Shown piece after piece: positions 1 through 64,000 of a stretch of DNA of 64,000 bases. The notes under the pieces are model-generated. The model saw nothing but the letters and a program-made list of their open reading frames with translations. It searched no databases and was not told where the DNA came from. The stretch comes from a virus. The stretch's first letter is position 1. Each line of letters starts with the position of its first letter. Location: positions 14,575 to 78,574 of the IMG/VR virus record IMGVR_UViG_3300010373_000005; one strand, given 5' to 3'. A program made the translations under genes and the position numbers.

Positions 1-3000
1 AAGAATAGTACGCGTCGTGCGACCTGTCTCGCTCGGCCATCTGCTCCGCGACATTGCCGGTGGCCTGCACCTTGCCTCCGAGCTTGCTGAACACGCTCCT
101 GAGCTTGCCCATCAGCGCGCTCGTCACCCCGTAGACGACCAGCACCGTGCCGGCGCCCGCGGCTCCGACCGCGACGCCTGCCGCAGGCACCGCGAGGGTA
201 GCAGTGAGCCCCAGGGCGATCAGCATCCTCATGGCGGTGCGCGCGACGATGCCAGAGCCGAACTTCACGGCAACTGCCGTGCCGGCACCCTTAGCTATCG
301 CGGTGCCCGCAGAGAACGACGCGGCGCGCCACTCCCCGTGGCTGTCTCGCGGGTGCTGGCTCTCGTTCCAGCCGCCGTGACCTCCGCCGGGGCGCGCGCC
401 CGATCCGGGCGGCCTGCCGGGACCCCGCCTCACCTGGGGCCCCTCGCTGTCGTAGCGAGGTTCCACCGCGTGCTGCGGGACCCCGCGGGCCTCGTGCTCC
501 CTGCGGGCGGTCTCCCGGGCCCTGTCCTGGTGGTAGTCCTGCGCATGGTCGTCCTCGATAACGCGGTTCACCTCGTTCGCGTGCGTGATCCTCGTGATCG
601 GGCCCTTGGGCACCGGCGCGGGCTTGCCCTTGAACGCCCGGGCGAGGCCCTGCACGATCTTGTACGAGGCGTAGCTCGACACCCCGAACACGAGGATGGC
701 GGTGCCGACGCCGGTCGCCACGCCCGCTGCGGCTAGTCCTGCGGTCAGTCCGAGCTGCAGCGCCCTCCGAACGACATGTCCCGCGACGCCCTTGGCGACC
801 GAGATCGCGACCTTACCCCCGGAGATCATGCCGAACTCGCACGCGTCGAAGTACTCCACGTCGTCGAACGACAGGTGTCGCCACTCTCCGTGCTCGTCCC
901 TCGGGTGTCGCTCCTCCTCCCAGCGGATCGCGTGCGCGCCGTGGTGCCTGGCGATGGCGTACACGTGCTGCGGAGGGTGGGCGTGCTGGACGTGAACCTC
1001 GTGCTCGCCCTCGTGGTCCCCCTTGGCGTGCACCATGGCCTTAAAGCCCTTGGACGCCAGGTGCTCGATCGCGGCGAGGGCCGCCACCTTGCCCGCGAAG
1101 TGCAGCACGGCCTTGCCGACGAACTTGGCGGCCGGCATGCTGATGCCGAACGCGTAGGACGCGCCCTTGCCCTTGGGCTTACTCTTCGTAGCCTGACGCG
1201 CAGCCTTACGAGCCTCCTTCGTCTTCTTGGCCCTGTCTGCGGGTGTCTCGGGCCGGAACCCGGGATGTGATTGGATCGCGTCCCACCCCGTGGGAGGCTT
1301 GGTCGCGTTTGCCGCCACGTCGTAGATGTCGTGCAGCGGGTGCTGCGGACCCGTCTCCTGGTTTGTTCCCGGCCCGCTCGGCATGAGCTGCCGGGCGTTG
1401 CGAGCCTCGCGCGCTGCTACTCTTACCTTACGCAATTGGCGCCCGTGGTAGTGCTGCACTATCGACTCGAAGACCTTCGCTAGTACTGCGGAGAGTCCCG
1501 CGGTCATGTGCCCGTACTGGTCGGTGTTCGCGTCGACGATACCCGCGTCCCTCGCGGCCTGCAGCGCCTTCTTGGCGACCACTGCTGAGCCGAAGTCGAT
1601 GGCATACATCACCGCCGCGCCCTTGGCCGACACGTCCTTCTGCTGGTACTTGCTCTGGCTCTTGGGCGAGAACGACCCTGGCATCGGGATGATGGGTCCC
1701 GACGTCTTGTACATGATGGGGACGTGGTCTACGTGCTTCTTGTCCTTAGGATCGACCGCCTCCATGATCGTGTGGTGCACGATCTCGTTGGCCTGCTCGT
1801 GAGTCATGCCCGAGAGGATGAACCCGTTGCCGATCATTGTCGGCGTGATGCCGTGCTGGTTCCTGACTGCAGTGAATGCCGCCTTGGCCCACGTCGGATA
1901 GTTGAACATCACCTTGAAGTCATAGGTGGCATCAGCGCCGTTGAGGGCGAAGGCGTGGGACATCGCCTTCACCGGCGAGCCCCTGTACTTCAGGATGGCG
2001 TAGTTCACGGCCTTCATTGGGCCTCTGACGAGCATGCGTCGCTTCTTGTCCTGTCGCGCCACGGTGCACCCCTGGTTCTCGAGGAACTTCTGCGCGTCCT
2101 CGGCGTCCTCGAGCTGCTCGAAGTAGAGCCTCAGCTTGCGCTCGGATGGTTCCTGCCGCGTCCCGTGAGGCGGATTCCGCGACTGCGAGATCTCGGAGTG
2201 CGGCTGCTGCGGAGGTGCTTGAGGCTGAGTCGCGGTATCCATGCTCATGTCCCTACCTGTTGACCCCAAGAAACGAAGTGCGGCCCTGCGCACTGTTGCC
2301 TCGTCGTTCACCGCATCGCACTGTACTGTCCATATGCCGTTCACCTTGCGATGCCAATCAAGGTCGCAGGGTGGAGACTCTTGCTTCAAGACCCATCTCA
2401 CGAAAGCTTCCGCTGCCACTTGAGAAGGAAAGTGCAGCACCACTTTTCGCTCCACTCCGAACGAGTACCAGAAGTGCGACGAATCCTCCTTCTTGCGCTT
2501 GTCAAGACCTCGAGACACTCTGAACCCGTGACCCGCCGAAGTGTGTGGAGTCTCGTTCGGTCCGATAGAGTACCCCAGAGTTCGCAGGCGATTCATGATC
2601 GCGGACATCATACCTTTATTTCGTTGCTCTTCGGCTACCGCAATACGAATGGGCGTGAGGATCTTAGATCCAGGCTTCTGCCCGAACTCAGAATGGGCCA
2701 TTGCCATTCTGTCTTCGTCATTAGGATCCTCAATATATGCTATGAGCTTACCGGGCTCTTTCTGGATCTTAACATGCTTCTCCCACTCAGCTCCGTTGAG
2801 ATTGGACTTGAAACTCATGCTCCATAGTCTTCGTACGTTCTTGCCGGGCCTGAACCTCACGATCGCCCGCTGGTGACTCAGCGTCTCGACGCCGTTCTGC
2901 GGGTTTGTAGTTATTTTAGGCTGTCGATTGACAGCTTCAAATACTCCAAAATTGCGAAACTCCACGCGCTTGCCGTCGTTCAGGTGGTACACGATCATGT

Positions 3001-3730
3001 TAAGGACGTGATCCAGGGCCATTGCCGCGCGACCCTGCGTGATACCTGTGGCAGATGCCAGAGACTTCAGGACATCGTTCTTGGTGATAGTGTTGGACTT
3101 GAGGGCCATGCTGATAGACTTATCCTGCGCCATGTACGCGTGTCTCGCCGGATCGTCGTCAGGCCCGGGCCGCCCGGGCCTGTGAACTACGCACCGGTTC
3201 AGCTGCCTGAGCGTGGCGACCTTGCACATAACGTGGTTGGCGTGTTGCTCTAGGCGCTTCACTATTCTGTGGCGCCCGTCCAGCACGTCGTCGTGAGGGC
3301 TCAGGATGATCGGCGTGTCCGGGTGCGCCCTGGCGACACGCTCCTCGCTGTAGCCTGTCTTAGGGTCCTTGTTGATCTTGTGCAGGAAGTCGCTCAGCGG
3401 GCGCTCGACCAGGGGGTTCTTCTCCGTCTCAAGCTTGAGACGGGCCACGTCGATGACAGGTACGACGCCCCTGCGTGCCTTCACCTTGTAGTGCGGCGGG
3501 ACACCCACTGTCTCCGGCTCAGCGGATGCCTCGCCCCCGCGGTGCCTGAGCTGCCTTACGCGGTACCTGTCGCCGTATGCCGCCGCGACAGCCCTCCGGG
3601 CCCGGCGTCGCCTGCGAGCCGCTCGCTCAGGGAGCTTCTTTCCCTTGGGTGTGTGCTTCTCCCAGCGGGCCGCCATCTCGGGATGAGTGGCGTGCATCCA
3701 CCGGCGCTGCGCCTGACTGACCAGCGGCAT
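1..3730 (-). CDS. Giant multidomain (polyvalent-type) protein; its C-terminus runs off the left edge (>1,240 aa in the window). Contains a ParB-like N-domain, an HU/IHF-fold domain, a GNAT-like segment, then repeated HPRD-HGEW motif plus hydrophobic-hairpin modules.
   Basis: My own minus-strand translation from ATG 3728-3730 stays open to position 1. It is absent from the ORF track because no stop lies in the window, and no other minus ORF is listed in 1-3555. Motifs: PIILSPHDDVLDGRHRIVKRL (ParB DGxHR); GKRVEFRNFGVFEAVNRQPKITTNPQNGVETLSHQRAIVRFRPGK (HU/IHF beta-arm); IAVAEEQRNKGMMSAIMNRL (GNAT motif-A-like). WEEERHPRDEHGEWR and WNESQHPRDSHGEWR are each followed by Gly/Ala-rich TM-like hairpins. 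The ATG lies 1 nt after the upstream stop. Confidence 0.75.
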   Translation of the reverse strand, partial: MPLVSQAQRRWMHATHPEMAARWEKHTPKGKKLPERAARRRRRARRAVAAAYGDRYRVRQLRHRGGEASAEPETVGVPPHYKVKARRGVVPVIDVARLKLETEKNPLVERPLSDFLHKINKDPKTGYSEERVARAHPDTPIILSPHDDVLDGRHRIVKRLEQHANHVMCKVATLRQLNRCVVHRPGRPGPDDDPARHAYMAQDKSISMALKSNTITKNDVLKSLASATGITQGRAAMALDHVLNMIVYHLNDGKRVEFRNFGVFEAVNRQPKITTNPQNGVETLSHQRAIVRFRPGKNVRRLWSMSFKSNLNGAEWEKHVKIQKEPGKLIAYIEDPNDEDRMAMAHSEFGQKPGSKILTPIRIAVAEEQRNKGMMSAIMNRLRTLGYSIGPNETPHTSAGHGFRVSRGLDKRKKEDSSHFWYSFGVERKVVLHFPSQVAAEAFVRWVLKQESPPCDLDWHRKVNGIWTVQCDAVNDEATVRRAALRFLGSTGRDMSMDTATQPQAPPQQPHSEISQSRNPPHGTRQEPSERKLRLYFEQLEDAEDAQKFLENQGCTVARQDKKRRMLVRGPMKAVNYAILKYRGSPVKAMSHAFALNGADATYDFKVMFNYPTWAKAAFTAVRNQHGITPTMIGNGFILSGMTHEQANEIVHHTIMEAVDPKDKKHVDHVPIMYKTSGPIIPMPGSFSPKSQSKYQQKDVSAKGAAVMYAIDFGSAVVAKKALQAARDAGIVDANTDQYGHMTAGLSAVLAKVFESIVQHYHGRQLRKVRVAAREARNARQLMPSGPGTNQETGPQHPLHDIYDVAANATKPPTGWDAIQSHPGFRPETPADRAKKTKEARKAARQATKSKPKGKGASYAFGISMPAAKFVGKAVLHFAGKVAALAAIEHLASKGFKAMVHAKGDHEGEHEVHVQHAHPPQHVYAIARHHGAHAIRWEEERHPRDEHGEWRHLSFDDVEYFDACEFGMISGGKVAISVAKGVAGHVVRRALQLGLTAGLAAAGVATGVGTAILVFGVSSYASYKIVQGLARAFKGKPAPVPKGPITRITHANEVNRVIEDDHAQDYHQDRARETARREHEARGVPQHAVEPRYDSEGPQVRRGPGRPPGSGARPGGGHGGWNESQHPRDSHGEWRAASFSAGTAIAKGAGTAVAVKFGSGIVARTAMRMLIALGLTATLAVPAAGVAVGAAGAGTVLVVYGVTSALMGKLRSVFSKLGGKVQATGNVAEQMAERDRSHDAYYS

Positions 3731-3731
3731 T

Positions 3732-4148
3732 CTACGCCCCCTGCTGGGCCGCGCAGGCCGCGAAGCACTCCTGGGCCGCGTCGGCGCTGCCGTCTCGCAC
3801 GGCGTCGAGCGAGTGCAGGGCGAGCGCCTGGGCCTGGGCCCGGCCGTCCTTGCCGAGGTTGCGCACGTGCCTGTCACGTCGGAGCTGCTTCTTGGACTCG
3901 ACCACCGCGGGTCCCAGCACGCTGTCGTCGTAGCTGCTGGTGTCCTCGTGGAAGGCAGCCTGCACGTGCTCCTGGGTCGTCTCGGCGGTAGCCTGAGCGG
4001 GAGCGCACTTCGAGAAGATCGACTGGAGCGCGGCAATCACCGCGCTCACCATGCCGAGGATCGTGAGTGGGTCGATGCCCGCGAGCTGGGGGTCAGCTGA
4101 CGCGTTGCTCGCGGCTGCCTGACAGATCTGAGTATCCTGCACGTTCAT
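3732..4148 (-). CDS. hypothetical protein (138 aa) with one hydrophobic helix
   Basis: This is the C-terminal part of track ORF 3732..4373. I moved the start to ATG 4146-4148 (MNVQDTQ...), which forms an ATGA overlap with the stop of 4145..4342. Hydrophobic stretch: LTILGMVSAVIAALQSIF. Confidence 0.5.
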   Translation of the reverse strand: MNVQDTQICQAAASNASADPQLAGIDPLTILGMVSAVIAALQSIFSKCAPAQATAETTQEHVQAAFHEDTSSYDDSVLGPAVVESKKQLRRDRHVRNLGKDGRAQAQALALHSLDAVRDGSADAAQECFAACAAQQGA

Positions 4149-4342
4149 ATGCTCCCCTTTCTCACGTAGGCTAGCACGAACTCTTCTGGCACCGGCATCT
4201 CGACGCTGCTGTCCTTCGGTATTACCTGCAGCTCGCTCGGCGCGCCGTCCTCGAATCTGTCGGTGATCCTCAGCGTCACGGCCTCGAAGAGCTCTCCGTT
4301 GGGCATCGTGACTTCCAGCGGCAGGTGCTTCTGTCTGGCCAT
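4145..4342 (-). CDS. hypothetical protein (65 aa)
   Basis: Track ORF on the coding strand of the operon, with an ATGA overlap to the downstream gene. No motif recognised. Confidence 0.45.
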   Translation of the reverse strand: MARQKHLPLEVTMPNGELFEAVTLRITDRFEDGAPSELQVIPKDSSVEMPVPEEFVLAYVRKGSI

Positions 4343-4372
4343 GTCTCACTCCCTCGAGAACGGTGGCCCTCA

Positions 4373-4798
4373 CTACATCTTGAACAGGCCCGACACTGCC
4401 GGTGTTCCCGACTGCTCGTCCCTGATCGGTGCGGACAGCGAGACGTCGACTCCGGTGTCGACCTCGCCTCGGTCGTCCGGGTACTCGATCCGCTCGGGGC
4501 CCAGCGGCGGGAGCGGCATGCGCCGCTTGCCCTTAGGATCCAGTCCGGCTGGCTCGGCGACCATCACGTGGACTACAGCCACGTCGTCGCCGCACTCGAA
4601 GTTCACCGAGACCTGCCCCGCGTTCAGCGCGGTGACCCAGCCGGAGCGACCCCTCGATCCTCCCTCGACGGTGACGGCGACGACGCCGGGCTCGTCGAGA
4701 GCCGCCAGCTTCGGGTCGACGGGCGACCTGAGCTCGAAGTGCACCTTCTCGCCGGGATACAGCCTCACTCCGCACTCGTGTAGCATGTCGTTCTCCAA
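4373..4798 (-). CDS. Ig-like (Big_2-type) domain protein (141 aa)
   Basis: Track ORF. GVVAVTVEGGSRGRSGWVTALNAGQVSVNFECGD resembles the strand pattern of bacterial Ig-like group 2 domains. Confidence 0.5.
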   Translation of the reverse strand: MENDMLHECGVRLYPGEKVHFELRSPVDPKLAALDEPGVVAVTVEGGSRGRSGWVTALNAGQVSVNFECGDDVAVVHVMVAEPAGLDPKGKRRMPLPPLGPERIEYPDDRGEVDTGVDVSLSAPIRDEQSGTPAVSGLFKM

Positions 4799-4837
4799 GA
4801 TTGCGAGACTACATTGACGATCGTCAAATGCGGTCTC

Positions 4838-5236
4838 TTACTTCTGCAGCAAGAGCATCTTCACCAGGCAACTGGCCGTGTTGGCCAGCAACCAGTAGGT
4901 GACTCCGGGCTCCATGTCGAGCGTCTGGGGCGCGCCGCCCACCCCTGCCGCTGGTCCGGGAGGCAGCCTGATCACCGGCTGGAACGCGGCGCTGACGACT
5001 ATGCCCAGCTGGACGTAGTTCGTCGGGTCCATGTTCTGCAGAGACAGCCTGCCCTCTGAGCCGCCGGCTACCGCGCCGATGGGCATCTGGGTGCCGGTGC
5101 CCGTCGTGACGGCCGTCACCTCGTCAGGGTGCTCTACCGCTGTCGTCTGGTTGTACTGCCCAGACGAGTGGAAGGAGTCGTTGAGGGCTCCATTCAGGAC
5201 CGAGACGTTGACGGATATGGTGATCTCGTTGGCCAT
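4838..5236 (-). CDS. hypothetical protein (132 aa)
   Basis: Track ORF on the operon strand, with an AGGAAA SD-like sequence upstream of the ATG. No motif recognised. Confidence 0.5.
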   Translation of the reverse strand: MANEITISVNVSVLNGALNDSFHSSGQYNQTTAVEHPDEVTAVTTGTGTQMPIGAVAGGSEGRLSLQNMDPTNYVQLGIVVSAAFQPVIRLPPGPAAGVGGAPQTLDMEPGVTYWLLANTASCLVKMLLLQK

Positions 5237-5276
5237 ATGATTTCCTACGAGGACTACGACCTCATAGCAGTCTTAC

Positions 5277-5798
5277 TTACCCACCGCTTACCTGCGTGAT
5301 GTTCACCTGGTCGTGCCCGCCCGTGCGCCTGCCGGCCCTGCCGCCGCTGCGCGACCCTCCCAGGTAGTCGCCCAGCATGCTGCGCACGTCGCGCATGCCC
5401 TTGAAGGTCCGGAGCTCCCTGACCTGGATGATCGGGCTCTTGGTGAGGTCTGTGACCTGCCCGAGGAATCTCAGGCGCGCGTCGATCAGCTTGTCTATGA
5501 CTGGGTCGGAGTCCCACGTGATCACGTAGACCTTCTGGACGTCCCGACCGGGGCCTCCTGAGCCTTTTCCAGGGCCCTGGGGCCTGTTGGCCCGCGCGTG
5601 CTCCTTCTTGGAGATGATGCTCCCGTCCGGCTGCAGGTAGCCGGTGTCGCCGTGCTCGTACCAGTAGCGTCGGTTCCCGCCGGAGCCTGGCCCGCCGAGG
5701 GCCACGATATGGGGCGGCAGGCCGAACGCCCGCGCGAACTCCATAGCGACCTTGCGCGCCAGGGCCTTGCCCTGCCTGCGTGACGACTGATACAGCAT
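5277..5798 (-). CDS. hypothetical Gly-rich protein (173 aa)
   Basis: Track ORF 5277..5924 trimmed to ATG 5796-5798 (MLYQSS...), which lies 2 nt after the stop (5801-5803) of the upstream gene. Confidence 0.5.
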   Translation of the reverse strand: MLYQSSRRQGKALARKVAMEFARAFGLPPHIVALGGPGSGGNRRYWYEHGDTGYLQPDGSIISKKEHARANRPQGPGKGSGGPGRDVQKVYVITWDSDPVIDKLIDARLRFLGQVTDLTKSPIIQVRELRTFKGMRDVRSMLGDYLGGSRSGGRAGRRTGGHDQVNITQVSGG

Positions 5799-5800
5799 TC

Positions 5801-6013
5801 CTAGTTCCTCTGCGCCATGGCCTGCTGGAGCACCCCCGACAATATGCCCATCTCTCGCTTGCCGGTCTCGAACTCCTCCGGGGTGAGGTCTGACTCTCTC
5901 GGAGAGATGCCTCCGCCCTGGCACAGCATCACCAGGATCAGCAGGTGTGACGTCGGCTCGTCGATCACCTCGATGGCTTTTCGTAACACCGCGCAGCAGG
6001 CCTTGCCGTCCAT
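5801..6013 (-). CDS. hypothetical protein (70 aa)
   Basis: Track ORF. It is the first gene after terminator 6060-6100 and is preceded by an ATCACTC leader motif and a GAGGGA SD. Confidence 0.45.
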   Translation of the reverse strand: MDGKACCAVLRKAIEVIDEPTSHLLILVMLCQGGGISPRESDLTPEEFETGKREMGILSGVLQQAMAQRN

Positions 6014-6059
6014 GAATCCCTCGATTTCTGAGTGATCTCCCGTAGTGAGATCATTCTGT

Positions 6060-6100
6060 AAAACGCGCGTCCCCCGGTAGTTAGGCCCCGCCGGGACGCG
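6060..6100 (-). terminator. intrinsic terminator candidate
   Basis: On the minus strand, CGCGTCCC (6093-6100) pairs with GGGACGCG (6066-6073) as an 8-bp GC stem. It is followed by CGTTTTAC (T-run 6060-6063). Confidence 0.55.
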
Positions 6101-6203
6101 GGAGCGGGCGAAGTGTACCCTGAGCTTAGGTTGTTAAGGAGTTACCGCGACGAGCGGCAGGGATTCGCCTTTAGACCCGACTTCCGGTACGGGCCCCAGA
6201 GAG

Positions 6204-6238
6204 AGGCGCCTCGCTCGCAGTCGTGCAGCGAGGCGCCT
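6204..6238 (-). terminator. 12-bp GC-rich hairpin just downstream of the stop of 6253..6768 (no U-tract)
   Basis: aggcgcctcgct (6204-6215) is the exact reverse complement of agcgaggcgcct (6227-6238), with an 11-nt loop. Confidence 0.35.
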
Positions 6239-6252
6239 CCCTGCTGGCATGG

Positions 6253-6768
6253 CTACAGCTCAGTTGTCTCCACGAACCAGTGCCCGTCCAGCTGCCTGGC
6301 CGCGTCCTCGCGCACCTCGCGCGCAGGACCCCATGTCCCGTCGGGTCGCAGCACGCTCAGGTTGAGCGACCCCGCCCGCCTGCCGGAGCTCTCGGGCCAC
6401 ACGTGCGACACCATCGCAGGCATGGGATCGGGATGCCCAGACGCCTTGAACCAGACCAGGGTGCCGACCGCGGGTGAGATACCCGAGGTCGTCGCCTTCG
6501 GGTTGACGATCCCGGTCGTCTGCTCGATCGTGGGGATCACCAGCTCGACGGTCTGGTGTCCCGCGGGGTGCGGGGTCTTGACCAGATGCGTCTCGTGCGG
6601 GATACCGAACCTGGGGTCCGGAGGTTCCGGAGCGTCGTCCTGCCCGATGTACGGCGCCGGCTCGGGACGGGTGGCCCTGCCGACGCGCACGCTCTGCTGG
6701 AGGAACTGGTCCACGCTCACCGTGCCGGCGCCAGGACCGACGACTTCTGCGACTTCAACTGTGCTCAT
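6253..6768 (-). CDS. hypothetical protein (171 aa)
   Basis: Track ORF on the operon strand. No motif recognised. Confidence 0.5.
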   Translation of the reverse strand: MSTVEVAEVVGPGAGTVSVDQFLQQSVRVGRATRPEPAPYIGQDDAPEPPDPRFGIPHETHLVKTPHPAGHQTVELVIPTIEQTTGIVNPKATTSGISPAVGTLVWFKASGHPDPMPAMVSHVWPESSGRRAGSLNLSVLRPDGTWGPAREVREDAARQLDGHWFVETTEL

Positions 6769-6849
6769 TCTTGATCTTCTCCGTTGCGGCCTTCACCAGC
6801 TCGGTTAGGGCCTCGAATAGCTCTTGGAGAGCTTTCTGGGTTGCCTCGT

Positions 6850-7071
6850 TCATTGATCGAATCCTGGAAATGCCTTGTCCCTTGCGAAGACGATCAGGAA
6901 CTCTGGTCGCTCCATTCCGGGCAAATAATACGCGTCGTCTTTGGTCTCCTGACACTGCAGCTCGGAGGGCTGACCGTTCGGGTGCTTGCAGACGACGCTC
7001 AGCACCACCGGAATATAGCGATCCTCACCTATCCGTATCTCTCGCGGCAGCCGACGCTTCTTCTTGCTCAC
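6850..7071 (-). CDS. hypothetical protein (73 aa)
   Basis: Track ORF. Its stop forms an ATGA overlap with a possible 32-aa ORF (6755..6853, MNEATQ...), which I do not call separately. Confidence 0.45.
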   Translation of the reverse strand: MSKKKRRLPREIRIGEDRYIPVVLSVVCKHPNGQPSELQCQETKDDAYYLPGMERPEFLIVFARDKAFPGFDQ

Positions 7072-7082
7072 TAGACGAGTTC

Positions 7083-7757
7083 CTAGGGAATTGCGGCGTC
7101 CATCTCCGTGACCTGCTTGTCCAGCTCCTCAGGCGTAAGGTCCGTGCCGAGGCGCTCCCTCTGCTGCTCTACCAGCTCTAGCCTGGCGCGCAGCGAGCGC
7201 TCGAACTCCGGCACCCTGTGGTCGTCGCCGAACGCCTCCGCGGCAGCCTGCATGACCTGCGTCACCAGGTGCCCCACCGCGGTGGTGAACGAGTCGATGA
7301 TCTTGGCCTTCGTCTCCTCGACGGTGGCGGCGGCCTTCACGATTTCCGACACCTCTTTCATGGAAGACTTGAGCAGCTCCGCGGCGAGCAGCTGGGCCTC
7401 GGGCTTACCAGACGCCACTGCCTCGTCGTACTGCTGCACGCTGTGCGACGCCGCGTGCCTGACGAGCAGCACCTCGTCGAGCAGCGACAGCTGCTCCGTG
7501 ATGGGCGCGTCGCGCACGGCTCCCTCCACTGCCTCCAGCAGTGTCGGCCTCAGTTTCGCCAGGTAGAACTTATGCATGAAGTTCTTCCCCCGTATGTCCA
7601 TGAGCCCCAGGTGCCTGTCGCAGCGGTCCTCTCCCGGCACGCAGTCCCTGGTGCACCTGTTGCCGCGCTTCGAGGGCGACTTCATGGCCTGGCACTGCCC
7701 GTTCGGGTAGCGCGACTGGCCAGGCACCCATGTGTCGTTGACGTGGTCCCATGACAT
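7083..7757 (-). CDS. hypothetical protein (224 aa) with an N-terminal Cys/His cluster and a helical C-terminal half
   Basis: Track ORF. GQCQAMKSPSKRGNRCTRDCVPGEDRCDRH looks like a small zinc-binding motif. Function not recognised. Confidence 0.55.
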   Translation of the reverse strand: MSWDHVNDTWVPGQSRYPNGQCQAMKSPSKRGNRCTRDCVPGEDRCDRHLGLMDIRGKNFMHKFYLAKLRPTLLEAVEGAVRDAPITEQLSLLDEVLLVRHAASHSVQQYDEAVASGKPEAQLLAAELLKSSMKEVSEIVKAAATVEETKAKIIDSFTTAVGHLVTQVMQAAAEAFGDDHRVPEFERSLRARLELVEQQRERLGTDLTPEELDKQVTEMDAAIP

Positions 7758-7781
7758 CGCTGTCTCGTTCTACGAGTTCCC

Positions 7782-8030
7782 TCAGCCTCTCTGGGCTAGG
7801 AACTCCAGGATGGTTGTGTTCGCGGCCTTGAGGATCTCGGGCGAGAGCTTGCCGCTGTCGGCCTTCCAGTTCTCACCGTCGAGCGCGAACTGGTCGTAGC
7901 CACTCGTCATGCGCAGGATGTCTAGGGACACCTCGACGCGTTTGAACTCGCGGTCCTTGGCGTTGTTCGCCTCGCACTTCTTGAGGTCCGCCTCGATCTC
8001 AGCCTTCTTCATCTCCTGCTCTGGGTTCAT
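7782..8030 (-). CDS. hypothetical protein (82 aa)
   Basis: Track ORF 7782..8114 trimmed to ATG 8028-8030 (MNPEQEM...), which makes a TGATG overlap with the upstream stop. Confidence 0.45.
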   Translation of the reverse strand: MNPEQEMKKAEIEADLKKCEANNAKDREFKRVEVSLDILRMTSGYDQFALDGENWKADSGKLSPEILKAANTTILEFLAQRG

Positions 8031-8215
8031 CACCAGCTCCCGTAAGAGTCGTAGTACTTCGCGGCCAGGGCGACGAGCTCCGACCAGTGATCCCTCGCGT
8101 ACAGGGCACCCCACAGGACGTTCGACGCCAGCGAGATGATCAGCATCATCGTGCGCCTCACGAGGGCCTTCTCGTATGCTATCTCGTCAGCCATCCGCTG
8201 CGTATAGGTGCTCAT
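8030..8215 (-). CDS. small single-pass membrane protein (61 aa); possible anti-sigma partner
   Basis: Track ORF 8030..8245 trimmed to ATG 8213-8215, which forms an ATGA overlap with the sigma-factor stop. TM-like segment: MMLIISLASNVLWGALY. Confidence 0.45.
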   Translation of the reverse strand: MSTYTQRMADEIAYEKALVRRTMMLIISLASNVLWGALYARDHWSELVALAAKYYDSYGSW

Positions 8216-8814
8216 TCGATTATCCCTTCCCCGTAGCTCGCCCACTGCGTCCCGTCGCCGTCCAGTCCGTCCGCCGCCCTCTGCGCCTGCGCGAGCGCTT
8301 CCTCCCTGAGGCGCTTAGCCTCTCCCCGGCGTATGCCGAGGTGCTTCGCTATCTCCGAGTCGTCGCACCCGTGGAGGAACGTCCACCTGAGGATGTCCGC
8401 CAGCGAGGATGGCATCCTCTCGAGAACCATACTTACCCGCAGGTGTCCCTGGTAGTCCCTCGTGCACGTGAGCTCGTCGCGGATAGTATCCTCGCCTTCG
8501 ATCGAAGGTGAGGATACGACCGTGAGAGGTACAGTCGGCACTTTCTTCTTGTACTTCCTGTCGAGCGCCCACTCGAGCGCGTACCACCCGACGTTCCTCA
8601 GCAGGAAGCTGATCGGCAGCACGGGCTGCCCGGTCTTGCTGCTGACGTGCGCCGGGTCGTAGTTCCGCATGATGTCCTGGCACCGCGCCAGCACCACGTC
8701 CCCGTAGGCGTCGTCGAGCTCACGCAGGCGGTGCCTCGGCAGGTAGTCCCGCACCTTCTGCCTGAGAAACTTCTGGTTCTGCACGACCAGCTCCCACACC
8801 TCTGCCTGCGTCAT
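8212..8814 (-). CDS. ECF-type sigma-70 family RNA polymerase sigma factor (200 aa)
   Basis: Region-4 HTH: LERMPSSLADILRWTFLHGCDDSEIAKHLGIRRGEAKRLREEAL. The N-terminal half is region-2-like. An AGGAG SD lies 7 nt upstream of ATG 8814. Confidence 0.85.
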   Translation of the reverse strand: MTQAEVWELVVQNQKFLRQKVRDYLPRHRLRELDDAYGDVVLARCQDIMRNYDPAHVSSKTGQPVLPISFLLRNVGWYALEWALDRKYKKKVPTVPLTVVSSPSIEGEDTIRDELTCTRDYQGHLRVSMVLERMPSSLADILRWTFLHGCDDSEIAKHLGIRRGEAKRLREEALAQAQRAADGLDGDGTQWASYGEGIIE

Positions 8815-10324
8815 CTTGACTCCTGTCGTCTTGACAGGCCTCCGTGATCATGTCCCGTAGTACTGTGAACTCCGCCACCGACACCGTGTGCATCCTGAGC
8901 TGCCCACGAGACCTGAGCATGTCGCCCACGTCGTGCACCGGCTGGAACGCGTGCTTGAACAGGTTCTGGTACCACGCGTCGAAGCCCTCCTGCGCGCGTG
9001 CGGACTTGCCTGGCAGCTTTACCGCGCTGCTCGTGAGCCAGCGGGAGAGGCCCTCGAGCATCCGGCGCTGGGACTCGACACCGTTCTCGACGCGAGCGAG
9101 CCTGAGATCTAGACTGAGCGGCACCTTACGCGAATCGTCATGGTCGATGACGACTACTCTGTCCGGCTGGAGCCGCTTCCCGTTCCTCGTGAAGTACACG
9201 CCCAGCAGCCTGCTGTCCTCCTCGCACTTCCACACGTCCTCGGCCGTGGCGAAGCCCTTGATCAGTGACGGCCCCTGCTGCGAGAGCCAGTTCGCGAGCC
9301 TTGCGCCCAGTGACTTCTCGTCGCCCCTCTTATAGTCGCCCTTGAATTCTCGCTCGTCGCGCGCCCACGTGTAGACGTCGCACCAGGACTGCACGCAGTG
9401 ATGTATCTCCTCCATGACGTCCGGCACCTGGTAGCTCAGCAGGTCCTCCTCGAGCACCGGCGCGAGCTGGTCCAGCAGCGTGCACCACGCGGCCGCCAGG
9501 TCGATCTGAGCGACCACCGCGTCAGACCACTCGTCGGCGAGCATGGCCTTCGGTCCCAGCTGTCCCTGGCGCGGGAGCTTGGACGTGACGCGCCCCACCG
9601 CGCGCATCCAGGCGTCGCGGTCTGACGCGACCTCAGCGGGCAGCGAGCGCGAGCCACGCAGCACCATCCCGAGCTTGTCGATGACGTGGTCCTGGTGATC
9701 GCGCACGTCGAAGCCCACCTCTGCGAGGATCTTCTTGACACGACTCCATGCGGCGTGTCCCGCGGCCATCTCGTGTCGGTAGCGCTTGGCGCTCTCGACC
9801 CGCTGCGCCTCGCCCGCCGGGTCGCAGCTCTTGCACCCGCCGTCGCAGCCACTGCACCGCGAACCGTTGAGCAGCTCCTGCACGCGGCGCTCTAGACTCT
9901 GAGCGCATCGCTCCAGCTCTGCGATGCGTGCGTCCTTCTGCGCTATCGCGGTGTCACGCTCCGCGAGCGCGCGCTCGAGGCCCGCGATCTTCTGCGCCTG
10001 CGCCTCCCTGTCCTGCCTGAGCCCATTGATCACCGCGTCGCAGTCGGCTCCCAGCGACTCCTCCTGGGCCATCTCGTCGTACGGAAACACCGCGGCCCGG
10101 AGCCGCTGGTACTGCTCGGCCCTGGCGACGAGCGTCTCAGTAGCACGATACGAGCAGATCTTCCTGATCCTCTCGACCAGGTCGCTCAGCCTCACGAGTA
10201 TCGACAGCCCGCGCAGCTCGTTGTGCTCCTGCGAGAGGTGCGCGAGGAGCGAGTCCCATGCGTCGGCCTTGTCCAGCGAGCTGGTAATGATAACAGAAAG
10301 CTTCTGTCGCTCAGTCATGGTCAT
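8720..10324 (-). CDS. hypothetical coiled-coil protein (534 aa)
   Basis: Track ORF 8720..10363, with the start placed at ATG 10322-10324 (AGGAG SD 8 nt upstream). Heptad-like segment: QAQKIAGLERALAERDTAIAQKDARIAELERCAQSLERRVQELL. The 3' end overlaps the sigma gene by 95 nt. Confidence 0.6.
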   Translation of the reverse strand: MTMTERQKLSVIITSSLDKADAWDSLLAHLSQEHNELRGLSILVRLSDLVERIRKICSYRATETLVARAEQYQRLRAAVFPYDEMAQEESLGADCDAVINGLRQDREAQAQKIAGLERALAERDTAIAQKDARIAELERCAQSLERRVQELLNGSRCSGCDGGCKSCDPAGEAQRVESAKRYRHEMAAGHAAWSRVKKILAEVGFDVRDHQDHVIDKLGMVLRGSRSLPAEVASDRDAWMRAVGRVTSKLPRQGQLGPKAMLADEWSDAVVAQIDLAAAWCTLLDQLAPVLEEDLLSYQVPDVMEEIHHCVQSWCDVYTWARDEREFKGDYKRGDEKSLGARLANWLSQQGPSLIKGFATAEDVWKCEEDSRLLGVYFTRNGKRLQPDRVVVIDHDDSRKVPLSLDLRLARVENGVESQRRMLEGLSRWLTSSAVKLPGKSARAQEGFDAWYQNLFKHAFQPVHDVGDMLRSRGQLRMHTVSVAEFTVLRDMITEACQDDRSQDDAGRGVGAGRAEPEVSQAEGAGLPAEAPPA

Positions 10325-10508
10325 ACTCGGAACTCCTATTATCATCGGTGGTAGCACCGACACCCTCAGGAGGCAGGAACACGCACCTGCGCATCGCCTC
10401 CTCGATGACGCGCACGCGGATTAACAGTCGAGACAGGAGCCGCATCACGGCGACGCACCACAACAGCCAGCCGACGATCCCGAAGATTACCAGTGCCCTG
10501 ATGATCAT
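10311..10508 (-). CDS. small membrane protein (65 aa)
   Basis: Internal ATG 10506-10508 of track ORF 10311..10778, forming an ATGA overlap with the GNAT stop. TM-like segment: IIRALVIFGIVGWLLWCVAVM. Confidence 0.4.
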   Translation of the reverse strand: MIIRALVIFGIVGWLLWCVAVMRLLSRLLIRVRVIEEAMRRCVFLPPEGVGATTDDNRSSEYDHD

Positions 10509-10897
10509 CTGTGTATGCTCCTGAAGTATCCGTCGCCGCCGGCAGACTTGACGAAGCCGAGCTTCTGAAAGGCAGGAAGAGCGGTATCTGACACCGCGTC
10601 CGTGACGAAGCTGCGCGCCTGGGGCCACTGCGTGGAGATCTCCTCGAGGAGCTTGCGCAGCAGCCCGCACCCGCGGTACTTCTCGTCGGTGTAGCAGTTC
10701 AGTATGTCGACCTCGGTGGCGTTGTGCACGAAGCGGAACCACACCATGGCGACCGGGTAGCACAGGTGTCCGCTCCACGCCTCCATGCAGTACGTGCCGT
10801 ACGTGGCGCGCTCGTGCAGCGAGACGACCAGCGACCTACCGGCCCTGAGCTCCTCGCGCAGGACGCGGGTGCCCTCCGCTATCTCATCGTCGGTCAT
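10505..10897 (-). CDS. GNAT-family N-acetyltransferase (130 aa)
   Basis: Track ORF 10505..10978 trimmed to ATG 10895-10897 (AAGGAG SD). CoA-binding motif-A-like sequence: EKYRGCGLLRKLLEEI. Confidence 0.7.
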   Translation of the reverse strand: MTDDEIAEGTRVLREELRAGRSLVVSLHERATYGTYCMEAWSGHLCYPVAMVWFRFVHNATEVDILNCYTDEKYRGCGLLRKLLEEISTQWPQARSFVTDAVSDTALPAFQKLGFVKSAGGDGYFRSIHR

Positions 10898-10934
10898 CGT
10901 GACTCCTTGCGTGTATGAGCATCGTGATAGACCT

Positions 10935-10963
10935 ATTATATCACGCGCCGGCCTGCTTGTCCA
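10935..10963 (-). promoter_or_regulatory. sigma70-like promoter: TGGACA-N17-TATAAT
   Basis: Minus strand: -35 TGGACA (10958-10963), 17-nt spacer, TGn-extended -10 TATAAT (10935-10940). One of seven sites with the same architecture. Confidence 0.55.
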
Positions 10964-11264
10964 TAGACTTCCTGACAATTTTCTTCCTTCCGAAGATTAC
11001 CCTATAGATCCGCTCGCGGGCGTCGCCCGCGTGAGCCTCTGGCACGAACGCGTAGAGCTCGCCGGGGACGCCGCGGGCCTTCTCGAGCATGCGCGCGGCT
11101 GCCTCACGCCAGTCGGGACCCTCCGGGCCGTCGAGCGCGTCCCACATGCGCTGCGCGTCGCGTATAGGGTCGGTGAAGGTGAGCCGCACGCGCCGGCGCT
11201 CGGGCTCGACCAGCTCGACCTCGACGTATGTCATGAACTGCGGGAAGGTGACGTCGATCCTCAC
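10941..11264 (-). CDS. hypothetical protein (107 aa)
   Basis: Track ORF with a 4-nt overlap to the upstream gene. Confidence 0.5.
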   Translation of the reverse strand: MRIDVTFPQFMTYVEVELVEPERRRVRLTFTDPIRDAQRMWDALDGPEGPDWREAAARMLEKARGVPGELYAFVPEAHAGDARERIYRVIFGRKKIVRKSMDKQAGA

Positions 11265-12061
11265 GGGTTCTCCCTCCGGTCGGCGCGCGTCATCGCGGTG
11301 TCGAGCATGATCTTGATCTGCGAGATGTCCCTGCGCACGAGCGCGAGGTCTCGCTTAGTCCACTTGAGCGTCTGCTTGTACTCCTTGAGCAGTCGCCGGT
11401 TACGAGCGTTCTCCACCGGCGAGTTCTTGCGCGACGCGCGGACTCGCTTGGTCTTGGGCGCGAGCTCCTCCTCGTCCATCTCGAGCTGCCGCCGCTGGGA
11501 GTCGAGTCGCCTGAAGATGTCGATCATCGAGTCCTCAGGGTCGCTCACGACCAGCTGGAGCTGCTTCACGTCGGCGATCAGTTCTTTAACGCGGGAGTAC
11601 TGCTCCTTCGCCTTCATCCGGTGGTAGTCGCGTCGCTGCGTCTCGTCGCGAGGCTCTGCGCCCGCGCCGCCGTTGAGCACCATGGGCGACTTGCGACTGT
11701 TGAAGAACGCGAGCGACGCTATCTCAGCGAGCACGCGAGAGCGCCCGTCGAGCTCCGAGTGCTCGTCGACGTGCTTCTGCATTTCCTCGACGAGCGGCGC
11801 CATCAGCGCGACCTGGCGACCACACTGGAGCGACCGCTGCGAGAAGTACGTGCGGTTGCCTCCCAGCTGACGCGCGCAGTCCGCGAGCTTGGCGAAGAGC
11901 ACCTCGTCTTCTCTCAGTTGTCGTGCTCTCATCTTCTTTAAGATGAGAGCTTCCGACAAGACGAGGGCCCCTCGCTCCAACACTTCCTGGATCTCCGGGT
12001 CGAGCTCCCCGTGCCTGACGCGGCGCCTCTGCATCTCGTACTTCTGCGCGAGATCACTCAT
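11261..12061 (-). CDS. hypothetical protein (266 aa)
   Basis: Track ORF, with a GAGGAG SD upstream of ATG 12061. It is the first gene downstream of the IR-bounded AT-rich segment. Confidence 0.55.
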   Translation of the reverse strand: MSDLAQKYEMQRRRVRHGELDPEIQEVLERGALVLSEALILKKMRARQLREDEVLFAKLADCARQLGGNRTYFSQRSLQCGRQVALMAPLVEEMQKHVDEHSELDGRSRVLAEIASLAFFNSRKSPMVLNGGAGAEPRDETQRRDYHRMKAKEQYSRVKELIADVKQLQLVVSDPEDSMIDIFRRLDSQRRQLEMDEEELAPKTKRVRASRKNSPVENARNRRLLKEYKQTLKWTKRDLALVRRDISQIKIMLDTAMTRADRRENP

Positions 12062-12098
12062 GATTCGACTCCTCGGGTCTTCTGCGGGCTGCGAGACT

Positions 12099-12350
12099 TT
12101 AGTTATTATCTGAACCGCTATTCTGCTCTAGGACTAGACTAGGTCGAGACCGGTTATAATAATCGACCTGTTATAAGAACCTGACCTGATTTCTCTCTCT
12201 GTTTCTCTGTAACTCTCTGAGATTTGAGAAGATCAAAGCTCAGTGAAAGTTCAAATTTAGTATAACTGTAGTTTGTAACATATCCTTTATAATAACTGGT
12301 TATCTACCTGTCCAGTGCTAGAGCAGAATAGCGGTTCAGATAATAACTAA
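12099..12350. repeat. 33-bp perfect inverted repeats (12099-12131 and 12318-12350) enclosing a 186-bp AT-rich segment
   Basis: ttagttattatctgaaccgctattctgctctag is the exact reverse complement of ctagagcagaatagcggttcagataataactaa. The interior is strikingly AT-rich for this genome, contains short gacctg/ttataa repeats and has no ORF. Confidence 0.9.
12286..12314 (-). promoter_or_regulatory. sigma70-like promoter inside the IR-bounded segment: TGGACA-N17-TATAAA
   Basis: Minus strand: -35 TGGACA (12309-12314), 17-nt spacer, -10 TATAAA (12286-12291). It faces gene 11261..12061. Confidence 0.45.
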
Positions 12351-12407
12351 GTTTTACCTGAACTCTCACGTGTTTTTGCCCCACTCTCGCACAGAAACTC
12401 ACCACTC

Positions 12408-12704
12408 TCAGCAGTTCTCTGCGTCGTCGCAGGGTCTCACCTCGTCGCCGAGGTCCATCTCATTGAAGTTGACCAGTCTGGTCGGACCTCCCCCGAACGT
12501 CGGGTCCCCGACCGCGCGCTCGCACCACGCGAGACCCACGCAGAGCTTGTCGCTGCCGCTGCGATAGACCGAGAGCACCTCCCAGCTGTCCGGGGGCGCG
12601 CCCCACAGTGGGTAGGCGTTGCGCGTGCCGATCAGTCGCTCGAGACGCCGGTACCTCCGGCGGTCCCACGGCTGCGCCAGGGTCATCGTGTGTCGTAGGT
12701 TCAT
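12408..12704 (-). CDS. hypothetical protein (98 aa)
   Basis: Track ORF with a 4-nt overlap to the upstream gene. Confidence 0.45.
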   Translation of the reverse strand: MNLRHTMTLAQPWDRRRYRRLERLIGTRNAYPLWGAPPDSWEVLSVYRSGSDKLCVGLAWCERAVGDPTFGGGPTRLVNFNEMDLGDEVRPCDDAENC

Positions 12705-12955
12705 CGAGGCACCTCGCTCCCAGTCGGGTGCGAGGAGCCTCCATCACCTAGAAGTCTCTTGCTCGCCTCTCGCTGCGCTATGACGTTGATCGCGTCCTCG
12801 CAGTGCACCGCGCCGCAGACCACCTTGTCGCCGTCGCGGATCACCATGACCTCCCCTCGGGTCTGGTTGTCGCGCAGCACCTTCACGAAGTGGTCGTAGG
12901 CGCTGGCAGAAGTGAATAACTTCTTCCAGCGCTCTAGGTTCAGTGTCGTTACCAT
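12701..12955 (-). CDS. hypothetical protein (84 aa)
   Basis: Track ORF on the operon strand. Confidence 0.45.
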   Translation of the reverse strand: MVTTLNLERWKKLFTSASAYDHFVKVLRDNQTRGEVMVIRDGDKVVCGAVHCEDAINVIAQREASKRLLGDGGSSHPTGSEVPR

Positions 12956-12967
12956 TGTCGTTTGTCC

Positions 12968-13219
12968 TCAAAGAGTGTCGATGACGTCTGCCGCCTTCAT
13001 GCTGAGGGCGTCGCATATCGTGATGAACCGCTGTACTGAGCACCTCACCCGACCGAGCTCTATGAAGCCCAGAGTTGACTTGTCTATGCCGGTCAGCTCG
13101 GCGAGTCTCTGTTGAGAGACTCCTCGTGCGTCACGCAGCAAGAATATCTTCTCTCCGAGAACCTCGTCAAACGGAGAGTGAGCCGTTCGTCGTCTTACAG
13201 TGTCGGGCTTATCGCTCAT
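12968..13219 (-). CDS. XRE/Cro-type helix-turn-helix transcriptional regulator (83 aa)
   Basis: Track ORF 12968..13252 trimmed to ATG 13217-13219 (AGGAGGGG SD). HTH: RGVSQQRLAELTGIDKSTLGFIELGRVRCSVQRFITICDAL. Confidence 0.7.
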   Translation of the reverse strand: MSDKPDTVRRRTAHSPFDEVLGEKIFLLRDARGVSQQRLAELTGIDKSTLGFIELGRVRCSVQRFITICDALSMKAADVIDTL

Positions 13220-13236
13220 CCTGTCACCCCTCCTTT

Positions 13237-14178
13237 CTATTCCGGCGCGCACTCGTTCTGGAACGTCTTCCTGTACTGCCGCCAGCCGCGGAAGTTGCCG
13301 GACTGCTCCACAGACCCGTCGCTCCGGCGGCTGCTGGCAGGCATCGCCTGCGCCACGTGCTCCGTGGGAGCCCAGTGCCCGAAGCCTGAGCCCCTCCTGA
13401 GCTTGTCGGCCAGTTCCAAGTCCTTCCTCCAGTCACGCTTGCCATCGTGCGTGAGGTAGCTGACGCGGGCCACGCGGGCGGCGCTGATGGCGTTGAGCAT
13501 CTCCGTCATGCCCTGTCCTGTGGCCAAGCCACTCCATGGCGCCCCAGCTCTGAATTTATTCACCAGCTCGTCGCAAGGGTCTTGCAGCGCGACTCGCAAT
13601 TCGCGAGAAAGTTCCTCCTTGTCGTTCCCCGTCACGTACGGCCTGTGCCACTCGCCCTCCTTCCTGGGCGTCGGTACGCTCGCCTCCATCGCATCTCGCC
13701 ACATGTAGGCTATCTTCTGTATGTGAGGCTCCGCGTCCGGGTGGCACCTCAGCCTGAAGAAGTTCTGCCAGTCTGTAGCAGTCACGATCACGGTTATCCA
13801 CATCCACGGCTCGACGAGACGATTACATAGGCTCTTATGTAATCCACTCTTAGCAAGCGCCCTAGCTTGTGACACCGCCATGTCCCGCGCCGCCAGCCAC
13901 TCGCACTGGCAGATCACCCTGTCGGGAGCTTCCAGCTCCGCGCCCTGCTGCATCCCCCTCGCCTCTGAGCCCCACCTGATCGGGATCACCGGGTCGTCCA
14001 GTACCGCCGCGAGCATCTTCGCCAGCGGGATCGCCCGGCTCGACGCTGAGCTCCTGCTCAGCGCCCTGTGCGTCAGCAGCTCGCTGTGGACGAACCTGGG
14101 ATAGGTGAGGACTCCCGTAGTCAATCTGACTCCTGTGGGCCCTATGCTGTCCAGCAATACCTCAGCCTTGTACGCCAT
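13237..14178 (-). CDS. thyX: FAD-dependent thymidylate synthase ThyX (313 aa)
   Basis: ThyX signature: LTHRALSRSSASSRAIP (RHR-x7-S-x-R type). Start at ATG 14176-14178 (GGAGGAG SD, TGATG overlap with the upstream stop). It looks longer than the ThyX proteins I recall (not measured against any reference). Confidence 0.8.
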   Translation of the reverse strand: MAYKAEVLLDSIGPTGVRLTTGVLTYPRFVHSELLTHRALSRSSASSRAIPLAKMLAAVLDDPVIPIRWGSEARGMQQGAELEAPDRVICQCEWLAARDMAVSQARALAKSGLHKSLCNRLVEPWMWITVIVTATDWQNFFRLRCHPDAEPHIQKIAYMWRDAMEASVPTPRKEGEWHRPYVTGNDKEELSRELRVALQDPCDELVNKFRAGAPWSGLATGQGMTEMLNAISAARVARVSYLTHDGKRDWRKDLELADKLRRGSGFGHWAPTEHVAQAMPASSRRSDGSVEQSGNFRGWRQYRKTFQNECAPE

Positions 14179-14426
14179 CACTCGCTCCTCCTGTAGTAGA
14201 GAAAAGTATGCCTCGACACCTCGTAGAACCACCCTCCCGCGTCCCTGAACCAGCCCTCGAACGGCGGCTGGTCCTCTCCCCCGCCGAACGCGTAGTGCAC
14301 CTCGACGACTTCGCCGGACTCCAGCATCACGTCGTAGTGCACCACGCGGGTGTCCCTGCCCTCAGGCATGGCCTCCGCGAACCACCAGTGGTCGGGACCG
14401 CACGGAGATGTGTCGCTCCAGGGCAT
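14178..14426 (-). CDS. hypothetical protein (82 aa)
   Basis: Track ORF. Trp-rich; no motif recognised. Confidence 0.45.
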   Translation of the reverse strand: MPWSDTSPCGPDHWWFAEAMPEGRDTRVVHYDVMLESGEVVEVHYAFGGGEDQPPFEGWFRDAGGWFYEVSRHTFLYYRRSE

Positions 14427-14450
14427 GGGGTCAAGCTCTCTTGAACGATA

Positions 14451-14735
14451 CTAAACTCGCTTGAACCACAGCTGGACGTGCCCGTTGCCGCACTTGATCT
14501 CGACGTGCAGCCGCGACTCCCTGCACCAGTCGAGCAGCAGCTCGAGCCGCTTCGCGCCGAGCTCCCCGTACCACGGCAGGCAGAGATTATCTCCAGAATC
14601 CCACCGCACGGCGGCTCTCAGCCACGACTGAGGTGTCAGCTCCTCGCAGTCCGTGAGCCAGCTCTCGGTCATGCTGGCCACCTGCCGTCCCAGACTGCTG
14701 GGCTCGGCTGGTCCCTTCCACAGTGTCAAGTTCAT
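14451..14735 (-). CDS. hypothetical protein (94 aa)
   Basis: Track ORF 14451..14858 trimmed to ATG 14733-14735, which forms an ATGA overlap with the upstream stop. Confidence 0.45.
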   Translation of the reverse strand: MNLTLWKGPAEPSSLGRQVASMTESWLTDCEELTPQSWLRAAVRWDSGDNLCLPWYGELGAKRLELLLDWCRESRLHVEIKCGNGHVQLWFKRV

Positions 14736-15145
14736 GATCTCACTCCTCGTTCTAGCGTGGTAGACCACGCGCTGAGTACCTTCAGTAGGTTGGCCAGGTC
14801 GGTGAGCTGACACGCCCACTGCCACTGGTCCCTGTCGTCCACATACGACACGCTGCATGCAGACGTGCCGCGCATGGGTGAGTCTTCAGCCTCCCACGGC
14901 ACGCGCCGGACCAGCACCGCGTGTCTGGGCCACCTCCTGTGGAGCTGCGATAGCCTATGCTCCTGCAGTTCCTCCACGGCCGTGTCCGCGTCCTTGCACT
15001 CTATCAGGCCGGACCACAGCGGATGCACAACCAGCCTGTCGGGCCAGCCCGGCTCGGTGTAGACACTGGCCTGCATGACCTGGACCATGGCGCCCTGTGA
15101 GCGCAGCACTCTCGTGAGCTCCGCGGTGAACTTGTTCTCAGCCAT
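14732..15145 (-). CDS. VRR-NUC-type (PD-(D/E)xK) nuclease (137 aa)
   Basis: GWPDRLVVHPLWSGLIECKDADTAVEELQEHRLSQL matches the G-x-PD ... (I/V)E-x-K ... Q pattern of VRR-NUC domains. Confidence 0.6.
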   Translation of the reverse strand: MAENKFTAELTRVLRSQGAMVQVMQASVYTEPGWPDRLVVHPLWSGLIECKDADTAVEELQEHRLSQLHRRWPRHAVLVRRVPWEAEDSPMRGTSACSVSYVDDRDQWQWACQLTDLANLLKVLSAWSTTLERGVRS

Positions 15146-15539
15146 GTGATCTCCTCTCAGGAGTCATTCCCAGCTTCCTCTCCCAGTCTAGGTCGAACGT
15201 CCGGTAGTCGCACGTGAGTTCGTCGCCCGGGACGAGGTCCCTGACGGCGACGTCGCGGTGAGCATGATCACTTATCAGTGAACATGCTCCCCCTTCCGCG
15301 TGGTTCATGTACCGGGCGTCGTCCATGCACAGCACGTAGTACTTGCCGGTGCGGTACGCGTAGCGCAGCACCATGTCCTGCCACAGCGGGTTCATCGCCG
15401 CCAGCTCGTCCTCGGTTATCATCTTGTCGAGCTTGTACGTTATCCCCCACACGACTGAGCCCTTCGCGACCGGCTCGAGCAGGAAGCACCCCAGGCCGTG
15501 TATGGGCGAGGGTCGCACCTCGGTCTTGTACATTAACAA
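15138..15539 (-). CDS. SET-domain protein methyltransferase (133 aa)
   Basis: SPIHGLGCFLLEPVAKGSVV (N-SET GxG), ARYMNHAEGGAC (RF/YxNHS-like) and RDLVPGDELTCDY (ELxxDY) appear in the canonical order and spacing. Confidence 0.7.
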   Translation of the reverse strand: MLMYKTEVRPSPIHGLGCFLLEPVAKGSVVWGITYKLDKMITEDELAAMNPLWQDMVLRYAYRTGKYYVLCMDDARYMNHAEGGACSLISDHAHRDVAVRDLVPGDELTCDYRTFDLDWERKLGMTPERRSHG

Positions 15540-15542
15540 GGT

Positions 15543-15776
15543 TCACTCCTTCTTGTCTGACAGGATTCGCTCGTAGCACTCGTGACAGATCGGCTCTAGG
15601 CGCTCCGTCACGCCGTGAACGACGATCTGGTAGTCCCTCGTCTCCCCGAACTTCAGCTGCCTGCCGCACCGGTGGCACCTGTCGGTCACTGGCGGACCCT
15701 TGCCGAACGCTAGCCAGACGAACAGCGCCAGGGACATCACCCCGAAGAGCGCGAAGGCGTATACTACGTATATCAC
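15543..15776 (-). CDS. small membrane-anchored zinc-ribbon protein (77 aa)
   Basis: This is the C-terminal part of track ORF 15543..16271, whose N-terminal part overlaps the GT gene. GTG 15774-15776 is preceded by AGGAGG with a 5-nt spacer. TM segment IYVVYAFALFGVMSLALFVWLAF, then CHRC...CHEC. Confidence 0.5.
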   Translation of the reverse strand: MIYVVYAFALFGVMSLALFVWLAFGKGPPVTDRCHRCGRQLKFGETRDYQIVVHGVTERLEPICHECYERILSDKKE

Positions 15777-15796
15777 GCGAACCTCCTGTATGAAAT

Positions 15797-16936
15797 TCAG
15801 ACGAAGCGTCTCACTACGTACTGCCACGTGTTCATGCTCGCCGCGGTGTCGGCCAGGAAGCAGCCCTCGCCGGCGGTGAAGACCTTCCTGTCGCCCGAGA
15901 TCACGTGCAGCCAGTACGCGAGCGAGTCGTAGGCCTCGAGCATCGTCTTGTGCCTGCCTCCCAGGTCGACGCTCGTCAGGAGCGGCATCAGCTTCTCGAT
16001 CAGCCTGATTCCCGGCAGCTCTGCCTGCAGGTCCGACAGCAGGTCGTGCTGCGTGCGCATGTGCTCCACGACCGGCGTGCCGAATCGCGCCGTCTTGCCG
16101 ACAGCCTTCGCGCACTTCAGCGTGAAGTAACCGGCAAGGATGTCGCCGAACCGGTTCACCGAATCGCTCCCCGACTCTCCGCTGACACCTTTCCCTTCCA
16201 TCCGCACGTACCAGTACGTGAGCGCAGCCTCGCGCGTCATGGCAGTGTTCTGGCTGTTGATCGGCGCCCACGTCTCAGTCGCCAGTCGCACTCCGCCGTG
16301 CGCATACTGGCCGTTCGACACCGGCCTTAGTGCCAGCCTAGTGACGGCGTCCACGTCGGGGTCTCCGGTCCACAGACCGGCGTTGATAACCACTGGCTGG
16401 TCGACGGCTTCTCGCAGCACGACGTGCCTGTAGGCTTCACGCGCCGCGTATGGCACGCCGCGGGCGAAGCATAGCCCGCACCCGTGGAGCTGGTGGACCG
16501 GGTCGAACCACGGACCCTCGGTGCCTCCGTCGAGGAGCACGGAGTCTCGACTCGACGAGACTCCCTGCAGGTGTCCCGCGAGCCACCCCGGCGTGCAGTA
16601 GTTGTCGTCGTCTATGTGTATCACGATGTCGCAGCCGTCGGCGAGAGCCATGAGCGTGCCGACATTCCTCCGATTGTCGCTGTCAAACGGGATGAAACCA
16701 TCCGGCACGCCGGCGTTTATCAGGAACTCCTCCTGCTCCTGCAGGGACGGGGACCTCAGCTGGTCCCTCAGCCCGCCCTGCCCGCGCAGGTACGAGCACG
16801 CGTTCACGGTCTCGGGCGGCGTCTTCCTGTCGCAGATGAGGTACATTGTCGCGTCGGGATGAGTTCTCAACTCATCCACGTAGCACGGCAGGAAGTCGGG
16901 CCTGTTGATCGTGGTGACTACTATCGCGGTCTTCAT
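15797..16936 (-). CDS. glycosyltransferase-like protein resembling the reversibly-glycosylated-polypeptide (GT75/RGP) family (379 aa)
   Basis: AIVVTTINRPDFL, DIVIHIDDDNYC (DxD), INAGLWTGDPDVDAVTRL and NRFGDILAGYFTLKCAKAVGKTARFGTPVVEH follow the order of RGP-family blocks as I remember them. Not verified by search. Confidence 0.5.
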   Translation of the reverse strand: MKTAIVVTTINRPDFLPCYVDELRTHPDATMYLICDRKTPPETVNACSYLRGQGGLRDQLRSPSLQEQEEFLINAGVPDGFIPFDSDNRRNVGTLMALADGCDIVIHIDDDNYCTPGWLAGHLQGVSSSRDSVLLDGGTEGPWFDPVHQLHGCGLCFARGVPYAAREAYRHVVLREAVDQPVVINAGLWTGDPDVDAVTRLALRPVSNGQYAHGGVRLATETWAPINSQNTAMTREAALTYWYVRMEGKGVSGESGSDSVNRFGDILAGYFTLKCAKAVGKTARFGTPVVEHMRTQHDLLSDLQAELPGIRLIEKLMPLLTSVDLGGRHKTMLEAYDSLAYWLHVISGDRKVFTAGEGCFLADTAASMNTWQYVVRRFV

Positions 16937-17235
16937 CAGAAGTCTCCTCCAGGGTTCCTGTGGATCGCGGCGAGGCCGTCGGCCACGTAGTCAGGTCTAT
17001 CTTTCTTCGGCCTCTCCAGCACTCTGGTCTGGAGCGCCCGCCTGACACACTCGGCGCACACGTCCAGGTGCTCGCCCTCGTCCGACTGGACGACTATGAC
17101 GACGTCTTCCCTCTGGTACTCGTCGCGGGTCCTGCGCGGGATCACGACACCGAACCCGTTGAACTCGCGGTTCGACTGGAGCTTCTCGCGCTCCACGACC
17201 CTGTCGCACACGTCGCAGTGCTGCTTGATGGCCAT
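16936..17235 (-). CDS. small zinc-ribbon protein (99 aa)
   Basis: Track ORF. CDVC ... CAEC pairs. TGATG overlap with the downstream GT gene start. Confidence 0.5.
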   Translation of the reverse strand: MAIKQHCDVCDRVVEREKLQSNREFNGFGVVIPRRTRDEYQREDVVIVVQSDEGEHLDVCAECVRRALQTRVLERPKKDRPDYVADGLAAIHRNPGGDF

Positions 17236-17251
17236 TTCTTCGTTCCTCCGA

Positions 17252-17262
17252 TACGAGTGATG
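17252..17262 (-). promoter_or_regulatory. conserved leader motif CATCACTCGTA
   Basis: Plus-strand tacgagtgatg, 17 nt upstream of ATG 17235. Same core as 20256, 22389, 27235 and 58094. Confidence 0.5.
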
Positions 17263-17272
17263 ATACTTCCAG

Positions 17273-17380
17273 CACGGACGCCAGGAATCGAACCTGGTCT
17301 TCGGGTCTTAGCCGCGTGCGCTCTCGCAGACTTCTGACGTCATCGCCTGCGCAGTCTTGTCCAGCCACACCGCGTCCGTG
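17273..17380 (-). ncRNA. tRNA-like element (108 nt). It has a canonical T-arm and an 8-9 bp acceptor-type stem, and a possible Leu(CAG)-like loop on an over-long anticodon arm. It is not a canonical tRNA.
   Basis: Minus strand: CCAGG-TTCGATT-CCTGG T-arm, immediately followed by CGTCCGTG, which pairs with CACGGACG at the 5' end. The interior can form a D-like TGT/ACA stem, a long interrupted hairpin capped by the loop G-T-CAG-A-A, and a short extra arm. It is about 20-30 nt too long for any standard tRNA. It starts about 10 nt downstream of the -10 of promoter 17390-17418. Confidence 0.35.
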
Positions 17381-17389
17381 TACGCTCTT

Positions 17390-17418
17390 ATTATACCAGA
17401 CCTATCGCCTCTTGTCCA
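17390..17418 (-). promoter_or_regulatory. sigma70-like promoter: TGGACA-N17-TATAAT
   Basis: Minus strand: -35 TGGACA (17413-17418), 17-nt spacer, TGG-TATAAT (17390-17395). It overlaps the 3' end of the GT4 gene. Confidence 0.55.
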
Positions 17419-18772
17419 TATCCAGTGCCTGCAATAGCGCCTCGCACGTCAGCCGCGGGTGGTTGTGCTTCACGAGCATCTCGCGGTTGTGCTGCACGAG
17501 CTCCTGTGTTCGCATGTCATAGGCCCTGGTGACGCACGCATGGAGCAGGCGACATCGGGCCTCTGCCATTGGATCGCTCCCGGGGTCGAGGCCGTTCTTC
17601 CCGTCCTCCCACTGCACGCCGCCCTGGTGACCGTCGAGGGGAGGTTCAAATATCTCAATTTGAAATTGATCACAGTACCACGGTGTGAACGCCCTCGCCG
17701 TTATGGGTGCGCAGCCCGCGTCCATGGCCTCGAGCGTCGAGTACTCGAACAGGCCACCCGAGTAGTCGCTGGTCGTCACGGCCACGTGTACGTCGACGCC
17801 ACTGAGGACCTCCAGCGGGTCCTCGTAGAGTCCCAGGAACGCCGCGCTCGCGTCCCAGCCGTGGAACTCCCACGGCAGCGCCCTGATCACGTCCATCGGG
17901 TCGTCGTCGGGACCGCCGCGGGTCGCGGTCCAGTGCCACAGGGCCTTGACGTGAGGGTCCTCGTCGGGTGCGGGTCGGCCCCACTGCACCTCTGCCTTCC
18001 TCACCAGCATCTCGTACATCAGGTACGTCTCGCTGGGCGCCCTGCTCTGCGCGGAGCCTCCCGCTATGACTACGTCCCAGCCGGGAAGCAGTCCCTGCGT
18101 GATCAGCCACAGCAGGTAGTGCTGGTGCTTCTGCGTGGTGACCCGGCCGATCATTCCGACCGACGGCCGAGCCCGCATGGAGAACTCTCCAAGCGGGTTC
18201 CGGACGGCGTACGGCAGCCCCACGTGCACGTGGTGGCATGCCCGCAGTCGCTCGCTGTTGCAAGTCATCACGCCCGGCGTGGCGTTGTTCACTACCAGCC
18301 CGCTGAAGCTCTTCGTGCTAAGGAGCTCGCCCAGGTAGGGCGAGCCGCGCTCGCGGGACCAGCCCTTCGGGATCTCGCGCTCCTCGAAGAAATATCGGCC
18401 CCCGAGCGTGCACGTCCACGGCGTCCGGGTCGCCATCAGCACCTCGACGTACCGCGGGAAGTCGACCAGCCCCTTGTCCGCCTCGCGGTCATGGCTGTTG
18501 CACTTCGGCTCGGGGAGCACGATTAGATCGAACTGATCTAGTACTTCTCCCCCTTCCTCGTACGAGAACGTGACGTCAGGAGCGACAAGGCTCGACATCC
18601 CGTTGCCCTTGTCCCGGACGATGCGGCCCCACTTGACCTTAGGTTTACCACTCTTAGTAAATCCTACTATATAGCACTCGTGGCCCATGGCCCTGAAGCC
18701 GTCGCGCACCTGGTTCACCCACGTGGAGATGCCGCACACGCGCGGCTCGGGGTCGTATATGGCGATTCGCAT
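17402..18772 (-). CDS. GT-B fold glycosyltransferase, GT4-like (456 aa)
   Basis: N-terminal MRIAIYDPEPRVCGISTW. C-terminal GGLFEYSTLEAMDAGCAPI matches the E-x7-E sugar-donor motif of GT4/GT1 enzymes. Confidence 0.75.
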   Translation of the reverse strand: MRIAIYDPEPRVCGISTWVNQVRDGFRAMGHECYIVGFTKSGKPKVKWGRIVRDKGNGMSSLVAPDVTFSYEEGGEVLDQFDLIVLPEPKCNSHDREADKGLVDFPRYVEVLMATRTPWTCTLGGRYFFEEREIPKGWSRERGSPYLGELLSTKSFSGLVVNNATPGVMTCNSERLRACHHVHVGLPYAVRNPLGEFSMRARPSVGMIGRVTTQKHQHYLLWLITQGLLPGWDVVIAGGSAQSRAPSETYLMYEMLVRKAEVQWGRPAPDEDPHVKALWHWTATRGGPDDDPMDVIRALPWEFHGWDASAAFLGLYEDPLEVLSGVDVHVAVTTSDYSGGLFEYSTLEAMDAGCAPITARAFTPWYCDQFQIEIFEPPLDGHQGGVQWEDGKNGLDPGSDPMAEARCRLLHACVTRAYDMRTQELVQHNREMLVKHNHPRLTCEALLQALDMDKRR

Positions 18773-18895
18773 GATCCTGCCTTGTTAAGATAGGTTAATT
18801 AGGGTCAGTTGGTAATGTCTCTCGATCACCTCGGCACGTCTAGGATCACCCTGTTAAGATGGACCTGTTCTACCAGGTAGGTCATCGGCAGTCAG

Positions 18896-19381
18896 TCAGG
18901 CATCAGGCTCGGCTTCCTCAGATTCATCCTGGAGCCTGGCCAGCTCGGACCTCAGGAACTCGATCTGCTCCAGCTTCGTCCGCCCGCCTATCGCGTAGCT
19001 CTCCATCCTCCACGCGAGATTGACGAGCGCGCAGTTATCCTCGTCGCCGTCGAGGTGGAACGCGAAGTGATCGTCAGGCCGCGGGCCAACGAACGTCTCG
19101 AGCATGAGCTCGTCGAGCCTCACGTTGTGGTACAGGTCTACCATTCCGTCGTCAGTAGGCTCGACGCGCTCGAGCGAGTTCACTCGCTGCTTTTGCCTGC
19201 GCGAGCCTCGTCCCTCCCAGGAGGTGTAGAGGTGACCGTCGACGTGAAGCCAGAAGCCGGGCAGGTCAGGCACCCTGACGAGTTCAGGTCGACGCTCGTT
19301 GCGCTTGACTCGCCTGAGCATCCGGCCCTCGAGCAGACACTCCCACTGGTCTCCGTGCTGATCGTAGAAGAGGTTTCTCAC
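18896..19381 (-). CDS. HNH endonuclease, free-standing homing type (161 aa)
   Basis: FHLDGDEDNCALVNLAW (H-x-DG-x3-N-x4-NL-x-W). Same family as 34210..34761 and 36662..37213. Confidence 0.7.
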   Translation of the reverse strand: MRNLFYDQHGDQWECLLEGRMLRRVKRNERRPELVRVPDLPGFWLHVDGHLYTSWEGRGSRRQKQRVNSLERVEPTDDGMVDLYHNVRLDELMLETFVGPRPDDHFAFHLDGDEDNCALVNLAWRMESYAIGGRTKLEQIEFLRSELARLQDESEEAEPDA

Positions 19382-19623
19382 GCCCTTGACCTCCTCTGCG
19401 CCGAGTGCGTCACCGACAGCTCGTCGAGCATACTGCCCGTGTCGAATGCGTCCTCCGGCCTGGGCGTGGGCTGCCGCCCGGCCGCGCGCTCGAGCTGGGA
19501 CGCCAGGGTCCTCGCCTCCTCCCTGGAGAGCATGGCGCCCAGCACCTCTCTGTGCTCGTGGTTCGTTACCTGCACCAGCACCTCAGGTCCGATGTTCTGC
19601 ACCGTCACCGTCGTGGTCCTCAT
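19378..19623 (-). CDS. hypothetical protein (81 aa)
   Basis: Track ORF with an AGGAGGG SD 6 nt upstream of the ATG. Confidence 0.5.
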   Translation of the reverse strand: MRTTTVTVQNIGPEVLVQVTNHEHREVLGAMLSREEARTLASQLERAAGRQPTPRPEDAFDTGSMLDELSVTHSAQRRSRA

Positions 19624-19768
19624 TCCAAGCCCTCCTGAGCTTCTCTAGGGCCCGCTTCTCCGCCAGCTGCACCGTGCGCCGGGTCATCGGGTGGCCCCTC
19701 CTCGTCATCTCCGCGGCCACGTCCGCATGGGACATAGCATAGTGTCGCTCGTCCAGCGAGCCGCTCAT
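19583..19768 (-). CDS. small sigma-70 region-4-like HTH protein (61 aa)
   Basis: MSHADVAAEMTRRGHPMTRRTVQLAEKRALEKLRR resembles a sigma region 4.2 / LuxR-type HTH. The 3' end overlaps the next gene by 41 nt. Confidence 0.4.
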   Translation of the reverse strand: MSGSLDERHYAMSHADVAAEMTRRGHPMTRRTVQLAEKRALEKLRRAWNEDHDGDGAEHRT

Positions 19769-20100
19769 CCCTGCTTCTCCAGTCTGGCTATGGCGCGCTC
19801 GATTCGTTTCTTCTCGACCCGCCTGCGCATCTCCGGGGTCAGGAGGTTCGACGACTCCGCGTCCAGCCTCACCGTGCCGTCCTGGTTAATGAGCGGGGCC
19901 GGCAGGTCAACGCTGACTCGGGATGGGTCTAGCACTGCCAGTGCGCGGTGAGCATAGAACGATGACATGTCGTCGTAGAACTTAGACAGTCTCCCACGAG
20001 TCTCCGCGAGCAGCTGCTCCTCTGTGAGGTCGCTCTCTCGCATCAGGCGGCGGATCTCCGCCTGGTGCTCCGACCAGTCAGGCCACTCGATCGAGGTCAT
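19765..20100 (-). CDS. hypothetical protein (111 aa)
   Basis: Track ORF with a 4-nt overlap to the downstream gene. Confidence 0.5.
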   Translation of the reverse strand: MTSIEWPDWSEHQAEIRRLMRESDLTEEQLLAETRGRLSKFYDDMSSFYAHRALAVLDPSRVSVDLPAPLINQDGTVRLDAESSNLLTPEMRRRVEKKRIERAIARLEKQG

Positions 20101-20101
20101 G

Positions 20102-20242
20102 TCAGCAGCCCCACTTGCAGATGTCGATCTCGTGTCTCAGCAGACCTTCGACCTCAACCGGATGCTGGCACCACACCGCGTACAGCATCTTCATGGCCAT
20201 TAACTGGTTAAGTATCTGGCGCATGGTGCTCTTGCTTATCAT
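20102..20242 (-). CDS. possible small protein (46 aa, below the track cutoff)
   Basis: My own translation gives MISKSTMRQILNQLMAMKMLYAVWCQHPVEVEGLLRHEIDICKWGC. GGAAGAGG SD. Its stop lies 1 nt before the next start. It sits between promoter 20284-20312 and the next gene. Confidence 0.35.
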   Translation of the reverse strand: MISKSTMRQILNQLMAMKMLYAVWCQHPVEVEGLLRHEIDICKWGC

Positions 20243-20255
20243 GCCTCTTCCTCTA

Positions 20256-20266
20256 TACGAGTGATG
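20256..20266 (-). promoter_or_regulatory. conserved leader motif CATCACTCGTA
   Basis: Plus-strand tacgagtgatg, 14 nt upstream of ATG 20242 and about 18 nt downstream of the -10 box. Confidence 0.5.
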
Positions 20267-20283
20267 ACTAGTGACGTCTACCT

Positions 20284-20312
20284 ATTATACCTACTCTTGG
20301 TCCTCCTGTCCA
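20284..20312 (-). promoter_or_regulatory. sigma70-like promoter: TGGACA-N17-TATAAT
   Basis: Minus strand: -35 TGGACA (20307-20312), 17-nt spacer, -10 TATAAT (20284-20289). Confidence 0.55.
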
Positions 20313-20318
20313 GCCTGA

Positions 20319-22373
20319 TCAGCCTTCCTGGCTGTCAGTTCCCTTGGAGTCTCCGCCCAGCAGCTTGCCGAGGATGCTTCTCAGGTCGCCGATGTCGTTG
20401 GCCATGCGGCGCTTGTCGATGACTCGCTCCCTGACCTCCTGGTCGATGGTCCCCATGATGATGAGGTCGGTGCATCTCACCGGGCGCCTGGTGCCTCGCC
20501 GGTGGGCCCTGTCCTCCGCCTGGGACCTCAGCACTGACGACCAGCCCTGGCTGAAGAAGATCACGCGGGTCACGTCTGTGGGGATCGACTCGTCGCCGGG
20601 CGGGTGGCCGATGAGGTTAAGGCCGGTGCCGCCCGCGGCTGGGTTGCCGAGGAAGACGCGACACTGAGGGTCATTATTAAATGACCACTCAGCGGCGCGT
20701 CTGTCATCGTCGCCCGTGTTCCCCGTGAACACCACGTGCCCGATGGATTCTTGCGACAATCTCTCGGAGATCGTCGCGATGTCCTCCATGAAGCATGCCC
20801 ACACGATCATCTTCTCGTCCTCGCCGAGCGGCTCGATCAGGTCGTCGTCGTCCTCGAACCCCTTGATCTGCTGGACGAGCGCCTCCACCTTCGGGTTGGG
20901 CGTGATCCGCTGTATCGTCTTGGGCACCACCATCTCGCCGGTGTCGAGGTCCACGATCGGGTCGAAGCTGACGAAGCCTGACGTGATCTGCGCTAGGCGC
21001 AGGAGCTTCACGAGGATATTGTTGGCGTTAACTGTCTTGGTCTGGTCCGCCATGTCGTCCTCGATCTCGATCAGTAGCTTGTTCTTCATCATCTGGTAGA
21101 ACTGCCGCTGCTCGGTTGTCATCTCCACGTCGACGAAGTCGTAGGTCTTCTTCGGCAGGTCGGGCAACGCCTCTGCCTTCGTGACGATGAACGACATGCG
21201 TGCTAACCTGTCTCTCAGGAACGGCAAGTTCTGGACGTCGACCATCCGCCGCCCACCGTCCGCCGAGATCTGGAACACGCCGTAGAAGTTCTTGAAAGCC
21301 TCGAAGTTGCTGAACCCCGAGCCGCCCTCGCGCATGAACTCGAACAGTGAGTACAGGTCGACCGGCGTGTTACACACTGGCGTGCCGGTCAGCACGCGTC
21401 TCCTCTCGGAGACGTCGCGCAGCTTGAAGGCGAACCTGGCCCGCTTCGTCTTGGGCCACTTGATGAAGTGTCCCTCGTCCAGACCTGCCAGGTGCCACTT
21501 GATGATGGACAGGTACTGCCACATGTTGCTGAGTAATTCATATGACGAGATGAACGTGGTGTAGCGCTGGCCGGGCCGCGCCTGGATGCCCTCCAGCAAT
21601 AATCTGACGCGCTCCCCCTCCCATCCCTCGAGGACGATCACCCTGCCGTCGACCTGCGAGAACCGCTGGATCTCCGACGCCCAGTTGTGCCTCACGTTCT
21701 TCGGGGCGATCAGCAGTGACTTGAACAGCTGCTGCTTCTTGGGCAGGTGGGAGCGGTCCTTCGAGGCCTCTCGGTCGATCTCCTCGACGACGCACAAGGT
21801 CTTCCCGGTGCCTGGCACCATGAAGTACCCGTAGCCGTCTGCACGCCTGGAGTTCATGGTGGCGACGACCTGGTGGAGCATCATGGGATTCTCGCCCATA
21901 GTGAGCCTCGGGACGTCGCAGTACTCGAAGCCGTCGCCGAGAGCTTCCAACTCGTCCTGGAGGGAGAGGTCACCTTCGGTGATCCTCTTCCTCAGGTCGT
22001 TCCGTCTCTCGCAGTACTCGTGGTACTTCGCCGCGCGCTCCATGTCCTTACGCTGCTGCTCCATGGTCTTCGACCAGTAGTCGAGGGCGATCCTCGCCTC
22101 GTCACTCGCCTCGAGTTGACTCGCGGGCCACAGTCCCGTGATCACCATCACGACGGCGTCAGTCACCGGTACGTGGTAGTGATTACCGAGCGAGCCGATC
22201 TCCTTCTTCTGCGGCAGCCGCTTGACGATCGCCTTCGCAGCTCCCGACACGTTCCACGCGGGGTCTCGGTAACTGAGTAAGAGATCGAAGTCCTTACCGT
22301 CGTCCGTCAGTTTGAGGCTCATCCTGTCTGTCGCCGGTATCCTCGGGGCGTTCTCCAGTACCTTGTCGATCAT
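20319..22373 (-). CDS. SNF2-family DNA/RNA helicase (684 aa)
   Basis: Motif I FMVPGTGKTL, motif II LDEGHFIK, and C-terminal helicase block VFLGNPAAGGTGLNL ... SQAEDRAHRRG. Confidence 0.9.
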   Translation of the reverse strand: MIDKVLENAPRIPATDRMSLKLTDDGKDFDLLLSYRDPAWNVSGAAKAIVKRLPQKKEIGSLGNHYHVPVTDAVVMVITGLWPASQLEASDEARIALDYWSKTMEQQRKDMERAAKYHEYCERRNDLRKRITEGDLSLQDELEALGDGFEYCDVPRLTMGENPMMLHQVVATMNSRRADGYGYFMVPGTGKTLCVVEEIDREASKDRSHLPKKQQLFKSLLIAPKNVRHNWASEIQRFSQVDGRVIVLEGWEGERVRLLLEGIQARPGQRYTTFISSYELLSNMWQYLSIIKWHLAGLDEGHFIKWPKTKRARFAFKLRDVSERRRVLTGTPVCNTPVDLYSLFEFMREGGSGFSNFEAFKNFYGVFQISADGGRRMVDVQNLPFLRDRLARMSFIVTKAEALPDLPKKTYDFVDVEMTTEQRQFYQMMKNKLLIEIEDDMADQTKTVNANNILVKLLRLAQITSGFVSFDPIVDLDTGEMVVPKTIQRITPNPKVEALVQQIKGFEDDDDLIEPLGEDEKMIVWACFMEDIATISERLSQESIGHVVFTGNTGDDDRRAAEWSFNNDPQCRVFLGNPAAGGTGLNLIGHPPGDESIPTDVTRVIFFSQGWSSVLRSQAEDRAHRRGTRRPVRCTDLIIMGTIDQEVRERVIDKRRMANDIGDLRSILGKLLGGDSKGTDSQEG

Positions 22374-22388
22374 GATCTTTGGTCTCCA

Positions 22389-22399
22389 TTCGAGTGATA
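22389..22399 (-). promoter_or_regulatory. conserved leader motif TATCACTCGAA
   Basis: Plus-strand ttcgagtgata, 16 nt upstream of the SNF2 ATG 22373. No TATAAT box upstream. Confidence 0.45.
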
Positions 22400-22430
22400 G
22401 TGATTGGTCACTGAGCTCGCGACGAGCGGC

Positions 22431-23174
22431 TCAGGTGGCATTGCCACTGAGCTGCTCTCGCAGCTCCGGGTCCAGCTCGGACATGAGCTGCTCCATCTCC
22501 TCTAGTATCGCGTCCTTCCTCTGCGTGACGTGCTCGCCGTCCGGTCCCATGTCCCGAGCTAGAACTCTCAACTCATTGAGCTGAGAGTTCAAGTCGTCCA
22601 GTAGGTCGTAGCCCCCGGCTACGTTGTCTAGGGTGTCGAAGAACTGACGGTGCGACGACTGGAGCGCCAGCAGCAGTGGCTTCTCCTCGACCTCGAAGAA
22701 CTGCTCCTCAGACAGTCGCTTGAGCCGGTGGACCGCGTCCACCTCGTGCCTGAGAGCCTTCATGAGGTTCTTCGCGTCAGTGTACTTCTCCGACGTGAGC
22801 TGGATCTTGCTCAGGCGCTCGTGGGCCTCGCCCTCCCTGACGATGCGCTCCTCGTTGTCGACGGAGGCGCCGAGCTTGTTCAGCTTCTGGACGAGCATCT
22901 TCATCCTGACGATGCGCTCGTGCTCCTTGGCGGCCCTGGCCACCTCACCGAGCTCCTCGATGCGGAGCTGCATCTGGAGCATCTCCCTGTCGCCGTTGGT
23001 GCGCTTGGCGCGGAGCCGGTCTAACTTAGCAGTTAGTCTGGCTCTCTCCTCGCGGTACTGCCTCCACTTCCTGCGGAGCCATGGCATGCCTCCCGCCATG
23101 TCGCTCCTTATCACCTTGATCCTCATCTCCAGCTTCGTCATCTCCTCCTTCACCTGACCGTACGTCCTCGCCAT
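22431..23174 (-). CDS. hypothetical coiled-coil protein (247 aa)
   Basis: Track ORF 22431..23327 trimmed to ATG 23172-23174 (AGGAGG SD, 6-nt spacer). Strongly helical and charged sequence. Confidence 0.6.
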   Translation of the reverse strand: MARTYGQVKEEMTKLEMRIKVIRSDMAGGMPWLRRKWRQYREERARLTAKLDRLRAKRTNGDREMLQMQLRIEELGEVARAAKEHERIVRMKMLVQKLNKLGASVDNEERIVREGEAHERLSKIQLTSEKYTDAKNLMKALRHEVDAVHRLKRLSEEQFFEVEEKPLLLALQSSHRQFFDTLDNVAGGYDLLDDLNSQLNELRVLARDMGPDGEHVTQRKDAILEEMEQLMSELDPELREQLSGNAT

Positions 23175-23207
23175 GAGGTGCCTCCTGCTGTGGGTAACAT
23201 GCGAATG

Positions 23208-23247
23208 ATAAAAAGAGAGGGGAGACAACACTTCGTTGTCTCCCCTC
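23208..23247 (-). terminator. strong intrinsic terminator
   Basis: Minus strand: GAGGGGAGACAAC-GAAGT-GTTGTCTCCCCTC, a perfect 13-bp stem (23217-23229 / 23235-23247), followed by TCTTTTTATC. Confidence 0.8.
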
Positions 23248-23280
23248 GCGGAGTCTCGCGACTTACGCGTCTGCAGGAAT

Positions 23281-23730
23281 TCAAGCCGCCGGTGCGGCTG
23301 TGCCCTCGGTCGAGGGTGCCGCCTCACCCGCAGCCGGAGCCTCGTCGTCGCCCTCGGCCTCGAGCTTGGCCAGCATCTCCTTCAGGCGGGCGATGCGCTT
23401 GAGCTTCGCGCGCTGGGTGGCCGAGCCGCTCTTGCGGCAGATCTCGGCCTCGGCGCGGAGCTTGACGACGCGCTCCGCCATCTGGTCCGCCATCTTCTCG
23501 AGCAGGACCGCCTCGTTCTCGAAGTCGTTCCGGCGCAGCGGCAGGTGCAGCTTCGGGTCATAGTCCGCGGGCCAGTCCTTCAGCTTGACCGTGCCCTTGT
23601 TGTCGGCGCCGGCCATGATGCCGGGATACGCCTTGCGCTCGACCTTCTCCTTCTTCGGCTTGCCGGTCGGAGCTCCCGGCTTCGTGGACTGTGCGGGCTT
23701 CGCTGCGGCGGGGGATTTCACGTGCGACAT
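23281..23730 (-). CDS. Lys/Pro/Ala-rich basic protein, paralog family member A (149 aa)
   Basis: Track ORF 23281..23841 trimmed to ATG 23728-23730. It shares KPKKEKVERKAYPG..TVKL...DYDPKLHLPLR..DFENE...KLRAEAEICRKSGSA..RAKLKRIARLKEMLAKLEAEGDDE with 27811..28293. Confidence 0.6.
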   Translation of the reverse strand: MSHVKSPAAAKPAQSTKPGAPTGKPKKEKVERKAYPGIMAGADNKGTVKLKDWPADYDPKLHLPLRRNDFENEAVLLEKMADQMAERVVKLRAEAEICRKSGSATQRAKLKRIARLKEMLAKLEAEGDDEAPAAGEAAPSTEGTAAPAA

Positions 23731-23811
23731 GGTAGTGTCTCTTTCTGTGTGTGAGTGGTGAAGTGGTAACATCAATCGCGTTTCACGGAGGATTTTCCCG
23801 TGTCCTGGTCC

Positions 23812-23840
23812 ATTATACCGAGGACAGGACAGTCTGTACA
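23812..23840 (-). promoter_or_regulatory. sigma70-like promoter: TGTACA-N17-TATAAT
   Basis: Minus strand: -35 TGTACA (23835-23840), 17-nt spacer, -10 TATAAT (23812-23817). Phased CCCAGAAAA repeats lie just upstream (23848-23875). Confidence 0.55.
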
Positions 23841-23922
23841 CCCTGAATCTGGGTTTTTCTGGGTTTTCTGGGACCTTTCCTGAAAGAACTAGGGACTTGG
23901 AAATGTTAAGATAGGTAAGATG

Positions 23923-24228
23923 CTACTCGATCTTCTGGTACGCGTACAGGTCGAAACCCTCACCGTGCAGGACTCCTGATGGTGATGCGTCGACGATCAG
24001 TCGCACGGGCGCAGCCATGCACTGGCTGCCGCAGTCCGGGCACTTCTCCAGTACACGGTCAATCGCGTGCTGCGCGTGCAGCGCGTTGACCATCCAGGCC
24101 CAGTGACCGTCCGTGACCAAGTAAGGCTCGACCCGTGACTCAGTCGTTCGCCTGAGTGCGTTCACCGCCTCGATCCGGACGCGGACGTCTGAGCTGTCGA
24201 GCGGGTCGATCTTAGGTCTTCGTGTCAT
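23923..24228 (-). CDS. hypothetical protein (101 aa)
   Basis: Track ORF with an AAGGAGAA SD. Contains a CPDCGSQC motif. Confidence 0.5.
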   Translation of the reverse strand: MTRRPKIDPLDSSDVRVRIEAVNALRRTTESRVEPYLVTDGHWAWMVNALHAQHAIDRVLEKCPDCGSQCMAAPVRLIVDASPSGVLHGEGFDLYAYQKIE

Positions 24229-24241
24229 GAGGTTCTCCTTG

Positions 24242-24628
24242 CTAGTCGGTTGACTTTACGATAGTAACGTCCATACGTCTCTGAATCTCCCTGTTCATCG
24301 ACTCGTACGAATCCATCAGCATCCGCTTGCCGCGGATGACTCGCAGATCCTCGACGAGAGCCTGCAGCTGATCAATGGTCACGTGCTGAAGCAGCACGTC
24401 GAGCAGGTCACTGGTCGTTCGTCGCTCCTCCTTGTATGGGTTAAGCGGCAGAGAGGTCTCCTCGGCCCGGATGTCGGCCAGCACCACTGGAGACCTAGTC
24501 TTGCTCGTATAGTAGCGAATGGCCGCGCACACCTGCTTAGCCGACACTCCGCGTGCGTGCTGCCAGAATTTCCACTCGCCGTCAGGATGCCTCTTGTACA
24601 CAGTGAAGGTCTTCTTTACACTGGCCAT
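24242..24628 (-). CDS. hypothetical protein (128 aa)
   Basis: Track ORF 24242..24673 trimmed to ATG 24626-24628 (GAGGAGGAG SD). Confidence 0.5.
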   Translation of the reverse strand: MASVKKTFTVYKRHPDGEWKFWQHARGVSAKQVCAAIRYYTSKTRSPVVLADIRAEETSLPLNPYKEERRTTSDLLDVLLQHVTIDQLQALVEDLRVIRGKRMLMDSYESMNREIQRRMDVTIVKSTD

Positions 24629-25434
24629 TCTCTCCTCCTCACCTTCTCTTCTAGAGTCGGGTTGTCGAGACACGTCTTCCAGTCTCTCCAGTCTATCTGC
24701 ACCAGCTTGAGCGTGTCAGTAAGGAACTCGTACCTGCGCGGGCACTTCTCCTGCAGCAGGTACGGGTTGGTGATGAACAGGCGGATCGCCTCGGCGAAGT
24801 CCTCGTCGTTCTCGGTGCGCGCGTACACCGACACCGGTTGTTCCACGCTACAACGACAATCGTAAAAGAGTCTATCTACTCTTTTACGTTTGAGCTCCTG
24901 GTGCACGTGGTGCCCGTACTCATGGGCCAGCACGCCGAGAGGTGAGTAGTCCCGCAGCCAGCGCGGCCACGACTGGTCGCTGTTCACGGGGCATCCGACC
25001 GAGTAGATCTGCACGGTCTTGCTGGACCATTTGTAGAGTCCCTCGTGCTGCCGCGCTCCCTCGGGACGATGGTCGAGCACCTCTACAGTTGGGAGTGCGA
25101 TGTTGTTCAGCAGGCACCACGAGTTCACCTGACGGTGCGCGCAGGCCACCACGTCCTCCAGGACGTCGCCGCGCTCCATCGGCTCGACCACCATGACCGG
25201 GCCCTTCGGCCCTGTCGACTCGCGCACCACGCGGATGTCGACGGGCTGCGGAGGGTTGCCAGGTCCGGGTGGTCCGCCCTCCGGGTTCGTCCACCCGAGC
25301 TTGACGCTGAGGACGTCAGCTGTGTGCTGTAATCCGACCACATGCGCCGTCACGCCGGTCTGCCCGGCGAACAGCATCGGCCGGTCGTCTGGCCAGCCGT
25401 GGATCATGTCCAGGAACTCTCGCTTAGTCATCAT
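24616..25434 (-). CDS. zincin-type metallopeptidase-like protein (272 aa)
   Basis: LGVLAHEYGHHVH (HExxH) is followed about 40 residues later by NDEDFAEAIRLF. This HExxH...E-F-AEA arrangement is what I remember from anthrax-LF-like gluzincins. The track start 25455 is a TTG; I placed the start at ATG 25432-25434. Confidence 0.55.
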   Translation of the reverse strand: MMTKREFLDMIHGWPDDRPMLFAGQTGVTAHVVGLQHTADVLSVKLGWTNPEGGPPGPGNPPQPVDIRVVRESTGPKGPVMVVEPMERGDVLEDVVACAHRQVNSWCLLNNIALPTVEVLDHRPEGARQHEGLYKWSSKTVQIYSVGCPVNSDQSWPRWLRDYSPLGVLAHEYGHHVHQELKRKRVDRLFYDCRCSVEQPVSVYARTENDEDFAEAIRLFITNPYLLQEKCPRRYEFLTDTLKLVQIDWRDWKTCLDNPTLEEKVRRREWPV

Positions 25435-25441
25435 ATGAGCA

Positions 25442-25663
25442 TCACCTCCTGTCAATCGGTTTCATCTTGCGAATGTCCTGCCAGTCTCGGCCCTCGCACT
25501 GCCGGTCGAGGGCGACCAGCGCGTCGTGGATCGTGGGACCGCAGCCCTCCAGCATCACTGCCGAGTCGTCCCACGAGAGCAATTTGGCGCAGTAGTGATC
25601 CACGAGGTACGTGACCTCGATCTCCTCGTGGAGCTGGACGCAGTTGTCAAGGTTCTCTAGCAT
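25442..25663 (-). CDS. hypothetical protein (73 aa)
   Basis: Track ORF on the operon strand. Confidence 0.45.
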   Translation of the reverse strand: MLENLDNCVQLHEEIEVTYLVDHYCAKLLSWDDSAVMLEGCGPTIHDALVALDRQCEGRDWQDIRKMKPIDRR

Positions 25664-25865
25664 GTCGTTTCCTTTCGTAGTGCCTGCACGCGCAGTGCAC
25701 CGAGCACCTGCCGCACAGGCTGCACGCGTCGCCCGAGCACGTCCTGACGCTGGTCGACGGCCCGAGCGCCCTGATAGCGCACGGCGGCGCAGGCGGCCCT
25801 AATTCGTTCACGAGCGTCTCGTACAGCGAGCGCTCCCAGTCGAGGTACCTCTGGTCACGGCTCAT
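25647..25865 (-). CDS. hypothetical Cys-rich protein (72 aa)
   Basis: Track ORF 25647..25871 trimmed to the ATG that forms an ATGA overlap (25862-25865). Confidence 0.4.
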   Translation of the reverse strand: MSRDQRYLDWERSLYETLVNELGPPAPPCAIRALGPSTSVRTCSGDACSLCGRCSVHCACRHYERKRHAREP

Positions 25866-26380
25866 TCCCACACCTCGTAGAACTGGTAGTCAGCCCAGCC
25901 CATCTCCCTGAGACCATCCGCGTCGTCGGGTCCGCGGTCCTCAGGGATGACACAGACAGTCATGATCTCAGGGTGACCCTCCTGGCCGACCTCGAGCACG
26001 TCGCAGCGCTCGCGAGGATTGCCCTCGCCGTCAGAGGGCAGCACGATCTTGTCGCCTGCCCTGAGCTCTGAGGCACGCTTGCCGCGCGGCCACGTGGCCC
26101 CGTGCACTCCGCCACTCGGCTTATACAGCACGTCGAGCGGCTGGTCCTCGAGCGCGGCCCGCTGCTGTGCCACCTTGACCTCGTGGTCGAAGGCGCCCTC
26201 TGACTTCATGCGCTCCCTCAGCAGGGAGTAGCTCTGCCACCTGTGCTTGCTCACGACGCACCTCCTCATGCAGTTAGGCTGAACTGCGTACAGGACCACC
26301 GTCGCGGGAGGCCGCGTGCCGGCTACGAGCCGGTCGCTGCACCTCCCGCTCGGGCGGTCATGGCTGACTTGGTATACCAA
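25862..26380 (-). CDS. hypothetical protein (up to 172 aa; start uncertain, TTG 26380 or ATG 26269)
   Basis: Track ORF. The TTG start has a GAGGA sequence 4 nt upstream, overlapping the previous stop. Confidence 0.45.
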   Translation of the reverse strand: MVYQVSHDRPSGRCSDRLVAGTRPPATVVLYAVQPNCMRRCVVSKHRWQSYSLLRERMKSEGAFDHEVKVAQQRAALEDQPLDVLYKPSGGVHGATWPRGKRASELRAGDKIVLPSDGEGNPRERCDVLEVGQEGHPEIMTVCVIPEDRGPDDADGLREMGWADYQFYEVWE

Positions 26381-26387
26381 ACCTTCC

Positions 26388-26777
26388 TCAAGCGTTGTCC
26401 AGATCGGCCTCGTCGAGCCCGTACCTGGCGGCTATCTCCAGCACTCCCTTGACAGCGTCAGATCCGAGGAAGAACCTTCGGTCTTTCTCGTCCGGCTCGT
26501 CTGGATAACCTCGGTGATACTTGAATGAATTAGCCTTGAGCCAGCCTTCGAACTGATCAGCGAGCTGCCAGTCGCGGTTCGTAGAGGGCGGATCACCGAG
26601 GTCTTTGTCGCAGCCGCTCCCGTAGAACTTGATGTAACCTGGGAGGCCCTCGTACTCTGGAGGTCCCTCGTCTACATGCCACAGCGTGGCTCGACACTCA
26701 GACGTGACGCCCACTGCGGCCAGGAAGTTTTTGAAGCTCTTCGACAGAGGTTCTATTTCGTCTTCTTCGTATGCCAT
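26388..26777 (-). CDS. hypothetical acidic protein (129 aa)
   Basis: Track ORF with a GAGGAGAC SD. The leader contains GTCACTATCA. Confidence 0.5.
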   Translation of the reverse strand: MAYEEDEIEPLSKSFKNFLAAVGVTSECRATLWHVDEGPPEYEGLPGYIKFYGSGCDKDLGDPPSTNRDWQLADQFEGWLKANSFKYHRGYPDEPDEKDRRFFLGSDAVKGVLEIAARYGLDEADLDNA

Positions 26778-26817
26778 GACTGTGTCTCCTCTGAAATGAT
26801 AGTGACGCGTACTCCTC

Positions 26818-27219
26818 CTAGTAGCACAGGTCCAGCAGCGCGATCACGAGGTACTTCAGCTTTATCGCGCTCGGGTGCTCCCTGGCGACGTACTCCTCGA
26901 TGAGCCGCTGGGCCTCGAACGACACGTTCTGATCAGCGGCTAGGTCGATCGCGCGCTGCAGGTGCGAGGCCTTCGTCTGCTTCTCCCTGACGTGCAGCCG
27001 CCGCATGTCCTCCCTGGTCGACGCGCCATCGTGGTAGTGGCTCATCAAGAAATTCAGAAGGTCGTCGGTCTCGCCCTCGTACCTGACGACCGGATTGCCG
27101 CCTCCCGGGCCGCAGGGGTCGACCAGTGACGCCTTGAGGTCATGGTCTCCAGCGGAGCCCCACAGTGCCGTCAGCTGCTCGAAGTTCTCTACTGACGTGT
27201 CCATGTCCGCGTGCGCCAT
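26818..27219 (-). CDS. hypothetical protein (133 aa)
   Basis: Track ORF 26818..27303 trimmed to ATG 27217-27219 (MAHADM...), which lies downstream of leader motif 27235-27245. Confidence 0.5.
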   Translation of the reverse strand: MAHADMDTSVENFEQLTALWGSAGDHDLKASLVDPCGPGGGNPVVRYEGETDDLLNFLMSHYHDGASTREDMRRLHVREKQTKASHLQRAIDLAADQNVSFEAQRLIEEYVAREHPSAIKLKYLVIALLDLCY

Positions 27220-27234
27220 GACGTGTCTCTTTCG

Positions 27235-27245
27235 TTCGAGTGATG
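27235..27245 (-). promoter_or_regulatory. conserved leader motif CATCACTCGAA
   Basis: Plus-strand ttcgagtgatg, 16 nt upstream of ATG 27219. Confidence 0.5.
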
Positions 27246-27332
27246 TGGATAAGTATGTCATACTCTCGCCTAGCCTACGGGCTCGCCCGCCGCGGCGATA
27301 CACAGTGCCTGCCGGGCGGACGGTCCCGGGTG

Positions 27333-27632
27333 CTAGACCGCGGACTCACTCGTCGGGGCGGGCTGCTCGGCCCGGAGGGCCTCCAGCTGCTTCTCGAGGA
27401 AGGCGATCCTGCGCTTCTTCTGCAGGGCCTTCTCGTCGCCGGTGGACTCCAGCGTGTCGGCGTCCTCCGTGAGCTTCTGCGCCAGGGCGCTGAACCTAGC
27501 AGCGTCCGCGCGCATCTTAGCGATCCGCTCCGGCAGCGGCAGCGGAGCGGGCCGCTCCTTCTTGGCTTTCTCCTTCTTGGCCGGGGCCTTCTTCGCGGGC
27601 TTGGCAGGTGCGTCTGTCATGTCGGTACTCAT
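27333..27632 (-). CDS. Lys/Ala/Pro-rich (histone-H1-tail-like) coiled-coil protein (99 aa)
   Basis: N-terminal APAKPAKKAPAKKEKAKKERPAP, then a helical segment ending KKRRIAFLEKQLEALRAEQ, which is related to the C-termini of 23281..23730 and 27811..28293. Confidence 0.55.
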   Translation of the reverse strand: MSTDMTDAPAKPAKKAPAKKEKAKKERPAPLPLPERIAKMRADAARFSALAQKLTEDADTLESTGDEKALQKKRRIAFLEKQLEALRAEQPAPTSESAV

Positions 27633-27762
27633 GTCTTGTCTCCTTCGATTGATGTGAACTCGATCAGCGTAAGGCCGCTACGCGCGGCACAGAAACGATG
27701 AGGAGCTTCGCCCACCCCTCTTGAGGGCCTGCCGGCAGCAGCAGGGAAGGCCCAGGGCGTGA

Positions 27763-27796
27763 TGATACTGCTCACACAATTGTGTGAGCAGTATCA
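27763..27796 (-). terminator. perfect 34-nt palindrome (hairpin or operator), 15 nt downstream of the stop of 27811..28293
   Basis: tgatactgctcacacaa|ttgtgtgagcagtatca is exactly self-complementary. A second GGGCCT/AGGCCC hairpin follows on the minus strand. There is no U-tract. Confidence 0.4.
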
Positions 27797-27810
27797 GTCA
27801 CTCACTGACA

Positions 27811-28293
27811 CTACTCCTCGTCGTCGCTCTCGGCCTCCAGCTTCGCCAGCATCTCCTTCAGGTGGTTGATGCGCTTCTTCTTGGCGCGCTCCTTGGCCGA
27901 CCCGGAGGTCTTGCAGATCTCGGCGTCCTTGCGGAGCTTGGCCGCCGCGCGCTCATAGCGCTCGGCTCTCCAGACGAGGAGGGGCCACTCGTTCTCGAAG
28001 TCCTGCGGCCTCAGCGGGAGGTGCAGCTTCTCGTCGTAGTCTGAAGGGATCGCGTCGACCAGCTTGACGGTCGCCCGCTGCTCCTGGTCGACCTGCAGGC
28101 CCGGGTAGTACACTCGCTCCTTCTTCGGCTTCTTGCCCTTCCCCTCCGGCGGCAGCTCCGTGCCCTGACGGGCGGCGAGCTGCTCCGGGGTGAGGTTGGC
28201 CAGTGCGGCCTGACGGCGCGAAGTTTGAGGGCGATCGCCCTCAGCCTTCGCTCTCACTTGTTCATGCTGCAACACGTTCTTTGCCATGATCAT
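27811..28293 (-). CDS. Lys-rich basic protein, paralog family member B (160 aa)
   Basis: Track ORF. Protein-level and visible DNA-level similarity to 23281..23730 (for example cagcatctccttcagg...gatgcgctt at 27850 versus 23370). Confidence 0.6.
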   Translation of the reverse strand: MIMAKNVLQHEQVRAKAEGDRPQTSRRQAALANLTPEQLAARQGTELPPEGKGKKPKKERVYYPGLQVDQEQRATVKLVDAIPSDYDEKLHLPLRPQDFENEWPLLVWRAERYERAAAKLRKDAEICKTSGSAKERAKKKRINHLKEMLAKLEAESDDEE

Positions 28294-28372
28294 ATCTCCT
28301 TACCAGACTAGTGATGCTCGGCTGGTACGAGCGATGAGTTTGAAGAGGTACTCATCAGACCTCGTTGAACTG

Positions 28373-28636
28373 TCAGCCGTCGCCGTAGCCGTCGCCGTAG
28401 CCAGAGCCGGAGCCGGAGCCGTCGCCGGAGCTGTCGCCGGAGCCGTCGCCGTAGCCGTCGCCGTAGCCGGAGCCGTCGCCGTAGCCGTCGCCGTAGCCGT
28501 AGCCGGAGCCGGAGCCGTCGCCGGAGCCGAAGCCGGAGCCGTCGCCGTAGCCGGAGCCGGAGCCGTAGCCGTCGCCGTCGCCGGAGCCGTCGCCGTAGCC
28601 GTCGCCGTAGCCGGAGCCGTCACTTATTCCCGCCAT
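28373..28636 (-). CDS. Gly/Tyr/Asp/Ser low-complexity repeat protein (87 aa)
   Basis: Of the three overlapping repeat-frame ORFs, only this one has a GGAGG SD 8 nt upstream of its ATG. It is also transcriptionally downstream of, and overlaps by 13 nt, gene 28624..28929. The sequence is (G[YSD]G[DS])n. Confidence 0.5.
   Translation of the reverse strand: MAGISDGSGYGDGYGDGSGDGDGYGSGSGYGDGSGFGSGDGSGSGYGYGDGYGDGSGYGDGYGDGSGDSSGDGSGSGSGYGDGYGDG
28376..28620. repeat. degenerate tandem hexamer repeat (gccgta/gccgtc/gccgga)n
   Basis: Directly visible over about 245 nt. It underlies the GYGDGS protein and creates ORFs in three frames. Confidence 0.9.
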
Positions 28637-28929
28637 ACCGGCACCTCCTCGATGCTCTTCCTAGCCTTAGCCGTAGTGTAAATGACCTCGATGACCTCAG
28701 TCAGTTCGTGTTTTGGCGTCGGGGTAGGAAACTTACATTCAGTGGGCTTAGACGTTCCGTCCACTGCCAGCTGGGATAACGTGGCAGCCCCCGCCCAGTA
28801 CCACAGTCGTCGGCAGTTAATGAGCTCTGCCTCCTTGCCTTCTCGCCTCACGAGCAGGCCCGCGAAGCATCCCGCTGAGTAGGTGCGAATGATCACGTAA
28901 GGGTACTTAACTTTCTTGGATTTCGTCAT
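28624..28929 (-). CDS. hypothetical protein (101 aa)
   Basis: Track ORF with an AAGGAGAC SD. Confidence 0.5.
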   Translation of the reverse strand: MTKSKKVKYPYVIIRTYSAGCFAGLLVRREGKEAELINCRRLWYWAGAATLSQLAVDGTSKPTECKFPTPTPKHELTEVIEVIYTTAKARKSIEEVPVWRE

Positions 28930-28970
28930 GTCACATGTCTCCTTGTGTTAGAGTTAGCGTGAATGTGGAT

Positions 28971-29150
28971 CTATTCTCCTAGCGCGTCCTCCATCTCCTT
29001 CATGATCTCCTCGCGCGTGAGCTTGCGCTCCGTCGCGCACACGTCCATCGCCTCGAGGCCGGCACCGTGCAGCGCCTCCTCGATCTCTGGCACCACGTCC
29101 ACGTCGTCGTCGACCGTCACCTCGAGCGTCACCGTGTATCTCTTCGACAT
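28971..29150 (-). CDS. small acidic protein (59 aa, just below the track cutoff)
   Basis: My own translation gives MSKRYTVTLEVTVDDDVDVVPEIEEALHGAGLEAMDVCATERKLTREEIMKEMEDALGE. GGAAGGGAG SD. It is the first ORF after promoter 29195-29223. Confidence 0.45.
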   Translation of the reverse strand: MSKRYTVTLEVTVDDDVDVVPEIEEALHGAGLEAMDVCATERKLTREEIMKEMEDALGE

Positions 29151-29194
29151 CGCGTCTCCCTTCCTGTAGGAACTTCAGTAAACGAACAGTCCTT

Positions 29195-29223
29195 ACTATA
29201 ACAACTCCCTCAGGTCTCGTCCA
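29195..29223 (-). promoter_or_regulatory. sigma70-like promoter: TGGACG-N17-TATAGT
   Basis: Minus strand: -35 TGGACG (29218-29223), 17-nt spacer, -10 TATAGT (29195-29200). Confidence 0.5.
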
Positions 29224-29232
29224 GCTTGAATC

Positions 29233-29460
29233 CTAGTCGTCGATGTCTCCCTCGTACGGGAGGTCGTCATCATCAGGCAGGAACTGGTCCGGGTCGTCGG
29301 GGTCCCTGAGGCAGCCCTCGCAGAGCGAGCTCGGGTTGTCGATCGGGAGCACAGCCCCGCACACGCACTTCATGTTGAGCTGCCGTCCGGTGTCTTCGTC
29401 GTAGTCCGGGCAGCACCCGGGCTCGTGCCCGCAGCAGGGAAAGTCTTCGCATCGTGACAT
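29233..29460 (-). CDS. small Cys-rich acidic protein (75 aa)
   Basis: This is the C-terminal part of track ORF 29233..29619, starting at ATG 29458-29460 (GAGGAGG upstream). Sequence: MSRCEDFPCCGHEPGCCPDYDED... Confidence 0.45.
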   Translation of the reverse strand: MSRCEDFPCCGHEPGCCPDYDEDTGRQLNMKCVCGAVLPIDNPSSLCEGCLRDPDDPDQFLPDDDDLPYEGDIDD

Positions 29461-29609
29461 GATTCTTCGTACCTCCTCGCCTGCTCCTTGTAGTAGGGCA
29501 CCTCGGCCCTGGTGAGGCCGGTCACGAAGACTCGGCCGTCCACCCTGACGACGTAGCAGTATCCGTCGTCGCCTCCCTCCTGCCTCGCGGTGATTTTTGG
29601 CTTGCGCAT
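29370..29609 (-). CDS. hypothetical protein (79 aa)
   Basis: Track ORF. The N-terminal 50 aa look protein-like, while the last 91 nt overlap the next gene in another frame. Confidence 0.4.
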   Translation of the reverse strand: MRKPKITARQEGGDDGYCYVVRVDGRVFVTGLTRAEVPYYKEQARRYEESCHDAKTFPAAGTSPGAARTTTKTPDGSST

Positions 29610-29612
29610 GGG

Positions 29613-30155
29613 TCACCATCCAGTCGGTTCTGACAAGTTCTTGCCGTCAGGATGATGCTCGTAGAGTATCGACGCGAGTCGACCCTCGAACTCACAGGTG
29701 TCATGCCCGTCGCCGGAATAAGCGTACATCACCTCCCCGACAGAGTCGAATCTCGAGCGCATGCTGCTCATGTCTACGTCGGCGAGTAACTCTACCAGCT
29801 CTCGGCGCACGTCGCCCGGCACCTCGCCCTTGACCACATAGTCATACACCTCCTGCGAGTCCTCGCCAAAGATCACCGCCAGACGACAGTAAGCTCTGAT
29901 GAGGTCTTCTCCGTACGGTCCGCTGAGGTATCCCAACCACGTCGTCTCGTATTCGTGCCTCTCGCAGGAGTACTTCGTCGTCACCACGGGCACGCCGTTG
30001 AGTATCAGCACGAGGCAGGGCTCGGTCCTGTCTACTCTGGTGAAGACTATCTGTATGAACTCCCCGTCGTCGCTGACGTAGTTGCGACCAAACTGCGTGA
30101 CTGAGCCTGGGCATAGGCCGAACTTATACGCATCAAAGTCTGCTGGGGGTCTCAT
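29613..30155 (-). CDS. hypothetical protein (180 aa)
   Basis: Track ORF with a 4-nt overlap to the upstream gene. Confidence 0.5.
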   Translation of the reverse strand: MRPPADFDAYKFGLCPGSVTQFGRNYVSDDGEFIQIVFTRVDRTEPCLVLILNGVPVVTTKYSCERHEYETTWLGYLSGPYGEDLIRAYCRLAVIFGEDSQEVYDYVVKGEVPGDVRRELVELLADVDMSSMRSRFDSVGEVMYAYSGDGHDTCEFEGRLASILYEHHPDGKNLSEPTGW

Positions 30156-30445
30156 GCTCTCCTCTCCTTCTTGTGAAGTGACAGCTTGATGGTCCTGCGC
30201 TCCACCTTGACGTCGAGCCCGACGGCGCGGCAGAGCTTCACGATCGAGTAGAACTGCGGGAGTCGCGTCCGGTGACTTCGCAGGTTGTACAGAGTCCCGA
30301 CGCCGAGCCGGGCCTCCTTGGACAGTTCGTCTACGGAGTCGAACGCCTCCTCCGCGAGGGCGAACGCGAGGTCCACCGTCGCGTGCAGCTCGCCCAGGTA
30401 CTGTCTGTCTACGATGCGTCTCACAGACGACACTTTCTTCGCCAT
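30152..30445 (-). CDS. helix-turn-helix DNA-binding protein (97 aa)
   Basis: Track ORF 30152..30499 trimmed to ATG 30443-30445 (GAGGAG SD). VDELSKEARLGVGTLYNLRSHRTRLPQFYSIVKLCRAVGL is Cro/C1-like. Confidence 0.55.
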   Translation of the reverse strand: MAKKVSSVRRIVDRQYLGELHATVDLAFALAEEAFDSVDELSKEARLGVGTLYNLRSHRTRLPQFYSIVKLCRAVGLDVKVERRTIKLSLHKKERRA

Positions 30446-30465
30446 GATCTTCTTCTCCTCATCAG

Positions 30466-30771
30466 TTAGTACAGTGGTACGTGCCAGTAGCGCCCACAAC
30501 GAGCGCAGGCGTGATCCATGTTGCCTGAGTCTGGACCGGCCGACGAGCAGTCCACTATCAGGTGCTCGCCGAGCATCTCACACAGCGCTTCGCCGTTGGT
30601 GGCGAAGCAGCCCGAGACGTGGCAGTCGACTCGCGTCTCGTCCGGCTCCCTGGGATAGTCTGCCTCAGAGTCACCGTAGAGCTGGTCGTAGTACTGCCAC
30701 TCGCCGAAGTTCTGAGCTGCGTCCTCGAGGGCCTCGATCGAGATGAAGTCTGCGGAGGTGCGGACGCTCAT
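30466..30771 (-). CDS. hypothetical strongly acidic protein (101 aa)
   Basis: Track ORF with a 4-nt overlap to the upstream gene. Confidence 0.5.
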   Translation of the reverse strand: MSVRTSADFISIEALEDAAQNFGEWQYYDQLYGDSEADYPREPDETRVDCHVSGCFATNGEALCEMLGEHLIVDCSSAGPDSGNMDHACARCGRYWHVPLY

Positions 30772-31148
30772 GGTATGAACACCGCCTCGAGCGCCTCACG
30801 CTGCTCGAGCGTCAGCGACACGCTGAGGTCCTTCGCCAGTTCGTGCAGCTGCTCCAGCTTCTTGAGGCGCGCTGCCCGACAACCGCGTGGGTCGTTGCAC
30901 CTCGGGTTGATGCCGTCTCCCGGCATCCATCTGCAGCCCGGGCACGCGTCGGGGTGCTGGAGCACCGACACCTCGAACTTCACGACGTTGTCGCCGTCGT
31001 TCCTGTCCTGCAGGGCCTCCTGCACGTCGTCGTTCGTGAGCGTCTCCTGCACCCAGTCGAGCACCGCGTCGAGCTCGCCCGCGAACTCCCTGAACGCGGT
31101 CTCGTCGCCGAGCATGCGGGCCGTCACCCTGTACTGTATCTTCGCCAT
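30768..31148 (-). CDS. hypothetical protein (126 aa)
   Basis: Track ORF 30768..31259 trimmed to ATG 31146-31148 (GGAGGAG SD). Confidence 0.5.
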   Translation of the reverse strand: MAKIQYRVTARMLGDETAFREFAGELDAVLDWVQETLTNDDVQEALQDRNDGDNVVKFEVSVLQHPDACPGCRWMPGDGINPRCNDPRGCRAARLKKLEQLHELAKDLSVSLTLEQREALEAVFIP

Positions 31149-31266
31149 GATCTTCTCCTCCTGATGGTCATAGACCACCTCCTGGTAGACTATGAGCCAC
31201 CTCCGGCGGAATTGCCGGCGGCCCGCGCCGCTGTACGACGCGGGGCACCGGGGACTCAACCCGAGG

Positions 31267-31548
31267 TCATCTCACACCTCCCTCCATCCTCTCCTTCCAT
31301 TCATGGAAGGTGTACTGCCTCTGACAGCCGATGGCAGCATGCCCACCGTATCCGACGAGGTACATGCTGAAATCGGCCGGCCACATCATCACACTGGCTG
31401 CATGTCGCAGGTCATCGAGCCCGATGAACGTCGACTCGTCTTCAGGCACGCGATACTCCCGACGCATGACCTTTCTCACGTAGTTGACGTCGATAGAGTC
31501 CGCTATCTTGCGCCAGAACACTGCCGGCTCGGTACGTACATACGTCAT
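31267..31548 (-). CDS. hypothetical protein (93 aa)
   Basis: Track ORF 31267..31620 trimmed to ATG 31546-31548 (GAGGAGAG SD). Confidence 0.5.
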   Translation of the reverse strand: MTYVRTEPAVFWRKIADSIDVNYVRKVMRREYRVPEDESTFIGLDDLRHAASVMMWPADFSMYLVGYGGHAAIGCQRQYTFHEWKERMEGGVR

Positions 31549-31568
31549 GATCTCTCCTCTTGTTAGGA

Positions 31569-31823
31569 CTACTCCGAGCAGGTCCTGCGAAGGTCGGGAC
31601 AGCTGCTGTACCCCGCGCACTGGCGCGGCTTCCAGCAGAACGACGGGCAGCTGGACTGCGGGCCGAGGCGCGGCTCGGCGGGGTACGGCAGGCGCTCTAC
31701 CGTTGCCTGTGACACGACCCGTCCACCTCCTTGCTGCTGCGCGATGACCCTCGCGGAGCTCGGATCATCGGCCTCCACGCAGGCCCCTGATCCGTCTGTG
31801 AAACTCACCCAGTATGGCGTCAT
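31569..31823 (-). CDS. hypothetical protein (84 aa)
   Basis: Track ORF trimmed to the ATG that forms an ATGA overlap at 31820-31823. Confidence 0.45.
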   Translation of the reverse strand: MTPYWVSFTDGSGACVEADDPSSARVIAQQQGGGRVVSQATVERLPYPAEPRLGPQSSCPSFCWKPRQCAGYSSCPDLRRTCSE

Positions 31824-32329
31824 GGTTCGTTCTCCTTGAGGTAGTTGATGATCTGTTCGTCGTCTCCGACCAGCTCGACCTGACCATCGGGCATGTGCCT
31901 GGCGGTGATCCCCCAGTCCCACAACGAGTTAAGCAGCTCGAGCCCGCCGATCGATATGAGGAGCTCCTCTGTGTCGACCTCAGTTCCGTCGGGCTGCTTG
32001 AGAGGCAACTCGCCCTCCTTGACGATCTTGCGCGTTGGCTCGCTGGTGCCCTCCACGCCCCACTCCTCGCTGAGCGCGAAGTTCCACAGCTTGCGCTCGG
32101 CTTCCTCGAGGCTCGTGAAGCAGTCTAGCCAGGGGTACCCCTGGCTAGACTGCGTGTCGAACACGCCCTCACCGATGAGGATGGCGACCCTGACGGGCTG
32201 CCTGTCGTTGTCGTACTTCGACTTCAGCCAGTACTGGAACCTCGGCTCGTTGTGGCTCGCGTCGCCCTCCCAGTCCTCCATGGGACCAGTGCAGAGCTTG
32301 CGACTCTTCTGGAACTCTTCGAACGTCAT
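31820..32329 (-). CDS. hypothetical protein (169 aa)
   Basis: Track ORF trimmed to the ATG that forms an ATGA overlap at 32326-32329. Confidence 0.5.
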   Translation of the reverse strand: MTFEEFQKSRKLCTGPMEDWEGDASHNEPRFQYWLKSKYDNDRQPVRVAILIGEGVFDTQSSQGYPWLDCFTSLEEAERKLWNFALSEEWGVEGTSEPTRKIVKEGELPLKQPDGTEVDTEELLISIGGLELLNSLWDWGITARHMPDGQVELVGDDEQIINYLKENEP

Positions 32330-32712
32330 CTCCACTCCTCCTCTGCATACACATTGCATTGCAGCGGGCAGACTGTCGCCGGCGGCGGGTCTCCCGCTGC
32401 GTGATCAGCGGCAGCATCCAGTATACCAGACGGCTGCCGCGGTGTCCAGCCCTCTATGATTAGGGGGATGCGGATCGAGTACTTCGATTGGTCGTCCCAC
32501 GTGCTCATGATGCTGTGCACCTCATGGATCGTGTTCCTCGCCGTGTTGAACACTCGGACGCGGCGTCCGTTCTTCAGCGGCAGGTACACGCAGTAGTACT
32601 CGTCGTTGTCCTCCCACTCCCTGGACACTGAGTCGAACGCGTCCCATACGTCCTTCCTGGTACCTGACACGACCAACCCCTTCTTGGGCAGCTCCTTGTA
32701 GACTGCGACCAT
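32326..32712 (-). CDS. hypothetical protein (128 aa)
   Basis: Track ORF on the operon strand. Confidence 0.5.
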   Translation of the reverse strand: MVAVYKELPKKGLVVSGTRKDVWDAFDSVSREWEDNDEYYCVYLPLKNGRRVRVFNTARNTIHEVHSIMSTWDDQSKYSIRIPLIIEGWTPRQPSGILDAAADHAAGDPPPATVCPLQCNVYAEEEWR

Positions 32713-32713
32713 G

Positions 32714-32932
32714 CTACTCGCTCACTTTCGTCAGGTACTCCTCGGCCACGAACACGAACTCCCAGCTGCGGGCTCCGGCCCTGTTGCTCACTTTGTAGAG
32801 CACGCTGCCGCAGTCCACCTCGGCGCCCTTGATCACGCCCAGGTAGCTGTGCTGTCCCGGTACCCTGATGAGGACGCGGTCGCCCTCCGAGAACTTGAAG
32901 CCCTTCACCTCACGCATCGTCTGCGTCGCCAT
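32714..32932 (-). CDS. hypothetical protein (72 aa)
   Basis: Track ORF with a GAGGAGGAAG SD. Confidence 0.5.
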   Translation of the reverse strand: MATQTMREVKGFKFSEGDRVLIRVPGQHSYLGVIKGAEVDCGSVLYKVSNRAGARSWEFVFVAEEYLTKVSE

Positions 32933-33083
32933 GACACTTCCTCCTCACCGCAGTAGCGGCTCTCGCGGAATTGCGGCCGTCGGGCAAGCAGAGCTGCTTC
33001 ACGCCCTCCGAGCTCACGACTCGGTTTGGGCCTCCACAGATGATTGCCCTCAGGCCGTCACTCGACGGTGCTGACGACGAGGA

Positions 33084-33638
33084 TCAGATGCTCACCCCGG
33101 CGCCAGTCTTGCTGTACACCACCGTGAGGCTGAACCCGATCTGCAGGTTGCAGTGCTCCCTCAGCGTGTCCTCGTCACCGAGCTTCTTGCTGTTGGTGAT
33201 CGACAGGTTGAGTCCGGCCTGGACCAGGCACTTGTGGGTGCCGACCGGCAGGTCCACCTTGGTGCTGAGATTCCAGATGCACGAGCCCTGGCTGCTGAAC
33301 GTCGGCCACGCGGCGTAGTTCCGCCCGGCGATCTGCACCTCGATCGGTCCGGCGTTCGCCAGGAAGTCCTTCTTGGCGCACTGGGCGCTCAGCTTGTGGC
33401 CCATCTGTCCGTTGAGGTACCATCCGAACGAGCCGCTGTTGAAGTCCGTCTTCACGTACGCCACCATCGGGACGCCGTTGATCTTGACGTCCACGGGCTG
33501 GGCGTTCTCCTCGAAGTACTGCCTGGAGGTCTCGTTGGACGTGCGCTCCAGCTTGTCCTGCAGCTGCGGCGCCGTGGCGGCGTGGGCGACTGCGACGGAC
33601 GCGAGACGAGCGACGGTGGTCTTGACTTGCTTCGCCAT
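33084..33638 (-). CDS. hypothetical protein with an internal duplication (184 aa)
   Basis: Track ORF. Two similar modules: VKINGVPMVAYVKTDFNSGSFGWYLNGQM and VQIAGRNYAAWPTFSSQGSCIWNLSTKV. Confidence 0.55.
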   Translation of the reverse strand: MAKQVKTTVARLASVAVAHAATAPQLQDKLERTSNETSRQYFEENAQPVDVKINGVPMVAYVKTDFNSGSFGWYLNGQMGHKLSAQCAKKDFLANAGPIEVQIAGRNYAAWPTFSSQGSCIWNLSTKVDLPVGTHKCLVQAGLNLSITNSKKLGDEDTLREHCNLQIGFSLTVVYSKTGAGVSI

Positions 33639-33639
33639 G

Positions 33640-34060
33640 ATACTACTTCTCCACGGATTACCGGCTCCGCTGGGCCGTTCCGTCTACCGCACTGGCTGAT
33701 ACCAGTGTACGGCAGCGCGGGCCAGAGGAGCCTCAGTCCTTGTGGCTGAGGCCCCGTCGTGGTTCGCGCTCCCTGTGAGTCGCTGAGGTCACCCCCTGCC
33801 GGGCGCTGTACCGGTCCACCCGTCGTGCCGACGGGCCAGGGTCGCCGTCTCAGCCATCCGCCCCGGTACGCCTCACGGCGTTCCTCTCGCGGTCATGGCC
33901 TCCACGGCCGTCTACCAGGTTGTCCCTCCAGAGCGTGGCGTGCACCGCGGCCAGGTCTCCCTGTTGGTGGCTTACCGCCGCCGGTCTCTCGTGCCAGTCA
34001 CCGGGGACGGCGGCTCGGGTCCCCACCGCCAGGTGCCTGGGGTGGCGGGCCGCCGTTCTG
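33640..34060 (-). ncRNA. candidate structured non-coding region (about 420 nt, GC-rich, no credible ORF)
   Basis: It lies between the HNH stop plus a 150-nt AT-rich spacer and gene 33084..33638. Nested helices: acggcggc 34007-14 / gccgccgt 34049-56, enclosing ccgcca 34026-31 / tggcgg 34043-48. Hairpin: gcctcag 33730-36 / ctgaggc 33746-52. The motifs GGTAGACGG and ACAGGGAG each occur twice on the minus strand. Confidence 0.3.
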
Positions 34061-34209
34061 AAAATATTTTAACATGTCTGCACTGAATAAAAATTCAAAA
34101 CAGGTTTCTGCGTAAGTGGCGGTCGGTCCGATGGTTACATAGTGAACATTTGCTAACTAAGTTCAATAATTATTTAATTATTAACTCAGTTTTTAATTTT
34201 AACGCCTTC

Positions 34210-34761
34210 TTAGAGCTGGGATGCCTCAATTAGAGCCTTACACCTAATGATAATCAGGCGCACCCCACCGAGGCTCAGGTTATAGTATTCCGCGAGAGAC
34301 CTCATGGAGAACTTGTTCGTAGCGTAGTAGTTGTAGAGTTCAAGTTCTTCTTCCGGAGTGAGCTTGTGAGGGCGACCCTTCCCAGTAGTATACATATGCC
34401 CGGCCGCTATCGCATCTTTCATATTTGAGAGATGAGTGTCCCATCTCAAGTTGGTGATAGCGCAATTCATGGAATCACTGTCATTGTGGCAGGCTTCTAG
34501 TCCCGCAGGACATAAGCCCCTAAACGCCCTCAGCACTGCTACATGAACTCGAAGAGGGTTGGCAGAGTACATCCTGGCCGCTCTGTATTTTCCAATAGTG
34601 CTCTCCTCCACTCGTACTAACTCGTCGCCTTGCTCCCAGTCTACCCAGCTGCGACCGGCGACGCGGTTGTTCCAGATGGTCCACAACGTGCCGTCAGCAC
34701 GCGCAAAGAATCCTAGCTCCCCGGGTATGGGTCTTATTTCTACTCCGTCGTGCGTCAGCAT
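34210..34761 (-). CDS. HNH homing endonuclease (183 aa), low-GC
   Basis: CHNDSDSMNCAITNLRWDTHLSN (HNH_3-type) plus a C-terminal HTH-like tail. The gene is visibly AT-richer than its neighbours. Confidence 0.8.
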   Translation of the reverse strand: MLTHDGVEIRPIPGELGFFARADGTLWTIWNNRVAGRSWVDWEQGDELVRVEESTIGKYRAARMYSANPLRVHVAVLRAFRGLCPAGLEACHNDSDSMNCAITNLRWDTHLSNMKDAIAAGHMYTTGKGRPHKLTPEEELELYNYYATNKFSMRSLAEYYNLSLGGVRLIIIRCKALIEASQL

Positions 34762-34775
34762 CTCGTTCTCCTACC

Positions 34776-36665
34776 TCAAACAAACTTTCGCTTAGCGTCA
34801 TCAGATTTAGCAATAGCCCAGTTGGGACCCCAGCCGATGGCCGCCTTGATAGGCACCCTGAACGGCCGCGACGGGCTCTCGAGCACCTTCACTATCTTGC
34901 GCAGGAAGCGCTCGTCCTGGCAGAGCTCGAGCGGGGCGTAGCCCGCCACCTCGTCGTGCACCTGCGCGAACATCTCGAACTCCGGCACCTCCTCGGCGAG
35001 GGCGACCATCCGCTCCCGGCAGAGCTCTCCCGCCGTGGACTGGCACAGGCTCGGCAGGGCCGTGTGTGCTGCCTGCTCCGGCAGGTGCCTGAGCGCGCCG
35101 TAGTGGTTGCGCACCGAGCCCCTGGCCCTGCACGCGGCGGCCGCGCGCTCCCTGACCGAGCGCAGCTCCGGCAGGTCCGCGTGATACTTGTCGAATACAG
35201 CGGTGGCGCGGTACGCGCAGGCACGCTCGACCGCGGCACGTCGGGCCTCAGGTGGGATTGTACTGTCATTGACAATTTCATCCCAGATGGTCCCGACGAA
35301 CTTCTTGTTGATGGCCAGGGCGGCGATCGTCTTCTTCTTTCCCTGCCCGAACCCGATGGCGAAGTTCAGCGTCTTGGCCGCGTCGCGGCTGCACGGTATC
35401 GAGTCGGCGATCATCTGGTGGAAGTCGGTCCACGGGTCGTCCTGGTACATCTGGATGCACCGCCGGTTCTCCAGGTAGTGCACCAGCACCCTGTACTCAA
35501 CCTGCGAATAATCCGCGCAGATGATCCCGTAGCCCTCGGGAGCCTCGACCAGCGACTTGGCCGCGGTGTCGAACTGCTGCGGGTTGGGCTCGCTCGCGCT
35601 CAGCCGGCCCGTGCGCACCCTGCCGTTGAACGTCGGGTGCAGCCTGCTGTCGTCGGAGATGTGGCCCTTCTTCTCCCACGCCCCGACGAACAGCGACTGG
35701 AACGTGGACAGCTTCCTGTAGTCCAGGATGCCCTGCACGATCTCCGTGGGCGCGTCTGGGTGGTCCAGGTAGAGCGCGAGCGCGTCAGCGTCGAACGACG
35801 GCCCTGGCTTCGACATCGTGCCGTCCGCCCTCTCGCTCGGCTCGGTCCAGGCCAGCACCGGCAGGCCGAACTGGTTGCAGAGCACGTCGTAGCAGTCCTT
35901 GTTCGAGGTGGCCGAGAAGACCCGCCCGATGAGCTTCTCTAGCTCGTAGTCCTTCTCGAGCATCTTCTTGATCGTGTCAATGTGCGCTCGCTTGACCTTC
36001 TTCCGGTCGATGAGCATCCCGCGGCGCTCCATGTCGAAGAGCACGCGTTCGAACTTCTTCGACGTCTCCCAGACCTCGTCGGAGACCGCCGGGAAGTGCT
36101 GCTCCTGCCAGACGTCTAGCTTGATGTTCGTCCTCACGTCGACGCACGCGTACTCTGCCAGGATGTCCAGCGGCACGTCGCCGTAGTCCTTGGAGTCCTC
36201 GAGGTACGGGAGCATCGCGCGCCCGTACTTGTCGATGTTCTCCTCGAGCAGCTGCTCGGAGAGGACGTCGAGCCCGTAGCCTCCCTTGTAGATCCTGTCA
36301 GAGTCGATGAGCTTCGCCCGCGTGAGCGTGCAGCGCATCTCCCTCTGGAAGACCTCATTCAGGTCGTTGGCCGACACGTGCGCGTCGTACTTGACGTGAT
36401 GGTTGGTCCAGGCGGCGGATGCCCTGAGCACGTCGCCCCACCAGCCTGACATGAGCCGCTTCGGCACGAACCAGATAGGACTGTCGCGCCCGAACGCCAC
36501 CGCGACGCCTATGGCTGAGCAGTGGTGCCAGGGATTGGTCGACTTGAGCTTCGGGTCTCCAGACGAGGTCTCAAAATCACAGTATAAGTTTGGTATTATA
36601 CTTGGAACTGATGGAAGATCTCCATGAGTTTCACAAAGCATCCCACCAGATTCAAACTTTATCAC
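34776..36665 (-). CDS. polA: family-A DNA polymerase with 3'-5' exonuclease domain (629 aa)
   Basis: ExoI LYCDFETS; Pol motif A ICADYSQVEYRVL; motif B RDAAKTLNFAIGFG; motif C AQVHDEV. The C-terminus IGWGPNWAIAK is typical of a full-length PolA. Confidence 0.92.
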   Translation of the reverse strand: MIKFESGGMLCETHGDLPSVPSIIPNLYCDFETSSGDPKLKSTNPWHHCSAIGVAVAFGRDSPIWFVPKRLMSGWWGDVLRASAAWTNHHVKYDAHVSANDLNEVFQREMRCTLTRAKLIDSDRIYKGGYGLDVLSEQLLEENIDKYGRAMLPYLEDSKDYGDVPLDILAEYACVDVRTNIKLDVWQEQHFPAVSDEVWETSKKFERVLFDMERRGMLIDRKKVKRAHIDTIKKMLEKDYELEKLIGRVFSATSNKDCYDVLCNQFGLPVLAWTEPSERADGTMSKPGPSFDADALALYLDHPDAPTEIVQGILDYRKLSTFQSLFVGAWEKKGHISDDSRLHPTFNGRVRTGRLSASEPNPQQFDTAAKSLVEAPEGYGIICADYSQVEYRVLVHYLENRRCIQMYQDDPWTDFHQMIADSIPCSRDAAKTLNFAIGFGQGKKKTIAALAINKKFVGTIWDEIVNDSTIPPEARRAAVERACAYRATAVFDKYHADLPELRSVRERAAAACRARGSVRNHYGALRHLPEQAAHTALPSLCQSTAGELCRERMVALAEEVPEFEMFAQVHDEVAGYAPLELCQDERFLRKIVKVLESPSRPFRVPIKAAIGWGPNWAIAKSDDAKRKFV

Positions 36666-37213
36666 GGAAACACCAAATGAGTATACGATTGTCTACGAAC
36701 TAGCTTATAAATAACTATGGGCAACACGTTGTATTCTTCAGCAAGTCGTGTAATATCGTCACCTGCGGCGTGACGTTGGAGTATTCGCAATGCATCTGAG
36801 TCATGAAATAGAGCTCTCCAATGTCTACCGCCTTGATTAGAAGTGCCGCATCGACGTTTGTCAAGCTCATTTGAACTATGGGTATCCCATCTCAAATTTT
36901 GAATGCTGCAGTTAGTCTCGTCACCATCGTAGTGACAGCACTCTAAACCTGGAGGCTTGGGACCAACAAAGGCCTCTAACATCACGTGGTGTAAGTACGG
37001 TTGAACACCGTACATTGATACTACTAATCTATCTGAAGCCTTGTTGTATACCGTAACACACGAGTGAAATTCTTCTCCAAGCTTCCAATCTCTTTGTGGT
37101 TGAGCTCTCCATCGTTTATACCATAACGTCCATACTGAACCTTCTTCCCTAGCGAAATAGTGAGGGAATCTGGGGATCTCTCGTATCTCAAGCCCCTCGT
37201 GCAGCTCGATCAT
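36662..37213 (-). CDS. HNH homing endonuclease (183 aa), low-GC
   Basis: Track ORF trimmed to the ATG that forms an ATGA overlap (37210-37213). CHYDGDETNCSIQNLRWDTHSSN. Paralogous to 34210..34761. Confidence 0.8.
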   Translation of the reverse strand: MIELHEGLEIREIPRFPHYFAREEGSVWTLWYKRWRAQPQRDWKLGEEFHSCVTVYNKASDRLVVSMYGVQPYLHHVMLEAFVGPKPPGLECCHYDGDETNCSIQNLRWDTHSSNELDKRRCGTSNQGGRHWRALFHDSDALRILQRHAAGDDITRLAEEYNVLPIVIYKLVRRQSYTHLVFP

Positions 37214-37770
37214 CCGACCAGCTCCCTCCATTCCTCGAACCTCGAGACGTACGCGTCGATGACGTCCTTCCAGCATGACTGGTCGGACACGACTGCGTCG
37301 ATCCTGTACCTGAACTGCATGTCGCGCATGACGAAGGTCCCGTCGAGGTCCTCAGCCATCTGGTTGAACACGCTGTTCACCATGACGATGTGCTCGATGT
37401 CGTACATGTCGTCGCCCCTCTGGGCGTGCCTCTCGCGCACGGTCGCCTCGTCCGCAGTGACCAGCACGATGAATCCGCACGCCTCCCTGATCGCAGCGTC
37501 GACCAGGTCATACTTCAGAGGAGTCAGGCTCGACTCGTGGTCGTCGCACTTCCTGTACGCGAGCGCGTCGAGGTGGAACCTGTCGTACACCACGTGCGGT
37601 CGGATCATCTCCAGGTACCCGCCGTAGTAGTCGAAGCACGCGGGCGGCCGTGACAGGTGCGCCGCCATGTGCGGCAGCCCGCAGTCGTTTATCGCGGCCA
37701 GGGCCGCCCTGCAGAACGTGGACTTCCCGACTAAATCCCCACCACTGACTATAAGTATGATTTTACCCAT
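37210..37770 (-). CDS. P-loop nucleotide/nucleic-acid kinase-like protein (186 aa)
   Basis: Track ORF trimmed to ATG 37768-37770. Walker A: IILIVSGGDLVGKSTF. Its size and neighbourhood suit a dNMP kinase or a modified-base DNA kinase. Confidence 0.6.
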   Translation of the reverse strand: MGKIILIVSGGDLVGKSTFCRAALAAINDCGLPHMAAHLSRPPACFDYYGGYLEMIRPHVVYDRFHLDALAYRKCDDHESSLTPLKYDLVDAAIREACGFIVLVTADEATVRERHAQRGDDMYDIEHIVMVNSVFNQMAEDLDGTFVMRDMQFRYRIDAVVSDQSCWKDVIDAYVSRFEEWRELVG

Positions 37771-37819
37771 CCTTTCAAACCAGAAACTGTTAGTTGAAGC
37801 TCTATTCCAGTTGGAGAGA

Positions 37820-38038
37820 CTAACATGTCGGGTCTTCTCCTTCGTTAGTGACATTCTCGTCTGGTACCACGTCGCACGACGACGGGTCCACCCACCTCCA
37901 CTTCCCGGCCGCGTCCTTGAAGTGACCGCGACCGTCCTTGGACACGAACTGCACGCGCACCTTGGTGGGCCTGACGGCCCGATCCTCTATCTGCGTGGCC
38001 ACGTACCACGTGCGCTCACTTAGCATCAGTACAGGCAT
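37820..38038 (-). CDS. hypothetical protein (72 aa)
   Basis: Track ORF. The start is uncertain (38038 or 38026). Confidence 0.4.
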   Translation of the reverse strand: MPVLMLSERTWYVATQIEDRAVRPTKVRVQFVSKDGRGHFKDAAGKWRWVDPSSCDVVPDENVTNEGEDPTC

Positions 38039-39002
38039 TGCTTCTCCTCTGCATCAGGGGTGACCGTGGCGACCACTCCAGCGCGGGCCTGAGCTTGTTG
38101 CAGCACGCCCTGAGCAGGTCGGTCCCCATGCCGCCGAGCGCCTGCGCGCGAGCCTCGACCTCGAGCGGGTTGCCACCGTGGCGCAGGAGTGACTCCAGCT
38201 CGACCGCAAGCTTGACCGAGTCGAGCGTGTCGTCGAGCTGCCAGCCGTGTGGGACCTCTGTTGAGGTTCCGCTCGCCAGGGCCTCCCGAGCTCTCGTCTC
38301 GTTCCGCGCGTACAGGTGCATGCTGCCGACCTGGTGGTGGTACTCTCCCACCTGGAGGCCAAGCTCGCAGGCCACGACCCGCTGCAGGCACGTAAAGGCA
38401 AACACGTCGTACGGGAACCCGAGCCACGCGTCGTTCGAGCGCATGGTCGTGACGATGTGGAGTGCCCCGTCGCGGGCCAAGAACTGCAGGCCGAGCGTAC
38501 ACGGCACGTCCGCGCACCCGCCTGACTCAGCGACTGACAAGTCGTGTGGGTCCCAGAACTGGAGCACAGCCTGCCTGGAGAGCGAGGACTTCCTGAGCAT
38601 GTCGACGATCCGCTCGAGCGCGGGTCGGTCGTCAGGCACCTGCGACGTGCCACTGAAGTCAGTGGTCACGTCCCAGGCCGCGAACATCCGCGGGCCGTAC
38701 GCGCCGTACGCCGTGCCGTCCTGCCTGCGGTACTTGACATAGCTGGGGGCGTATTTCTCGATCATCTCCGTGCTGCCCTCGCCCGACATGTACCAGAGGA
38801 ACTCTGCCGCCGCGTACGACGGCGAGAGGTTCCTGACATCGTTCGTGAGGAACGTCCGCTGCTTGCTGGCGTCCAGCACGCCCTTGTACCCGACGACCTC
38901 ACCGCACACTGGGCCGTCACGAGAGTCTCTATTATTTGCGCAGTTCAGGAGCACGAACAGTAGGTGCTCCCACATGTTGTCGATGCTGTCGTAGATGCTC
39001 AT
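38016..39002 (-). CDS. ThyA-fold pyrimidine C5-modifying enzyme with the cytosine-type Asp: putative dCMP hydroxymethylase (or dCMP methylase) (328 aa)
   Basis: Gap-free alignment by eye to E. coli ThyA: [38 protein letters not shown] versus VPCTLGLQFLARDGALHIVTTMRSNDAWLGFPYDVFAF. The catalytic Cys, R-S and D are conserved. ThyA Asn177 is replaced by Asp, as in T4 gp42 (Asp179). ATGA overlap with the upstream gene. Confidence 0.75.
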   Translation of the reverse strand: MSIYDSIDNMWEHLLFVLLNCANNRDSRDGPVCGEVVGYKGVLDASKQRTFLTNDVRNLSPSYAAAEFLWYMSGEGSTEMIEKYAPSYVKYRRQDGTAYGAYGPRMFAAWDVTTDFSGTSQVPDDRPALERIVDMLRKSSLSRQAVLQFWDPHDLSVAESGGCADVPCTLGLQFLARDGALHIVTTMRSNDAWLGFPYDVFAFTCLQRVVACELGLQVGEYHHQVGSMHLYARNETRAREALASGTSTEVPHGWQLDDTLDSVKLAVELESLLRHGGNPLEVEARAQALGGMGTDLLRACCNKLRPALEWSPRSPLMQRRSNACTDAK

Positions 39003-40276
39003 GCTATCTCCTTCCACTTCCTGATGAGCCGGCCCGTCTTCGGGTCGACGTTGAACCTATGACACTGCTCCTGGCACTCTGCCGGGAACCTACCGATGTC
39101 GAAGTCTCGCGGGTAGTACTGCGTGACGTCGATAACCTTCTCGTCCTGACCAGACGTGTCCTCGCCCTCGAACACACCGCGTACGTGATCGTACCGGGTG
39201 GACCAGTCCTCGGTAGGCCCACCCCACTCGTCCTCCAGGCACTTCCTGCACATCTCCGCGATCCAGGTGGCCACGTCCGGCACGACGCCCTTGGCGATCT
39301 GGCTGAACGGGTCTGGCCCTACCGGTATCTCGCCCCTCCATCCCATGATGTCGGCCAGCTCGCCGACCGTGCAGGGCCGGTGCCACCACGGGTGGAGCAG
39401 CCTGCAGCAGGAGTTGGTGAGCGTCGGGGCCGCGCACATCCACGCCGGTCGGTGCACCCCGTGCATGCTGAACGGCATGTCTGACATCCGCTCGTCCCAC
39501 TTCGCCTTGAAGGCCGGTGACAGCTTTTCGTAGTCGTACTGCGCCAGCGTGTTGGCGTCCCACCCGCTGGCCATGTGCGGCAGCGAGTGCCACTCGTCCG
39601 CGGTCAGTTGCAGGTACGAGTCCTGATCGTACCCCCCGTCCCTGATCATCGGCAGCGGGTCGACGACATTGCACTCCCGGTGTCGCCTCTCGGAGATCGC
39701 GTCCCACAGCATCGGAGCGTGCTCCAGCATCGGCGGCAGGTCGACGTTGAACTGCCTGTCTCTGGGGTAGGCCACCTGGAAGTACCGCTTGCGATTCTGC
39801 GCGTTACCGAAAGTCCGGGCGTTCACGAACACGTGCGCGACCCGGTAGCCGTTCTCGATGAATCTTCTAGTAAAAGAATCCACGAGGGGCTTCCCTGTGC
39901 GGTAGGCCTGCTGGACAGACTCCCACACGATGAGCGAGAACTCGTAGGCCAGCCCGTAGTCGACCAGCTCCTTGACGTCCTGGCACTGCCTCGCCTCGGG
40001 GCCGTGACCGGTAGAGGACAACCCCGCCGTCACGTTCGAGAACGCGGTACATCTTGGATTGCCGTAGAGCACGTCGATCCTGCCGTGACCCAGTGCCACT
40101 GGCGCGGGCCACGCGCAGGCTCCATCAGCCGGTCGGATCACTGGCACCTTCCAGACCTTCTCCACTGTGTCGTCGCCCAGCCCGTGCACCTCCAGCTGGG
40201 CCTTCACGTCGAACACGTCCTTGAAACCTGCGGTCATCCCGCCGGCGAACACGTGGCATCCTAGTGCCTTGATCAT
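38999..40276 (-). CDS. DNA (cytosine-5)-methyltransferase-like protein with variant catalytic motifs (425 aa)
   Basis: Motif I HVFAGGMTAGF; motif IV GNPRCTAFS (usual PPC becomes PRC); motif VI IVWESV (usual ENV becomes ESV); motif VIII FGNAQNRKRYF. Confidence 0.65.
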   Translation of the reverse strand: MIKALGCHVFAGGMTAGFKDVFDVKAQLEVHGLGDDTVEKVWKVPVIRPADGACAWPAPVALGHGRIDVLYGNPRCTAFSNVTAGLSSTGHGPEARQCQDVKELVDYGLAYEFSLIVWESVQQAYRTGKPLVDSFTRRFIENGYRVAHVFVNARTFGNAQNRKRYFQVAYPRDRQFNVDLPPMLEHAPMLWDAISERRHRECNVVDPLPMIRDGGYDQDSYLQLTADEWHSLPHMASGWDANTLAQYDYEKLSPAFKAKWDERMSDMPFSMHGVHRPAWMCAAPTLTNSCCRLLHPWWHRPCTVGELADIMGWRGEIPVGPDPFSQIAKGVVPDVATWIAEMCRKCLEDEWGGPTEDWSTRYDHVRGVFEGEDTSGQDEKVIDVTQYYPRDFDIGRFPAECQEQCHRFNVDPKTGRLIRKWKEIA

Positions 40277-40905
40277 GCCAGTCTCACTCCCCGGCAGTGC
40301 GACCTGCCGTGCTCGTCGAACTGCCTGAGGGCCCTGTGCAGTGACTCACCGCACAGCGCGCACTCGTCTGTGGACCTGAAGTCATGAGGACTCAACTGAA
40401 ATTGACGATAGTCTGTCAGCACTCGCAAAAAGTTCGCAGGAATGTAATTGGGTCCTTTGCGACGCACACGAGCTTTTGAAGGATCATCTTCTTGTTTGGT
40501 CTTCGTCATGTTCGACTCGTGAGCTTCTACGAAGCCCTCGGCGAGCGGCAGGTCGAGCGTCACGGCCGTGCCCTTGATGACGTACAGGGCGTCGGCCAGG
40601 GCGTCGAGCGTCTCCACCTCGTCTCGCTCGGAGAGAGCCATCAATAGCTCCTCGATCTCCTCGACGACGAGCTGGGCACGGGCCACGCGCTCGTCGTCGC
40701 TATGCTCAACCAGCATGCGCTCGAACTTGTCGGCCAGGCCCTTCAGGCTCAGCGCCGACTGGTACAGCTGCTCGTCCACCACCTCCTTGAGCCTCGGGTC
40801 GGACAGCCTCTGGGTCGGACACACCTGTAGCTTCGTGTGGAAGCCCTTCACGCAGGCCATGGCGCTGTTGATACCGGTTACTATCTCGTTTCTGAGCTCC
40901 CTCAC
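40273..40905 (-). CDS. MazG-like nucleoside-triphosphate pyrophosphohydrolase (210 aa)
   Basis: VVEEIEELLMALSERDEVETLDALADALYVIKG shows the E-x2-E-E ... D-x2-D-x-L-Y all-alpha NTP-PPase pattern. Confidence 0.6.
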   Translation of the reverse strand: MRELRNEIVTGINSAMACVKGFHTKLQVCPTQRLSDPRLKEVVDEQLYQSALSLKGLADKFERMLVEHSDDERVARAQLVVEEIEELLMALSERDEVETLDALADALYVIKGTAVTLDLPLAEGFVEAHESNMTKTKQEDDPSKARVRRKGPNYIPANFLRVLTDYRQFQLSPHDFRSTDECALCGESLHRALRQFDEHGRSHCRGVRLA

Positions 40906-41153
40906 GGTGTCACCTCCCCTCTGTACTCGCTGGTCTGCCTCTCGCAGAACTCAGCTATGGTGAACAGGCAGTCGGCATCGAACGTCGACTGCTGTGCTGG
41001 AAAGAAGTTATACCTTCGCCAAGAAGCATACCACTTCACCTCTCCTAAGAAGTGACCGGTCACAGCTTCGACGTGCCAGGTCTTGGTCTTCTTACCTGCA
41101 TTCTCGTTGGCATGACTCACGTCCCTGAACAGTATGTGATCGCTCGTCTTCAT
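40902..41153 (-). CDS. hypothetical protein (83 aa)
   Basis: Track ORF with a 4-nt overlap to the downstream gene. Confidence 0.5.
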   Translation of the reverse strand: MKTSDHILFRDVSHANENAGKKTKTWHVEAVTGHFLGEVKWYASWRRYNFFPAQQSTFDADCLFTIAEFCERQTSEYRGEVTP

Positions 41154-41154
41154 G

Positions 41155-44004
41155 TCAGAACTTCTTCTCCTTTCCGTCCTTGTCGGTCTCCTTCTTGAGG
41201 TGGTCGGGACGATCGACGATCGTCGTCCTGTTCAACCACTCGATGAACTCCGGTGTCTTCACGTACGTGCGCCCGATCTTCTTGAGCGCCTGCTTCCTCA
41301 CCAGCACCGACAGCAGGTTGCCGGCTATGCCGTAGTCACCTCCCACCCAGTCCCGCAGGTCATGCTGGTCCACGTAGTCGGAGAACAGCAGGTGCTGGTG
41401 CAGGTCCTTCGGATTGATCGTCGACTCGATGGCGGACTTGATCTCAGCCGGGTCGCGCAGGACGTGCGTCTGCTGCAGGGCCCTCGAGTAGTACTCGTAC
41501 CCGAAGATCTTGGACGAGTAGACCCTGTCGAGGAGCGCCACCACGAACTTGACGTGGCACCTCCTCACGCGCACCTTTGTCTCGTCCTCGTCCTGCGTCG
41601 AGAAGGTCCGGCACGCCACTGACGCGGCGAGCCTCGAGAGCTTCTCAGGCATAGAGCCTGCATCGACCAGTGGTATCTGCGCGCTGTACTTCTTGGACAA
41701 ACTGACTGCTTCTTCGTGCGCGTGCTCTGACGCGTCCTCGTCGAACAGCACGTCACCGCGCTTACGAGTCCAGGCCCACAGGATCAGGGAGTGGCACAGC
41801 TCGCTAGTGTACACGTGCGGCACGTCCGGCGGGTTGCGCCTGAGCTCGTCGAGGACTCCCGGATCGACCTCCTCCTTGCTGACTATCAGTGCTGCGTCGA
41901 ACCTGCGGATGTCCTCGGGCGCACCGATCAGGTCCCTGACCGCTTCCACGCCGAACGCGTAGGATGACACGGTCCTGTCGTGCCTGCAGTTCGAAAGACC
42001 GACCAGTCTGGTCCTGGCGAGCGTTCGCTTCTTCTCGATCTTGGTAATCTCAGCCACACCGGACGACCGCATGTCGGTGCACTTGCTGAAAGCCTCTGTA
42101 GACATGCCCTTCATCTCCTCGAGCCCGACGAGTCGCCGGTCGTGGGTCGGTATGACGCCCCAGGAGATGATCCACTGCTCGCCCACCTTCTTGACGCCGC
42201 CCAACAGGCCGGCCGGAGTGGCGCCCTTGCAGACCAGCTTCTCCCCGACGCGGTAGTGCCTCAGTAGGTTGTCGAAGACGTAACTCTTGCCCTGGGCTGA
42301 GTCCCCGACAATGAGCGTCTCGACCCACCCCTTGACCTCCTTGCCGTCCAGGTCGAGCAGCAGCGGCGAGTGGTACGCCAGGTCGACGAACAGGTGGACG
42401 TCGTGCCGCATGAAGATCCTGGTGACGTTGCGCTCCAGGTCAGAATAGAGGTGATGGAGCTTCGTCTCGATACCCTCCCTGGACCACTCGTCGGGCCTGA
42501 AGACGCGGAGCTTCTCGAGGTCAGTGGGCACGTACGTGCTGAGGGCATCGTGGGCGGCCTCGGCCTCTGATAGGACCAGCGTCGCCTGTTGGTTCTGCGG
42601 GTGCGGGAACATCCTGCCGGTGAACTCGTAGGACGCGTTCAGCTCTCCTGTGCAGCTGACGCACAGGCCGCGCCTGGCGGACTTGTCCACGTCCTGATTG
42701 GAGATCTCGAGTGACGGTGCTATCTGTACGTCCTCCACGTCGAAGTGGCCGGTCACGTCGAGCTGCGCGTCCTTGCACGCACGCGGGACTCTTATGGCGT
42801 CGCGCATGGCGCCGTCGAGGTGCTGACTCGCTGCGTGCACCATCTGCAGTATGGAGGGCGACTCTGGGCTCACGTCGAACTCAGTGGCGTCGGACGCGTA
42901 CACCGCGCACAGCGGGCAGCAGTTCTGCATCTTCCCACACTTGACCTTGACCCTGCGCGGTACCACGTAGTGACCGACCACCGACGCCGACACCACGCCG
43001 CTGAACCTCATCCGGCGCCCGACGTTGGTCGCTCTCACCGTCTCGTGCAGCCTGCAGGACAGCACCGACTCTTCGCCATTCACCTGATGATCAGGTACGG
43101 CATCTGGGAGCCACTGTGGAGTACCGAGGACGAGGGCGACCAGGTCACCGCTCTCCGCAGCCACGAAGTCGTTGACGTCTCCCTTGGGATGCTTGTCCCT
43201 GTCGAGGGGCAGCTGCACCCAACCGAGCCAAGAGGCGACCAGTCTCAGTCGCATCAGGTGCGCCTCTGCTGCCTTGACTCCCGCGTCATCCACGTCCATC
43301 ATGACGTAGACCTTCTTGCCCTTGAACTCCATAGTCAGCTCGGGCTCCCAGTTGCCCTCGCCTGCCGTGGCACACACCGCGCCTATCCCGTGTGAGTTAA
43401 GCAGTCGCGCTGCCAGTATGGCCTTCATCTCGCCCGCGCAAAGCACGATCGTCTCGTATTCCATCTGTTCTATCGGGTACAGGCGGGTCTGCCCGCGCCC
43501 GCTGAGATTTCGCATCTTCTCAGGACCGGGGGCTCCAGGAAGATACTTGCGGATGTTCACGAACAGCCCGTGGGCGTTCTTGACTGGGATGGTGACCCGG
43601 CCGTCCTGATACCCGATGCGGTACTTCCGCAGGTCCTCGTCCGTGATGCCCCGGTCCCTGAGCGCCTTCAGCAGGTGGGGCTGGGACGGGAGCATCTGGA
43701 ACGCAGTCTCCACCACGCTCACGTCGACGGTCTTGACCTCCTCGAGGTCGTACATTGTCGACAGAAACTTGAAGACGGTGGAACGGTTCTTCCCGGTGGC
43801 CAGCGAGTAGAACTGGACGAAGTCTCCCTTAGCAGGACACACCTTACAATTCCACAGACCGCTCTCCACGTTCATCGTGGCCGAGGGGTCCTTGTCATCA
43901 TGCCCGGGATCTGGACACTGTAGCTTCACCTCTGAGTCTGACAGTGGTTTGAAGGTCCACTTCAGGCGCTCGAGCTCGGCTAGTACTGAGATCCTTGACG
44001 CCAT
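41155..44004 (-). CDS. bifunctional DNA primase / P-loop helicase (949 aa)
   Basis: zf-CHC2-like CPDPGHDDKDPSATMNVESGLWNCKVCPAKGD; TOPRIM IVLCAGEMKA ... YVMMDVDDAG; Walker A LIVGDSAQGKSY in the C-terminal half. Confidence 0.8.
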   Translation of the reverse strand: MASRISVLAELERLKWTFKPLSDSEVKLQCPDPGHDDKDPSATMNVESGLWNCKVCPAKGDFVQFYSLATGKNRSTVFKFLSTMYDLEEVKTVDVSVVETAFQMLPSQPHLLKALRDRGITDEDLRKYRIGYQDGRVTIPVKNAHGLFVNIRKYLPGAPGPEKMRNLSGRGQTRLYPIEQMEYETIVLCAGEMKAILAARLLNSHGIGAVCATAGEGNWEPELTMEFKGKKVYVMMDVDDAGVKAAEAHLMRLRLVASWLGWVQLPLDRDKHPKGDVNDFVAAESGDLVALVLGTPQWLPDAVPDHQVNGEESVLSCRLHETVRATNVGRRMRFSGVVSASVVGHYVVPRRVKVKCGKMQNCCPLCAVYASDATEFDVSPESPSILQMVHAASQHLDGAMRDAIRVPRACKDAQLDVTGHFDVEDVQIAPSLEISNQDVDKSARRGLCVSCTGELNASYEFTGRMFPHPQNQQATLVLSEAEAAHDALSTYVPTDLEKLRVFRPDEWSREGIETKLHHLYSDLERNVTRIFMRHDVHLFVDLAYHSPLLLDLDGKEVKGWVETLIVGDSAQGKSYVFDNLLRHYRVGEKLVCKGATPAGLLGGVKKVGEQWIISWGVIPTHDRRLVGLEEMKGMSTEAFSKCTDMRSSGVAEITKIEKKRTLARTRLVGLSNCRHDRTVSSYAFGVEAVRDLIGAPEDIRRFDAALIVSKEEVDPGVLDELRRNPPDVPHVYTSELCHSLILWAWTRKRGDVLFDEDASEHAHEEAVSLSKKYSAQIPLVDAGSMPEKLSRLAASVACRTFSTQDEDETKVRVRRCHVKFVVALLDRVYSSKIFGYEYYSRALQQTHVLRDPAEIKSAIESTINPKDLHQHLLFSDYVDQHDLRDWVGGDYGIAGNLLSVLVRKQALKKIGRTYVKTPEFIEWLNRTTIVDRPDHLKKETDKDGKEKKF

Positions 44005-44081
44005 CCGAATGATCCTGCTTTGGTTCTACCAAAAACAGACTACGTCGTGTAGAAATCGAGGGCCGGCAGCTCAGGAGGGTC

Positions 44082-44109
44082 AGTATAATGGGGGCATCCC
44101 ACTTCGCAA
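44082..44109 (-). promoter_or_regulatory. possible sigma70-like promoter: TTGCGA-N16-TATACT
   Basis: Minus strand: -35 TTGCGA (44104-44109), -10 TATACT (44082-44087), upstream of the primase gene. It deviates from the main promoter family. Confidence 0.3.
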
Positions 44110-44153
44110 CCACTGGCCGCCGGCTACCTCAAAGAGAAGCCTAGGCAGCTAGC

Positions 44154-45035
44154 CTAGAACTGCGTCTCGTTCGCGCCTGCAGGGGCGAAGTCTTCCTCGT
44201 CGGCGAGGTCTGGTCGCAGCTGGTCGAGCTTAGCCTGGATGACCAGCTCGTCGTGCATCTTCGTCAGGGCAGCGAACTCATCCCTGTTCTGCACGAACTT
44301 CGGCACATCGGGACTCGACGGGTTGTCGACGTCAATGCCGAACCACGCGCCCTCACTGTTGCGCCGCTCGGTCTTGGGCACCCGGCCCTCGAAGATGCAG
44401 CCCCACATGGCGCACCCTCGCGCGTCGACCTTGAGGCCGAAAGACGAGCCGACCTTGTGCTCACCCTTGGCGAACGACACGGTAACCATCATGCCGGTGT
44501 ACTCCGGGTGACCGACGATCACGATAACGTACGTCAGGAACTCGATGTGCTTGAGGTAGCACTCCTTTCCCTTGCTGTCGAGCTTCGGGTTGCCGGCGGG
44601 GTCGAGGCACTTGTCGGCATCCCGGAGATCAGCATCTCTCGCCCTGCGCGCCACGTCGCTGGCCGGGTCCCGCGTACGCGAGCCCTTGACGAACATTGGC
44701 AGCTGGTCCTTCAGCGCCCACGGGTTGGCTGTCGCCCACTCCGGGTAGAACAGCAGCGGGATGAAGTAGAACGGCTCCTCGTTCCTGGCGAACAGCATCG
44801 CCTGCGGGGCCAGCACCAGTTCTCCCGGGTTGAAGTCCTTGTACTTCTCTGTCCTCTGGCCCTGGATCACCTTGAGCCGCGGCGGCGTGATGTACTTCCG
44901 CAGCTCGCTCGTGCCGTGGTCCTGCACCTCCGCGATGAAGTCTGGGACTTCCTTGTTCGCGGGACGCGACAGCAGCGATATCGCGTTGATCGGGGCGGCC
45001 ACCTCGGCCAGCTCTGTCGTAGTTGCCTTACTCAT
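44154..45035 (-). CDS. hypothetical replication-module protein (293 aa); possibly an ssDNA-binding protein
   Basis: Track ORF located next to the primase-helicase. The acidic C-terminal tail ends in Phe (DLADEEDFAPAGANETQF), as in T7 gp2.5. No fold-level evidence. Confidence 0.55.
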   Translation of the reverse strand: MSKATTTELAEVAAPINAISLLSRPANKEVPDFIAEVQDHGTSELRKYITPPRLKVIQGQRTEKYKDFNPGELVLAPQAMLFARNEEPFYFIPLLFYPEWATANPWALKDQLPMFVKGSRTRDPASDVARRARDADLRDADKCLDPAGNPKLDSKGKECYLKHIEFLTYVIVIVGHPEYTGMMVTVSFAKGEHKVGSSFGLKVDARGCAMWGCIFEGRVPKTERRNSEGAWFGIDVDNPSSPDVPKFVQNRDEFAALTKMHDELVIQAKLDQLRPDLADEEDFAPAGANETQF

Positions 45036-45125
45036 AGTCTCTTTCCTCTTTCATTCTTAAGCTATCAGGGTCACTAGTGAACTGCCGTCGCGAGCGGTGA
45101 CCGTGCGCGGGGACGGTGGCTTCAG

Positions 45126-45854
45126 CTAGAAGGGAGCTTCCTCCTGCGCCTCTGTCATGAACGACGGGGCCGCAGACTTCCGTGGTTTCACCTCTTCCTC
45201 CTCGACCCGTCGATCCTCGTCGAACGTGTCCTGCAGGCCAATGACCTCGGGGTAGTCTGCCAGCTCCGGTCTGAGGATGAGATCTCTGACGTAATCGTAC
45301 ATCCGCCGCAGCAGGTCGGGCCTCTGCACGTCGGGAGCCTCGCCGTCGTCAAGAATTGGTCGCTTCTTTCGGATTACCATCTTCGGCAAGATGTACATCT
45401 TGCTCGGGTCGCACCCCTTCGGACAGGGTTTTCCCTCGGCAAGATCCGCCTCGACTCGTTCTATCATCTTGTTCCAGTCGGGGCTGAACGGCGCGTCCTT
45501 CGGCACGCCGAAGTAGTCCATCAGCTGCTGGTACTCGGGTGAGTCCTTTTTGGGCAGCTTGACCGTCGGCTTGGCGTCAGGAGACGCAGTACAGTACTCT
45601 GTCCTGATCGGGTCGCCGTCGCCCGCCAGCACGTACAGGTGACAGCCTTGTCTGATAAGGTCCTCGGAGATTCCCTTGATCTCCTTGCGCGCGTCCTCGA
45701 GGAGCTTCTCCACCTCCTTGAGGGCGTAGATGTCGTCTGCGATCTCCCTAAGGTCTGCGGACTCCGCGATCCTCTTGAGCTGCACTGCCTTGGTGCAGGC
45801 CTCCCAGTGCAGCGCCCTCGCTGCGGCATAGATCTCCTTAGCTAGTGGCTTCAT
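45126..45854 (-). CDS. hypothetical protein (242 aa) with an acidic C-terminal tail ending in Phe
   Basis: Track ORF. The C-terminus is ...SFMTEAQEEAPF. Confidence 0.55.
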   Translation of the reverse strand: MKPLAKEIYAAARALHWEACTKAVQLKRIAESADLREIADDIYALKEVEKLLEDARKEIKGISEDLIRQGCHLYVLAGDGDPIRTEYCTASPDAKPTVKLPKKDSPEYQQLMDYFGVPKDAPFSPDWNKMIERVEADLAEGKPCPKGCDPSKMYILPKMVIRKKRPILDDGEAPDVQRPDLLRRMYDYVRDLILRPELADYPEVIGLQDTFDEDRRVEEEEVKPRKSAAPSFMTEAQEEAPF

Positions 45855-46192
45855 GTCATGGCTCCTTCAAGTGATTGTGGGCCCATCTCCACTTCTCTGT
45901 AGTCGCGGATGTCGTCCCGCGCGTCCCAGATCAGGGCACGCGCCGATCCCCACTCTGCCACTACGGCAGCCACCATGGTGATCAGCGCAGTCATCCTGCC
46001 AGACAGTATGAGGTAGTCCTCAGAGTGGTCGAAGCCGAGGTTCTTGAGCTTAGCCACTACCCTCACCTGGAACTCAGCCGAGAAGGGATTCGGGTGCATG
46101 CTGACGTGGTCGTACATGAGCACAATCTGCCCGAACTTCTCTGCCTTGTCGGTGGGCAGCGACGTTGGTTCTAGTAAGAATGCGCGACTCAT
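45851..46192 (-). CDS. hypothetical protein (113 aa)
   Basis: Track ORF. It is the first gene after promoter 46216-46244 and has a GGAGG SD. Confidence 0.5.
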   Translation of the reverse strand: MSRAFLLEPTSLPTDKAEKFGQIVLMYDHVSMHPNPFSAEFQVRVVAKLKNLGFDHSEDYLILSGRMTALITMVAAVVAEWGSARALIWDARDDIRDYREVEMGPQSLEGAMT

Positions 46193-46215
46193 GAAGACCT
46201 CCGAATGATAGGTCT

Positions 46216-46244
46216 ATTATAACAAGTGCTAGGACAGTTGTACA
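46216..46244 (-). promoter_or_regulatory. sigma70-like promoter: TGTACA-N17-TATAAT
   Basis: Minus strand: -35 TGTACA (46239-46244), 17-nt spacer, TGT-TATAAT (46216-46221). It overlaps the 3' end of the last island gene. Confidence 0.55.
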
Positions 46245-47134
46245 CCATCTTCACGTCTTTTTTGAAAATATTCCTGAACTTTCCGCCTGAAGGCCTCCGG
46301 CGCTGTCAGCGACCACTTGAGCAGGCCCTGCTCGTCGTTCTCGACGTGCTCGCGCGGGCTGAAGCCAGGAAGCATGAGCCTGCGCCCGCGAGTGTCTCTG
46401 TCCTGAAGAGATCCGTGGTGCATGTGTACGATCGAGCCCATGACGAACCCGAATGACAGCAACTCGCCGTTCGCCCAGCGGCGCACGTCGTTCTGCACCG
46501 TGCTGCCTACCTCCGACGTCCGGAACGGGTCGACGCCCGTGAAGGCCCTGAGCATCAGGGTGTCACCGTTGCCTGTGACGGCCCGGTCGTACAGCCTGAA
46601 GCCACGCCTGAGGTGACTCGCGCGCATCGCCCAGGCCATGCCGGGGTGACTCTGCGCGAAGTCGCACCACATCTTGGCGTACGTCGACCAGTGCCAGCCC
46701 GTGGACTTCACGGGCGTCGTGATCCTCTCGTCAGAGTCCGTCAGTGACGCGTCGCTGAACATCTGCACGACGTCGTATCGTTCCAGCTCCCTGAGCGTGT
46801 CGGCCTCCCACCTCGGATTGACGAAGATCACGTCCGCGTCGACCCACGCGACGGCCGTGACCTCCGGGTCTCGCAGTGCCTTCGCGAAGCCAACGTTGAG
46901 CAATGCCTCCTTCTGCCACATCCAGTTCTCGGCTCGGGTGCCACGGAGCGTCGTCCAGGCGTGCAGGCCTCGGCTGATGACGTCATTGTCATTGACACTG
47001 ACGTCATCGTCGAGGACTAGTTCCACTATGTGTACCGGCCTGTCGATGACGTGCAGGAACCTCTTCAAGTTCTCGACGGGTCGCCGGTACTGGCACGGGT
47101 TGAAGTGACACGCTACCACAGCTAGCTTCGGCAT
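46229..47134 (-). CDS. GT-A-like nucleotide-sugar transferase (301 aa)
   Basis: AVVACHFNPCQYRRPVENL N-terminus and AWVDADVIFVNPRW (DxD-type) motif. The family was not identified by search. Confidence 0.5.
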   Translation of the reverse strand: MPKLAVVACHFNPCQYRRPVENLKRFLHVIDRPVHIVELVLDDDVSVNDNDVISRGLHAWTTLRGTRAENWMWQKEALLNVGFAKALRDPEVTAVAWVDADVIFVNPRWEADTLRELERYDVVQMFSDASLTDSDERITTPVKSTGWHWSTYAKMWCDFAQSHPGMAWAMRASHLRRGFRLYDRAVTGNGDTLMLRAFTGVDPFRTSEVGSTVQNDVRRWANGELLSFGFVMGSIVHMHHGSLQDRDTRGRRLMLPGFSPREHVENDEQGLLKWSLTAPEAFRRKVQEYFQKRREDGVQLS

Positions 47135-47766
47135 CGCGCCTCCTGCCAGGAGAGCTTCTCAGGAGAAGTCTCCTCGCCGGGGAGCGACACGAACTTGGCA
47201 CGTGGGCGCTGGCACTCGTGCGGCACTGCCTCCCAGAAGTACACGGCCAGCGACTTCCTGAGCACGCCCGGAGGGCACGGGATGGGTCGTGGCACACCGT
47301 GGTAGGAGAAGTCGTTCGTCTGGAACGCGACCAGCCTGTTACGCCTGGGCAGCACGCTGGCCTGCTTCTTGCCCTCCCAGAACTCGAGCCCACCGCCCCA
47401 CTCTGCCGACCACTCGCCGACGAAGAGCACGAGGTTGAGGGCCCGCCTGAAGCCGGTCCTCGGGTGCACGTCGCAGTCGAGATGCAGGTCGAGCACCCCG
47501 CCCGACGGCATCGCGTGCATGCCACCGCCGTGCAGCGTCTCGTCTGTGGTCAGTCCCGCGGGGCAAAGAAGCTGCAGCTGGGCAAGAAGGGAAGCACATA
47601 CGGGTGGTACTGCCTTATTAGCCGCGAGCTTTCGCTCGCCAGGGCTGTCGTACTTGACCCACCCCTCCCAAGACTCGTCCGGAAATTCCTCCGAAGCTTG
47701 AGCGACCAGTCCGGCATCGAGCGCCCCGTCGTAGACATCCCAATAGAAGTCATCGCCTCCCGCCAT
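47122..47766 (-). CDS. 2OG-Fe(II) oxygenase, prolyl-hydroxylase-like (214 aa)
   Basis: Track ORF 47122..47880 trimmed to ATG 47764-47766. GGVLDLHLDCD (HxD) ... GGGLEFW ... NRLVAFQTNDFSYHGV (distal His) ... RKSLAVYFW (Arg). Confidence 0.7.
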   Translation of the reverse strand: MAGGDDFYWDVYDGALDAGLVAQASEEFPDESWEGWVKYDSPGERKLAANKAVPPVCASLLAQLQLLCPAGLTTDETLHGGGMHAMPSGGVLDLHLDCDVHPRTGFRRALNLVLFVGEWSAEWGGGLEFWEGKKQASVLPRRNRLVAFQTNDFSYHGVPRPIPCPPGVLRKSLAVYFWEAVPHECQRPRAKFVSLPGEETSPEKLSWQEARCRS

Positions 47767-48479
47767 GACTCGAAGAGGGGCCAGACCCGCTCCCTCCAGT
47801 ATGGCAGGTCGTACGGGTTGCGGTCCCCCTGCTCGAACAGGCATGCCGTCTCCTTCCTCGTGAAGTGCCTCGAGGGCCATATCTCTACTCCATGTGAGTT
47901 CTGATCAATTTCCTCCCAGTCTCGCGACCGGACTGCCTCGTTGTCGAACCAGAAGAACGTGCCCGAGTAGTGCCACGGCACCACCTGCTGCACCCCGCTG
48001 AAGTAGCACTGCGGGCGTCGGAAACACCCGGCCATGTGGTGCTCTTCCATGGCCGCGTCTAGTAATTTAGGCCAGTCCAGGCACACGTGCGTCATGACGT
48101 CGACCCACAGCCTGACAGACTCGTAGCACGCCTGCTGGTGCGTGTGCGTGACTCCCTTCGCGTGACAGTAGAAAGTCCTGCCCGGCTGGTCGACTACGGC
48201 GCGCACCAGCGGACGCCACGTCACCACCTCCCTGAGCTGCGGGTCGTTGTCGTAGATCTCTATCTCCGCGTCGGGAGGAAGCTCGTCTGCCACCTCCTGC
48301 GGGTCGGCCGTCTCGACCGTTATGTCTTCGGTGACAACCACGGGCTCGGCAGACGTGACCACTGCGACGACCTTCTTCCCGTCGAACTGGTCCCAGCGCT
48401 CCGCCAGCATGCGCAGCAGGCGCTGCCACTCGGAGCTGGTCTTCACCGGCCAGACGTGAACCAGGAGATGACTCTTCAC
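47550..48479 (-). CDS. conserved unknown, island paralog 1 (309 aa as read to its stop)
   Basis: GTG 48477-48479 forms a GTGA overlap with the methyltransferase stop. Paralogous to 50622..51332 (FDGKKVVAV, FYCHAKGVTH, WHYSGTFFWF, GVEIWPS). The reading frame continues about 80 codons past the paralog's end point and overlaps the oxygenase gene by 217 nt. Confidence 0.6.
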   Translation of the reverse strand: MKSHLLVHVWPVKTSSEWQRLLRMLAERWDQFDGKKVVAVVTSAEPVVVTEDITVETADPQEVADELPPDAEIEIYDNDPQLREVVTWRPLVRAVVDQPGRTFYCHAKGVTHTHQQACYESVRLWVDVMTHVCLDWPKLLDAAMEEHHMAGCFRRPQCYFSGVQQVVPWHYSGTFFWFDNEAVRSRDWEEIDQNSHGVEIWPSRHFTRKETACLFEQGDRNPYDLPYWRERVWPLFESWREAMTSIGMSTTGRSMPDWSLKLRRNFRTSLGRGGSSTTALASESSRLIRQYHPYVLPFLPSCSFFAPRD

Positions 48480-49003
48480 AGGCTGCACTCCTCCACCCGG
48501 AGGTGGAACCTGTTCTCGTGCCTCGTCCTGGGAAGCCACGTCATTATGTCGAGGTCACTCCACTGCCTGAACAGCGGGTTGGCACGCGCCATAGGGAACC
48601 AGTAGTCGTCGCAGCCTGGCTCGATGCGCTCGATGCGCAGCCTGCGCGGGTATCCCCCGAAGAAGATCTGCGGGAATACGTCGCTCATGTGACGAAAGAA
48701 GTTGATCGACACGACGCCCTCGTGGCCGATCACCATGGCCATCTCGCTGGTCGCGTCTGGGCACCGGATCTCGACGGTAGCTCCTACCTTGCAGACGCGG
48801 GCCACCTCGCGCAGGAACGTGATAGGGCACCTGACGTGCTCGATGCAGTGGCTGGAGTACAGCTGGTCGACGGACGCGTCCTCGAACGGCCACGGGGTGT
48901 CGTTAAGGTCGTGCACCATGTCGGCGCACGCCAGCATGTCTACGTTCACGAAGCCCTCGCCCCTGGGCCTGTCACCGCCGCCTATCTCGATCTTGAGTGT
49001 CAA
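48476..49003 (-). CDS. class I SAM-dependent methyltransferase (175 aa)
   Basis: LKIEIGGGDRPRGEGFVNVD (motif I) ... FEDASVDQLYSSHCIEHV ... VCKVGATVEIRCP (Methyltransf_11-like order). Confidence 0.7.
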   Translation of the reverse strand: MTLKIEIGGGDRPRGEGFVNVDMLACADMVHDLNDTPWPFEDASVDQLYSSHCIEHVRCPITFLREVARVCKVGATVEIRCPDATSEMAMVIGHEGVVSINFFRHMSDVFPQIFFGGYPRRLRIERIEPGCDDYWFPMARANPLFRQWSDLDIMTWLPRTRHENRFHLRVEECSL

Positions 49004-49031
49004 CGCTCACCTCCTGTATATGCTTGATCCA

Positions 49032-49991
49032 TCACGGAAACTCCCGATGCCTGGGGCCTTCGACATCCCCTGCCACTATTGCTAATGCTTTATTGAATTC
49101 ATGAAGACGACAGCAGTGCTGACACTCCGGTATGACGTCGACGCCGTTCCTGACCATGTCGCACCGGCGCTCTCCGAGCCATATCTCGTCGAACCTCTCG
49201 TCGTGCAGGTTACCGAACGTGAAGGCCTCCTGACCTCGGTGGTACGCGCACACGGATACACTACCATCATGCCAGACAAACGGAATAATCCTATGACCAT
49301 GACATTTAGGATACTCGTGAGGCTTGAGATAGTCCTTCCACTTATAAGAAGTAGACTCGATCTCGACTCCGCAATTCACGTACTCCTCCAGCCATGTCGG
49401 GAATGTCACTGGCTGCTGCAGCGCGACGTTGTCGGCCAGGGCGGGCCTGAACTGGAAGTACGCCACGCCCGCGCCGATGGCCTCGTCCAGCATCCTCCTG
49501 CACTGGTCCTGGTTGTCGTTCGTCAGGTTGAAGTTCACCCCGACGTGCGTAGCCCTCGCGTACTCCGCCACGTACTTGGTCAGCACGAACTTCTCGGTGA
49601 CGGTGACCCTGATCCACTCCAGCCTGTCTGGACGCGCTATCCGCCTGTACGCGTTGGTGAACATCCCCTGCTTCAGCCCCAGCCGGTGCGCGTAGGCGAT
49701 CGCATGGTCTATGCCAGAGTACTCGCACGGGTCACCGCCGCCGGTCCACGTCACGGACTGCGAGCCCATCATCCGCATGTCGTCCAGAAGGCCAAGCAGG
49801 TAGTCGAGCTGCAGCTCCTCGCGGGAGTGGTGGCCCTTACGCGCAGATGCGACGTAGAAGCACCATGGGCACTCAGCGCCGCAGTGGTTGGTCGGGCTAA
49901 CCTCCACCGAGACTGGAGCCTTCTTCCAGTTATCGAGCACACCGGAGTGCACGAGCAGCTTCAGCTGCGGGTCGAACTGGGTCGTATGCAT
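49032..49991 (-). CDS. radical SAM enzyme with a Cys-rich C-terminal (SPASM/twitch-like) extension (319 aa)
   Basis: SPTNHCGAECPWCFY (CxxxCxxC), TWTGGGDP (GGE-like), and C-terminal CAYHRGQEAFTFGNL ... RRCD ... PECQHCC. Confidence 0.8.
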   Translation of the reverse strand: MHTTQFDPQLKLLVHSGVLDNWKKAPVSVEVSPTNHCGAECPWCFYVASARKGHHSREELQLDYLLGLLDDMRMMGSQSVTWTGGGDPCEYSGIDHAIAYAHRLGLKQGMFTNAYRRIARPDRLEWIRVTVTEKFVLTKYVAEYARATHVGVNFNLTNDNQDQCRRMLDEAIGAGVAYFQFRPALADNVALQQPVTFPTWLEEYVNCGVEIESTSYKWKDYLKPHEYPKCHGHRIIPFVWHDGSVSVCAYHRGQEAFTFGNLHDERFDEIWLGERRCDMVRNGVDVIPECQHCCRLHEFNKALAIVAGDVEGPRHREFP

Positions 49992-50007
49992 GATAGGTAC
50001 CTACCTC

Positions 50008-50625
50008 TCACCCGTGCACCATGATGTGACCGCTGACGTGCGCTCGCCTGTTAGTCTTCTTCATCATCTCTGCCACGTGCTTGCCGTCTGCGGTCTCCCC
50101 GAAGTCCGCGTACGGCGTGGACTCGACCAGCTTCCTGCGCGCCAACCACCCGCCTATGCCGATACTGCCCTCTTGCGGAATCGCCGTAAACGGCTTCCAG
50201 TTGGCGTGGTTGTGCACGAAGTTGCAGAAGACGAAGTCTGCCGACTTCTCGATGGCTTCTGAAAGAAGCCATTCTAAATATACCGGGCAGCACCAGTCGT
50301 CGTCTGCGAAGCCTCCGACCCACTCGCCGGTGCACCGCGTCCGCTCGTACAGGTCGCGTATCGGGTAGCCCCACTGCCCCACGTGCCTCGGGTGCTCCTC
50401 GAAGGTGAACCGTGGATCGCTGTCGATGCTGGTCTTCAGTACGGAAGACCAGTCTCTGTCAGCGGGACCGTCGTGCGCTACGAGCACCTCGAAGTCCTCG
50501 TGCGTCTGGGCGCGCAGGGCCCACAGCAGCGACACGAGCTGTCGGTGCCTGTGATGCGTCACGATGACCAGCGATACCTTGTTACCCGGCGGGATGACCC
50601 GCGTCTTCCAGTGCGTGAACCTCAC
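50008..50625 (-). CDS. GT2-family (GT-A) glycosyltransferase (205 aa)
   Basis: This is the C-terminal part of track ORF 50008..50994. GTG 50623-50625 forms a GTGA overlap with the upstream stop. VSLVIVTHHRHRQLVSLLWALRAQTHEDFEVLVAHDGP and FADDDW (DxD). Confidence 0.7.
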   Translation of the reverse strand: MRFTHWKTRVIPPGNKVSLVIVTHHRHRQLVSLLWALRAQTHEDFEVLVAHDGPADRDWSSVLKTSIDSDPRFTFEEHPRHVGQWGYPIRDLYERTRCTGEWVGGFADDDWCCPVYLEWLLSEAIEKSADFVFCNFVHNHANWKPFTAIPQEGSIGIGGWLARRKLVESTPYADFGETADGKHVAEMMKKTNRRAHVSGHIMVHG

Positions 50626-51332
50626 CCTGTCATGCACAGCGAGCCCTCCACTGACCTGCGCCAGCACTCGAGGCTGGGCGTTATGGTACTGTCCCACTCG
50701 CGTCGGTCGTACAGCTGACCCGCGTTGGCCCGCTCGTAGAACAGGCAGAACGCCTCTTCTCGCGGGAAGATGCCCGGCCATCCCTCGACGCCCATGAACG
50801 TCTGGTGCACATCGCGCCAGTTGAGCGACCGGGCACGCTCGTTCCTGAACCAGAACCACGTCCCGGAGAAGTGCCACCCGTGGTCTCGTATCCCGTCGGC
50901 CATGAACGCGCCGCAGACGTGCTTGCCCGAGCTGAACGCGCACTCGACCAGCTCGGGGTACTCCAGGCACGCTGCAGCCATAGCCTCGCGCCACAGGTGA
51001 GGGGCCTCACGCGGGCTCTCGTGCGTGGCGCCCTTGGCGTGGCAGAAGAACGTGATCCCTGGCTGGTCGATGACCTGCTCTAGAGCAGGGAGGAAGTATC
51101 TCGTCTCGCGCAGGTTCGGGTCGTTCTTGCCTAGCATGAACTCCGTGTCGGTGCTGAACGCGCGCAGCGAGTCGACCACTTCCGCGTGTTCCACGCAGCA
51201 CTGGTCGGTGGCCACGGCGATCACCTTCCTGCCGTCGAACTGGTGCCAGTGCCGTGACAGGTGCTCTGCCGTGCGGCGCCAGTGCCCGTTCTTTCGCGGG
51301 TAGAAGTAAGCTATCAGGTTGCGCTGGAGCAT
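50622..51332 (-). CDS. conserved unknown, island paralog 2 (236 aa)
   Basis: Track ORF 50622..51380 trimmed to ATG 51330-51332 (TGATG overlap with the upstream stop). This start aligns with the GTG start of paralog 1. Confidence 0.6.
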   Translation of the reverse strand: MLQRNLIAYFYPRKNGHWRRTAEHLSRHWHQFDGRKVIAVATDQCCVEHAEVVDSLRAFSTDTEFMLGKNDPNLRETRYFLPALEQVIDQPGITFFCHAKGATHESPREAPHLWREAMAAACLEYPELVECAFSSGKHVCGAFMADGIRDHGWHFSGTWFWFRNERARSLNWRDVHQTFMGVEGWPGIFPREEAFCLFYERANAGQLYDRREWDSTITPSLECWRRSVEGSLCMTG

Positions 51333-51718
51333 CAGTACCTTCTTTGCTTGCGTGTGATCCACCTGGTAAACGTCGGACACGGGTTGGGCAACAGTGGACA
51401 GTAGTAGTTAAGCCATGCCTTTCTGGAGCCGCACCTACAACCAGGCCAAGGTCTTACCTTATTGAGAGTGATAATCGTTATAGCTATTGCGACTATATCT
51501 CCTAGTCCAAGAGACCAGACACCTGGCACCGCGTCTACGCACGGGGCTCCCCCAACTTGCTCCCAATGATTGTAATATCCCAAGTTTGTCTTGCACAATG
51601 AATGCCCATGCGCGTTCAATGTGCAGCCTATGCGAGAGCAATAACCAGGCTTCTCGCACGCGCACGGCGTGACGTGCGTAGCTGCCTCTAATACATTATC
51701 ACAAGGCGTGCAGCTCAA
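51332..51718 (-). CDS. Cys-rich protein with one TM-like segment (128 aa), low-GC
   Basis: Track ORF 51332..51829, with the start placed at TTG 51716-51718 (TTGA overlap with the upstream stop). About a dozen Cys residues. LGLGDIVAIAITIITL followed by GCRCGSRKAWLN. Confidence 0.45.
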   Translation of the reverse strand: MSCTPCDNVLEAATHVTPCACEKPGYCSRIGCTLNAHGHSLCKTNLGYYNHWEQVGGAPCVDAVPGVWSLGLGDIVAIAITIITLNKVRPWPGCRCGSRKAWLNYYCPLLPNPCPTFTRWITRKQRRY

Positions 51719-52461
51719 AACGTCACCGTAGCTGTGTGAGCTGGGCACGCGATTCCATGTGTCGTCGCACAGTTTGGGGCTGGGTTTGGTAGTTGCCCAT
51801 ACGTGAATACCACATTGAATGGGCTGCACGAGCAGCTAGTCTGCGAGTACGCGCATGCAGCTGGATAGCTGACCCCTTGGCACGCCGGAAAATTGGCAGG
51901 GCTCATACACCCGTAGCACGCGAATGAGCACACGCATGGCGGAGGACCGAGAGTGTCAAGTATGGAGACACTGAGCGTCCAATGTGCACACCCGGTGGCT
52001 CCTGCCAATCCCGATGTACATGTGAATGTGTAGTTTACATAGCATATAGAACCGGTCAGAGGCCCTATCCAACCGAAGCCTGGAGGGTTATGACGAGTGT
52101 CTGCGTTCGACCACGAGAACGGGTCTCCCGCCTTGTTGTTTATCAAAGCTATAGTCTGTCCGCTTGTCAGTGCGTCACAGTTCCCGTTGGCAGATAATGT
52201 CAGATGCAGAGTGCTGGGCAATCCTACGCCAGGACAGCACGCGTTCTGTATACCAGAGATACTGCTCGATGCTGCCGCGGCTCCGCACGTGCAGCACGAC
52301 GCGCTTCCTGCAGGGTCCCTCCAGATCTTCTTCCAGTTGCGTGGGTCGAGTCGGTCGCGCCACAGGCGCAGCTTGTTGTCGAGGTCTGACTCGTCGTGCC
52401 AGAACCTGCGCTCGGGCAGACGCGAGGCCCTCGGTGCTCGTAGGGGTATGAGCGATCTCAT
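51715..52461 (-). CDS. Cys-rich protein (248 aa), low-GC; possible fibre-associated or receptor-binding component
   Basis: Track ORF immediately downstream of the fibre gene. About 20 Cys residues, several in CxC/CC clusters (PPCVCSFACYGC, SCSCS). Confidence 0.5.
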   Translation of the reverse strand: MRSLIPLRAPRASRLPERRFWHDESDLDNKLRLWRDRLDPRNWKKIWRDPAGSASCCTCGAAAASSSISGIQNACCPGVGLPSTLHLTLSANGNCDALTSGQTIALINNKAGDPFSWSNADTRHNPPGFGWIGPLTGSICYVNYTFTCTSGLAGATGCAHWTLSVSILDTLGPPPCVCSFACYGCMSPANFPACQGVSYPAACAYSQTSCSCSPFNVVFTYGQLPNPAPNCATTHGIACPAHTATVTF

Positions 52462-52474
52462 TCCAACACCATTG

Positions 52475-54283
52475 TCATTGCGAGTGGAACCAGTCTATTA
52501 TCCACTGCTTGCCGGCCTTGCGGAACTTCACGCCGCACACCTTGCCGGCCTTCACCGTGCAGCTCGTGTAGTTCGTTACTGGGTTGATCGTAGTGCTGCT
52601 GGCAGTGCCCAGGTTGGTGCCAGTGTATATCGTCAGCGTCCCGGTGCCGTCAGGCGCCACGTCTGCCGTGGTCTGACCGAAGCACTCGTAGTCAGGGTCC
52701 TCCACCTCGTAGTCCACCTTGGCCTGACACACGCATATCCGGTACGTGGTCGACGGAAGGCACACCCCATACCGGATGTTAGCGTTGAGCGTGAGTCCCG
52801 TGTCCGTCTCAGCGTCCACCGTCCCGTTGAAGATCTTGAAACTCTGCGTGGCGGCGGGCCCGACGACTGGGCTGCTGCTCACGAGCTGGCCGACGACTGT
52901 AAGCTCTGGGTCTATCACCTCGAACTGCTTCGGGCCCCACACCAGCGTGTACGTCTCTCCAGTGAAGACCAGCCCGTCGCGCAGGTACGCTAGCGTGGTG
53001 ACGCCCGTGGACGTCTCAGCCCCGATAGTGCCGGAGTAGATAGTGGCCGTGAGGTTGTTGCCGGCCTTGTACGCGGTGATGCTGCCCGTGGCGGAGAATT
53101 GCGCGTACACCGCTGTCTCTGGGTCCAGCACCTCCCACCCTCCGGTGGTCCATCCGAGGGTGTACACCACGGTAGTCACAACGGCGCCTCGTCGCACGAA
53201 CGCGTTCACGGTGGGACTGCCTGTGACCGGAGACTCAGAGCCCATGGACCCGTCGTAGATGGTTGCCGTCCCGCTGTTCCCTGCTGCCACGGCCCCGCCC
53301 AAGAACTGGGCGAAGCACAGCACGTGCGGGTCGAGCACGTACATGGCACCGAGCGCGTCGAACCCGATCTGGTAGTTCTTCCCGAACAGGCAGATCCCTG
53401 CCGCGACATTCACGCCCGTGACGGTGAACGGGGTACCAGTCCCGTTGGCCACCGTGAACGAACCAGTGTTACCTGCGGTCACCCCACTTGCCGACGCCGG
53501 GGTACCCGTCATGATCTCACCGTAGGACTCGACCACCTCCCATCCGCGGGTGCCGTAGTCCCACTCGCACCTGACCCACATCCCGGCCGGGATGTTGTAG
53601 AACCTGCTGTACACGTTGGAGACGTTCGCCCCAGTCGATGTCTCGCTGCCCGGCGTGCCTGGCGCTCCAGTGTAGACCGTCACCCTGCCGGCAGCGCCCT
53701 GCCCTATGGCGTCGAGCGTCTGGCCGACGAACTGCAGCATCTGCTCAGACACTACGGCCACGTAGTGCCTCGTGGTGTCCGTCACGCCAAGGACTATGAA
53801 CCCTCCGGTGTTCTTCTTGAGCAGGTTGGTCCCTGACCGCGGGCCCCAGCACTCTCCCGCCGCGGGAGTCCCGTCCCCACTGTCGTATGCCACTACGTAC
53901 GTAGGGCCCTTCTGGGCCCTGCCGGAGGTCTGGTGCTTGATGCCTGATGGTCCCGCGACGAAGAAGTCCGCCTGACACCCGTAAACGTCCGGCTGCTTGG
54001 TCTTTGGGAGTACTCGCGGGGCGCTCCCGTTCACACCGTTGGCCAACATCACACCGAACGCCGGGCAGTCCGCGCTCGCCTCACCGTTGAACACGAGCTG
54101 CCATGGGGAGGCATTCCGCAGCGAGGGTCTCTGCACGTCGGCGAACTGGTCGCTGTAGTTCGTGCGAGAGGCCGGGTATCCGTCCGACTTGCATATGTCG
54201 ACCATGCCGTTGTACGTCGACAGGTCGACGTATGAGTCCGACTCTCTCGCTGATCGCAGCTTGTCGCGTGAATTGTTGTGCAT
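52475..54283 (-). CDS. tail fibre / side-fibre protein built from about six tandem ~60-aa repeats (602 aa)
   Basis: Recurrent module G-T-(A/L)-T-I-Y-x-G-x-x-G-x-E-(T/S)-x-T-G ... Y-x-L-x-W ... W/F-E-V-x-D-P-E. Its position is after the tape-measure and distal tail genes. Confidence 0.55.
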   Translation of the reverse strand: MHNNSRDKLRSARESDSYVDLSTYNGMVDICKSDGYPASRTNYSDQFADVQRPSLRNASPWQLVFNGEASADCPAFGVMLANGVNGSAPRVLPKTKQPDVYGCQADFFVAGPSGIKHQTSGRAQKGPTYVVAYDSGDGTPAAGECWGPRSGTNLLKKNTGGFIVLGVTDTTRHYVAVVSEQMLQFVGQTLDAIGQGAAGRVTVYTGAPGTPGSETSTGANVSNVYSRFYNIPAGMWVRCEWDYGTRGWEVVESYGEIMTGTPASASGVTAGNTGSFTVANGTGTPFTVTGVNVAAGICLFGKNYQIGFDALGAMYVLDPHVLCFAQFLGGAVAAGNSGTATIYDGSMGSESPVTGSPTVNAFVRRGAVVTTVVYTLGWTTGGWEVLDPETAVYAQFSATGSITAYKAGNNLTATIYSGTIGAETSTGVTTLAYLRDGLVFTGETYTLVWGPKQFEVIDPELTVVGQLVSSSPVVGPAATQSFKIFNGTVDAETDTGLTLNANIRYGVCLPSTTYRICVCQAKVDYEVEDPDYECFGQTTADVAPDGTGTLTIYTGTNLGTASSTTINPVTNYTSCTVKAGKVCGVKFRKAGKQWIIDWFHSQ

Positions 54284-54301
54284 GCGACTGATACTTCAAG
54301 T

Positions 54302-55084
54302 TCAATATGGGAACTGCACGGCCAGGATGTTGGAGAAGTCGGCGAGAGGATAGCTAAGCACCGCTCCGCCCGTGGCCTTCAGCAGGATGCGCTGCCATGT
54401 TCCGGTGTCGGCTCGGTAGTAGGTGTTCCAACCGTTCGGGTTGTAGGTGAACCTCTTCACCATGTCGAACTGCAGGTCGCCGATCGAGTTGTACTTCGAG
54501 TTGATGACGGGCGGCGCGAACAGCAGCGTCTCCGCGTCGAAAGTCCAGCCGGTCAGACCGCTCGTGAACGCCGCGACGTTCACGCTGCCGGGAAGCGTGA
54601 TCAGATCGTTCGTCAGAGGGGGGTTGACGTACAGTTCCGTGCGCGTGAGGTTCAGACCGCGCTTCAGGACGCCGGGAGCCTCGTCGTCGTCCAGCGCCGT
54701 TCCGTCAGACCACGTGAAGAACTCGGGCGGCAGGTTGACGAATTCTGTAGTGGGTTCCAGCGACTCAGTGATCAGCTCCACCTTCTTGGTAGAGTAGTGG
54801 ATCGTCACCAGCGCGTCGGTAGGCATGATCATCTGCCCGCTGATCGCGCCTGCCTGGTCGGAGGCCGGGGCAATTCCCGCGCCGTACGCGAGCGGCGTGA
54901 GCGACGCAGTCCCCTTCGGCCACGGCCTGTGGTTGAACAGGATGTCGCTGGCTATCGTGTGCCTGTCGCCCCACGCGCAGCGCAGCGTGACGGACGCGGT
55001 CATCAGGCCGCGCTCGTCGTCGTACGCCTCGTTGCACGAGTTGATCTCCTCCGCGCACGGAGCTGCAGACGTGTAGGCCCCCAT
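54302..55084 (-). CDS. tail protein (distal-tail position) (260 aa)
   Basis: Track ORF directly after the tape-measure gene (stop/start adjacent). The function is inferred from synteny only. Confidence 0.45.
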   Translation of the reverse strand: MGAYTSAAPCAEEINSCNEAYDDERGLMTASVTLRCAWGDRHTIASDILFNHRPWPKGTASLTPLAYGAGIAPASDQAGAISGQMIMPTDALVTIHYSTKKVELITESLEPTTEFVNLPPEFFTWSDGTALDDDEAPGVLKRGLNLTRTELYVNPPLTNDLITLPGSVNVAAFTSGLTGWTFDAETLLFAPPVINSKYNSIGDLQFDMVKRFTYNPNGWNTYYRADTGTWQRILLKATGGAVLSYPLADFSNILAVQFPY

Positions 55085-57475
55085 CTAGAACCCTCCCCCT
55101 GGGAACGTGACAGGGACGTCCCTGAACAAGGCGCCACGACCCATGGCTGGTGCTATGCCACCGTCTGCCATCCTGCGCGGATTCGCCTCCTTCACGGCGT
55201 CCTTCACATCCTTGAGCACCGCGATCGTGTCGTTCGCCTTGCCCAGGTCCTCCGCGTGCCACTTGGCCATGTAACCAGTCTGCTTGTCGATGGCCCTGGC
55301 TTCCGCCGACTGCAGCGCAGCTCCCTGGATGCGCCGGTTGAGCTCCAGCAGCTCGGTGAACGGTCCGGGTCCTCCGCCACCACCCTTGGAGTCTCCTGCG
55401 CCCTTCTTGCCGAAGAAGAAGTCAGCCTTGGAAGGCGTATTGAGGAACGAGTCCTGAGCCTTCGTGGCGTCCTTGATGTCCTTCAGGAACTGGTCCAGGC
55501 GCGCCTGGTTGTCCTTCAGGTTCTTGTCGAAGCCGGCTCCGAACCCAGCGTCACCGTTTCCATGAAGGTCATCGAGCTTCTTTTTCAACCCGTCAACTAG
55601 ATTACCCGCGCCCCCTCCACCGTTTCCGAACGCCCCTGCGAACTTGTTCTTGGCATCATCCGCCATCTTGGCGGCTTTATCTCTAGCATCATCGAACGCC
55701 TTGCCGACCTTATCCATGGCGTCAAATGCCGGCTTCATGGCATCCTTCACCTTCGTACCCAGGGCGAACATCACGTTGACACCGAGCAGGCGGAACCATT
55801 CGAATATCTCCTCAAATACGGTGCCTGCACCACTCTCCATCCCGCCGAAGAAATTCATCACGACGTCTAGCATCCCTCCGAACACATCTTGCGCAGTCCT
55901 GAACATGCCCTTAAGCTCTTGCCCAACGAGCCCTCCCATGAGTTCGAACGTCTTTATAGTCAGAGACGCGAGGCCTTCGAACACTATCTTAACTGCCTGC
56001 AGCAGCTCGTAAAAAGCTCCTACGATGTGTTTAATGACGAAGCGAGGCACTGCTAGCAGGTAGTCCCAGTAGAACTTAGCTGCGTAATACCCCATCTTCC
56101 ACCCAGTAACTGAAAGATCGATGAACAGGTCAAACATCGCCTTGAACATCACCACAGCGAACGCGGTAAAGCCGACTAACGCATGAAACCAGTCCATCAT
56201 AGGGATGCCTATCATTTCCCACGCCTTACCCGCGATGTCTACCATAGAGTTCCACATCTTAGAGAAGAACTCCGACACTGAGCCCCATACATTCAGAAGT
56301 AATCCTGCAGCAACGGTCCCTGCTGCGGCGATACTCTTCCATACCTCCTTAGACCACTCGAGCACGCGTCCTAGTAGTCGAGTAGACTGCTCTACTAGCC
56401 ATTGAACCCCCTGCACGACGAAGATGAGTGACTGCAATGCGACAGCCTGGGCGTCCCTCCATAGTACCTTCCAGAACACGCCCCAGTTCTGCGCAAGAGT
56501 CTGTATGTACGTGAAAGTCCGTAGCCCAGCCTTGAGCAGGTAGTCGAACGCGATCTTGGAGACCTTCATCAGCTCGTCGAATATTTTCCCGCTGATGCCC
56601 GTAGGCTTAATTTTTCCGACCAAGAAATCGACAACTCGCGCAGCCTTCTCCATAATCGGGATCAGTTTCTCCTGGATCACCGGCACGAGCAACGACCCGA
56701 GCTTCATGAAGATGTTGTCGATCGCATTGCCGAGCTTTGCCATTTGCCCCACGAACGTCTTAGTAGCTGCCTGCCCGGCTCCACCGTAGAGCTCGTTCAG
56801 CTTCTCCAGGACCATTCGCTGCAGGCCCATCACGTCCTTATTCTTGAGCGCCACGTTGATCATCTCCTTCTGGCGCTTCGTGAACTCGATACCCTGCTCG
56901 TCGAGGTCCTTCAGGGCCTGGATCGGGTCGTTGAGCTGCTTGCCGAGATCTCCCACAGCAGAGGACAGCGACCCACCGATGACCGCTGCCAGGTCGCTCG
57001 CCGTCTTGAGCGCATCGAGGAACACGTCCCCGCGCACGTTCTTGAACTGCAGCAGGGTCTGCTGCGCATTGCGCCATGCCTCTGCGCCGTGTACCGACAT
57101 CTCCTGCAAGTGACGGTTCATCTTCTCGAGCGCGTCGGCCGCGAATCCAGCAGCACTCTGGGTCGCCTTGATGTTGGCGACCAGCTGGGTTATATCGGCC
57201 TGCGCGGCCGTGAACTGCCTCGTGCCCGTCTTGAGCTTGTCCCACACGGTGTCGATGAGAGTCTGCACGTAGTCGACGGCAGTCTGCCACGCCTGCCTGC
57301 CGAGCACCGCGGCTGCCACGATAGCCTCGCCCACCTTGCGCCACTTGTCCTGGGCTGCCTCGCCGACCGAGTTGACGTGCTGGCCGAGCTTGGTCCAGGT
57401 GTCCTCCACCTGCGAGATGGCGTCGTCCATCTCGTCCTTCTTAAGGCCTAGCTCGACTTCCGACTTGTCCGCCAC
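55085..57475 (-). CDS. tail tape measure protein (796 aa)
   Basis: Long, helical and Gly/Ala/Lys-rich, with hydrophobic central helices. It follows the G/GT chaperone pair. Confidence 0.8.
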   Translation of the reverse strand: MADKSEVELGLKKDEMDDAISQVEDTWTKLGQHVNSVGEAAQDKWRKVGEAIVAAAVLGRQAWQTAVDYVQTLIDTVWDKLKTGTRQFTAAQADITQLVANIKATQSAAGFAADALEKMNRHLQEMSVHGAEAWRNAQQTLLQFKNVRGDVFLDALKTASDLAAVIGGSLSSAVGDLGKQLNDPIQALKDLDEQGIEFTKRQKEMINVALKNKDVMGLQRMVLEKLNELYGGAGQAATKTFVGQMAKLGNAIDNIFMKLGSLLVPVIQEKLIPIMEKAARVVDFLVGKIKPTGISGKIFDELMKVSKIAFDYLLKAGLRTFTYIQTLAQNWGVFWKVLWRDAQAVALQSLIFVVQGVQWLVEQSTRLLGRVLEWSKEVWKSIAAAGTVAAGLLLNVWGSVSEFFSKMWNSMVDIAGKAWEMIGIPMMDWFHALVGFTAFAVVMFKAMFDLFIDLSVTGWKMGYYAAKFYWDYLLAVPRFVIKHIVGAFYELLQAVKIVFEGLASLTIKTFELMGGLVGQELKGMFRTAQDVFGGMLDVVMNFFGGMESGAGTVFEEIFEWFRLLGVNVMFALGTKVKDAMKPAFDAMDKVGKAFDDARDKAAKMADDAKNKFAGAFGNGGGGAGNLVDGLKKKLDDLHGNGDAGFGAGFDKNLKDNQARLDQFLKDIKDATKAQDSFLNTPSKADFFFGKKGAGDSKGGGGGPGPFTELLELNRRIQGAALQSAEARAIDKQTGYMAKWHAEDLGKANDTIAVLKDVKDAVKEANPRRMADGGIAPAMGRGALFRDVPVTFPGGGF

Positions 57476-57645
57476 TTCAGGTACTCCTCGTAGTTGGCAA
57501 ACGTCTCCGTGTTCGGCAGCTTGTCTGGCGACTTATCGCTGCTCTGCAGGAAGTGCCACTGGTCTGTCGGAGACAGGCTCGCTATCTGATCCCTGCTCCA
57601 CTTGTACCGCTCCGCCAGCTCGCGATACACGTCCTCCTTGGTCAT
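57448..57645 (-). CDS. tail assembly chaperone T-frame segment (expressed as a G-T fusion by -1 frameshift)
   Basis: This ORF is in the -1 frame relative to 57642..58094 and overlaps its stop (ATGA). See the slippery site at 57648-57654. Confidence 0.55.
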   Translation of the reverse strand: MTKEDVYRELAERYKWSRDQIASLSPTDQWHFLQSSDKSPDKLPNTETFANYEEYLKWRTSRKSS

Positions 57646-58094
57646 TCTTTTGGGGACCCCTCCGACGGGGCCGACACCTCCTCCTTCGAGGAGTCTGGAG
57701 GAGGCGCATTCTGCTCTGCGAACTTCTCGTTGAACTCCAGGACGCTGGTGGGGTCCTGAAGGAGAGAGATCACCTTCTGGTGCGTCAATCTCGGGTGCGC
57801 CTTCTTGAGGGTCTGCAGCACGATACGTGCCACGCCCTCGATCGAGAAAAGGTACTGCTTGCAGACGGGCTGCATCCAGCTGGTCACCTTGCGGGACTCG
57901 GCGATGGCGGCCCTCATGACGTCGTCGCGGTAGTCCGCGTCCGCGTCCGGTGGTATCAGGTCGCGGGCCATCTTGACGATGGATGAGCGCACCCAGTTGG
58001 TGAGCTCATCGTTGTCCTTGTCGGACAGCGTGTGCATCGTGTACTCTTGACCGCCCAGGAATATGGGCATGCCTGCGCCGCTTATCTGCGACAT
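57642..58094 (-). CDS. tail assembly chaperone (gpG-like) (150 aa)
   Basis: Located between the major tail and tape-measure genes. It ends with the slippery heptamer followed by GAA TGA. Confidence 0.6.
   Translation of the reverse strand: MSQISGAGMPIFLGGQEYTMHTLSDKDNDELTNWVRSSIVKMARDLIPPDADADYRDDVMRAAIAESRKVTSWMQPVCKQYLFSIEGVARIVLQTLKKAHPRLTHQKVISLLQDPTSVLEFNEKFAEQNAPPPDSSKEEVSAPSEGSPKE
57648..57654 (-). promoter_or_regulatory. -1 programmed ribosomal frameshift heptamer C CCA AAA
   Basis: Minus strand in the G frame: GGG TCC CCA AAA GAA TGA. A -1 slip reads CCC AAA AGA ATG ACC AAG..., which is in frame with 57448..57645. Confidence 0.6.
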
Positions 58095-58104
58095 TCGAGT
58101 GATC
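58094..58104 (-). promoter_or_regulatory. leader motif GATCACTCGAA, abutting the start codon
   Basis: Plus-strand ttcgagtgatc. Here the motif overlaps the ATG 58092-58094 and follows GGAGGA. Confidence 0.35.
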
Positions 58105-58124
58105 CTCCGATTGACGAACTAGTA

Positions 58125-58994
58125 CTACGACTGCGCGACCGGCCACCAGGTCGTGCCGTCAGGCTTGAGTATCTCGCCGAGAGTTCCGTCGCTGACGTCG
58201 GCGCAGTTCCACTCGAGCGCCACCGTCTGCTGAATGATGGCCCCAGAGTCCCTGTCGACGGTGATGCCGGTGAAGTCCTTCACCAGCACGTACGCGATGA
58301 GGAAGTAATGGGTGGCGTCGACGAAGCACTTGAGCGTGAGCTGCTGACCCTTGATGAAGCGCGCCCTGTCGACGCTCTGCTCGACCACGCTGGCAGTCAA
58401 GTCGATAGGTCCAGACCGCCTGCCCTTCCACTGGTGCGGGGCGACATACGTGCTCGAGTTGCTGAACTCCTGTACCGCGTTCATGATTGTCAGGTTCGCC
58501 TGGACCATGTTCGTCCAGTCGGTGAACGGTCCCGCGATGCCGGCAGTCGAGTACTGCCACTTGGTGCCGATCACGGACGGGATGACCGGCACAGACGCGT
58601 CCAGCACAGGCCCGGTGGAAGGAGTCGCAGTGAGCGCGAGGTCTCCGTCGAAGTCGAACGTGTAGTTGATGATGTCGCCGCCGGCCCAGTTCCAGTCGAT
58701 GGCGAGCTGCTTGATCATCGCGTTGCCGGAGTACTCTTCGCCCACCCCGTACGAGTCGTTGTCGGGAGCCTCGTAACCGACGAACGCGATCAGGTCGCCC
58801 GGCATGAAGACCGGGTCGATGGCGCTCTGGATGAACTGGCCGTTCCACTCCTCGACACCCGGCTTGCGGGCCGTGCCGAACGCGGTCGCGCTCGTGACTG
58901 CGCGCGCCAGTGTCTGCGCGTCGTTGATCGACCACTTGCGGATCGAGGGCACGCCGTTGACCGTCCCGAACTTACCACCGTGTGTTCCTGGCAT
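58125..58994 (-). CDS. major tail protein (by position) (289 aa)
   Basis: Track ORF located between the tail-completion gene and the chaperones. No named motif. Confidence 0.5.
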   Translation of the reverse strand: MPGTHGGKFGTVNGVPSIRKWSINDAQTLARAVTSATAFGTARKPGVEEWNGQFIQSAIDPVFMPGDLIAFVGYEAPDNDSYGVGEEYSGNAMIKQLAIDWNWAGGDIINYTFDFDGDLALTATPSTGPVLDASVPVIPSVIGTKWQYSTAGIAGPFTDWTNMVQANLTIMNAVQEFSNSSTYVAPHQWKGRRSGPIDLTASVVEQSVDRARFIKGQQLTLKCFVDATHYFLIAYVLVKDFTGITVDRDSGAIIQQTVALEWNCADVSDGTLGEILKPDGTTWWPVAQS

Positions 58995-58995
58995 C

Positions 58996-59538
58996 CTAGT
59001 TCCCCATGAGGAGGTTGTCGTTCTGTGCTATGCAGTCGGAGGTGGCGAACTGCGCGTACACCTCGCATGACCAGATGGAGCTGAAGCCCCGTATCCCGCG
59101 ATTCTTCTCCAGGTCGGTGAGTCCGATCGAGGCCTGCCCGACGTTGGCCAGCTTAGTGAAAGACTTACCCTGCCAGGTCATGTCGTTGATGGCCTTCTGC
59201 CACCCGCACATGGCGCAGTAGATCGCCCACATCACCGGAAGTATGTTGCGTACCACGTTCACGTCGCCGGTAGCGATCCACCACTCGAACGTGATCCTGA
59301 AGTCCGACGTGCTGCTCGTGCAGTGGATGTTGCCGCTGCCCTGGGAGACGACCAGCGTCACCTCCGGCAGGTCACCGTCAGACACCTCGTTCTTGTCCAT
59401 CGGCGTCCACGTCGGGTCGTTGAACTTGATCCGATTGTTCATCCGTACCAGGCTCTTGAACAGCACGCTGGACTCAGCCATGTCCCACAGCTTGTTGTAG
59501 ATCATGGAGAGAGGGTCTTGCGCAGGAGTAGGAGGCAT
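58996..59538 (-). CDS. tail completion / terminator-position protein (180 aa)
   Basis: Called from synteny only. Confidence 0.4.
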   Translation of the reverse strand: MPPTPAQDPLSMIYNKLWDMAESSVLFKSLVRMNNRIKFNDPTWTPMDKNEVSDGDLPEVTLVVSQGSGNIHCTSSTSDFRITFEWWIATGDVNVVRNILPVMWAIYCAMCGWQKAINDMTWQGKSFTKLANVGQASIGLTDLEKNRGIRGFSSIWSCEVYAQFATSDCIAQNDNLLMGN

Positions 59539-60014
59539 CAGCGAAGCCTCCTTACCATGATGGACCTGAGGTCCATGACTTGCCGTTCGCGCGCGGCATC
59601 GTCCGGAGTGACTAGGATCGGGCGCTGCGGGACGCTGCCGAGCCCCTCGTTGTGGATGGTCAGCAGCTCAGCTATCGACATCTGGGCGTCGGGATGCATC
59701 ACGTTACTGATGAACCCCATGGTGACTGACTTCGGACCGCGACGGATCACCTTGAGGGCTGCCTCCAGGTGCAGTCGCATGAACTTGGTGTCGACCAGTA
59801 TGCGTCGGCTTCTCTTGCGCCTAGCAGTGGCGGGCTTGAGCTCACGCCACGTTCCACCGCCGTGCGAGAACACGTCGAACCTGCGTACCACGAACTTGCG
59901 GTATGAGTCCACGAGCGAGTCAAGCAGCTCGACGGCGGTTCCCTTACCGTACCTGAGGTCGTCACGGAGCTTCTGCAGCTTCGTGAGATTTATCCTGAGT
60001 TTGGAAGTGAACAC
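59538..60014 (-). CDS. head-tail adaptor, HK97 gp10-like (158 aa)
   Basis: Track ORF 59538..60074 (TTG) trimmed to GTG 60012-60014, which has a GAGGAG SD and lies downstream of the 14-bp hairpin. GGGTWRELKPATARRKRSRRILVDTKFM resembles the W-x-x-L-x-P-x-T gp10 motif. Confidence 0.5.
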   Translation of the reverse strand: MFTSKLRINLTKLQKLRDDLRYGKGTAVELLDSLVDSYRKFVVRRFDVFSHGGGTWRELKPATARRKRSRRILVDTKFMRLHLEAALKVIRRGPKSVTMGFISNVMHPDAQMSIAELLTIHNEGLGSVPQRPILVTPDDAARERQVMDLRSIMVRRLR

Positions 60015-60033
60015 CGATGGCTCCTCGTGCGAT

Positions 60034-60065
60034 GAGATCACGCTCTTGATAAAGAGCGTGATCTC
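60034..60065 (-). terminator. perfect 14-bp stem / 4-nt loop hairpin, 10 nt after the capsid stop (no U-tract)
   Basis: gagatcacgctctt (60034-60047) and aagagcgtgatctc (60052-60065) are exact reverse complements. Confidence 0.45.
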
Positions 60066-60074
60066 AAATCTCAA

Positions 60075-61166
60075 CTAGGAGACCAGGTTGGCGAACTCGA
60101 CGGTCGGGATGTTGATGCCGGTGACGCCGATGAGGGCGGCAGGTCTCGTGCAGAGGAACAGGATGTTCGACTCCGTGTAGAGCTCGATGCCCATGTCGAA
60201 CTTCATCCGTTCCTGCTTCACGTAGATCGGCCGACCCGGCGTGTTGACCGTCTCGACGAAGTCCGCGGGACCCGGGGCCTCGATGAAGAGACCCTTGACG
60301 CCCTCCGGGATGATCACTGCGGAGGTATCCGCGAAGAACGGCACGTTGCCGATGAAGCCGCGGTAATTCTCCCACGTGATCTCGCCGAACTCGAACGTCT
60401 TGGCGTTGCCCATCCCATCCGGGACCTGGTTCTCGCGCAGCCAGAGGTTGCGCTCGCCGGTCTGCTGGTATTCCCAGGCCTTCTTGACGGTCGCGTGCGT
60501 CACGAACGCGTCGAAGAACAGATTGCCGCAGAAGCCGTGCAGCCCAGAGAACGTGGATGCGCCCAGGGCCTTCTGCATGGTGCGGACTACCGCGGTGCAG
60601 AACACCTTCATGTCGACCACCGGCTGCGGCGCCGAGTACGTGCCGTTGTCCGTGAAGTCGAGATTGACGGTCGTCTGGGTGACGCCCCAGTCCGTGAAGT
60701 AGTTCGCGATCTGCGTCGAGCCGTCGGCGTCGAGCACGATCCCGTTGATGCACCCGATACGCTGGTACTCCCAGGTCGCCTCGTGGTTCTGCTTCATGTC
60801 AGCGAGACGCTCGTTCACCAGGCTGGCGAACACCTCGGCCTCCGACTCAGAACCGAAGGCCCGTCTGCCCACCAGGTCGGCCGCGTAGACCGCGTCGGTC
60901 TGCGGCACGTGGGGGATCTGGAACGAGTGCAGCTTCCTGCGCTTCGGGCCCTTGGCCGTCATGTTGTACTGGCCGCGAGGCTGTACTGGCAAGAGCGACA
61001 GGATGCCCTGCTTGTCCTCGACCGTGGCGAACTGCGTGGTCTGGGGCTTCGACTCGAAGATGCCCAGCTCGCCGAGACGCGACGGCTTGTACGGCAGCTT
61101 GTCGATCGCCATCGTCAGCGACCGCATGTTGAACGCGTCCGTCTCGAATACGTCTAAGATTGACAT
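60075..61166 (-). CDS. major capsid protein, lambda gpE-type family (363 aa)
   Basis: N-terminal MSILDVFETDAFNMRSLTMAIDKLPYKPSRLGELGIFESKPQTTQFATVEDKQGILSLLP is characteristic of the phage major capsid protein E family. Size and position also fit. Confidence 0.85.
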   Translation of the reverse strand: MSILDVFETDAFNMRSLTMAIDKLPYKPSRLGELGIFESKPQTTQFATVEDKQGILSLLPVQPRGQYNMTAKGPKRRKLHSFQIPHVPQTDAVYAADLVGRRAFGSESEAEVFASLVNERLADMKQNHEATWEYQRIGCINGIVLDADGSTQIANYFTDWGVTQTTVNLDFTDNGTYSAPQPVVDMKVFCTAVVRTMQKALGASTFSGLHGFCGNLFFDAFVTHATVKKAWEYQQTGERNLWLRENQVPDGMGNAKTFEFGEITWENYRGFIGNVPFFADTSAVIIPEGVKGLFIEAPGPADFVETVNTPGRPIYVKQERMKFDMGIELYTESNILFLCTRPAALIGVTGINIPTVEFANLVS

Positions 61167-61197
61167 CCTGCCTGCTCCTGTGGAGTTGAGCCGTGTT

Positions 61198-61224
61198 ACT
61201 GCACTGCACTACAGTGAGTGCAGT
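61198..61224 (-). other. 8-bp hairpin between the decoration and capsid genes
   Basis: actgcact (61198-61205) pairs with agtgcagt (61217-61224). Confidence 0.4.
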
Positions 61225-61241
61225 CACACCGATTAAGTCTC

Positions 61242-61754
61242 TTACGTCGTCTGGGTTCCCGTGGTGGCGGGCGACTGGACCACGCCGATCGGCGGGCTGA
61301 GTGCGGCCAAGGCCGTGACGATGGTGGCCAGGGTATACGAGCCGCCAGCGGGGTCGGTCAGGGGAATGACGCTCTGGTTGATGAGCGCCGGACCGCGCCA
61401 CAGGATCGGATACTTCAGCGCGGTGATGCCGTTGTTCGCCAGAGCCTCTGGGATGCCGGTCGAGTCGTGCCCGAGGAACAGGGCCGTCGTACTGGCCTCG
61501 TCGCCCGACATGACCACCTCCCACTGCGCGCCCGACTTTTTGAGCGGGTGCCCCACCTGGAGCCATCCGACCAGTACCGAGACGCCTGAGGCGTTCTTGA
61601 CGGTGACGGCGTCTCGCTCGTAGCGCGGGTCCCACTCGCTCTTGAGCAGGTCGGACACCCTGACCCGGTCAGGTCCGAGCGCCTGCGCGGCGAACATCAC
61701 GCCCACCATGACGAAGGGGAGGGCCATCATGAGCGTGGTCAAGATCTCGTTCAT
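61242..61754 (-). CDS. head decoration-position protein with a hydrophobic N-terminus (170 aa)
   Basis: Track ORF 61242..61928 trimmed to ATG 61752-61754 (AGGAAA SD). It lies directly upstream of the E-type capsid gene, as lambda gpD does. The N-terminal ILTTLMMALPFVMVGVMFAAQALG is unusual for such a protein. Confidence 0.45.
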   Translation of the reverse strand: MNEILTTLMMALPFVMVGVMFAAQALGPDRVRVSDLLKSEWDPRYERDAVTVKNASGVSVLVGWLQVGHPLKKSGAQWEVVMSGDEASTTALFLGHDSTGIPEALANNGITALKYPILWRGPALINQSVIPLTDPAGGSYTLATIVTALAALSPPIGVVQSPATTGTQTT

Positions 61755-61794
61755 CTCTGTGTTTCCTGGTGGAAAGATGAGTACTCGTTCGATG

Positions 61795-63045
61795 TTAGCG
61801 ACGTGACGCCTTGGCCGCAGCGGCCTTCTTCTCGGCGTCGCGGAGCAGCGGGTTCTGGTCGTCCGGAACTTCCTGCACCTTGGTCTGCTCGCCCGTCCGG
61901 ATGTCCGGCAGGAGTGACAGCGAGGCACAGACGAAGTCGAAGTCGTCGGCGTTCTCGCCCAGCTCCTCCATGGAGAGGGCGAACCCGACGGCCCTGGGCG
62001 TGACGTACTTGTCGCGCAGGGCCTTGTACGCGGGCGCGGTGAGCTTGGGCCGAAGTGCGTCGAGCTGCGCCTTGCGGCCGTTGGTGACGAGCTTGACCAC
62101 TGCCGGACTGGGAGCGTGGGAGAGACTCATGGGAGAAGGTTCGTCCTCTTCGATGGGTTGAGACGGGCCCTTCTTGCGACGTCGCTCGGGCTCCATCGGG
62201 TCCTGCATGTCGGACGGGTAGTCCGCGTGTTCATCCTCGGCGCCTTCTTCTTCGAAGCCCTCGTCGCCGCCGGCAGTCGGGTCGTCGAGAGTCTCCGTGT
62301 CGGCGTGCTCGCCGGAAGGGTGCTCTCCGCCCCATGCCTCGGTGACGGCGGCCTCTGCGGCAGCCTCGTCTGCGTCTGGCGGCAGCTCCACCCCGAGGGT
62401 CTCGGCCACCTTCGCCCACGTCAGGGGTTCTTCGTCCATCTCTGCGCCTTCCTGTGATGAGTCGTCCAGTGCGAATTCGAAGCCAGCCGCGATAGGTTTG
62501 AACTTACCCAAAGCGGGGATCACCGGGTAGTCGGTGATGGCAACGTGCCGAATCGGGCGCTTGTAGGTCTTGCCGAAGCCGTTGTGGGCCCTCGGCGGCA
62601 TGAAGAGCGAGACGTCACTGTTGCTCAGCGCGGCCGCGATCTTCCTACTGTGGAATCTGGTATAGCAGAAAAGCGCGGGCTGCCCGTAGCGTGGACCAGG
62701 AGTATCCGAGGGCTCCACCGCCATGCGCTCGATCGTGCCCCGACGGGCCTCCGGGTGCGTCACGTGCCCGATGGGCAGCGGCACCTTGACACCGTCATTC
62801 TTCATCTCGTCGAAGGTACGGACCCAGTGATGAAGATCCTTCTGCCGGATGGTCAGCTCGAACTCGACGTTGCCGTAGTCGTCCTTCTTGACGAAGTGAC
62901 CAGGGTACGCGAGCTCCTTCCTGTAGAGCGTCCCGTCCCCTCGGTCCTCGCGCGCGAGCGCGAAGGGCCCGCAGTCTCCCGGAGTCCGGAAGAACCAATT
63001 ATTGCTCTCGAGGGCAACTCTTCGTGTACGCGCGGGTGCGACCAT
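61795..63045 (-). CDS. prohead protease/scaffold-like protein (Mu gpI-like) (416 aa)
   Basis: N-terminal domain LAYPGHFVKKDDYGNVEFELTIRQKDLHHWVRTFDEM...PLPIGH, followed by an acidic, Ala-rich scaffold-like C-terminal half. It lies between the MuF-like and decoration genes. Confidence 0.5.
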   Translation of the reverse strand: MVAPARTRRVALESNNWFFRTPGDCGPFALAREDRGDGTLYRKELAYPGHFVKKDDYGNVEFELTIRQKDLHHWVRTFDEMKNDGVKVPLPIGHVTHPEARRGTIERMAVEPSDTPGPRYGQPALFCYTRFHSRKIAAALSNSDVSLFMPPRAHNGFGKTYKRPIRHVAITDYPVIPALGKFKPIAAGFEFALDDSSQEGAEMDEEPLTWAKVAETLGVELPPDADEAAAEAAVTEAWGGEHPSGEHADTETLDDPTAGGDEGFEEEGAEDEHADYPSDMQDPMEPERRRKKGPSQPIEEDEPSPMSLSHAPSPAVVKLVTNGRKAQLDALRPKLTAPAYKALRDKYVTPRAVGFALSMEELGENADDFDFVCASLSLLPDIRTGEQTKVQEVPDDQNPLLRDAEKKAAAAKASRR

Positions 63046-63060
63046 ACCTGTAGACTTACC

Positions 63061-64000
63061 CTAGTAGAACACTCCGTGCATCGTACCGCCATTCCATACC
63101 TTGTACTCACCTAGCATCTTTCCGTGTCGAGTTACGAATCGCTTAGTATAATCTCTGCGAGAAATAGGTCCGATCGCGTTGACCACTAAGTGATCATTTC
63201 GATCATGCAATGAGACCCAGTTATGCTGATACGCCCAAATACGCGCGCGATCTACATTGTGCGCGTCCTTTGCAATGTCGTCTGGCACATGACCTCCCCA
63301 GACTAATGCTTCTGCGTGATTATATTGTCCATGAATCCATGACCCGTCCGGCTTCAACCAGCCTGTGAGTTCTGTGCCTGTCTTCTCCTCATCATGAGAC
63401 ATCCTCTTGGGCATCAGTTTCGAGAGCACCAGTCCAGGATTCCAGAGGAACTCCGAATCGACGTCCGGGACGCCGCCGAACCTCCTGGCCCTGGCCTGCA
63501 CGGACCCCCGGTAGATAGGTATCAGCACGCACCTGCAGTTCCAGCCGTTGGGAGGCGCGTACTTCTTCCAGAACGGGTCCTCCTTCTTGTATCGCTTCCC
63601 GTCCAGTGCTGCGTGCCCCGGCCTGACCCGGTCGTCCTCTGCCGTACGATACTCGTAACCCCACACGGCAGGATCTCTGTACGTCCTGAGCCACGTCGCG
63701 GCATTCCTGCCGATGTACGCGTGCGTCCTCTTCAGCGTCTCGAACACGCTCCCGTCGTCGTCGGTGATGCCCACCTCGTTCAGGGCGCGCTTGATCTCCT
63801 TAACCCTGTGCCCCGGCGGAACCTTCGCGGTGTCGACCAGCGCTCTCAGCAAGGCGTCGCGCACGTTGGCCCGTGTCGCGTCGGCGCTGGACCTCGCCAT
63901 CGTCTCGTAGAACTGGTCGACCCTCTTCTTCTGGTTCTTAGGCAGCCCGCGGAAGCCGCTGAGGGCCATGGCCGCGCAGTCTGAGGCGACTGACTCCCAC
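63061..64000 (-). CDS. Mu-F / SPP1 gp7-like minor head protein with a low-GC C-terminal extension; the 5' end may lie beyond the right edge
   Basis: EDDRVRPGHAALDGKRYKKEDPFWKKYAPPNGWNCRCV is the MuF signature. The frame stays open from ATG 63969 to the window edge, and there is no SD before that ATG. Confidence 0.75.
   Translation of the reverse strand, partial: WESVASDCAAMALSGFRGLPKNQKKRVDQFYETMARSSADATRANVRDALLRALVDTAKVPPGHRVKEIKRALNEVGITDDDGSVFETLKRTHAYIGRNAATWLRTYRDPAVWGYEYRTAEDDRVRPGHAALDGKRYKKEDPFWKKYAPPNGWNCRCVLIPIYRGSVQARARRFGGVPDVDSEFLWNPGLVLSKLMPKRMSHDEEKTGTELTGWLKPDGSWIHGQYNHAEALVWGGHVPDDIAKDAHNVDRARIWAYQHNWVSLHDRNDHLVVNAIGPISRRDYTKRFVTRHGKMLGEYKVWNGGTMHGVFY

Follow-up and report, generated by a model that had tools for sequence, protein, structure and literature searches.

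A giant modular phage protein with an HU domain, a ParB/sulfiredoxin-like fold and HPRD-linked hydrophobic hairpins

The left end of a 64,000-nucleotide stretch of a viral record (IMGVR_UViG_3300010373_000005, positions 14,575 to 78,574; the whole stretch is hereafter the window) is occupied on the minus strand by a very large open reading frame, which according to a preliminary description may encode a DNA-bound, membrane-interacting ejection or anti-defence protein. This raises the question whether the frame is a single gene, of which parts its product is built and what role these parts may serve. All features of this gene described below are on the minus strand.

One uninterrupted gene and its relatives

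On the minus strand, the frame beginning at ATG 3730 meets no stop before the window edge (positions 1..3730, codons 1-1243), in agreement with the more than 1,240 codons reported earlier, and the ORF was indeed absent from the ORF list for want of a stop in the window. A further 150 codons complete the gene past the left edge. The full-length ORF was obtained as database entry P0001, which starts at an internal Met and is given as 1,382 aa, the true length being 1,393 aa (152 kDa, pI 10.1), encoded by 1,393 codons without interruption. Upstream of ATG 3730 the frame remains open to 4036, with a GC2 of 0.91 there, which is a non-coding signature. The start at ATG 3730 agrees with MP-x-x-S-x-AQR, the common beginning of all homologous peptides; a Shine-Dalgarno-like AGGGGG (3737..3742) is located 6 nt upstream, and the ATG sits 1 nt after the TAG stop of the preceding gene (3732-3734).

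GC3 values of 0.8-1.0 along the frame indicate that it is coding throughout. The locally lower-GC stretch noticed earlier at roughly 2.4-3.0 kb is real, although wider: it spans 2216..3103 (aa ~210-505), with GC3 of 0.5-0.7 versus 0.8-1.0 in the flanks. We conclude that the giant ORF is a genuine single gene of a tailed phage; the tail should be long, since the window also encodes a tape measure protein (55085-57475).

Exhaustive phmmer searches among 1.84 billion representatives revealed only two relatives, P0003 and P0004, which are single ORFs of 1,513 and 1,030 aa. Both are giant and collinear with our protein and have an HU domain inside or just before them: P0003 starts with HU and the ORF ahead of it ends in a ParB-like module, while P0004 is preceded by an ORF that bears HU and is itself followed directly by a TerL homologue. 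Correspondingly, the relative in locus L016 is immediately upstream of TerL, and that in locus L015 is immediately upstream of a small HTH protein, which could be TerS. It should be added that this terminase-proximal synteny, as well as the N-terminal peptide, the junction peptide and the third hairpin described below, had not been mentioned in the preliminary description.

Module composition

The protein comprises approximately 13 modules, nearly every one of them net positive. It begins with a 35-residue N-peptide (aa 1-35, MPLVSQAQRRWMHATHPEMAARWEKHTPKGKKLPE; 3626..3730), defined by 17 invariant columns in alignment A5. Elsewhere the gene for this peptide adjoins portal or terminase, or sits in a lysis cassette. 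The peptide occurs there as an internal module or as a free-standing late gene of 39-72 aa, found right after portal (phrog_156) in L007 and right before TerL (phrog_2) in L001. P0002, located directly after TerL and Portal_Mu inside a head-morphogenesis block, contains it as an internal module. In Streptomyces phage FlowerPower, the N-peptide gene closes the late operon, by the holin and not by the portal. In our protein it is followed by an Arg-rich tract (aa 36-52, RAARRRRRARRAVAAAY; 3575..3625) with a net charge of +12 and pI 12, ending in AAAY↓GD, a possible copy of the junction peptide discussed below (arrows follow P1).

The following module (aa 75-190; 3161..3508) was assigned to the ParB/sulfiredoxin (Srx) fold from an AlphaFold (AF2) model (pLDDT 74) and Foldseek: the top ~49 matches against PDB were all ParB/Srx, and 12 matches at E<=1e-3, with TM up to 0.78, were obtained against BFVD. 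The motif LDGRHR noticed earlier is present at aa 150-155 (DGRHR at 3266-3280) and phrog_17560 was matched with E=5.6e-4; sequence-profile searches of Pfam, NCBIfam and PDB gave no support to ParB. Thus the motif noted earlier stands, and the ParB assignment appears to hold at the fold level only.

The HU/IHF module (aa 209-305; 2816..3106) is bordered by the junctions SISM↓ALKS and LWSM↓SFKS. It was matched by PF00216 at aa 216-300 (2831-3085) with 63.4 bits versus a cutoff of 22.4, by PF18291 with 35.2 bits, and furthermore by PDB HU/IHF and NCBIfam IHF/HU entries, which bears out its previous recognition. It has a GFGxF-type core and NP-x-x-G at the tip of the beta-arm, and homologous HU domains are present in P0003 and in the upstream ORF in L016. 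That an HU domain embedded in such a protein is unusual was also rightly pointed out, HU not being among the dsDNA-binding domains in the main text of PMC5512222.

The next module (aa 306-424; 2459..2815) is unassigned to any fold. It does contain the strand-loop-helix string resembling GNAT motif A (aa 361-387; 2570-2650) that had been noted, but a GNAT domain does not follow from it: with 15.2 bits (E=0.028, near chance) Acetyltransf_7 stayed below its cutoff of 27, and Foldseek on the low-confidence AF2 model (pLDDT ~57) returned no GNAT among the fold matches. P0003 has a different module in its place.

A series of modules designated R then follows. R1 (aa 425-495; 2246..2458), which together with the HU and GNAT-like modules makes up the compositionally deviant block, is a small alpha/beta module lying between YSF↓G and RDM↓S; it shares homology with P0003 aa ~211-283 (E=5e-6 in exhaustive phmmer; collinear alignment) and is predicted as beta-alpha-beta-beta-alpha with pLDDT 63-82. 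A P/Q-rich linker and R2 (aa 496-594; 1949..2245) come next, R2 showing homology with P0003 and with aa 17-74 of P0004, followed by R3, R4 and a basic linker (aa 595-859; 1154..1948), whose homologous regions are aa 222-395 in P0004 and aa ~480-620 in P0003. The start of the His-rich R5 (aa 860-935; 926..1153) resembles R1 (KAVLHFAGKVAALAAI; z = 5-8.6 against shuffles), and R5 with the first HPRD region (aa 860-966) contains 15 His and has a pI of 6.3.

As described earlier, there are at least two copies of the HPRD linker motif, namely RWEEERHPRDEHGEWR (aa 936-951; 878..925) and GWNESQHPRDSHGEWR (aa 1120-1135; 326..373), the latter running into the junction RAASF↓SAG (P1 codon 314-316). Each copy is followed by an uncharged Gly/Ala-rich stretch of 34-40 residues: hairpin 1 (aa 990-1023; 662..763) has 34 and hairpin 2 (aa 1169-1206; 113..226) has 38 uncharged residues, and a third hairpin follows outside the window. 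The two HPRD/hairpin modules are clear paralogues (z = 15 versus shuffles) with 58% DNA identity. Three TM-like segments are held by the C-terminal half of the giant protein, P0003 and P0004 alike.

The linker W-x-E-x-x-HPRD-x-x-G-x-F/W was found at more than 119 viral loci. Among 70 sampled carrier ORFs from viral contigs, 13 had portal and 4 MuF domains (together 17/70); other carriers contained LPD3/13, ART-PolyVal, PBECR1/3, InPase and RelA_SpoT, as well as Zeta toxin, NUDIX, ADP-ribosyl toxins and prohead protease. HPRD is therefore a widespread phage linker that accompanies portal, MuF and polyvalent-protein effector domains, and it ties the giant protein to polyvalent proteins since the domains of its carriers are the repertoire described in PMC5512222. 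The motif itself is not mentioned in the text of PMC5512222 or PMC5576092.

A recurrent junction peptide

The giant protein, P0003 and P0004 are punctuated by a short peptide, [AS]-[AS]-[M/Y/F]↓[S/A/G]-[F/M/L]. It was counted 6 times in the giant protein (1.6 expected), 11 times in P0003 (1.6 expected) and 5 times in P0004 (0.7 expected), the counts in both relatives being reached in 0/500 shuffles, and it is ~8-fold enriched over other window proteins. In alignments with ~22% identity, six junctions fall at exactly the same positions, flanking module types as unrelated as HU, R modules and hairpins. M208 (SISM↓ALKS; P1 codon 3107..3109) aligns with the initiator Met of P0003; M305 (LWSM↓SFKS; 2816..2818) with HEM↓SF of P0003, its equivalent in L016 being VGM↓SG after HU; M495 (GRDM↓SMD; 2246..2248) with GKDM↓GFS of P0003; and F594 (SHAF↓ALNG; 1949..1951) with FAF↓AM of P0003 and VAM↓GP of P0004. 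Furthermore, the gene boundary in L015 falls on junction M208, and the upstream ORF in L016 stops one residue past a junction (RFSF↓G, then stop).

Because of this enrichment, positional conservation and coincidence with gene boundaries, the junctions most likely mark proteolytic processing sites, as judged from sequence, and motif-directed processing has a precedent in packaged and ejected head proteins (PMC10052503). Junction methionines were also considered as internal starts and rejected, because no Shine-Dalgarno precedes them and Y or F replaces M. The motif could instead be structural, as the low-confidence R1 model places the junction WYSF inside a beta-strand. No protease was recognised within the window and the motif is absent from its head proteins; the major head protein has no N-terminal extension resembling a delta-domain, so the head may not use a prohead protease.

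Possible roles and known systems

DNA binding by the giant protein is credible, given the HU match above threshold, the ParB/Srx fold, the Arg-rich tract and the pI of 10.1. Membrane interaction is likewise credible from the predicted presence of three long uncharged hairpins, a trait kept in both relatives. These two parts of the function proposed earlier are supported, whereas its anti-defence part is not: none of the modules was confirmed as an anti-defence domain or as any other enzyme, GNAT being below cutoff and ParB at the fold level only.

We tentatively favour a virion-borne, DNA-escorting and membrane-inserting protein of polyvalent type, made as a polyprotein precursor and possibly processed at the junctions. 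The protein would be made late, its gene lying at the boundary with packaging (terminase) genes, as terminase synteny in a relative suggests; it would then be loaded into the capsid, with the N-peptide as a docking or targeting unit, and exit with the DNA. Binding and bending of the DNA would be the task of the Arg-rich tract, the ParB/Srx-fold module and HU. On ejection, the host membrane would be entered by the C-terminal part, which carries three hairpins and two HPRD motifs, and cutting at the junctions would release small DNA-binding and membrane proteins from the ~13 modules. Carriage in the virion with the DNA is probable in view of the portal, MuF, prohead protease and effector domains of HPRD carriers, the N-peptide contexts (L007, L001, P0002 and the FlowerPower late operon), and the giant, collinear, HU-linked relatives, one of them next to TerL. 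The polyvalent and effector proteins among the carriers are considered to be packaged in the head and injected (PMC5512222). Against it count that a Pfam search of the giant protein detected no MuF, portal, MPTase, LPD or ArdC-N, the recognised carrier and signature domains, that MuF is a separate gene (63061-63969), that no protease was found in the window, and that the FlowerPower N-peptide gene is by a holin. In siphophages, moreover, formation of the membrane channel is usually ascribed to the tape measure protein, which this phage has as well.

A rather unlikely alternative is an intracellular, non-virion factor that organises DNA or initiates packaging, HU and the ParB-like module bending and marking DNA for terminase and the hairpins tethering it to the membrane. 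Analogies are IHF, which assists lambda terminase at cos, and p16.7 of phi29, which anchors phage DNA. The position of relatives immediately upstream of TerL (L016) or possible TerS (L015), the N-peptide gene directly before TerL in L001, the HU and ParB/Srx folds and the lack of a confirmed enzymatic effector domain would all fit; however, the HPRD linker overwhelmingly accompanies injected effectors as well as portal and MuF proteins, a packaging cofactor would need far fewer than thirteen modules and three hairpins, and P0002 carries the N-peptide in a head-morphogenesis block.

We also consider it unlikely that the gene encodes a polyprotein, or is a fused operon, of functionally independent small late proteins (for example an HU of the phage, a protein resembling ParB and small membrane proteins, holin-like or other, consisting of a hairpin and a basic tail), freed by a host or phage protease, acting separately in the infected cell and not delivered with DNA. 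Such a fusion would agree with the enrichment and conservation of junctions, with module boundaries being gene boundaries in L015 and L016, with the holin-like format of hairpin modules (80-105 aa, basic C-terminal tails), and with the holin beside the FlowerPower N-peptide gene. Nevertheless, no protease was identified and no lysis enzyme is adjacent, the company of HPRD points to virion proteins, and the likeness to holins is one of format, PHROGs giving no holin match for the giant protein.

Lastly, an artefact is very improbable, be it errors of assembly or sequencing that ran several ordinary small genes together or a chimeric contig whose foreign piece is the low-GC block. The metagenomic source, the deviant block and the split of the equivalent regions into two ORFs in L015 and in L016 might suggest it, but it is already largely refuted by the 1,393 uninterrupted codons (~300 of them at ~50-55% GC, where chance stops are expected), by the GC3 signature along the whole frame, by two independent relatives from other samples that are also single ORFs, and by the same module order across the borders of the block, the 3' border of which is crossed by collinear P0003 homology, disfavouring a chimera.

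Returning to the favoured virion-borne protein, it has a bona fide HU domain like the HU/IHF family (PF00216) and HU-HIG fusions (PF18291); unlike cellular HU/IHF, it sits inside a 1,393-aa phage protein as one of its modules, scores far below NCBIfam equivalog cutoffs and has a less basic arm. DNA association and membrane insertion at genome entry or replication are known from the membrane-inserting ejection proteins of podophages (T7 gp14/15/16, P22 gp7/16/20) and from phi29 p16.7, to which no homology was detected (PHROGs), and our phage differs in having a tape measure and a long tail. In T4- and phiKZ-type phages P1 of the cleavage motif is acidic, whereas here it is M/Y/F, and neither a prohead protease nor homology was found. 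The logic of the proposed processing is nonetheless that of T4 internal proteins and of the inner-body or ejection proteins of phiKZ-like phages (SPN3US gp53/gp54 and others), which are abundant and packaged, are cut by the prohead protease at a recurrent short motif and leave with the DNA (PMC10052503).

Large phage proteins with a module of the ParB superfamily are also known from the Dar system of phage P1 (DdrB with its DdrB-like ParB domain; DarA/Hdf), whose proteins are proposed or known to be processed, head-packaged and injected (PMC5512222). Unlike these, the giant protein matches no Pfam ParB-type family and has no MPTase autoprocessing domain; its module is of the small viral type of ~115 aa, closest to jumbo-phage proteins, for example Erwinia phage Huxley gp11 and phage EL Q2Z106. 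With MuF- and portal-fused effectors (MuF polymorphic toxins; SPP1 gp7/Mu gp30 family; PMC5576092) it has in common the HPRD linker, and P0002 with its N-peptide fills the gene slot right after portal, although the giant protein itself has no MuF or portal domain.

Finally, the polyvalent proteins known from phages and conjugative elements (Iyer, Burroughs, Anand, de Souza, Aravind 2017; PMC5512222) have MuF, portal, MPTase, ArdC-N and LPDs as signature domains; none of these is detectable in our protein, and no enzymatic effector in it was confirmed. It has HU and transmembrane hairpins, not among the domains in the main text of that study, and its own junction peptide and N-terminal targeting-like peptide. 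It is similar to them in its very large size, its many unrelated modules, a ParB-superfamily and a dsDNA-binding domain, the HPRD linker found in carriers of LPD, ART-PolyVal, PBECR, InPase and RelA_SpoT, and the virion/packaging gene context of its relatives. The earlier view of a large polyvalent-type phage protein is thereby upheld, and the giant protein belongs to a branch of these polyvalent proteins that is rare and undescribed.

Extent of the giant gene and its phage setting

The giant protein is encoded on the minus strand by 1,243 open codons running from ATG 3730 to base 1; the gene has no stop inside the window and, as the preliminary description had remarked, is missing from the ORF listing. 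The same protein is held in a large protein collection as P0001, an entry of 1,382 aa that was called from an internal Met and derives from one 78,574-bp JGI contig. With 11 N-terminal residues added, the full-length protein amounts to 1,393 aa, and the gene therefore continues for 150 codons past the window edge. It is the last gene in the direction of transcription within the window. GC3 along its frame was 0.8-1.0, as in the polymerase and helicase genes of the phage, with the exception of aa ~210-505 (window ~2216-3103), where it was 0.5-0.7.

The frame upstream of ATG 3730 is open as far as 4036; GC2 there was 0.91 and above GC3, which is a wrong-frame signature. A longer ORF from 4036 was thus ruled out by codon-position GC, the neighbouring gene's own frame having GC3 of 0.88-0.94. 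ATG 3730 is located 1 nt past the TAG of this neighbouring gene and 6 nt past AGGGGG, and MP-x-x-S-x-AQR is the common start of all homologous peptides. The start at 3730, already proposed from the sequence, was borne out by all these features; the homology of the N-terminal peptide and the context of the ATG show that Met12, used by the gene caller for P0001, is wrong and that the true start lies 11 codons upstream. It should be added that the 213-aa ORF directly upstream (3732-4373, minus strand) has GC3 of 0.43, a non-coding value, in its first ~58 codons; judging by its codons, its real start is probably at the internal Met of ‘MNVQDTQIC...’ near 4148, and this ORF gave no family match.

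The window belongs to a tailed phage with GC of 62% and all recognisable genes on the minus strand. Phage origin of the giant gene is indicated by genes for MuF (63061-63969), major head protein (60075-61166; phrog_29, E = 4e-56), tape measure protein (55085-57475), primase-helicase (41155-44004) and PolA (34776-36665). The 949-aa product of 41155-44004 had weak matches only, to the DnaG-type CHC2 zinc ribbon and the MCM P-loop, and may be a divergent primase-helicase fusion. Other minus-strand genes encode a C5 methylase (38999-40276), an SNF2 helicase (20319-22373), GT1-like (17402-18772) and RGP-like (15797-16936) glycosyltransferases and a ThyX-like protein of 331 aa with partial Thy1 match (13237-14232). 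The last three form a cluster (13237-18772) with the SNF2 helicase just upstream, which hints at a possible pathway for hypermodification or glycosylation of DNA. Furthermore, a radical-SAM/SPASM protein (49032-49991, minus strand) and a family-2 glycosyltransferase (50008-50994, minus strand) were found among the tail-region genes; genes of this kind are not usual in a structural block, and their products could modify a virion protein or DNA. No terminase or portal gene is present inside the 64-kb window, and both must therefore lie in the other 14.5 kb of the contig. ARAGORN predicted no tRNA or tmRNA genes in the window.

Domains and motifs of the giant protein

The protein has a mass of 152 kDa and pI of 10.1, with net positive charge in nearly every module, and this basic character fits a DNA-associated internal protein. 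Approximately 13 modules were mapped, with identities established only for HU (by profile) and ParB/Srx (by fold). No match to the whole protein was found with tblastn and megablast in 50,697 phage records, and a word-indexed search returned only the protein itself and P0002, a 731-aa protein sharing its N-terminal peptide.

The HU/IHF segment seen in the preliminary description was confirmed, with PF00216 matching aa 216-300 over profile positions 2-86 of 90 at 63.4 bits (cutoff 22.4). The HU-HIG profile matched at 35 bits, NCBIfam IHF/HU models matched too, and HU/IHF sequences in PDB were matched down to E = 3e-8. The beta-arm and core read RNFGVFEAV...TTNPQNG, with both the tip proline of the R-N-P-x-T-G type and the G-F-G-x-F core present, although the arm has fewer basic residues than that of cellular HU.

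The ParB domain claimed from a DGxHR motif stood in part: the LDGRHR motif and a ParB/Srx fold were recovered, but no sequence-profile match to a ParB-type family (e.g. PF02195) was obtained in Pfam, NCBIfam or PDB sequences. The word-indexed search with this segment alone found nothing, and a small three-sequence profile reached SbnI, a protein with the ParB/Srx fold, at no better than E = 0.14. Other leads were weak, namely phrog_17560 (E = 5.6e-4) and 110-aa jumbo-phage proteins annotated as ParB (tblastn, E≈4). The AlphaFold (AF2) model of aa 75-190, built on a 4-sequence alignment only, had pLDDT of 74 and pTM of 0.65. In Foldseek comparison with PDB its top ~49 matches were all of the ParB/Srx superfamily (ParB, Noc, Srx, pNOB8 ParB-N, PadC, SbnI, SerK serine kinase and KorB), with probability up to 0.99, E = 0.03-0.3 and TM ~0.45. 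Among viral models (BFVD), 12 matches had E<=1e-3, with TM reaching 0.78, and many of these carry the name ParB/Sulfiredoxin. The Arg box of the active-site loop (DGxHR / GxxR) reads PIILSPHDDVLDGRHR in the giant protein and VLDGAHR and VILDGNH in relatives. On this model, the predicted assignment to ParB holds at fold level only.

A GNAT-like domain, also proposed earlier, could not be confirmed in aa 306-424. Acetyltransf_7 gave 15.2 bits against a cutoff of 27 (E = 0.028) in the motif A region only, where the motif (Q/R-x-x-G-x-G/A) reads R-N-K-G-M-M, with the last position misfitting. The single-sequence model had pLDDT of 57 and a compatible strand-loop-helix, and its Foldseek matches were heterogeneous and included no GNAT. 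For the small modules R1-R5 (between aa 425 and 935), the notion of five homologous repeats was supported in part: R1 resembles R5, and R2-R4 have no significant likeness.

Both copies of the HPRD linker (W-x-E-x-x-HPRD-x-x-G-x-F/W) reported from the sequence were found, at aa 936-951 and 1120-1135, each followed by an uncharged Gly/Ala-rich stretch of 34-40 residues. The two HPRD-hairpin modules are paralogues (z = 15) with DNA identity of 58%, pointing to a duplication of some age. A third hairpin (aa 1316-1360) is situated beyond the window and is preceded by a basic two-Cys motif, YPW-x-x-CV-x-D-x-x-x-RYGS-x-x-AARRVCGKIRA (full-length aa 1277-1307; P0001 aa 1266-1296). No other piece is conserved as well between the giant protein and its relative P0004 (aa 902-939, locus L016), the identity being 63%; as a DNA pattern the motif had 0 matches in IMG/VR, and it could serve in metal binding or disulfide formation.

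The linker itself is far more common. A degenerate DNA pattern for W-x-E-x-x-HPRD-x-x-G-x-[F/W] retrieved more than 119 viral contigs from IMG/VR (L017-L135 among the matches listed), with up to four copies per ORF among those matches. A Gly-rich linker is the usual continuation of the motif in the carrier ORFs; a strongly hydrophobic segment comes after it in only 1-2 of ~135 instances. The combination of HPRD and hairpin is unusual. Pfam scan of 70 carrier ORFs identified Phage_portal_3 in 10, ADPrib_exo_Tox in five, Phage_Mu_F, Zeta_toxin and LPD3 in four each, Portal_Mu and NUDIX in three each, and InPase, ART-PolyVal, Peptidase_S78, PBECR1, PBECR3 and RelA_SpoT in two each. The linker is thus widespread in large phage proteins and marks those of the portal, MuF and polyvalent kinds. 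Neither the polyvalent-protein paper (PMC5512222) nor the MuF-toxin paper (PMC5576092) refers to the motif in its text, and a literature search on it retrieved nothing relevant.

Relatives, N-terminal peptide and junction peptide

Exhaustive phmmer search with aa 302-1060 against 1.84 billion representatives yielded only P0003 (1,513 aa, E = 5e-6) and P0004 (1,030 aa, E = 9e-5). In pairwise comparison P0003 was collinear over aa 214-731 of the giant protein (E = 2e-24), and with P0004 the modules R2, R3-R4 and the Cys motif aligned. P0003 starts with an HU domain (73 bits), its preceding ORF ending in a ParB-like “...VILDGNH...” module; the ORF preceding P0004 carries an HU domain, and the next gene after P0004 can be aligned to a verified TerL through both Walker motifs (A and B). 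Three TM-like segments occur in the C-terminal half of each of the three proteins. Host GC of the relatives is 59-72%. The three-protein alignment used as query retrieved nothing useful from viral or genome contigs, with one genome match in the HU region only. Altogether, the family is real, rare, fast-evolving and modular, and the order of its parts is conserved, running from ParB-like through HU and small alpha/beta modules to hydrophobic segments and (terminase). The block of low GC3 (HU, GNAT-like, R1) is best read as a module exchange with a lower-GC relative; assembly chimera as its source was ruled out, since the collinear P0003 homology spans the block border. It should also be added that the equivalent of the giant protein is divided between two adjacent ORFs in L015, the locus of P0003 (1444-2361 and 2366-6907), and in L016 (2-1105 and 1116-4208). 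The splits fall at points matching module junctions and may be real, or frameshifts or read-through sites.

The N-terminal peptide (aa 1-35) is sharply conserved, with 17 invariant columns. As a free-standing gene of 39-65 aa it occurs directly after the portal gene in L007 (phrog_156), with the same gene arrangement in L002, and directly before the large terminase gene in L001 (phrog_2). It is internal in P0002, encoded directly after TerL and Portal_Mu, and in an ORF of at least 511 aa in L004, and it heads a 72-aa Lys/Ala-rich protein of Streptomyces phage FlowerPower, at the end of the late operon between a “peptidase”-annotated ORF and holin. The tiny late genes (39-72 aa) combine MP-x-K-S-x-AQRRWMHATHPEMA-x-RWE-x-ETPKGK-x-LP with a Lys-rich tail and stand beside portal, terminase or holin (L001, 9235-9432; L002, 8725-8844; L006/L007; L008-L011; L013; L137, 5001-5219). 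Host GC of the N-peptide proteins is 39-53%. No Pfam family was found for the peptide, the whole giant protein at E<=1 giving HU families only; presumably it resembles DUF3008. By this distribution it is a module of late genes with a basic tail behind it, and its role may be docking or targeting.

The giant protein, P0003 and P0004 are all punctuated by a junction peptide, [AS]-[AS]-[M/Y/F] | [S/A/G]-[F/M/L], and this junction-peptide family is a new element. Six sites were counted in the giant protein against 1.6 expected (reached in 4 of 500 shuffles), 11 in P0003 against 1.6 (0 of 500) and, for a four-residue variant, five in P0004 against 0.7 (0 of 500). Their density in the giant protein is ~8x that of other proteins in the window. 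They border on modules of unrelated type (HU, R modules and hairpins), and at ~22% identity six junctions coincide exactly: M305/M98, F424/M210, M495/M283, F594/F480/M227 and Y1312/M937. The HPRD motif leads straight into a junction, GEWRAASF|SAG in the giant protein and GRFASM|GIGG in P0004, and P0002 and the L004 ORF have a variant, [basic]-x-Y-A. Moreover, the initiator Met of P0003 aligns with M208 of the giant protein, and the upstream ORF of L016 stops one residue past RFSF|G; a module junction can therefore take the place of a gene boundary, and vice versa. Internal translation starts at the junction Mets were ruled out, since these codons lack an upstream Shine-Dalgarno sequence and the M is often exchanged for Y or F.

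The simplest functional reading of the junction would be protease cleavage, the residue at P1 being large and hydrophobic and that at P1' small. By way of analogy, packaged and ejected head proteins of SPN3US and phiKZ-type phages undergo motif-directed processing (PMC10052503). Two observations count against a protease site: a low-confidence model places the junction WYSF in a beta-strand of R1, and no cognate protease was recognised in the 64-kb window of the 78.6-kb contig. A prohead protease in particular was looked for in the window and not found, and the window's head proteins have no junction motif.

Possible function and comparison with polyvalent proteins

The ORF, the HU domain and the motifs are solid; the function is inferred. 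Our leading reading, put forward tentatively, is a late, head-loaded, DNA-escorting and membrane-inserting protein of polyvalent type, probably processed at the junctions. A bolder form of it, which we regard as rather unlikely, would be an undescribed family of tailed-phage polyproteins: a precursor of >1,000 residues, encoded just upstream of terminase, would be loaded into the head via the 35-residue peptide and cut at the junctions into a dozen proteins, which would exit together with the genome, cover it and fix it to the host membrane. The products would comprise a phage histone-like HU, a ParB/Srx protein, orphan alpha/beta domains and membrane hairpins, i.e. a virion-delivered chromatin-and-anchor kit. 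The polyprotein strategy is otherwise rare in dsDNA phages.

The virion or packaging gene context comes from relatives only, P0004 being encoded directly upstream of TerL and P0002 directly after TerL and portal. The protein might instead act inside the cell, beside the terminase, as a membrane-tethered DNA-organising or packaging-initiation factor; set against the portal and MuF company of the HPRD linker, this alternative appears improbable to us. We are similarly doubtful of a polyprotein of independent late proteins that is not packaged: it would accommodate the junctions and the interchangeable gene boundaries, and the linker's portal and MuF company stands on the other side. An artefact is scarcely credible, despite the shift in GC3, as the collinear P0003 homology crosses the border of the low-GC block. 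The leftover probability belongs to something not considered here.

If the leading reading is true, some phages deliver, along with the genome, nucleoid-architectural proteins of their own (HU and ParB-type) as well as modules that insert into membranes, all made as one precursor with swappable modules; such shuffling is shown by the low-GC3 block and by module indels among relatives. The polyvalent concept, now one of enzymatic anti-defence effectors, would then also cover DNA architecture and membrane functions, and a polyprotein-like mode of expression would be added to those of tailed phages. The N-peptide, HPRD linker and junction peptide provide sequence handles for metagenomic search of virion-borne cargo and for engineering of phage cargo delivery; even on a conservative reading, a widespread linker is shown to mark portal-, MuF- and polyvalent-type proteins.

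Polyvalent proteins combine two to fifteen domains of disparate biochemical activity per polypeptide, and they were argued to be packaged in the head and injected (Iyer et al. 2017, PMC5512222). Their signature domains (MuF, portal, zincin MPTase, ArdC-N, LPDs, PBECR, ART-PolyVal and others) are absent from the giant protein, in which Pfam at E<=1 detected only PF00216 and PF18291, identical to the precomputed Pfam list of P0001, and no enzymatic effector was confirmed by profile or fold. Conversely, the domains treated in the main text of PMC5512222 include neither HU nor TM hairpins. The giant protein would nevertheless work like polyvalent proteins. These are encoded by phages or conjugative elements, the giant protein by a phage, and they have in common the HPRD linker, present in two copies in the giant protein, a criterion that is our own and not that of PMC5512222. 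As the company kept by this linker is the polyvalent repertoire, it ties the giant ORF to the polyvalent class.

Follow-up and report, generated by a model that had tools for sequence, protein, structure and literature searches.

Which modified base, if any, would be made by a run of nucleotide- and DNA-modifying genes in an uncultured phage, and which step would each gene contribute? The genes lie in the siphovirus-like genome (about 78 kb, 62% GC) of which we analysed a 64-kb stretch, here called the window. We consider it probable that the region is a T4-type pre-replicative cytosine-replacement operon with one extra enzyme, a C5-methylase-fold protein (C5MT), with the products of all steps being predicted ones.

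Gene layout and recurrence of the module

Pfam and PHROG matches placed all the genes named in the initial annotation where it had put them, on the minus strand, and the motifs which it had quoted (ADVPC, MRSND, FPYDVFAF, NPRCTAFS and WESV) were all found. It had described four consecutive genes overlapping by ATGA, and this holds for the junction of the MazG-like gene (40273-40905) with the C5MT gene (38999-40276) and for that of the C5MT gene with the ThyA-like gene (38016-39002), but not for that of the ThyA-like gene with the kinase gene (37210-37770). Here the ThyA-like gene has a 23-nt overlap with a 72-aa ORF (37820-38038, minus strand, a called gene of the source contig), which is followed by a 49-nt gap up to the kinase gene. 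Other overlaps are found between the kinase and HNH endonuclease genes (ATGA) and between orf83 and the MazG-like gene (GTGA). The 72-aa ORF, with zero matches in Pfam, PHROG and NCBIfam and no homolog among the related loci, could be a real gene or a spurious call. The family-A DNA polymerase gene (34776-36641, minus strand; PF00476 5.6e-36, phrog_17 2.7e-78) had been described as adjacent to the module, but an HNH homing endonuclease gene (36662-37213, minus strand; PF13392 6e-11, phrog_1492) intervenes between polymerase and kinase. This HNH gene is a mobile passenger inserted at that point and lies outside the pathway; its location shifts among relatives, and the polymerase is syntenic in related loci.

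The proposal that the four genes form one module was borne out, as they turn up together against two unrelated sets of replication genes: in the window's own lineage the MazG-like, C5MT, kinase and ThyA(D) genes accompany a primase-helicase of 949 aa, and in a second one an AEP primase and a UvrD helicase. The lineages containing C5MT are deeply diverged from each other (n=2). The ESV-type C5MT is accompanied by a ThyA(D) gene in 31/32 and 64/80 loci, whereas the ThyA(D) gene is accompanied by an ESV-type C5MT in only 22 of 80 loci, and this type of C5MT occurs almost only in the neighbourhood of ThyA-like, MazG and kinase genes.

A predicted dCMP hydroxymethylase and its partner enzymes

The most plausible reading of the ThyA-fold, MilA/T4 gp42-like protein (328 aa; PF00303 8.5e-24) is that of a predicted dCMP hydroxymethylase (5hm-dCMP synthase). 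The gap-free alignment to the active-site block of E. coli ThyA stood when both E. coli ThyA and T4 gp42 were included in a MAFFT alignment, and MAFFT, a HMMER comparison with MilA and ThyA structures, and an AlphaFold model searched with Foldseek all put Asp199 at the E. coli N177 position. The diagnostic residues of the protein (C168, D199, D165, D191, S189, R143 and T169) are invariant across its family, and T4 gp42 was matched at E. coli positions 143, 146, 147, 167, 169 and 177. Read by published rules for these positions (PMC13326640, PMC5175136, PMC8670742), Asp at the N177 position would mark a cytosine substrate, while Ser at S167 together with Arg at R126 (Ser189 and Arg143) would mark a deoxyribose substrate. 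Asp at the L143 position would mark a hydroxymethyl product, and since the enzyme keeps D169 it would not be a 5-hydroxy-dCMP synthase, the product call from these two positions being a correlation over few characterised enzymes. The earlier proposal of an enzyme acting on dCMP is thereby supported, and can be sharpened to a predicted hydroxymethylase as opposed to a methylase or hydroxylase.

The relationship to MilA (PDB 5b6d, 5jnh), the CMP 5-hydroxymethylase from mildiomycin biosynthesis, points in the same direction. It was the best PDB sequence match of the protein (3e-31 vs 2e-18 for thymidylate synthase), was favoured by the family profile (6e-54 vs 5e-35), and was the top Foldseek match (TM 0.77-0.80) of the AF2 model (pLDDT 93.6). 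Asp occupies the N177 position and the L143 position in MilA and the window protein alike; the window protein differs in its Ser189 and Arg143 of the deoxyribose pattern, where Ala176 and Lys133 of MilA favour ribose (PMC5175136), and in its context of phage replication instead of antibiotic synthesis. One residue counts against the hydroxymethylase explanation and is left unexplained by it: the family has Gln at E. coli R127, the phosphate-binding Arg of ThyA, gp42 and MilA. The window also encodes a separate, ThyX-type flavin-dependent thymidylate synthase (13237-14178, minus strand; phrog_85 4e-62, PF02511 9e-9, TIGR02170 8e-8, the last below cut-off), which would supply dTMP, so that the ThyA-fold enzyme would be available for chemistry on cytosine.

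The all-alpha MazG-like NTP pyrophosphohydrolase (210 aa; PF01503 PRA-PH 5e-10, above cut-off; phrog_671 'nucleotide pyrophosphohydrolase' 2e-17), homologs of which are neighbours of the ThyA-like gene at most of the related loci, had been suggested as its dCTP-hydrolysing partner, and this belongs to the core of the prediction that found support. It would take the role of T4 gp56, converting dCTP to dCMP and PPi, by which the normal dCTP pool would fall and the next step would be fed. The MilA/gp42-like enzyme would then transfer the one-carbon unit of methylene-tetrahydrofolate to C5 of dCMP, with subsequent attack by water giving 5-hydroxymethyl-dCMP. The thymidylate-kinase-like P-loop enzyme, in the role of T4 gp1, is predicted to convert this to 5hm-dCDP, after which host NDP kinase would form the triphosphate and the phage family-A polymerase would incorporate 5hmC in place of C. 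In a published precedent, co-expressing a ThyA homolog and its dNMP kinase was enough for modified C to appear in E. coli DNA (PMC13326640).

The same three-step logic, with the same enzyme superfamilies, is found in T4 (gp56 dCTPase, gp42 dCMP hydroxymethylase and gp1 dNMP kinase). The window enzymes differ in that the ThyA-fold protein has only 23% identity to gp42 and is nearer to MilA, including the C-terminal helical extension of the latter, that the pyrophosphatase belongs to the MazG/PRA-PH type and the kinase is thymidylate-kinase/YorR-like, and that the genes form one tight operon with an embedded C5-MTase-fold gene, which T4 does not have. The same domain co-occurrence is seen in the MetaGPA metavirome contigs (Asp177 thymidylate synthase homologs, PRA-PH and dCMP deaminase), where Asp177 domains and adjoining PRA-PH domains show a statistical association with cytosine-modified viral contigs, a link to modified viral DNA made by experiment; the tailoring enzyme there is a carbamoyltransferase, and the main text mentions neither methyltransferases nor kinases (PMC8670742). 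In the phage C5-MT plus TET/5mYOX systems (PMC8256090) a C5-MTase provides the first step to 5hmC and further modification, but 5hmC arises there by oxidation of 5mC on DNA, whereas the window has a nucleotide-level hydroxymethylase. No Tet_JBP domain was found, and the sole oxygenase of the window, a 2OG-FeII_Oxy_3 protein of 132 aa, is encoded some 7 kb from the module.

The C5-methylase-fold enzyme

The hydroxymethylcytosine gene set is itself of a known kind, and novelty sits in the variant DNA C5-cytosine-methyltransferase-fold protein (425 aa, minus strand). Its PF00145 match (2e-8) exceeds the gathering score, and its AF2 model (pLDDT 91.7), with M.HaeIII (1e-17), DNMT1/MET1, HhaI and CmoX (8yf3) as best Foldseek matches, confirms the predicted C5-MTase fold. 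Recognisable motifs are FAGGMT, E29, NPRC (Cys76), ESV (Glu119), QxRxR and QIAKGVVP, and the C-terminal end carries about 80 additional aa; NPRC and ESV are invariant throughout the family alignment. The catalytic Cys and Glu are both retained, as are the residues holding the adenosyl part of SAM (F10, the invariant Glu29 and, in most members, a D/E before Trp56). The initial annotation had guessed at chemistry beyond plain methylation, and this gains support from a residue which it had missed: Lys329 aligns with M.HhaI N304 and CmoX R350, and is additional to the Arg beside the catalytic Cys (Arg75).

An Arg or Lys at this position binds carboxy-SAM in CmoX, the DNA cytosine C5-carboxymethyltransferase of Synechococcus phage S-B43, and in engineered carboxymethyltransferases (PMC12783734, PMC12015181), the CmoX residue contacting the carboxylate (PMC12783734). 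The window C5MT shares with CmoX the fold and the catalytic Cys, and with both CmoX and the engineered M.MpeI N374K and M.MedI N377K the cationic residue, but has Lys for Arg, NPRC for SPPC and ESV for ENV at 22% identity, and is tied to a dCMP hydroxymethylase module, which is not reported for CmoX. Points against a carboxymethyl product are that Gln or Asn replaces Lys/Arg in some members of the superfamily, that the engineered N-to-K enzymes still use SAM (PMC12015181), and that the search for CmoA and CmoY homologs described below found none.

The C5MT may alkylate residual cytosines, or may act on 5hmC. Our best guess is the first: translationally coupled within the operon, it would form a post-replicative second layer on DNA, alkylating cytosines missed by replacement with a methyl group, or with a carboxymethyl group from host carboxy-SAM. 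This role is uncomfortable if replacement is complete, as a C5-alkylating enzyme would then have no substrate; replacement may be partial, given that the MazG-like enzyme's substrate specificity is itself a prediction.

A possible though rather doubtful alternative leaves the nucleotide-level steps unchanged and has the C5MT act on 5hmC already in DNA. The catalytic Cys would attack C6 of the flipped-out 5hmC, Lys329 and Arg75 would touch the C5 substituent or leaving group, and the hydroxymethyl would be substituted or extended to give a new hypermodified cytosine. In vitro, C5-MTases can catalyse exchange at the exocyclic carbon of 5hmC, and the normal route cannot add another alkyl group at C5 of 5hmC. 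The asymmetric dependence on ThyA(D) described above is the pattern of a downstream tailoring enzyme, but could also come from a slow, low-specificity enzyme that is useful only once most C is replaced. The pairing is kept in two deeply diverged lineages, 185,579 species genomes contain no member of the ESV-type family, and in contrast to CmoX neither the 64-kb window nor some 190 related loci yielded a homolog of CmoA or CmoY, all of which favour action on 5hmC. Against it, the retained adenosyl-holding residues mean that a SAM-type cofactor is still expected, the conserved adjoining genes include no candidate donor supplier, and no natural enzyme of such a kind is known.

Alternative roles for the kinase and the ThyA-fold enzyme

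The initial annotation had left the P-loop kinase (186 aa, minus strand, start MGKIILIV; phrog_761 'thymidylate kinase') with two roles, of which re-phosphorylation of the modified dNMP fits the thymidylate-kinase-type motifs and profile matches, and that of a DNA-base kinase is less favoured. As such a kinase, similar to 5-HMUDK, it would phosphorylate 5hmC in DNA to create a leaving group, possibly for later substitution by the C5MT with its cationic active-site residues that could bind the phosphate, and 5hm-dCMP would be left to host kinases. This we consider unlikely. The family match to the 5-hmdU DNA kinase M6 gp54 is weak (hhalign probability 49%, E 1.8e-4, 127 columns), albeit with the same protein size, while SPbeta YorR (7e-15) and thymidylate kinases (3e-6) match better, and the family carries the EGxDxxGK(T/S)T and DRF motifs. 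No aGPT-Pplase/AADT-type gene was found among the Pfam matches of the called genes. The kinase is also the gene found most regularly with the ThyA-like one (61/80 loci, selected solely on the ThyA-like gene), in most cases without a C5MT, and the pre-replicative pathway requires a dNMP kinase, for which other candidates are absent.

Less likely still is an XP12-type dCMP methylase, with 5-methylcytosine in the DNA and the C5MT finishing unmethylated leftovers: in engineered thymidylate synthases Asp at N177 is by itself sufficient for 5-methyl-dCMP formation, as quoted in PMC8670742, and a DNA C5-methylase would share its end product with a dCMP methylase, which would explain their travelling together, but plain methylases do not carry Lys at the HhaI N304 position, the L143 equivalent is Asp as in T4 gp42 and MilA and not bulky and hydrophobic, and the nearest characterised relative of the ThyA-fold enzyme is a hydroxymethylase.

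Organisation of the locus and the ThyA-fold enzyme

The phage contig has a GC content of 62% and carries nearly all window genes on the minus strand. Its sequence is also present in a 78-kb ENA metagenome contig and in a Logan assembly. There was no near-identical DNA match to the window among GenBank phages; the best relative in a search for cultured relatives is itself uncultured (Manatee Spring siphovirus, MW202657), and the primase-helicase relatives in isolate phages have identities of 29% or less. In transcription order, and all on the minus strand, the locus contains a primase-helicase (41155-44004, 949 aa), orf83 (40902-41153, 83 aa), a MazG-like pyrophosphohydrolase (40273-40905, 210 aa), a C5-methyltransferase-like protein (38999-40276, 425 aa, hereafter C5MT), the ThyA-fold protein (38016-39002, 328 aa), orf72 (37820-38038, 72 aa), a P-loop kinase (37210-37770, 186 aa), an HNH endonuclease (36662-37213, 183 aa), a family-A DNA polymerase (34776-36641, 621 aa) and a second HNH endonuclease (34210-34761, 183 aa). 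The initial annotation had described MazG, C5MT, ThyA-fold and kinase genes as four consecutive genes overlapping by ATGA, an observation which is real except for one detail. The motifs reported there are all present, and direct inspection of the junctions confirmed ATGA overlaps between MazG and C5MT and between C5MT and ThyA-fold genes, with a further one at the kinase/HNH junction and a GTGA overlap between orf83 and MazG. The chain is interrupted after the ThyA-fold gene, where orf72 (without homologs in any search made) starts 23 nt upstream of the ThyA stop codon, and the kinase is preceded by a 49-nt gap containing a GAAAGG ribosome binding site. The two HNH homing endonuclease genes flank the polymerase on both sides, and in three related loci (L088, L089 and L109) HNH genes are located between MazG and C5MT or between C5MT and ThyA; the module is an insertion hotspot for homing endonucleases in which the gene order is retained.

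The ThyA-fold protein matches the Pfam thymidylate synthase family (PF00303, 84.6 bits versus a cut-off of 24.3, 8.5e-24), and scores far under the cut-offs of the NCBIfam thymidylate synthase models. The best sequence match among solved structures was MilA, the CMP 5-hydroxymethylase of mildiomycin biosynthesis (3e-31, versus 2e-18 for thymidylate synthase), and this gap was wider with the family profile (6e-54 versus 5e-35) than with the single sequence. An AlphaFold (AF2) model made from 36 family members (pLDDT 93.6) matched MilA over its full length in Foldseek, including the C-terminal helices (TM 0.77-0.80), whereas thymidylate synthases reached only ~0.58.

When the protein was aligned to T4 gp42 and to ThyA of E. 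coli, C168 fell at E. coli C146, and this catalytic cysteine, together with E67 and Y102 (equivalent to E. coli Glu58 and Tyr94), is invariant across the family. E. coli N177 corresponds to D199, as had been proposed from the sequence, with T4 D179 and an Asp of MilA at the same position; D199 is found in 36/36 family members and in 63/63 position-readable ThyA-like copies located beside distant C5MT genes. The remaining positions are D165 (E. coli L143, T4 D145), T169 (H147), S189 (S167), D191 (D169), R143 (R126) and H229 and Y231 (H207 and Y209), and all diagnostic residues, D191 among them, are invariant within the family. Asp at 177 is known to select cytosine (PMC13326640, PMC8670742), an acidic residue at 143, which admits water, is associated with a hydroxymethyl rather than a methyl product (PMC13326640), and Ser167 and Arg126 mark deoxyribose substrates, MilA having Ala and Lys instead (PMC5175136). 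Because the diagnostic residues agree with these published rules, the protein reads as a predicted dCMP hydroxymethylase by every position tested. The earlier proposal of an enzyme acting on dCMP, as hydroxymethylase or methylase, is thereby supported and can be narrowed to a pathway based on dCMP hydroxymethylase, with D199, D165, D191, S189, R143 and MilA as closest match as the evidence.

Two other activities were considered and rejected. A canonical ThyA would have Asn177, a hydrophobic residue at 143 and His147, where this protein has D199, D165 and T169; moreover, the phage encodes a separate ThyX-type flavin-dependent thymidylate synthase (13237-14178, minus strand; phrog_85, 4e-62), so that the ThyA-fold enzyme is not needed for dTMP. 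A flavin-dependent 5-hydroxy-dCMP synthase of the RB69 gp48 type would require the Asn at 169 which marks these enzymes (PMC13326640), a position at which D191 is kept. The phage has two unrelated 'thymidylate synthase' folds, ThyX-type and ThyA-fold. A family-wide peculiarity is Q144, also found in the related loci L124-L203, at the position of E. coli R127, which is the partner-subunit phosphate-binding Arg in ThyA, T4 gp42 and MilA.

The core module and its distribution

The MazG-like protein contains a PRA-PH domain (PF01503, 40.1 bits versus a cut-off of 21.3) and also matches phrog_671; from the gene context, dCTP is its predicted substrate. A second, weak MazG-like tblastn match (58422-58637, minus strand, E 0.007) lies within an ORF near the structural genes, and is probably due to chance. 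The kinase has no Pfam match, and a word-indexed database search had given only two proteins, hence its family was assembled from translated related loci. Two signatures of thymidylate kinases, EGxDxxGK(T/S)T and DRF, are present in the family, and G10, D12, G15, K16, D63 and R64 are invariant in the alignment. Searched against the PDB, the profile matched SPbeta YorR (7e-15) followed by thymidylate kinases (3e-6), and PHROG 761 (phrog_761, 'thymidylate kinase') includes both the window kinase and the corresponding kinase of a distant lineage. Comparison of the family with the 5-hmdU DNA kinase M6 gp54 using hhalign gave a probability of 49% (E 1.8e-4), and no gene called on the contig matched an aGPT-Pplase or AADT Pfam family.

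Relatives of the ThyA-like protein numbered 1,026 at E≤1e-10 in a set of 5.8 billion proteins, and at least 589 IMG/VR stretches encode one. The lineage of the window has the conserved order primase-helicase, MazG, C5MT (optional), ThyA-like, kinase and PolA. When 80 viral loci were picked solely by their ThyA-like gene, a member of the kinase family was located at 10 kb or less in 61, and a C5MT with the ESV motif described below was found in 22. Thymidylate synthase domains with Asp177 and adjoining PRA-PH domains have been linked statistically to cytosine-modified viral contigs (PMC8670742), while a ThyA homolog and its dNMP kinase suffice to introduce modified cytosine into E. coli DNA (PMC13326640). 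With these published results matching the conserved gene associations, the core module is assigned to the type of T4 gp56 (dCTPase), gp42 (dCMP hydroxymethylase) and gp1 (dNMP kinase), a kind already known. The predicted pathway would extend the T4-type 5hmC strategy to a large uncultured phage lineage, and knowledge of it aids the prediction of restriction and CRISPR resistance in environmental phages.

ThyA-like homologs with Asp177 were also found on bacterial contigs (L205-L234, 36-40% identity) from Burkholderiales (Variovorax, Acidovorax, Rubrivivax and Ottowia), Micromonosporaceae and Acidobacteria. The kinase is close to only one of these copies and a C5MT to none, which makes theirs a different context, and no host could be inferred from bacterial genomes. 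In Bacillus phage G (NC_023719, 226490-241368), the genes for an alpha-glucosyltransferase, a thymidylate kinase, a dCMP deaminase and a ThyA homolog form a cluster.

The C5-methyltransferase-fold enzyme and its association with the ThyA-like gene

While Pfam PF00145 covers only residues 67-183 of the C5MT, its AlphaFold model (pLDDT 91.7) matches M.HaeIII (Foldseek 1e-17), DNMT1/MET1 and M.HhaI, and also 8yf3, which is CmoX of Synechococcus phage S-B43, a carboxy-SAM-dependent DNA cytosine C5-carboxymethyltransferase. The best viral structural match is a separate C5-MTase of phage G. The residues C76 (motif IV Cys), E119 (motif VI Glu) and Q160/R162/R164 (QxRxR of motif VIII) are invariant, and the 38-member alignment showed invariant or near-invariant FAGG(F/M)T, Glu29, NPRC-T-x-FS, W-ESV, QxRxR and QIAKGVVP. 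The canonical FxGxG of motif I, P-C of motif IV, ENV of motif VI and GN of motif X are missing from the window protein, which has FAGGMT, NPRC, ESV and AK-G instead. With regard to the residues contacting the SAM adenosyl group (F18, E40 and D60 in M.HhaI), F10 and the invariant E29 are kept, and the D60 site is D or E in most members and Ala in the window protein.

Lys329 lies at the position of M.HhaI N304 and CmoX Arg350, both in profile alignments with 3g7u and MET1 and in a direct alignment with M.HhaI and CmoX; the M.HhaI sequence used is consistent with eleven known residue numbers. CmoX Arg350, which replaces N304, binds the carboxylate of carboxy-SAM (PMC12783734), and engineered M.MpeI N374K and M.MedI N377K acquire carboxy-SAM activity as in CmoX while retaining methylation with SAM (PMC12015181). 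The window enzyme thus resembles CmoX in having a cationic residue at this site, although with the Lys of the engineered enzymes rather than the Arg of CmoX itself. Since Lys329 aligns with a carboxy-SAM-binding position, the suspicion raised in the initial annotation, that the chemistry of this protein may differ from plain methylation, gains a concrete basis. Several points speak against placing the window C5MT in the CmoX family: it has NPRC where CmoX has SPPC, the motif by which its authors define that family, the identity of the two proteins is 22%, the engineered N-to-K enzymes still use SAM, and no CmoA or CmoY was found. Contigs with CmoX typically, albeit not universally, encode CmoA and/or CmoY (4,257 CmoA versus 5,615 CmoX sequences identified). 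Using the S-B43 proteins as tblastn queries, neither CmoA nor CmoY was found in the window and about 115 related loci (E≤0.01), nor in 80 further loci (E≤1e-4), and the Methyltransf_11 protein of the window was rejected as CmoA as it did not match CmoA models. In S-B43 (46451-49704 of that locus) a 'pyrophosphatase' gene precedes the characterised CmoA-CmoY-CmoX cluster, so that a MazG-type gene adjoins a DNA C5-alkyltransferase there too.

When all 1.84 billion cluster representatives were scanned, 2,213 C5MT relatives were found at E≤1e-3, 233 of them at E≤1e-30. The superfamily shares FAGGFT, (D/E)WP, NP(R/P)C and ESV, and its N304 site is occupied by Lys or Arg, in some members by Gln or Asn. 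The closer NPRC subfamily was found at 32 IMG/VR loci, with a ThyA-like gene nearby in 31, mostly as the immediate neighbour, and in none of 185,579 species genomes; isolated phages contained no close homolog, with only 11 weak matches (best 24% identity). For the distant NPPCA subfamily, 80 loci were retrieved, and a ThyA-like gene was located within ~3 kb in 64 and a MazG-like gene within the same distance in 54 to 68, and 56 of the 64 ThyA-like genes have an identical twelve-residue diagnostic signature. One such locus (L164) encodes, with overlapping ends, an AEP primase, an exonuclease, a UvrD helicase, C5MT, MazG, a 341-aa unknown protein, kinase, ThyA-like protein, dCMP deaminase and PolA. 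Its C5MT has NPPCA, ESV and an Arg at the N304 position, and its kinase is a member of the window kinase family (7.6e-15). The replication genes of L164 and of the window are not related, which means that the four-gene module has stayed intact in two deeply diverged backgrounds. The 341-aa protein (9450-10475 in L164, phrog_14998) lies between MazG and kinase in 48 of the 80 second-lineage loci, and has no homolog in the window.

It is clear that the C5MT is nearly never found without a ThyA-like gene, whereas the ThyA-like gene often occurs without a C5MT. Such a distribution is that of an optional enzyme dependent on the hydroxymethylcytosine pathway. In the literature searched, a C5-methylase-fold enzyme of this ESV type bearing Lys or Arg, with a near-obligate link to a dCMP hydroxymethylase operon, appears to be undescribed.

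Possible activities of the C5MT and other candidate tailoring genes

Complete replacement of C by 5hmC would leave a C5-alkylating enzyme without substrate. We slightly favour incomplete replacement, with the C5MT alkylating the remaining cytosines by transfer of a methyl group, or of a carboxymethyl group from host carboxy-SAM. Those SAM-adenosyl contacts that are kept would favour a cofactor of the SAM type. A serious alternative, ranked slightly lower, is that the Cys-C6 chemistry of the C5MT acts on 5hmC itself, with Lys329 and Arg75 touching the C5 substituent or leaving group, to give a new base. This second possibility is favoured by the C5MT being dependent on the ThyA-like gene, and by CmoA not being found in the window and about 190 related loci. 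A broader and tentative proposal, which we consider rather unlikely, is that the ESV-type enzymes (NP[R/P]C, ESV, and Lys or Arg at N304) form a new DNA-modifying class that needs either 5hmC-DNA or a host-supplied anionic SAM analogue, and makes an undescribed cytosine derivative. If so, these phages would bear a new hypermodified base, made by nucleotide-level hydroxymethylation followed by covalent Cys-C6 catalysis on DNA.

Compared to the core pathway, the embedded C5MT is the more valuable lead: it represents a C5-methylase-fold superfamily that comprises over 2,000 protein clusters, has a cationic residue precisely at the site used by carboxy-SAM enzymes, and is found almost only inside predicted dCMP hydroxymethylase operons. 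Should it carboxymethylate DNA or modify 5hmC, this would be a new natural route of DNA modification, and the protein could become a tool in the chemistry of epigenome sequencing, a field that already employs engineered N-to-K methyltransferases.

Finally, two other regions of the window contain genes potentially involved in tailoring. Three adjoining genes on the minus strand (15138-18772) encode an RGP/GT75-like protein (PF03214, 3e-10), a 456-aa protein that matches GT1 weakly, and a SET-domain protein. The RGP/GT75-like and 456-aa proteins may be glycosyltransferases acting on 5hmC; the 456-aa protein had no similarity to the alpha-glucosyltransferase of Bacillus phage G nor to any PDB entry. 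No TET/JBP domain was found, the sole oxygenase being a small generic 2OG-Fe(II) protein. Between the tail and replication genes there is a run of six genes (46229-50667, minus strand) encoding a family-2 glycosyltransferase, a radical SAM/SPASM enzyme, the Methyltransf_11 protein, a 309-aa unknown protein, the small 2OG-Fe(II) oxygenase and a 301-aa unknown protein, which could be a cluster for sugar, peptide or DNA tailoring.
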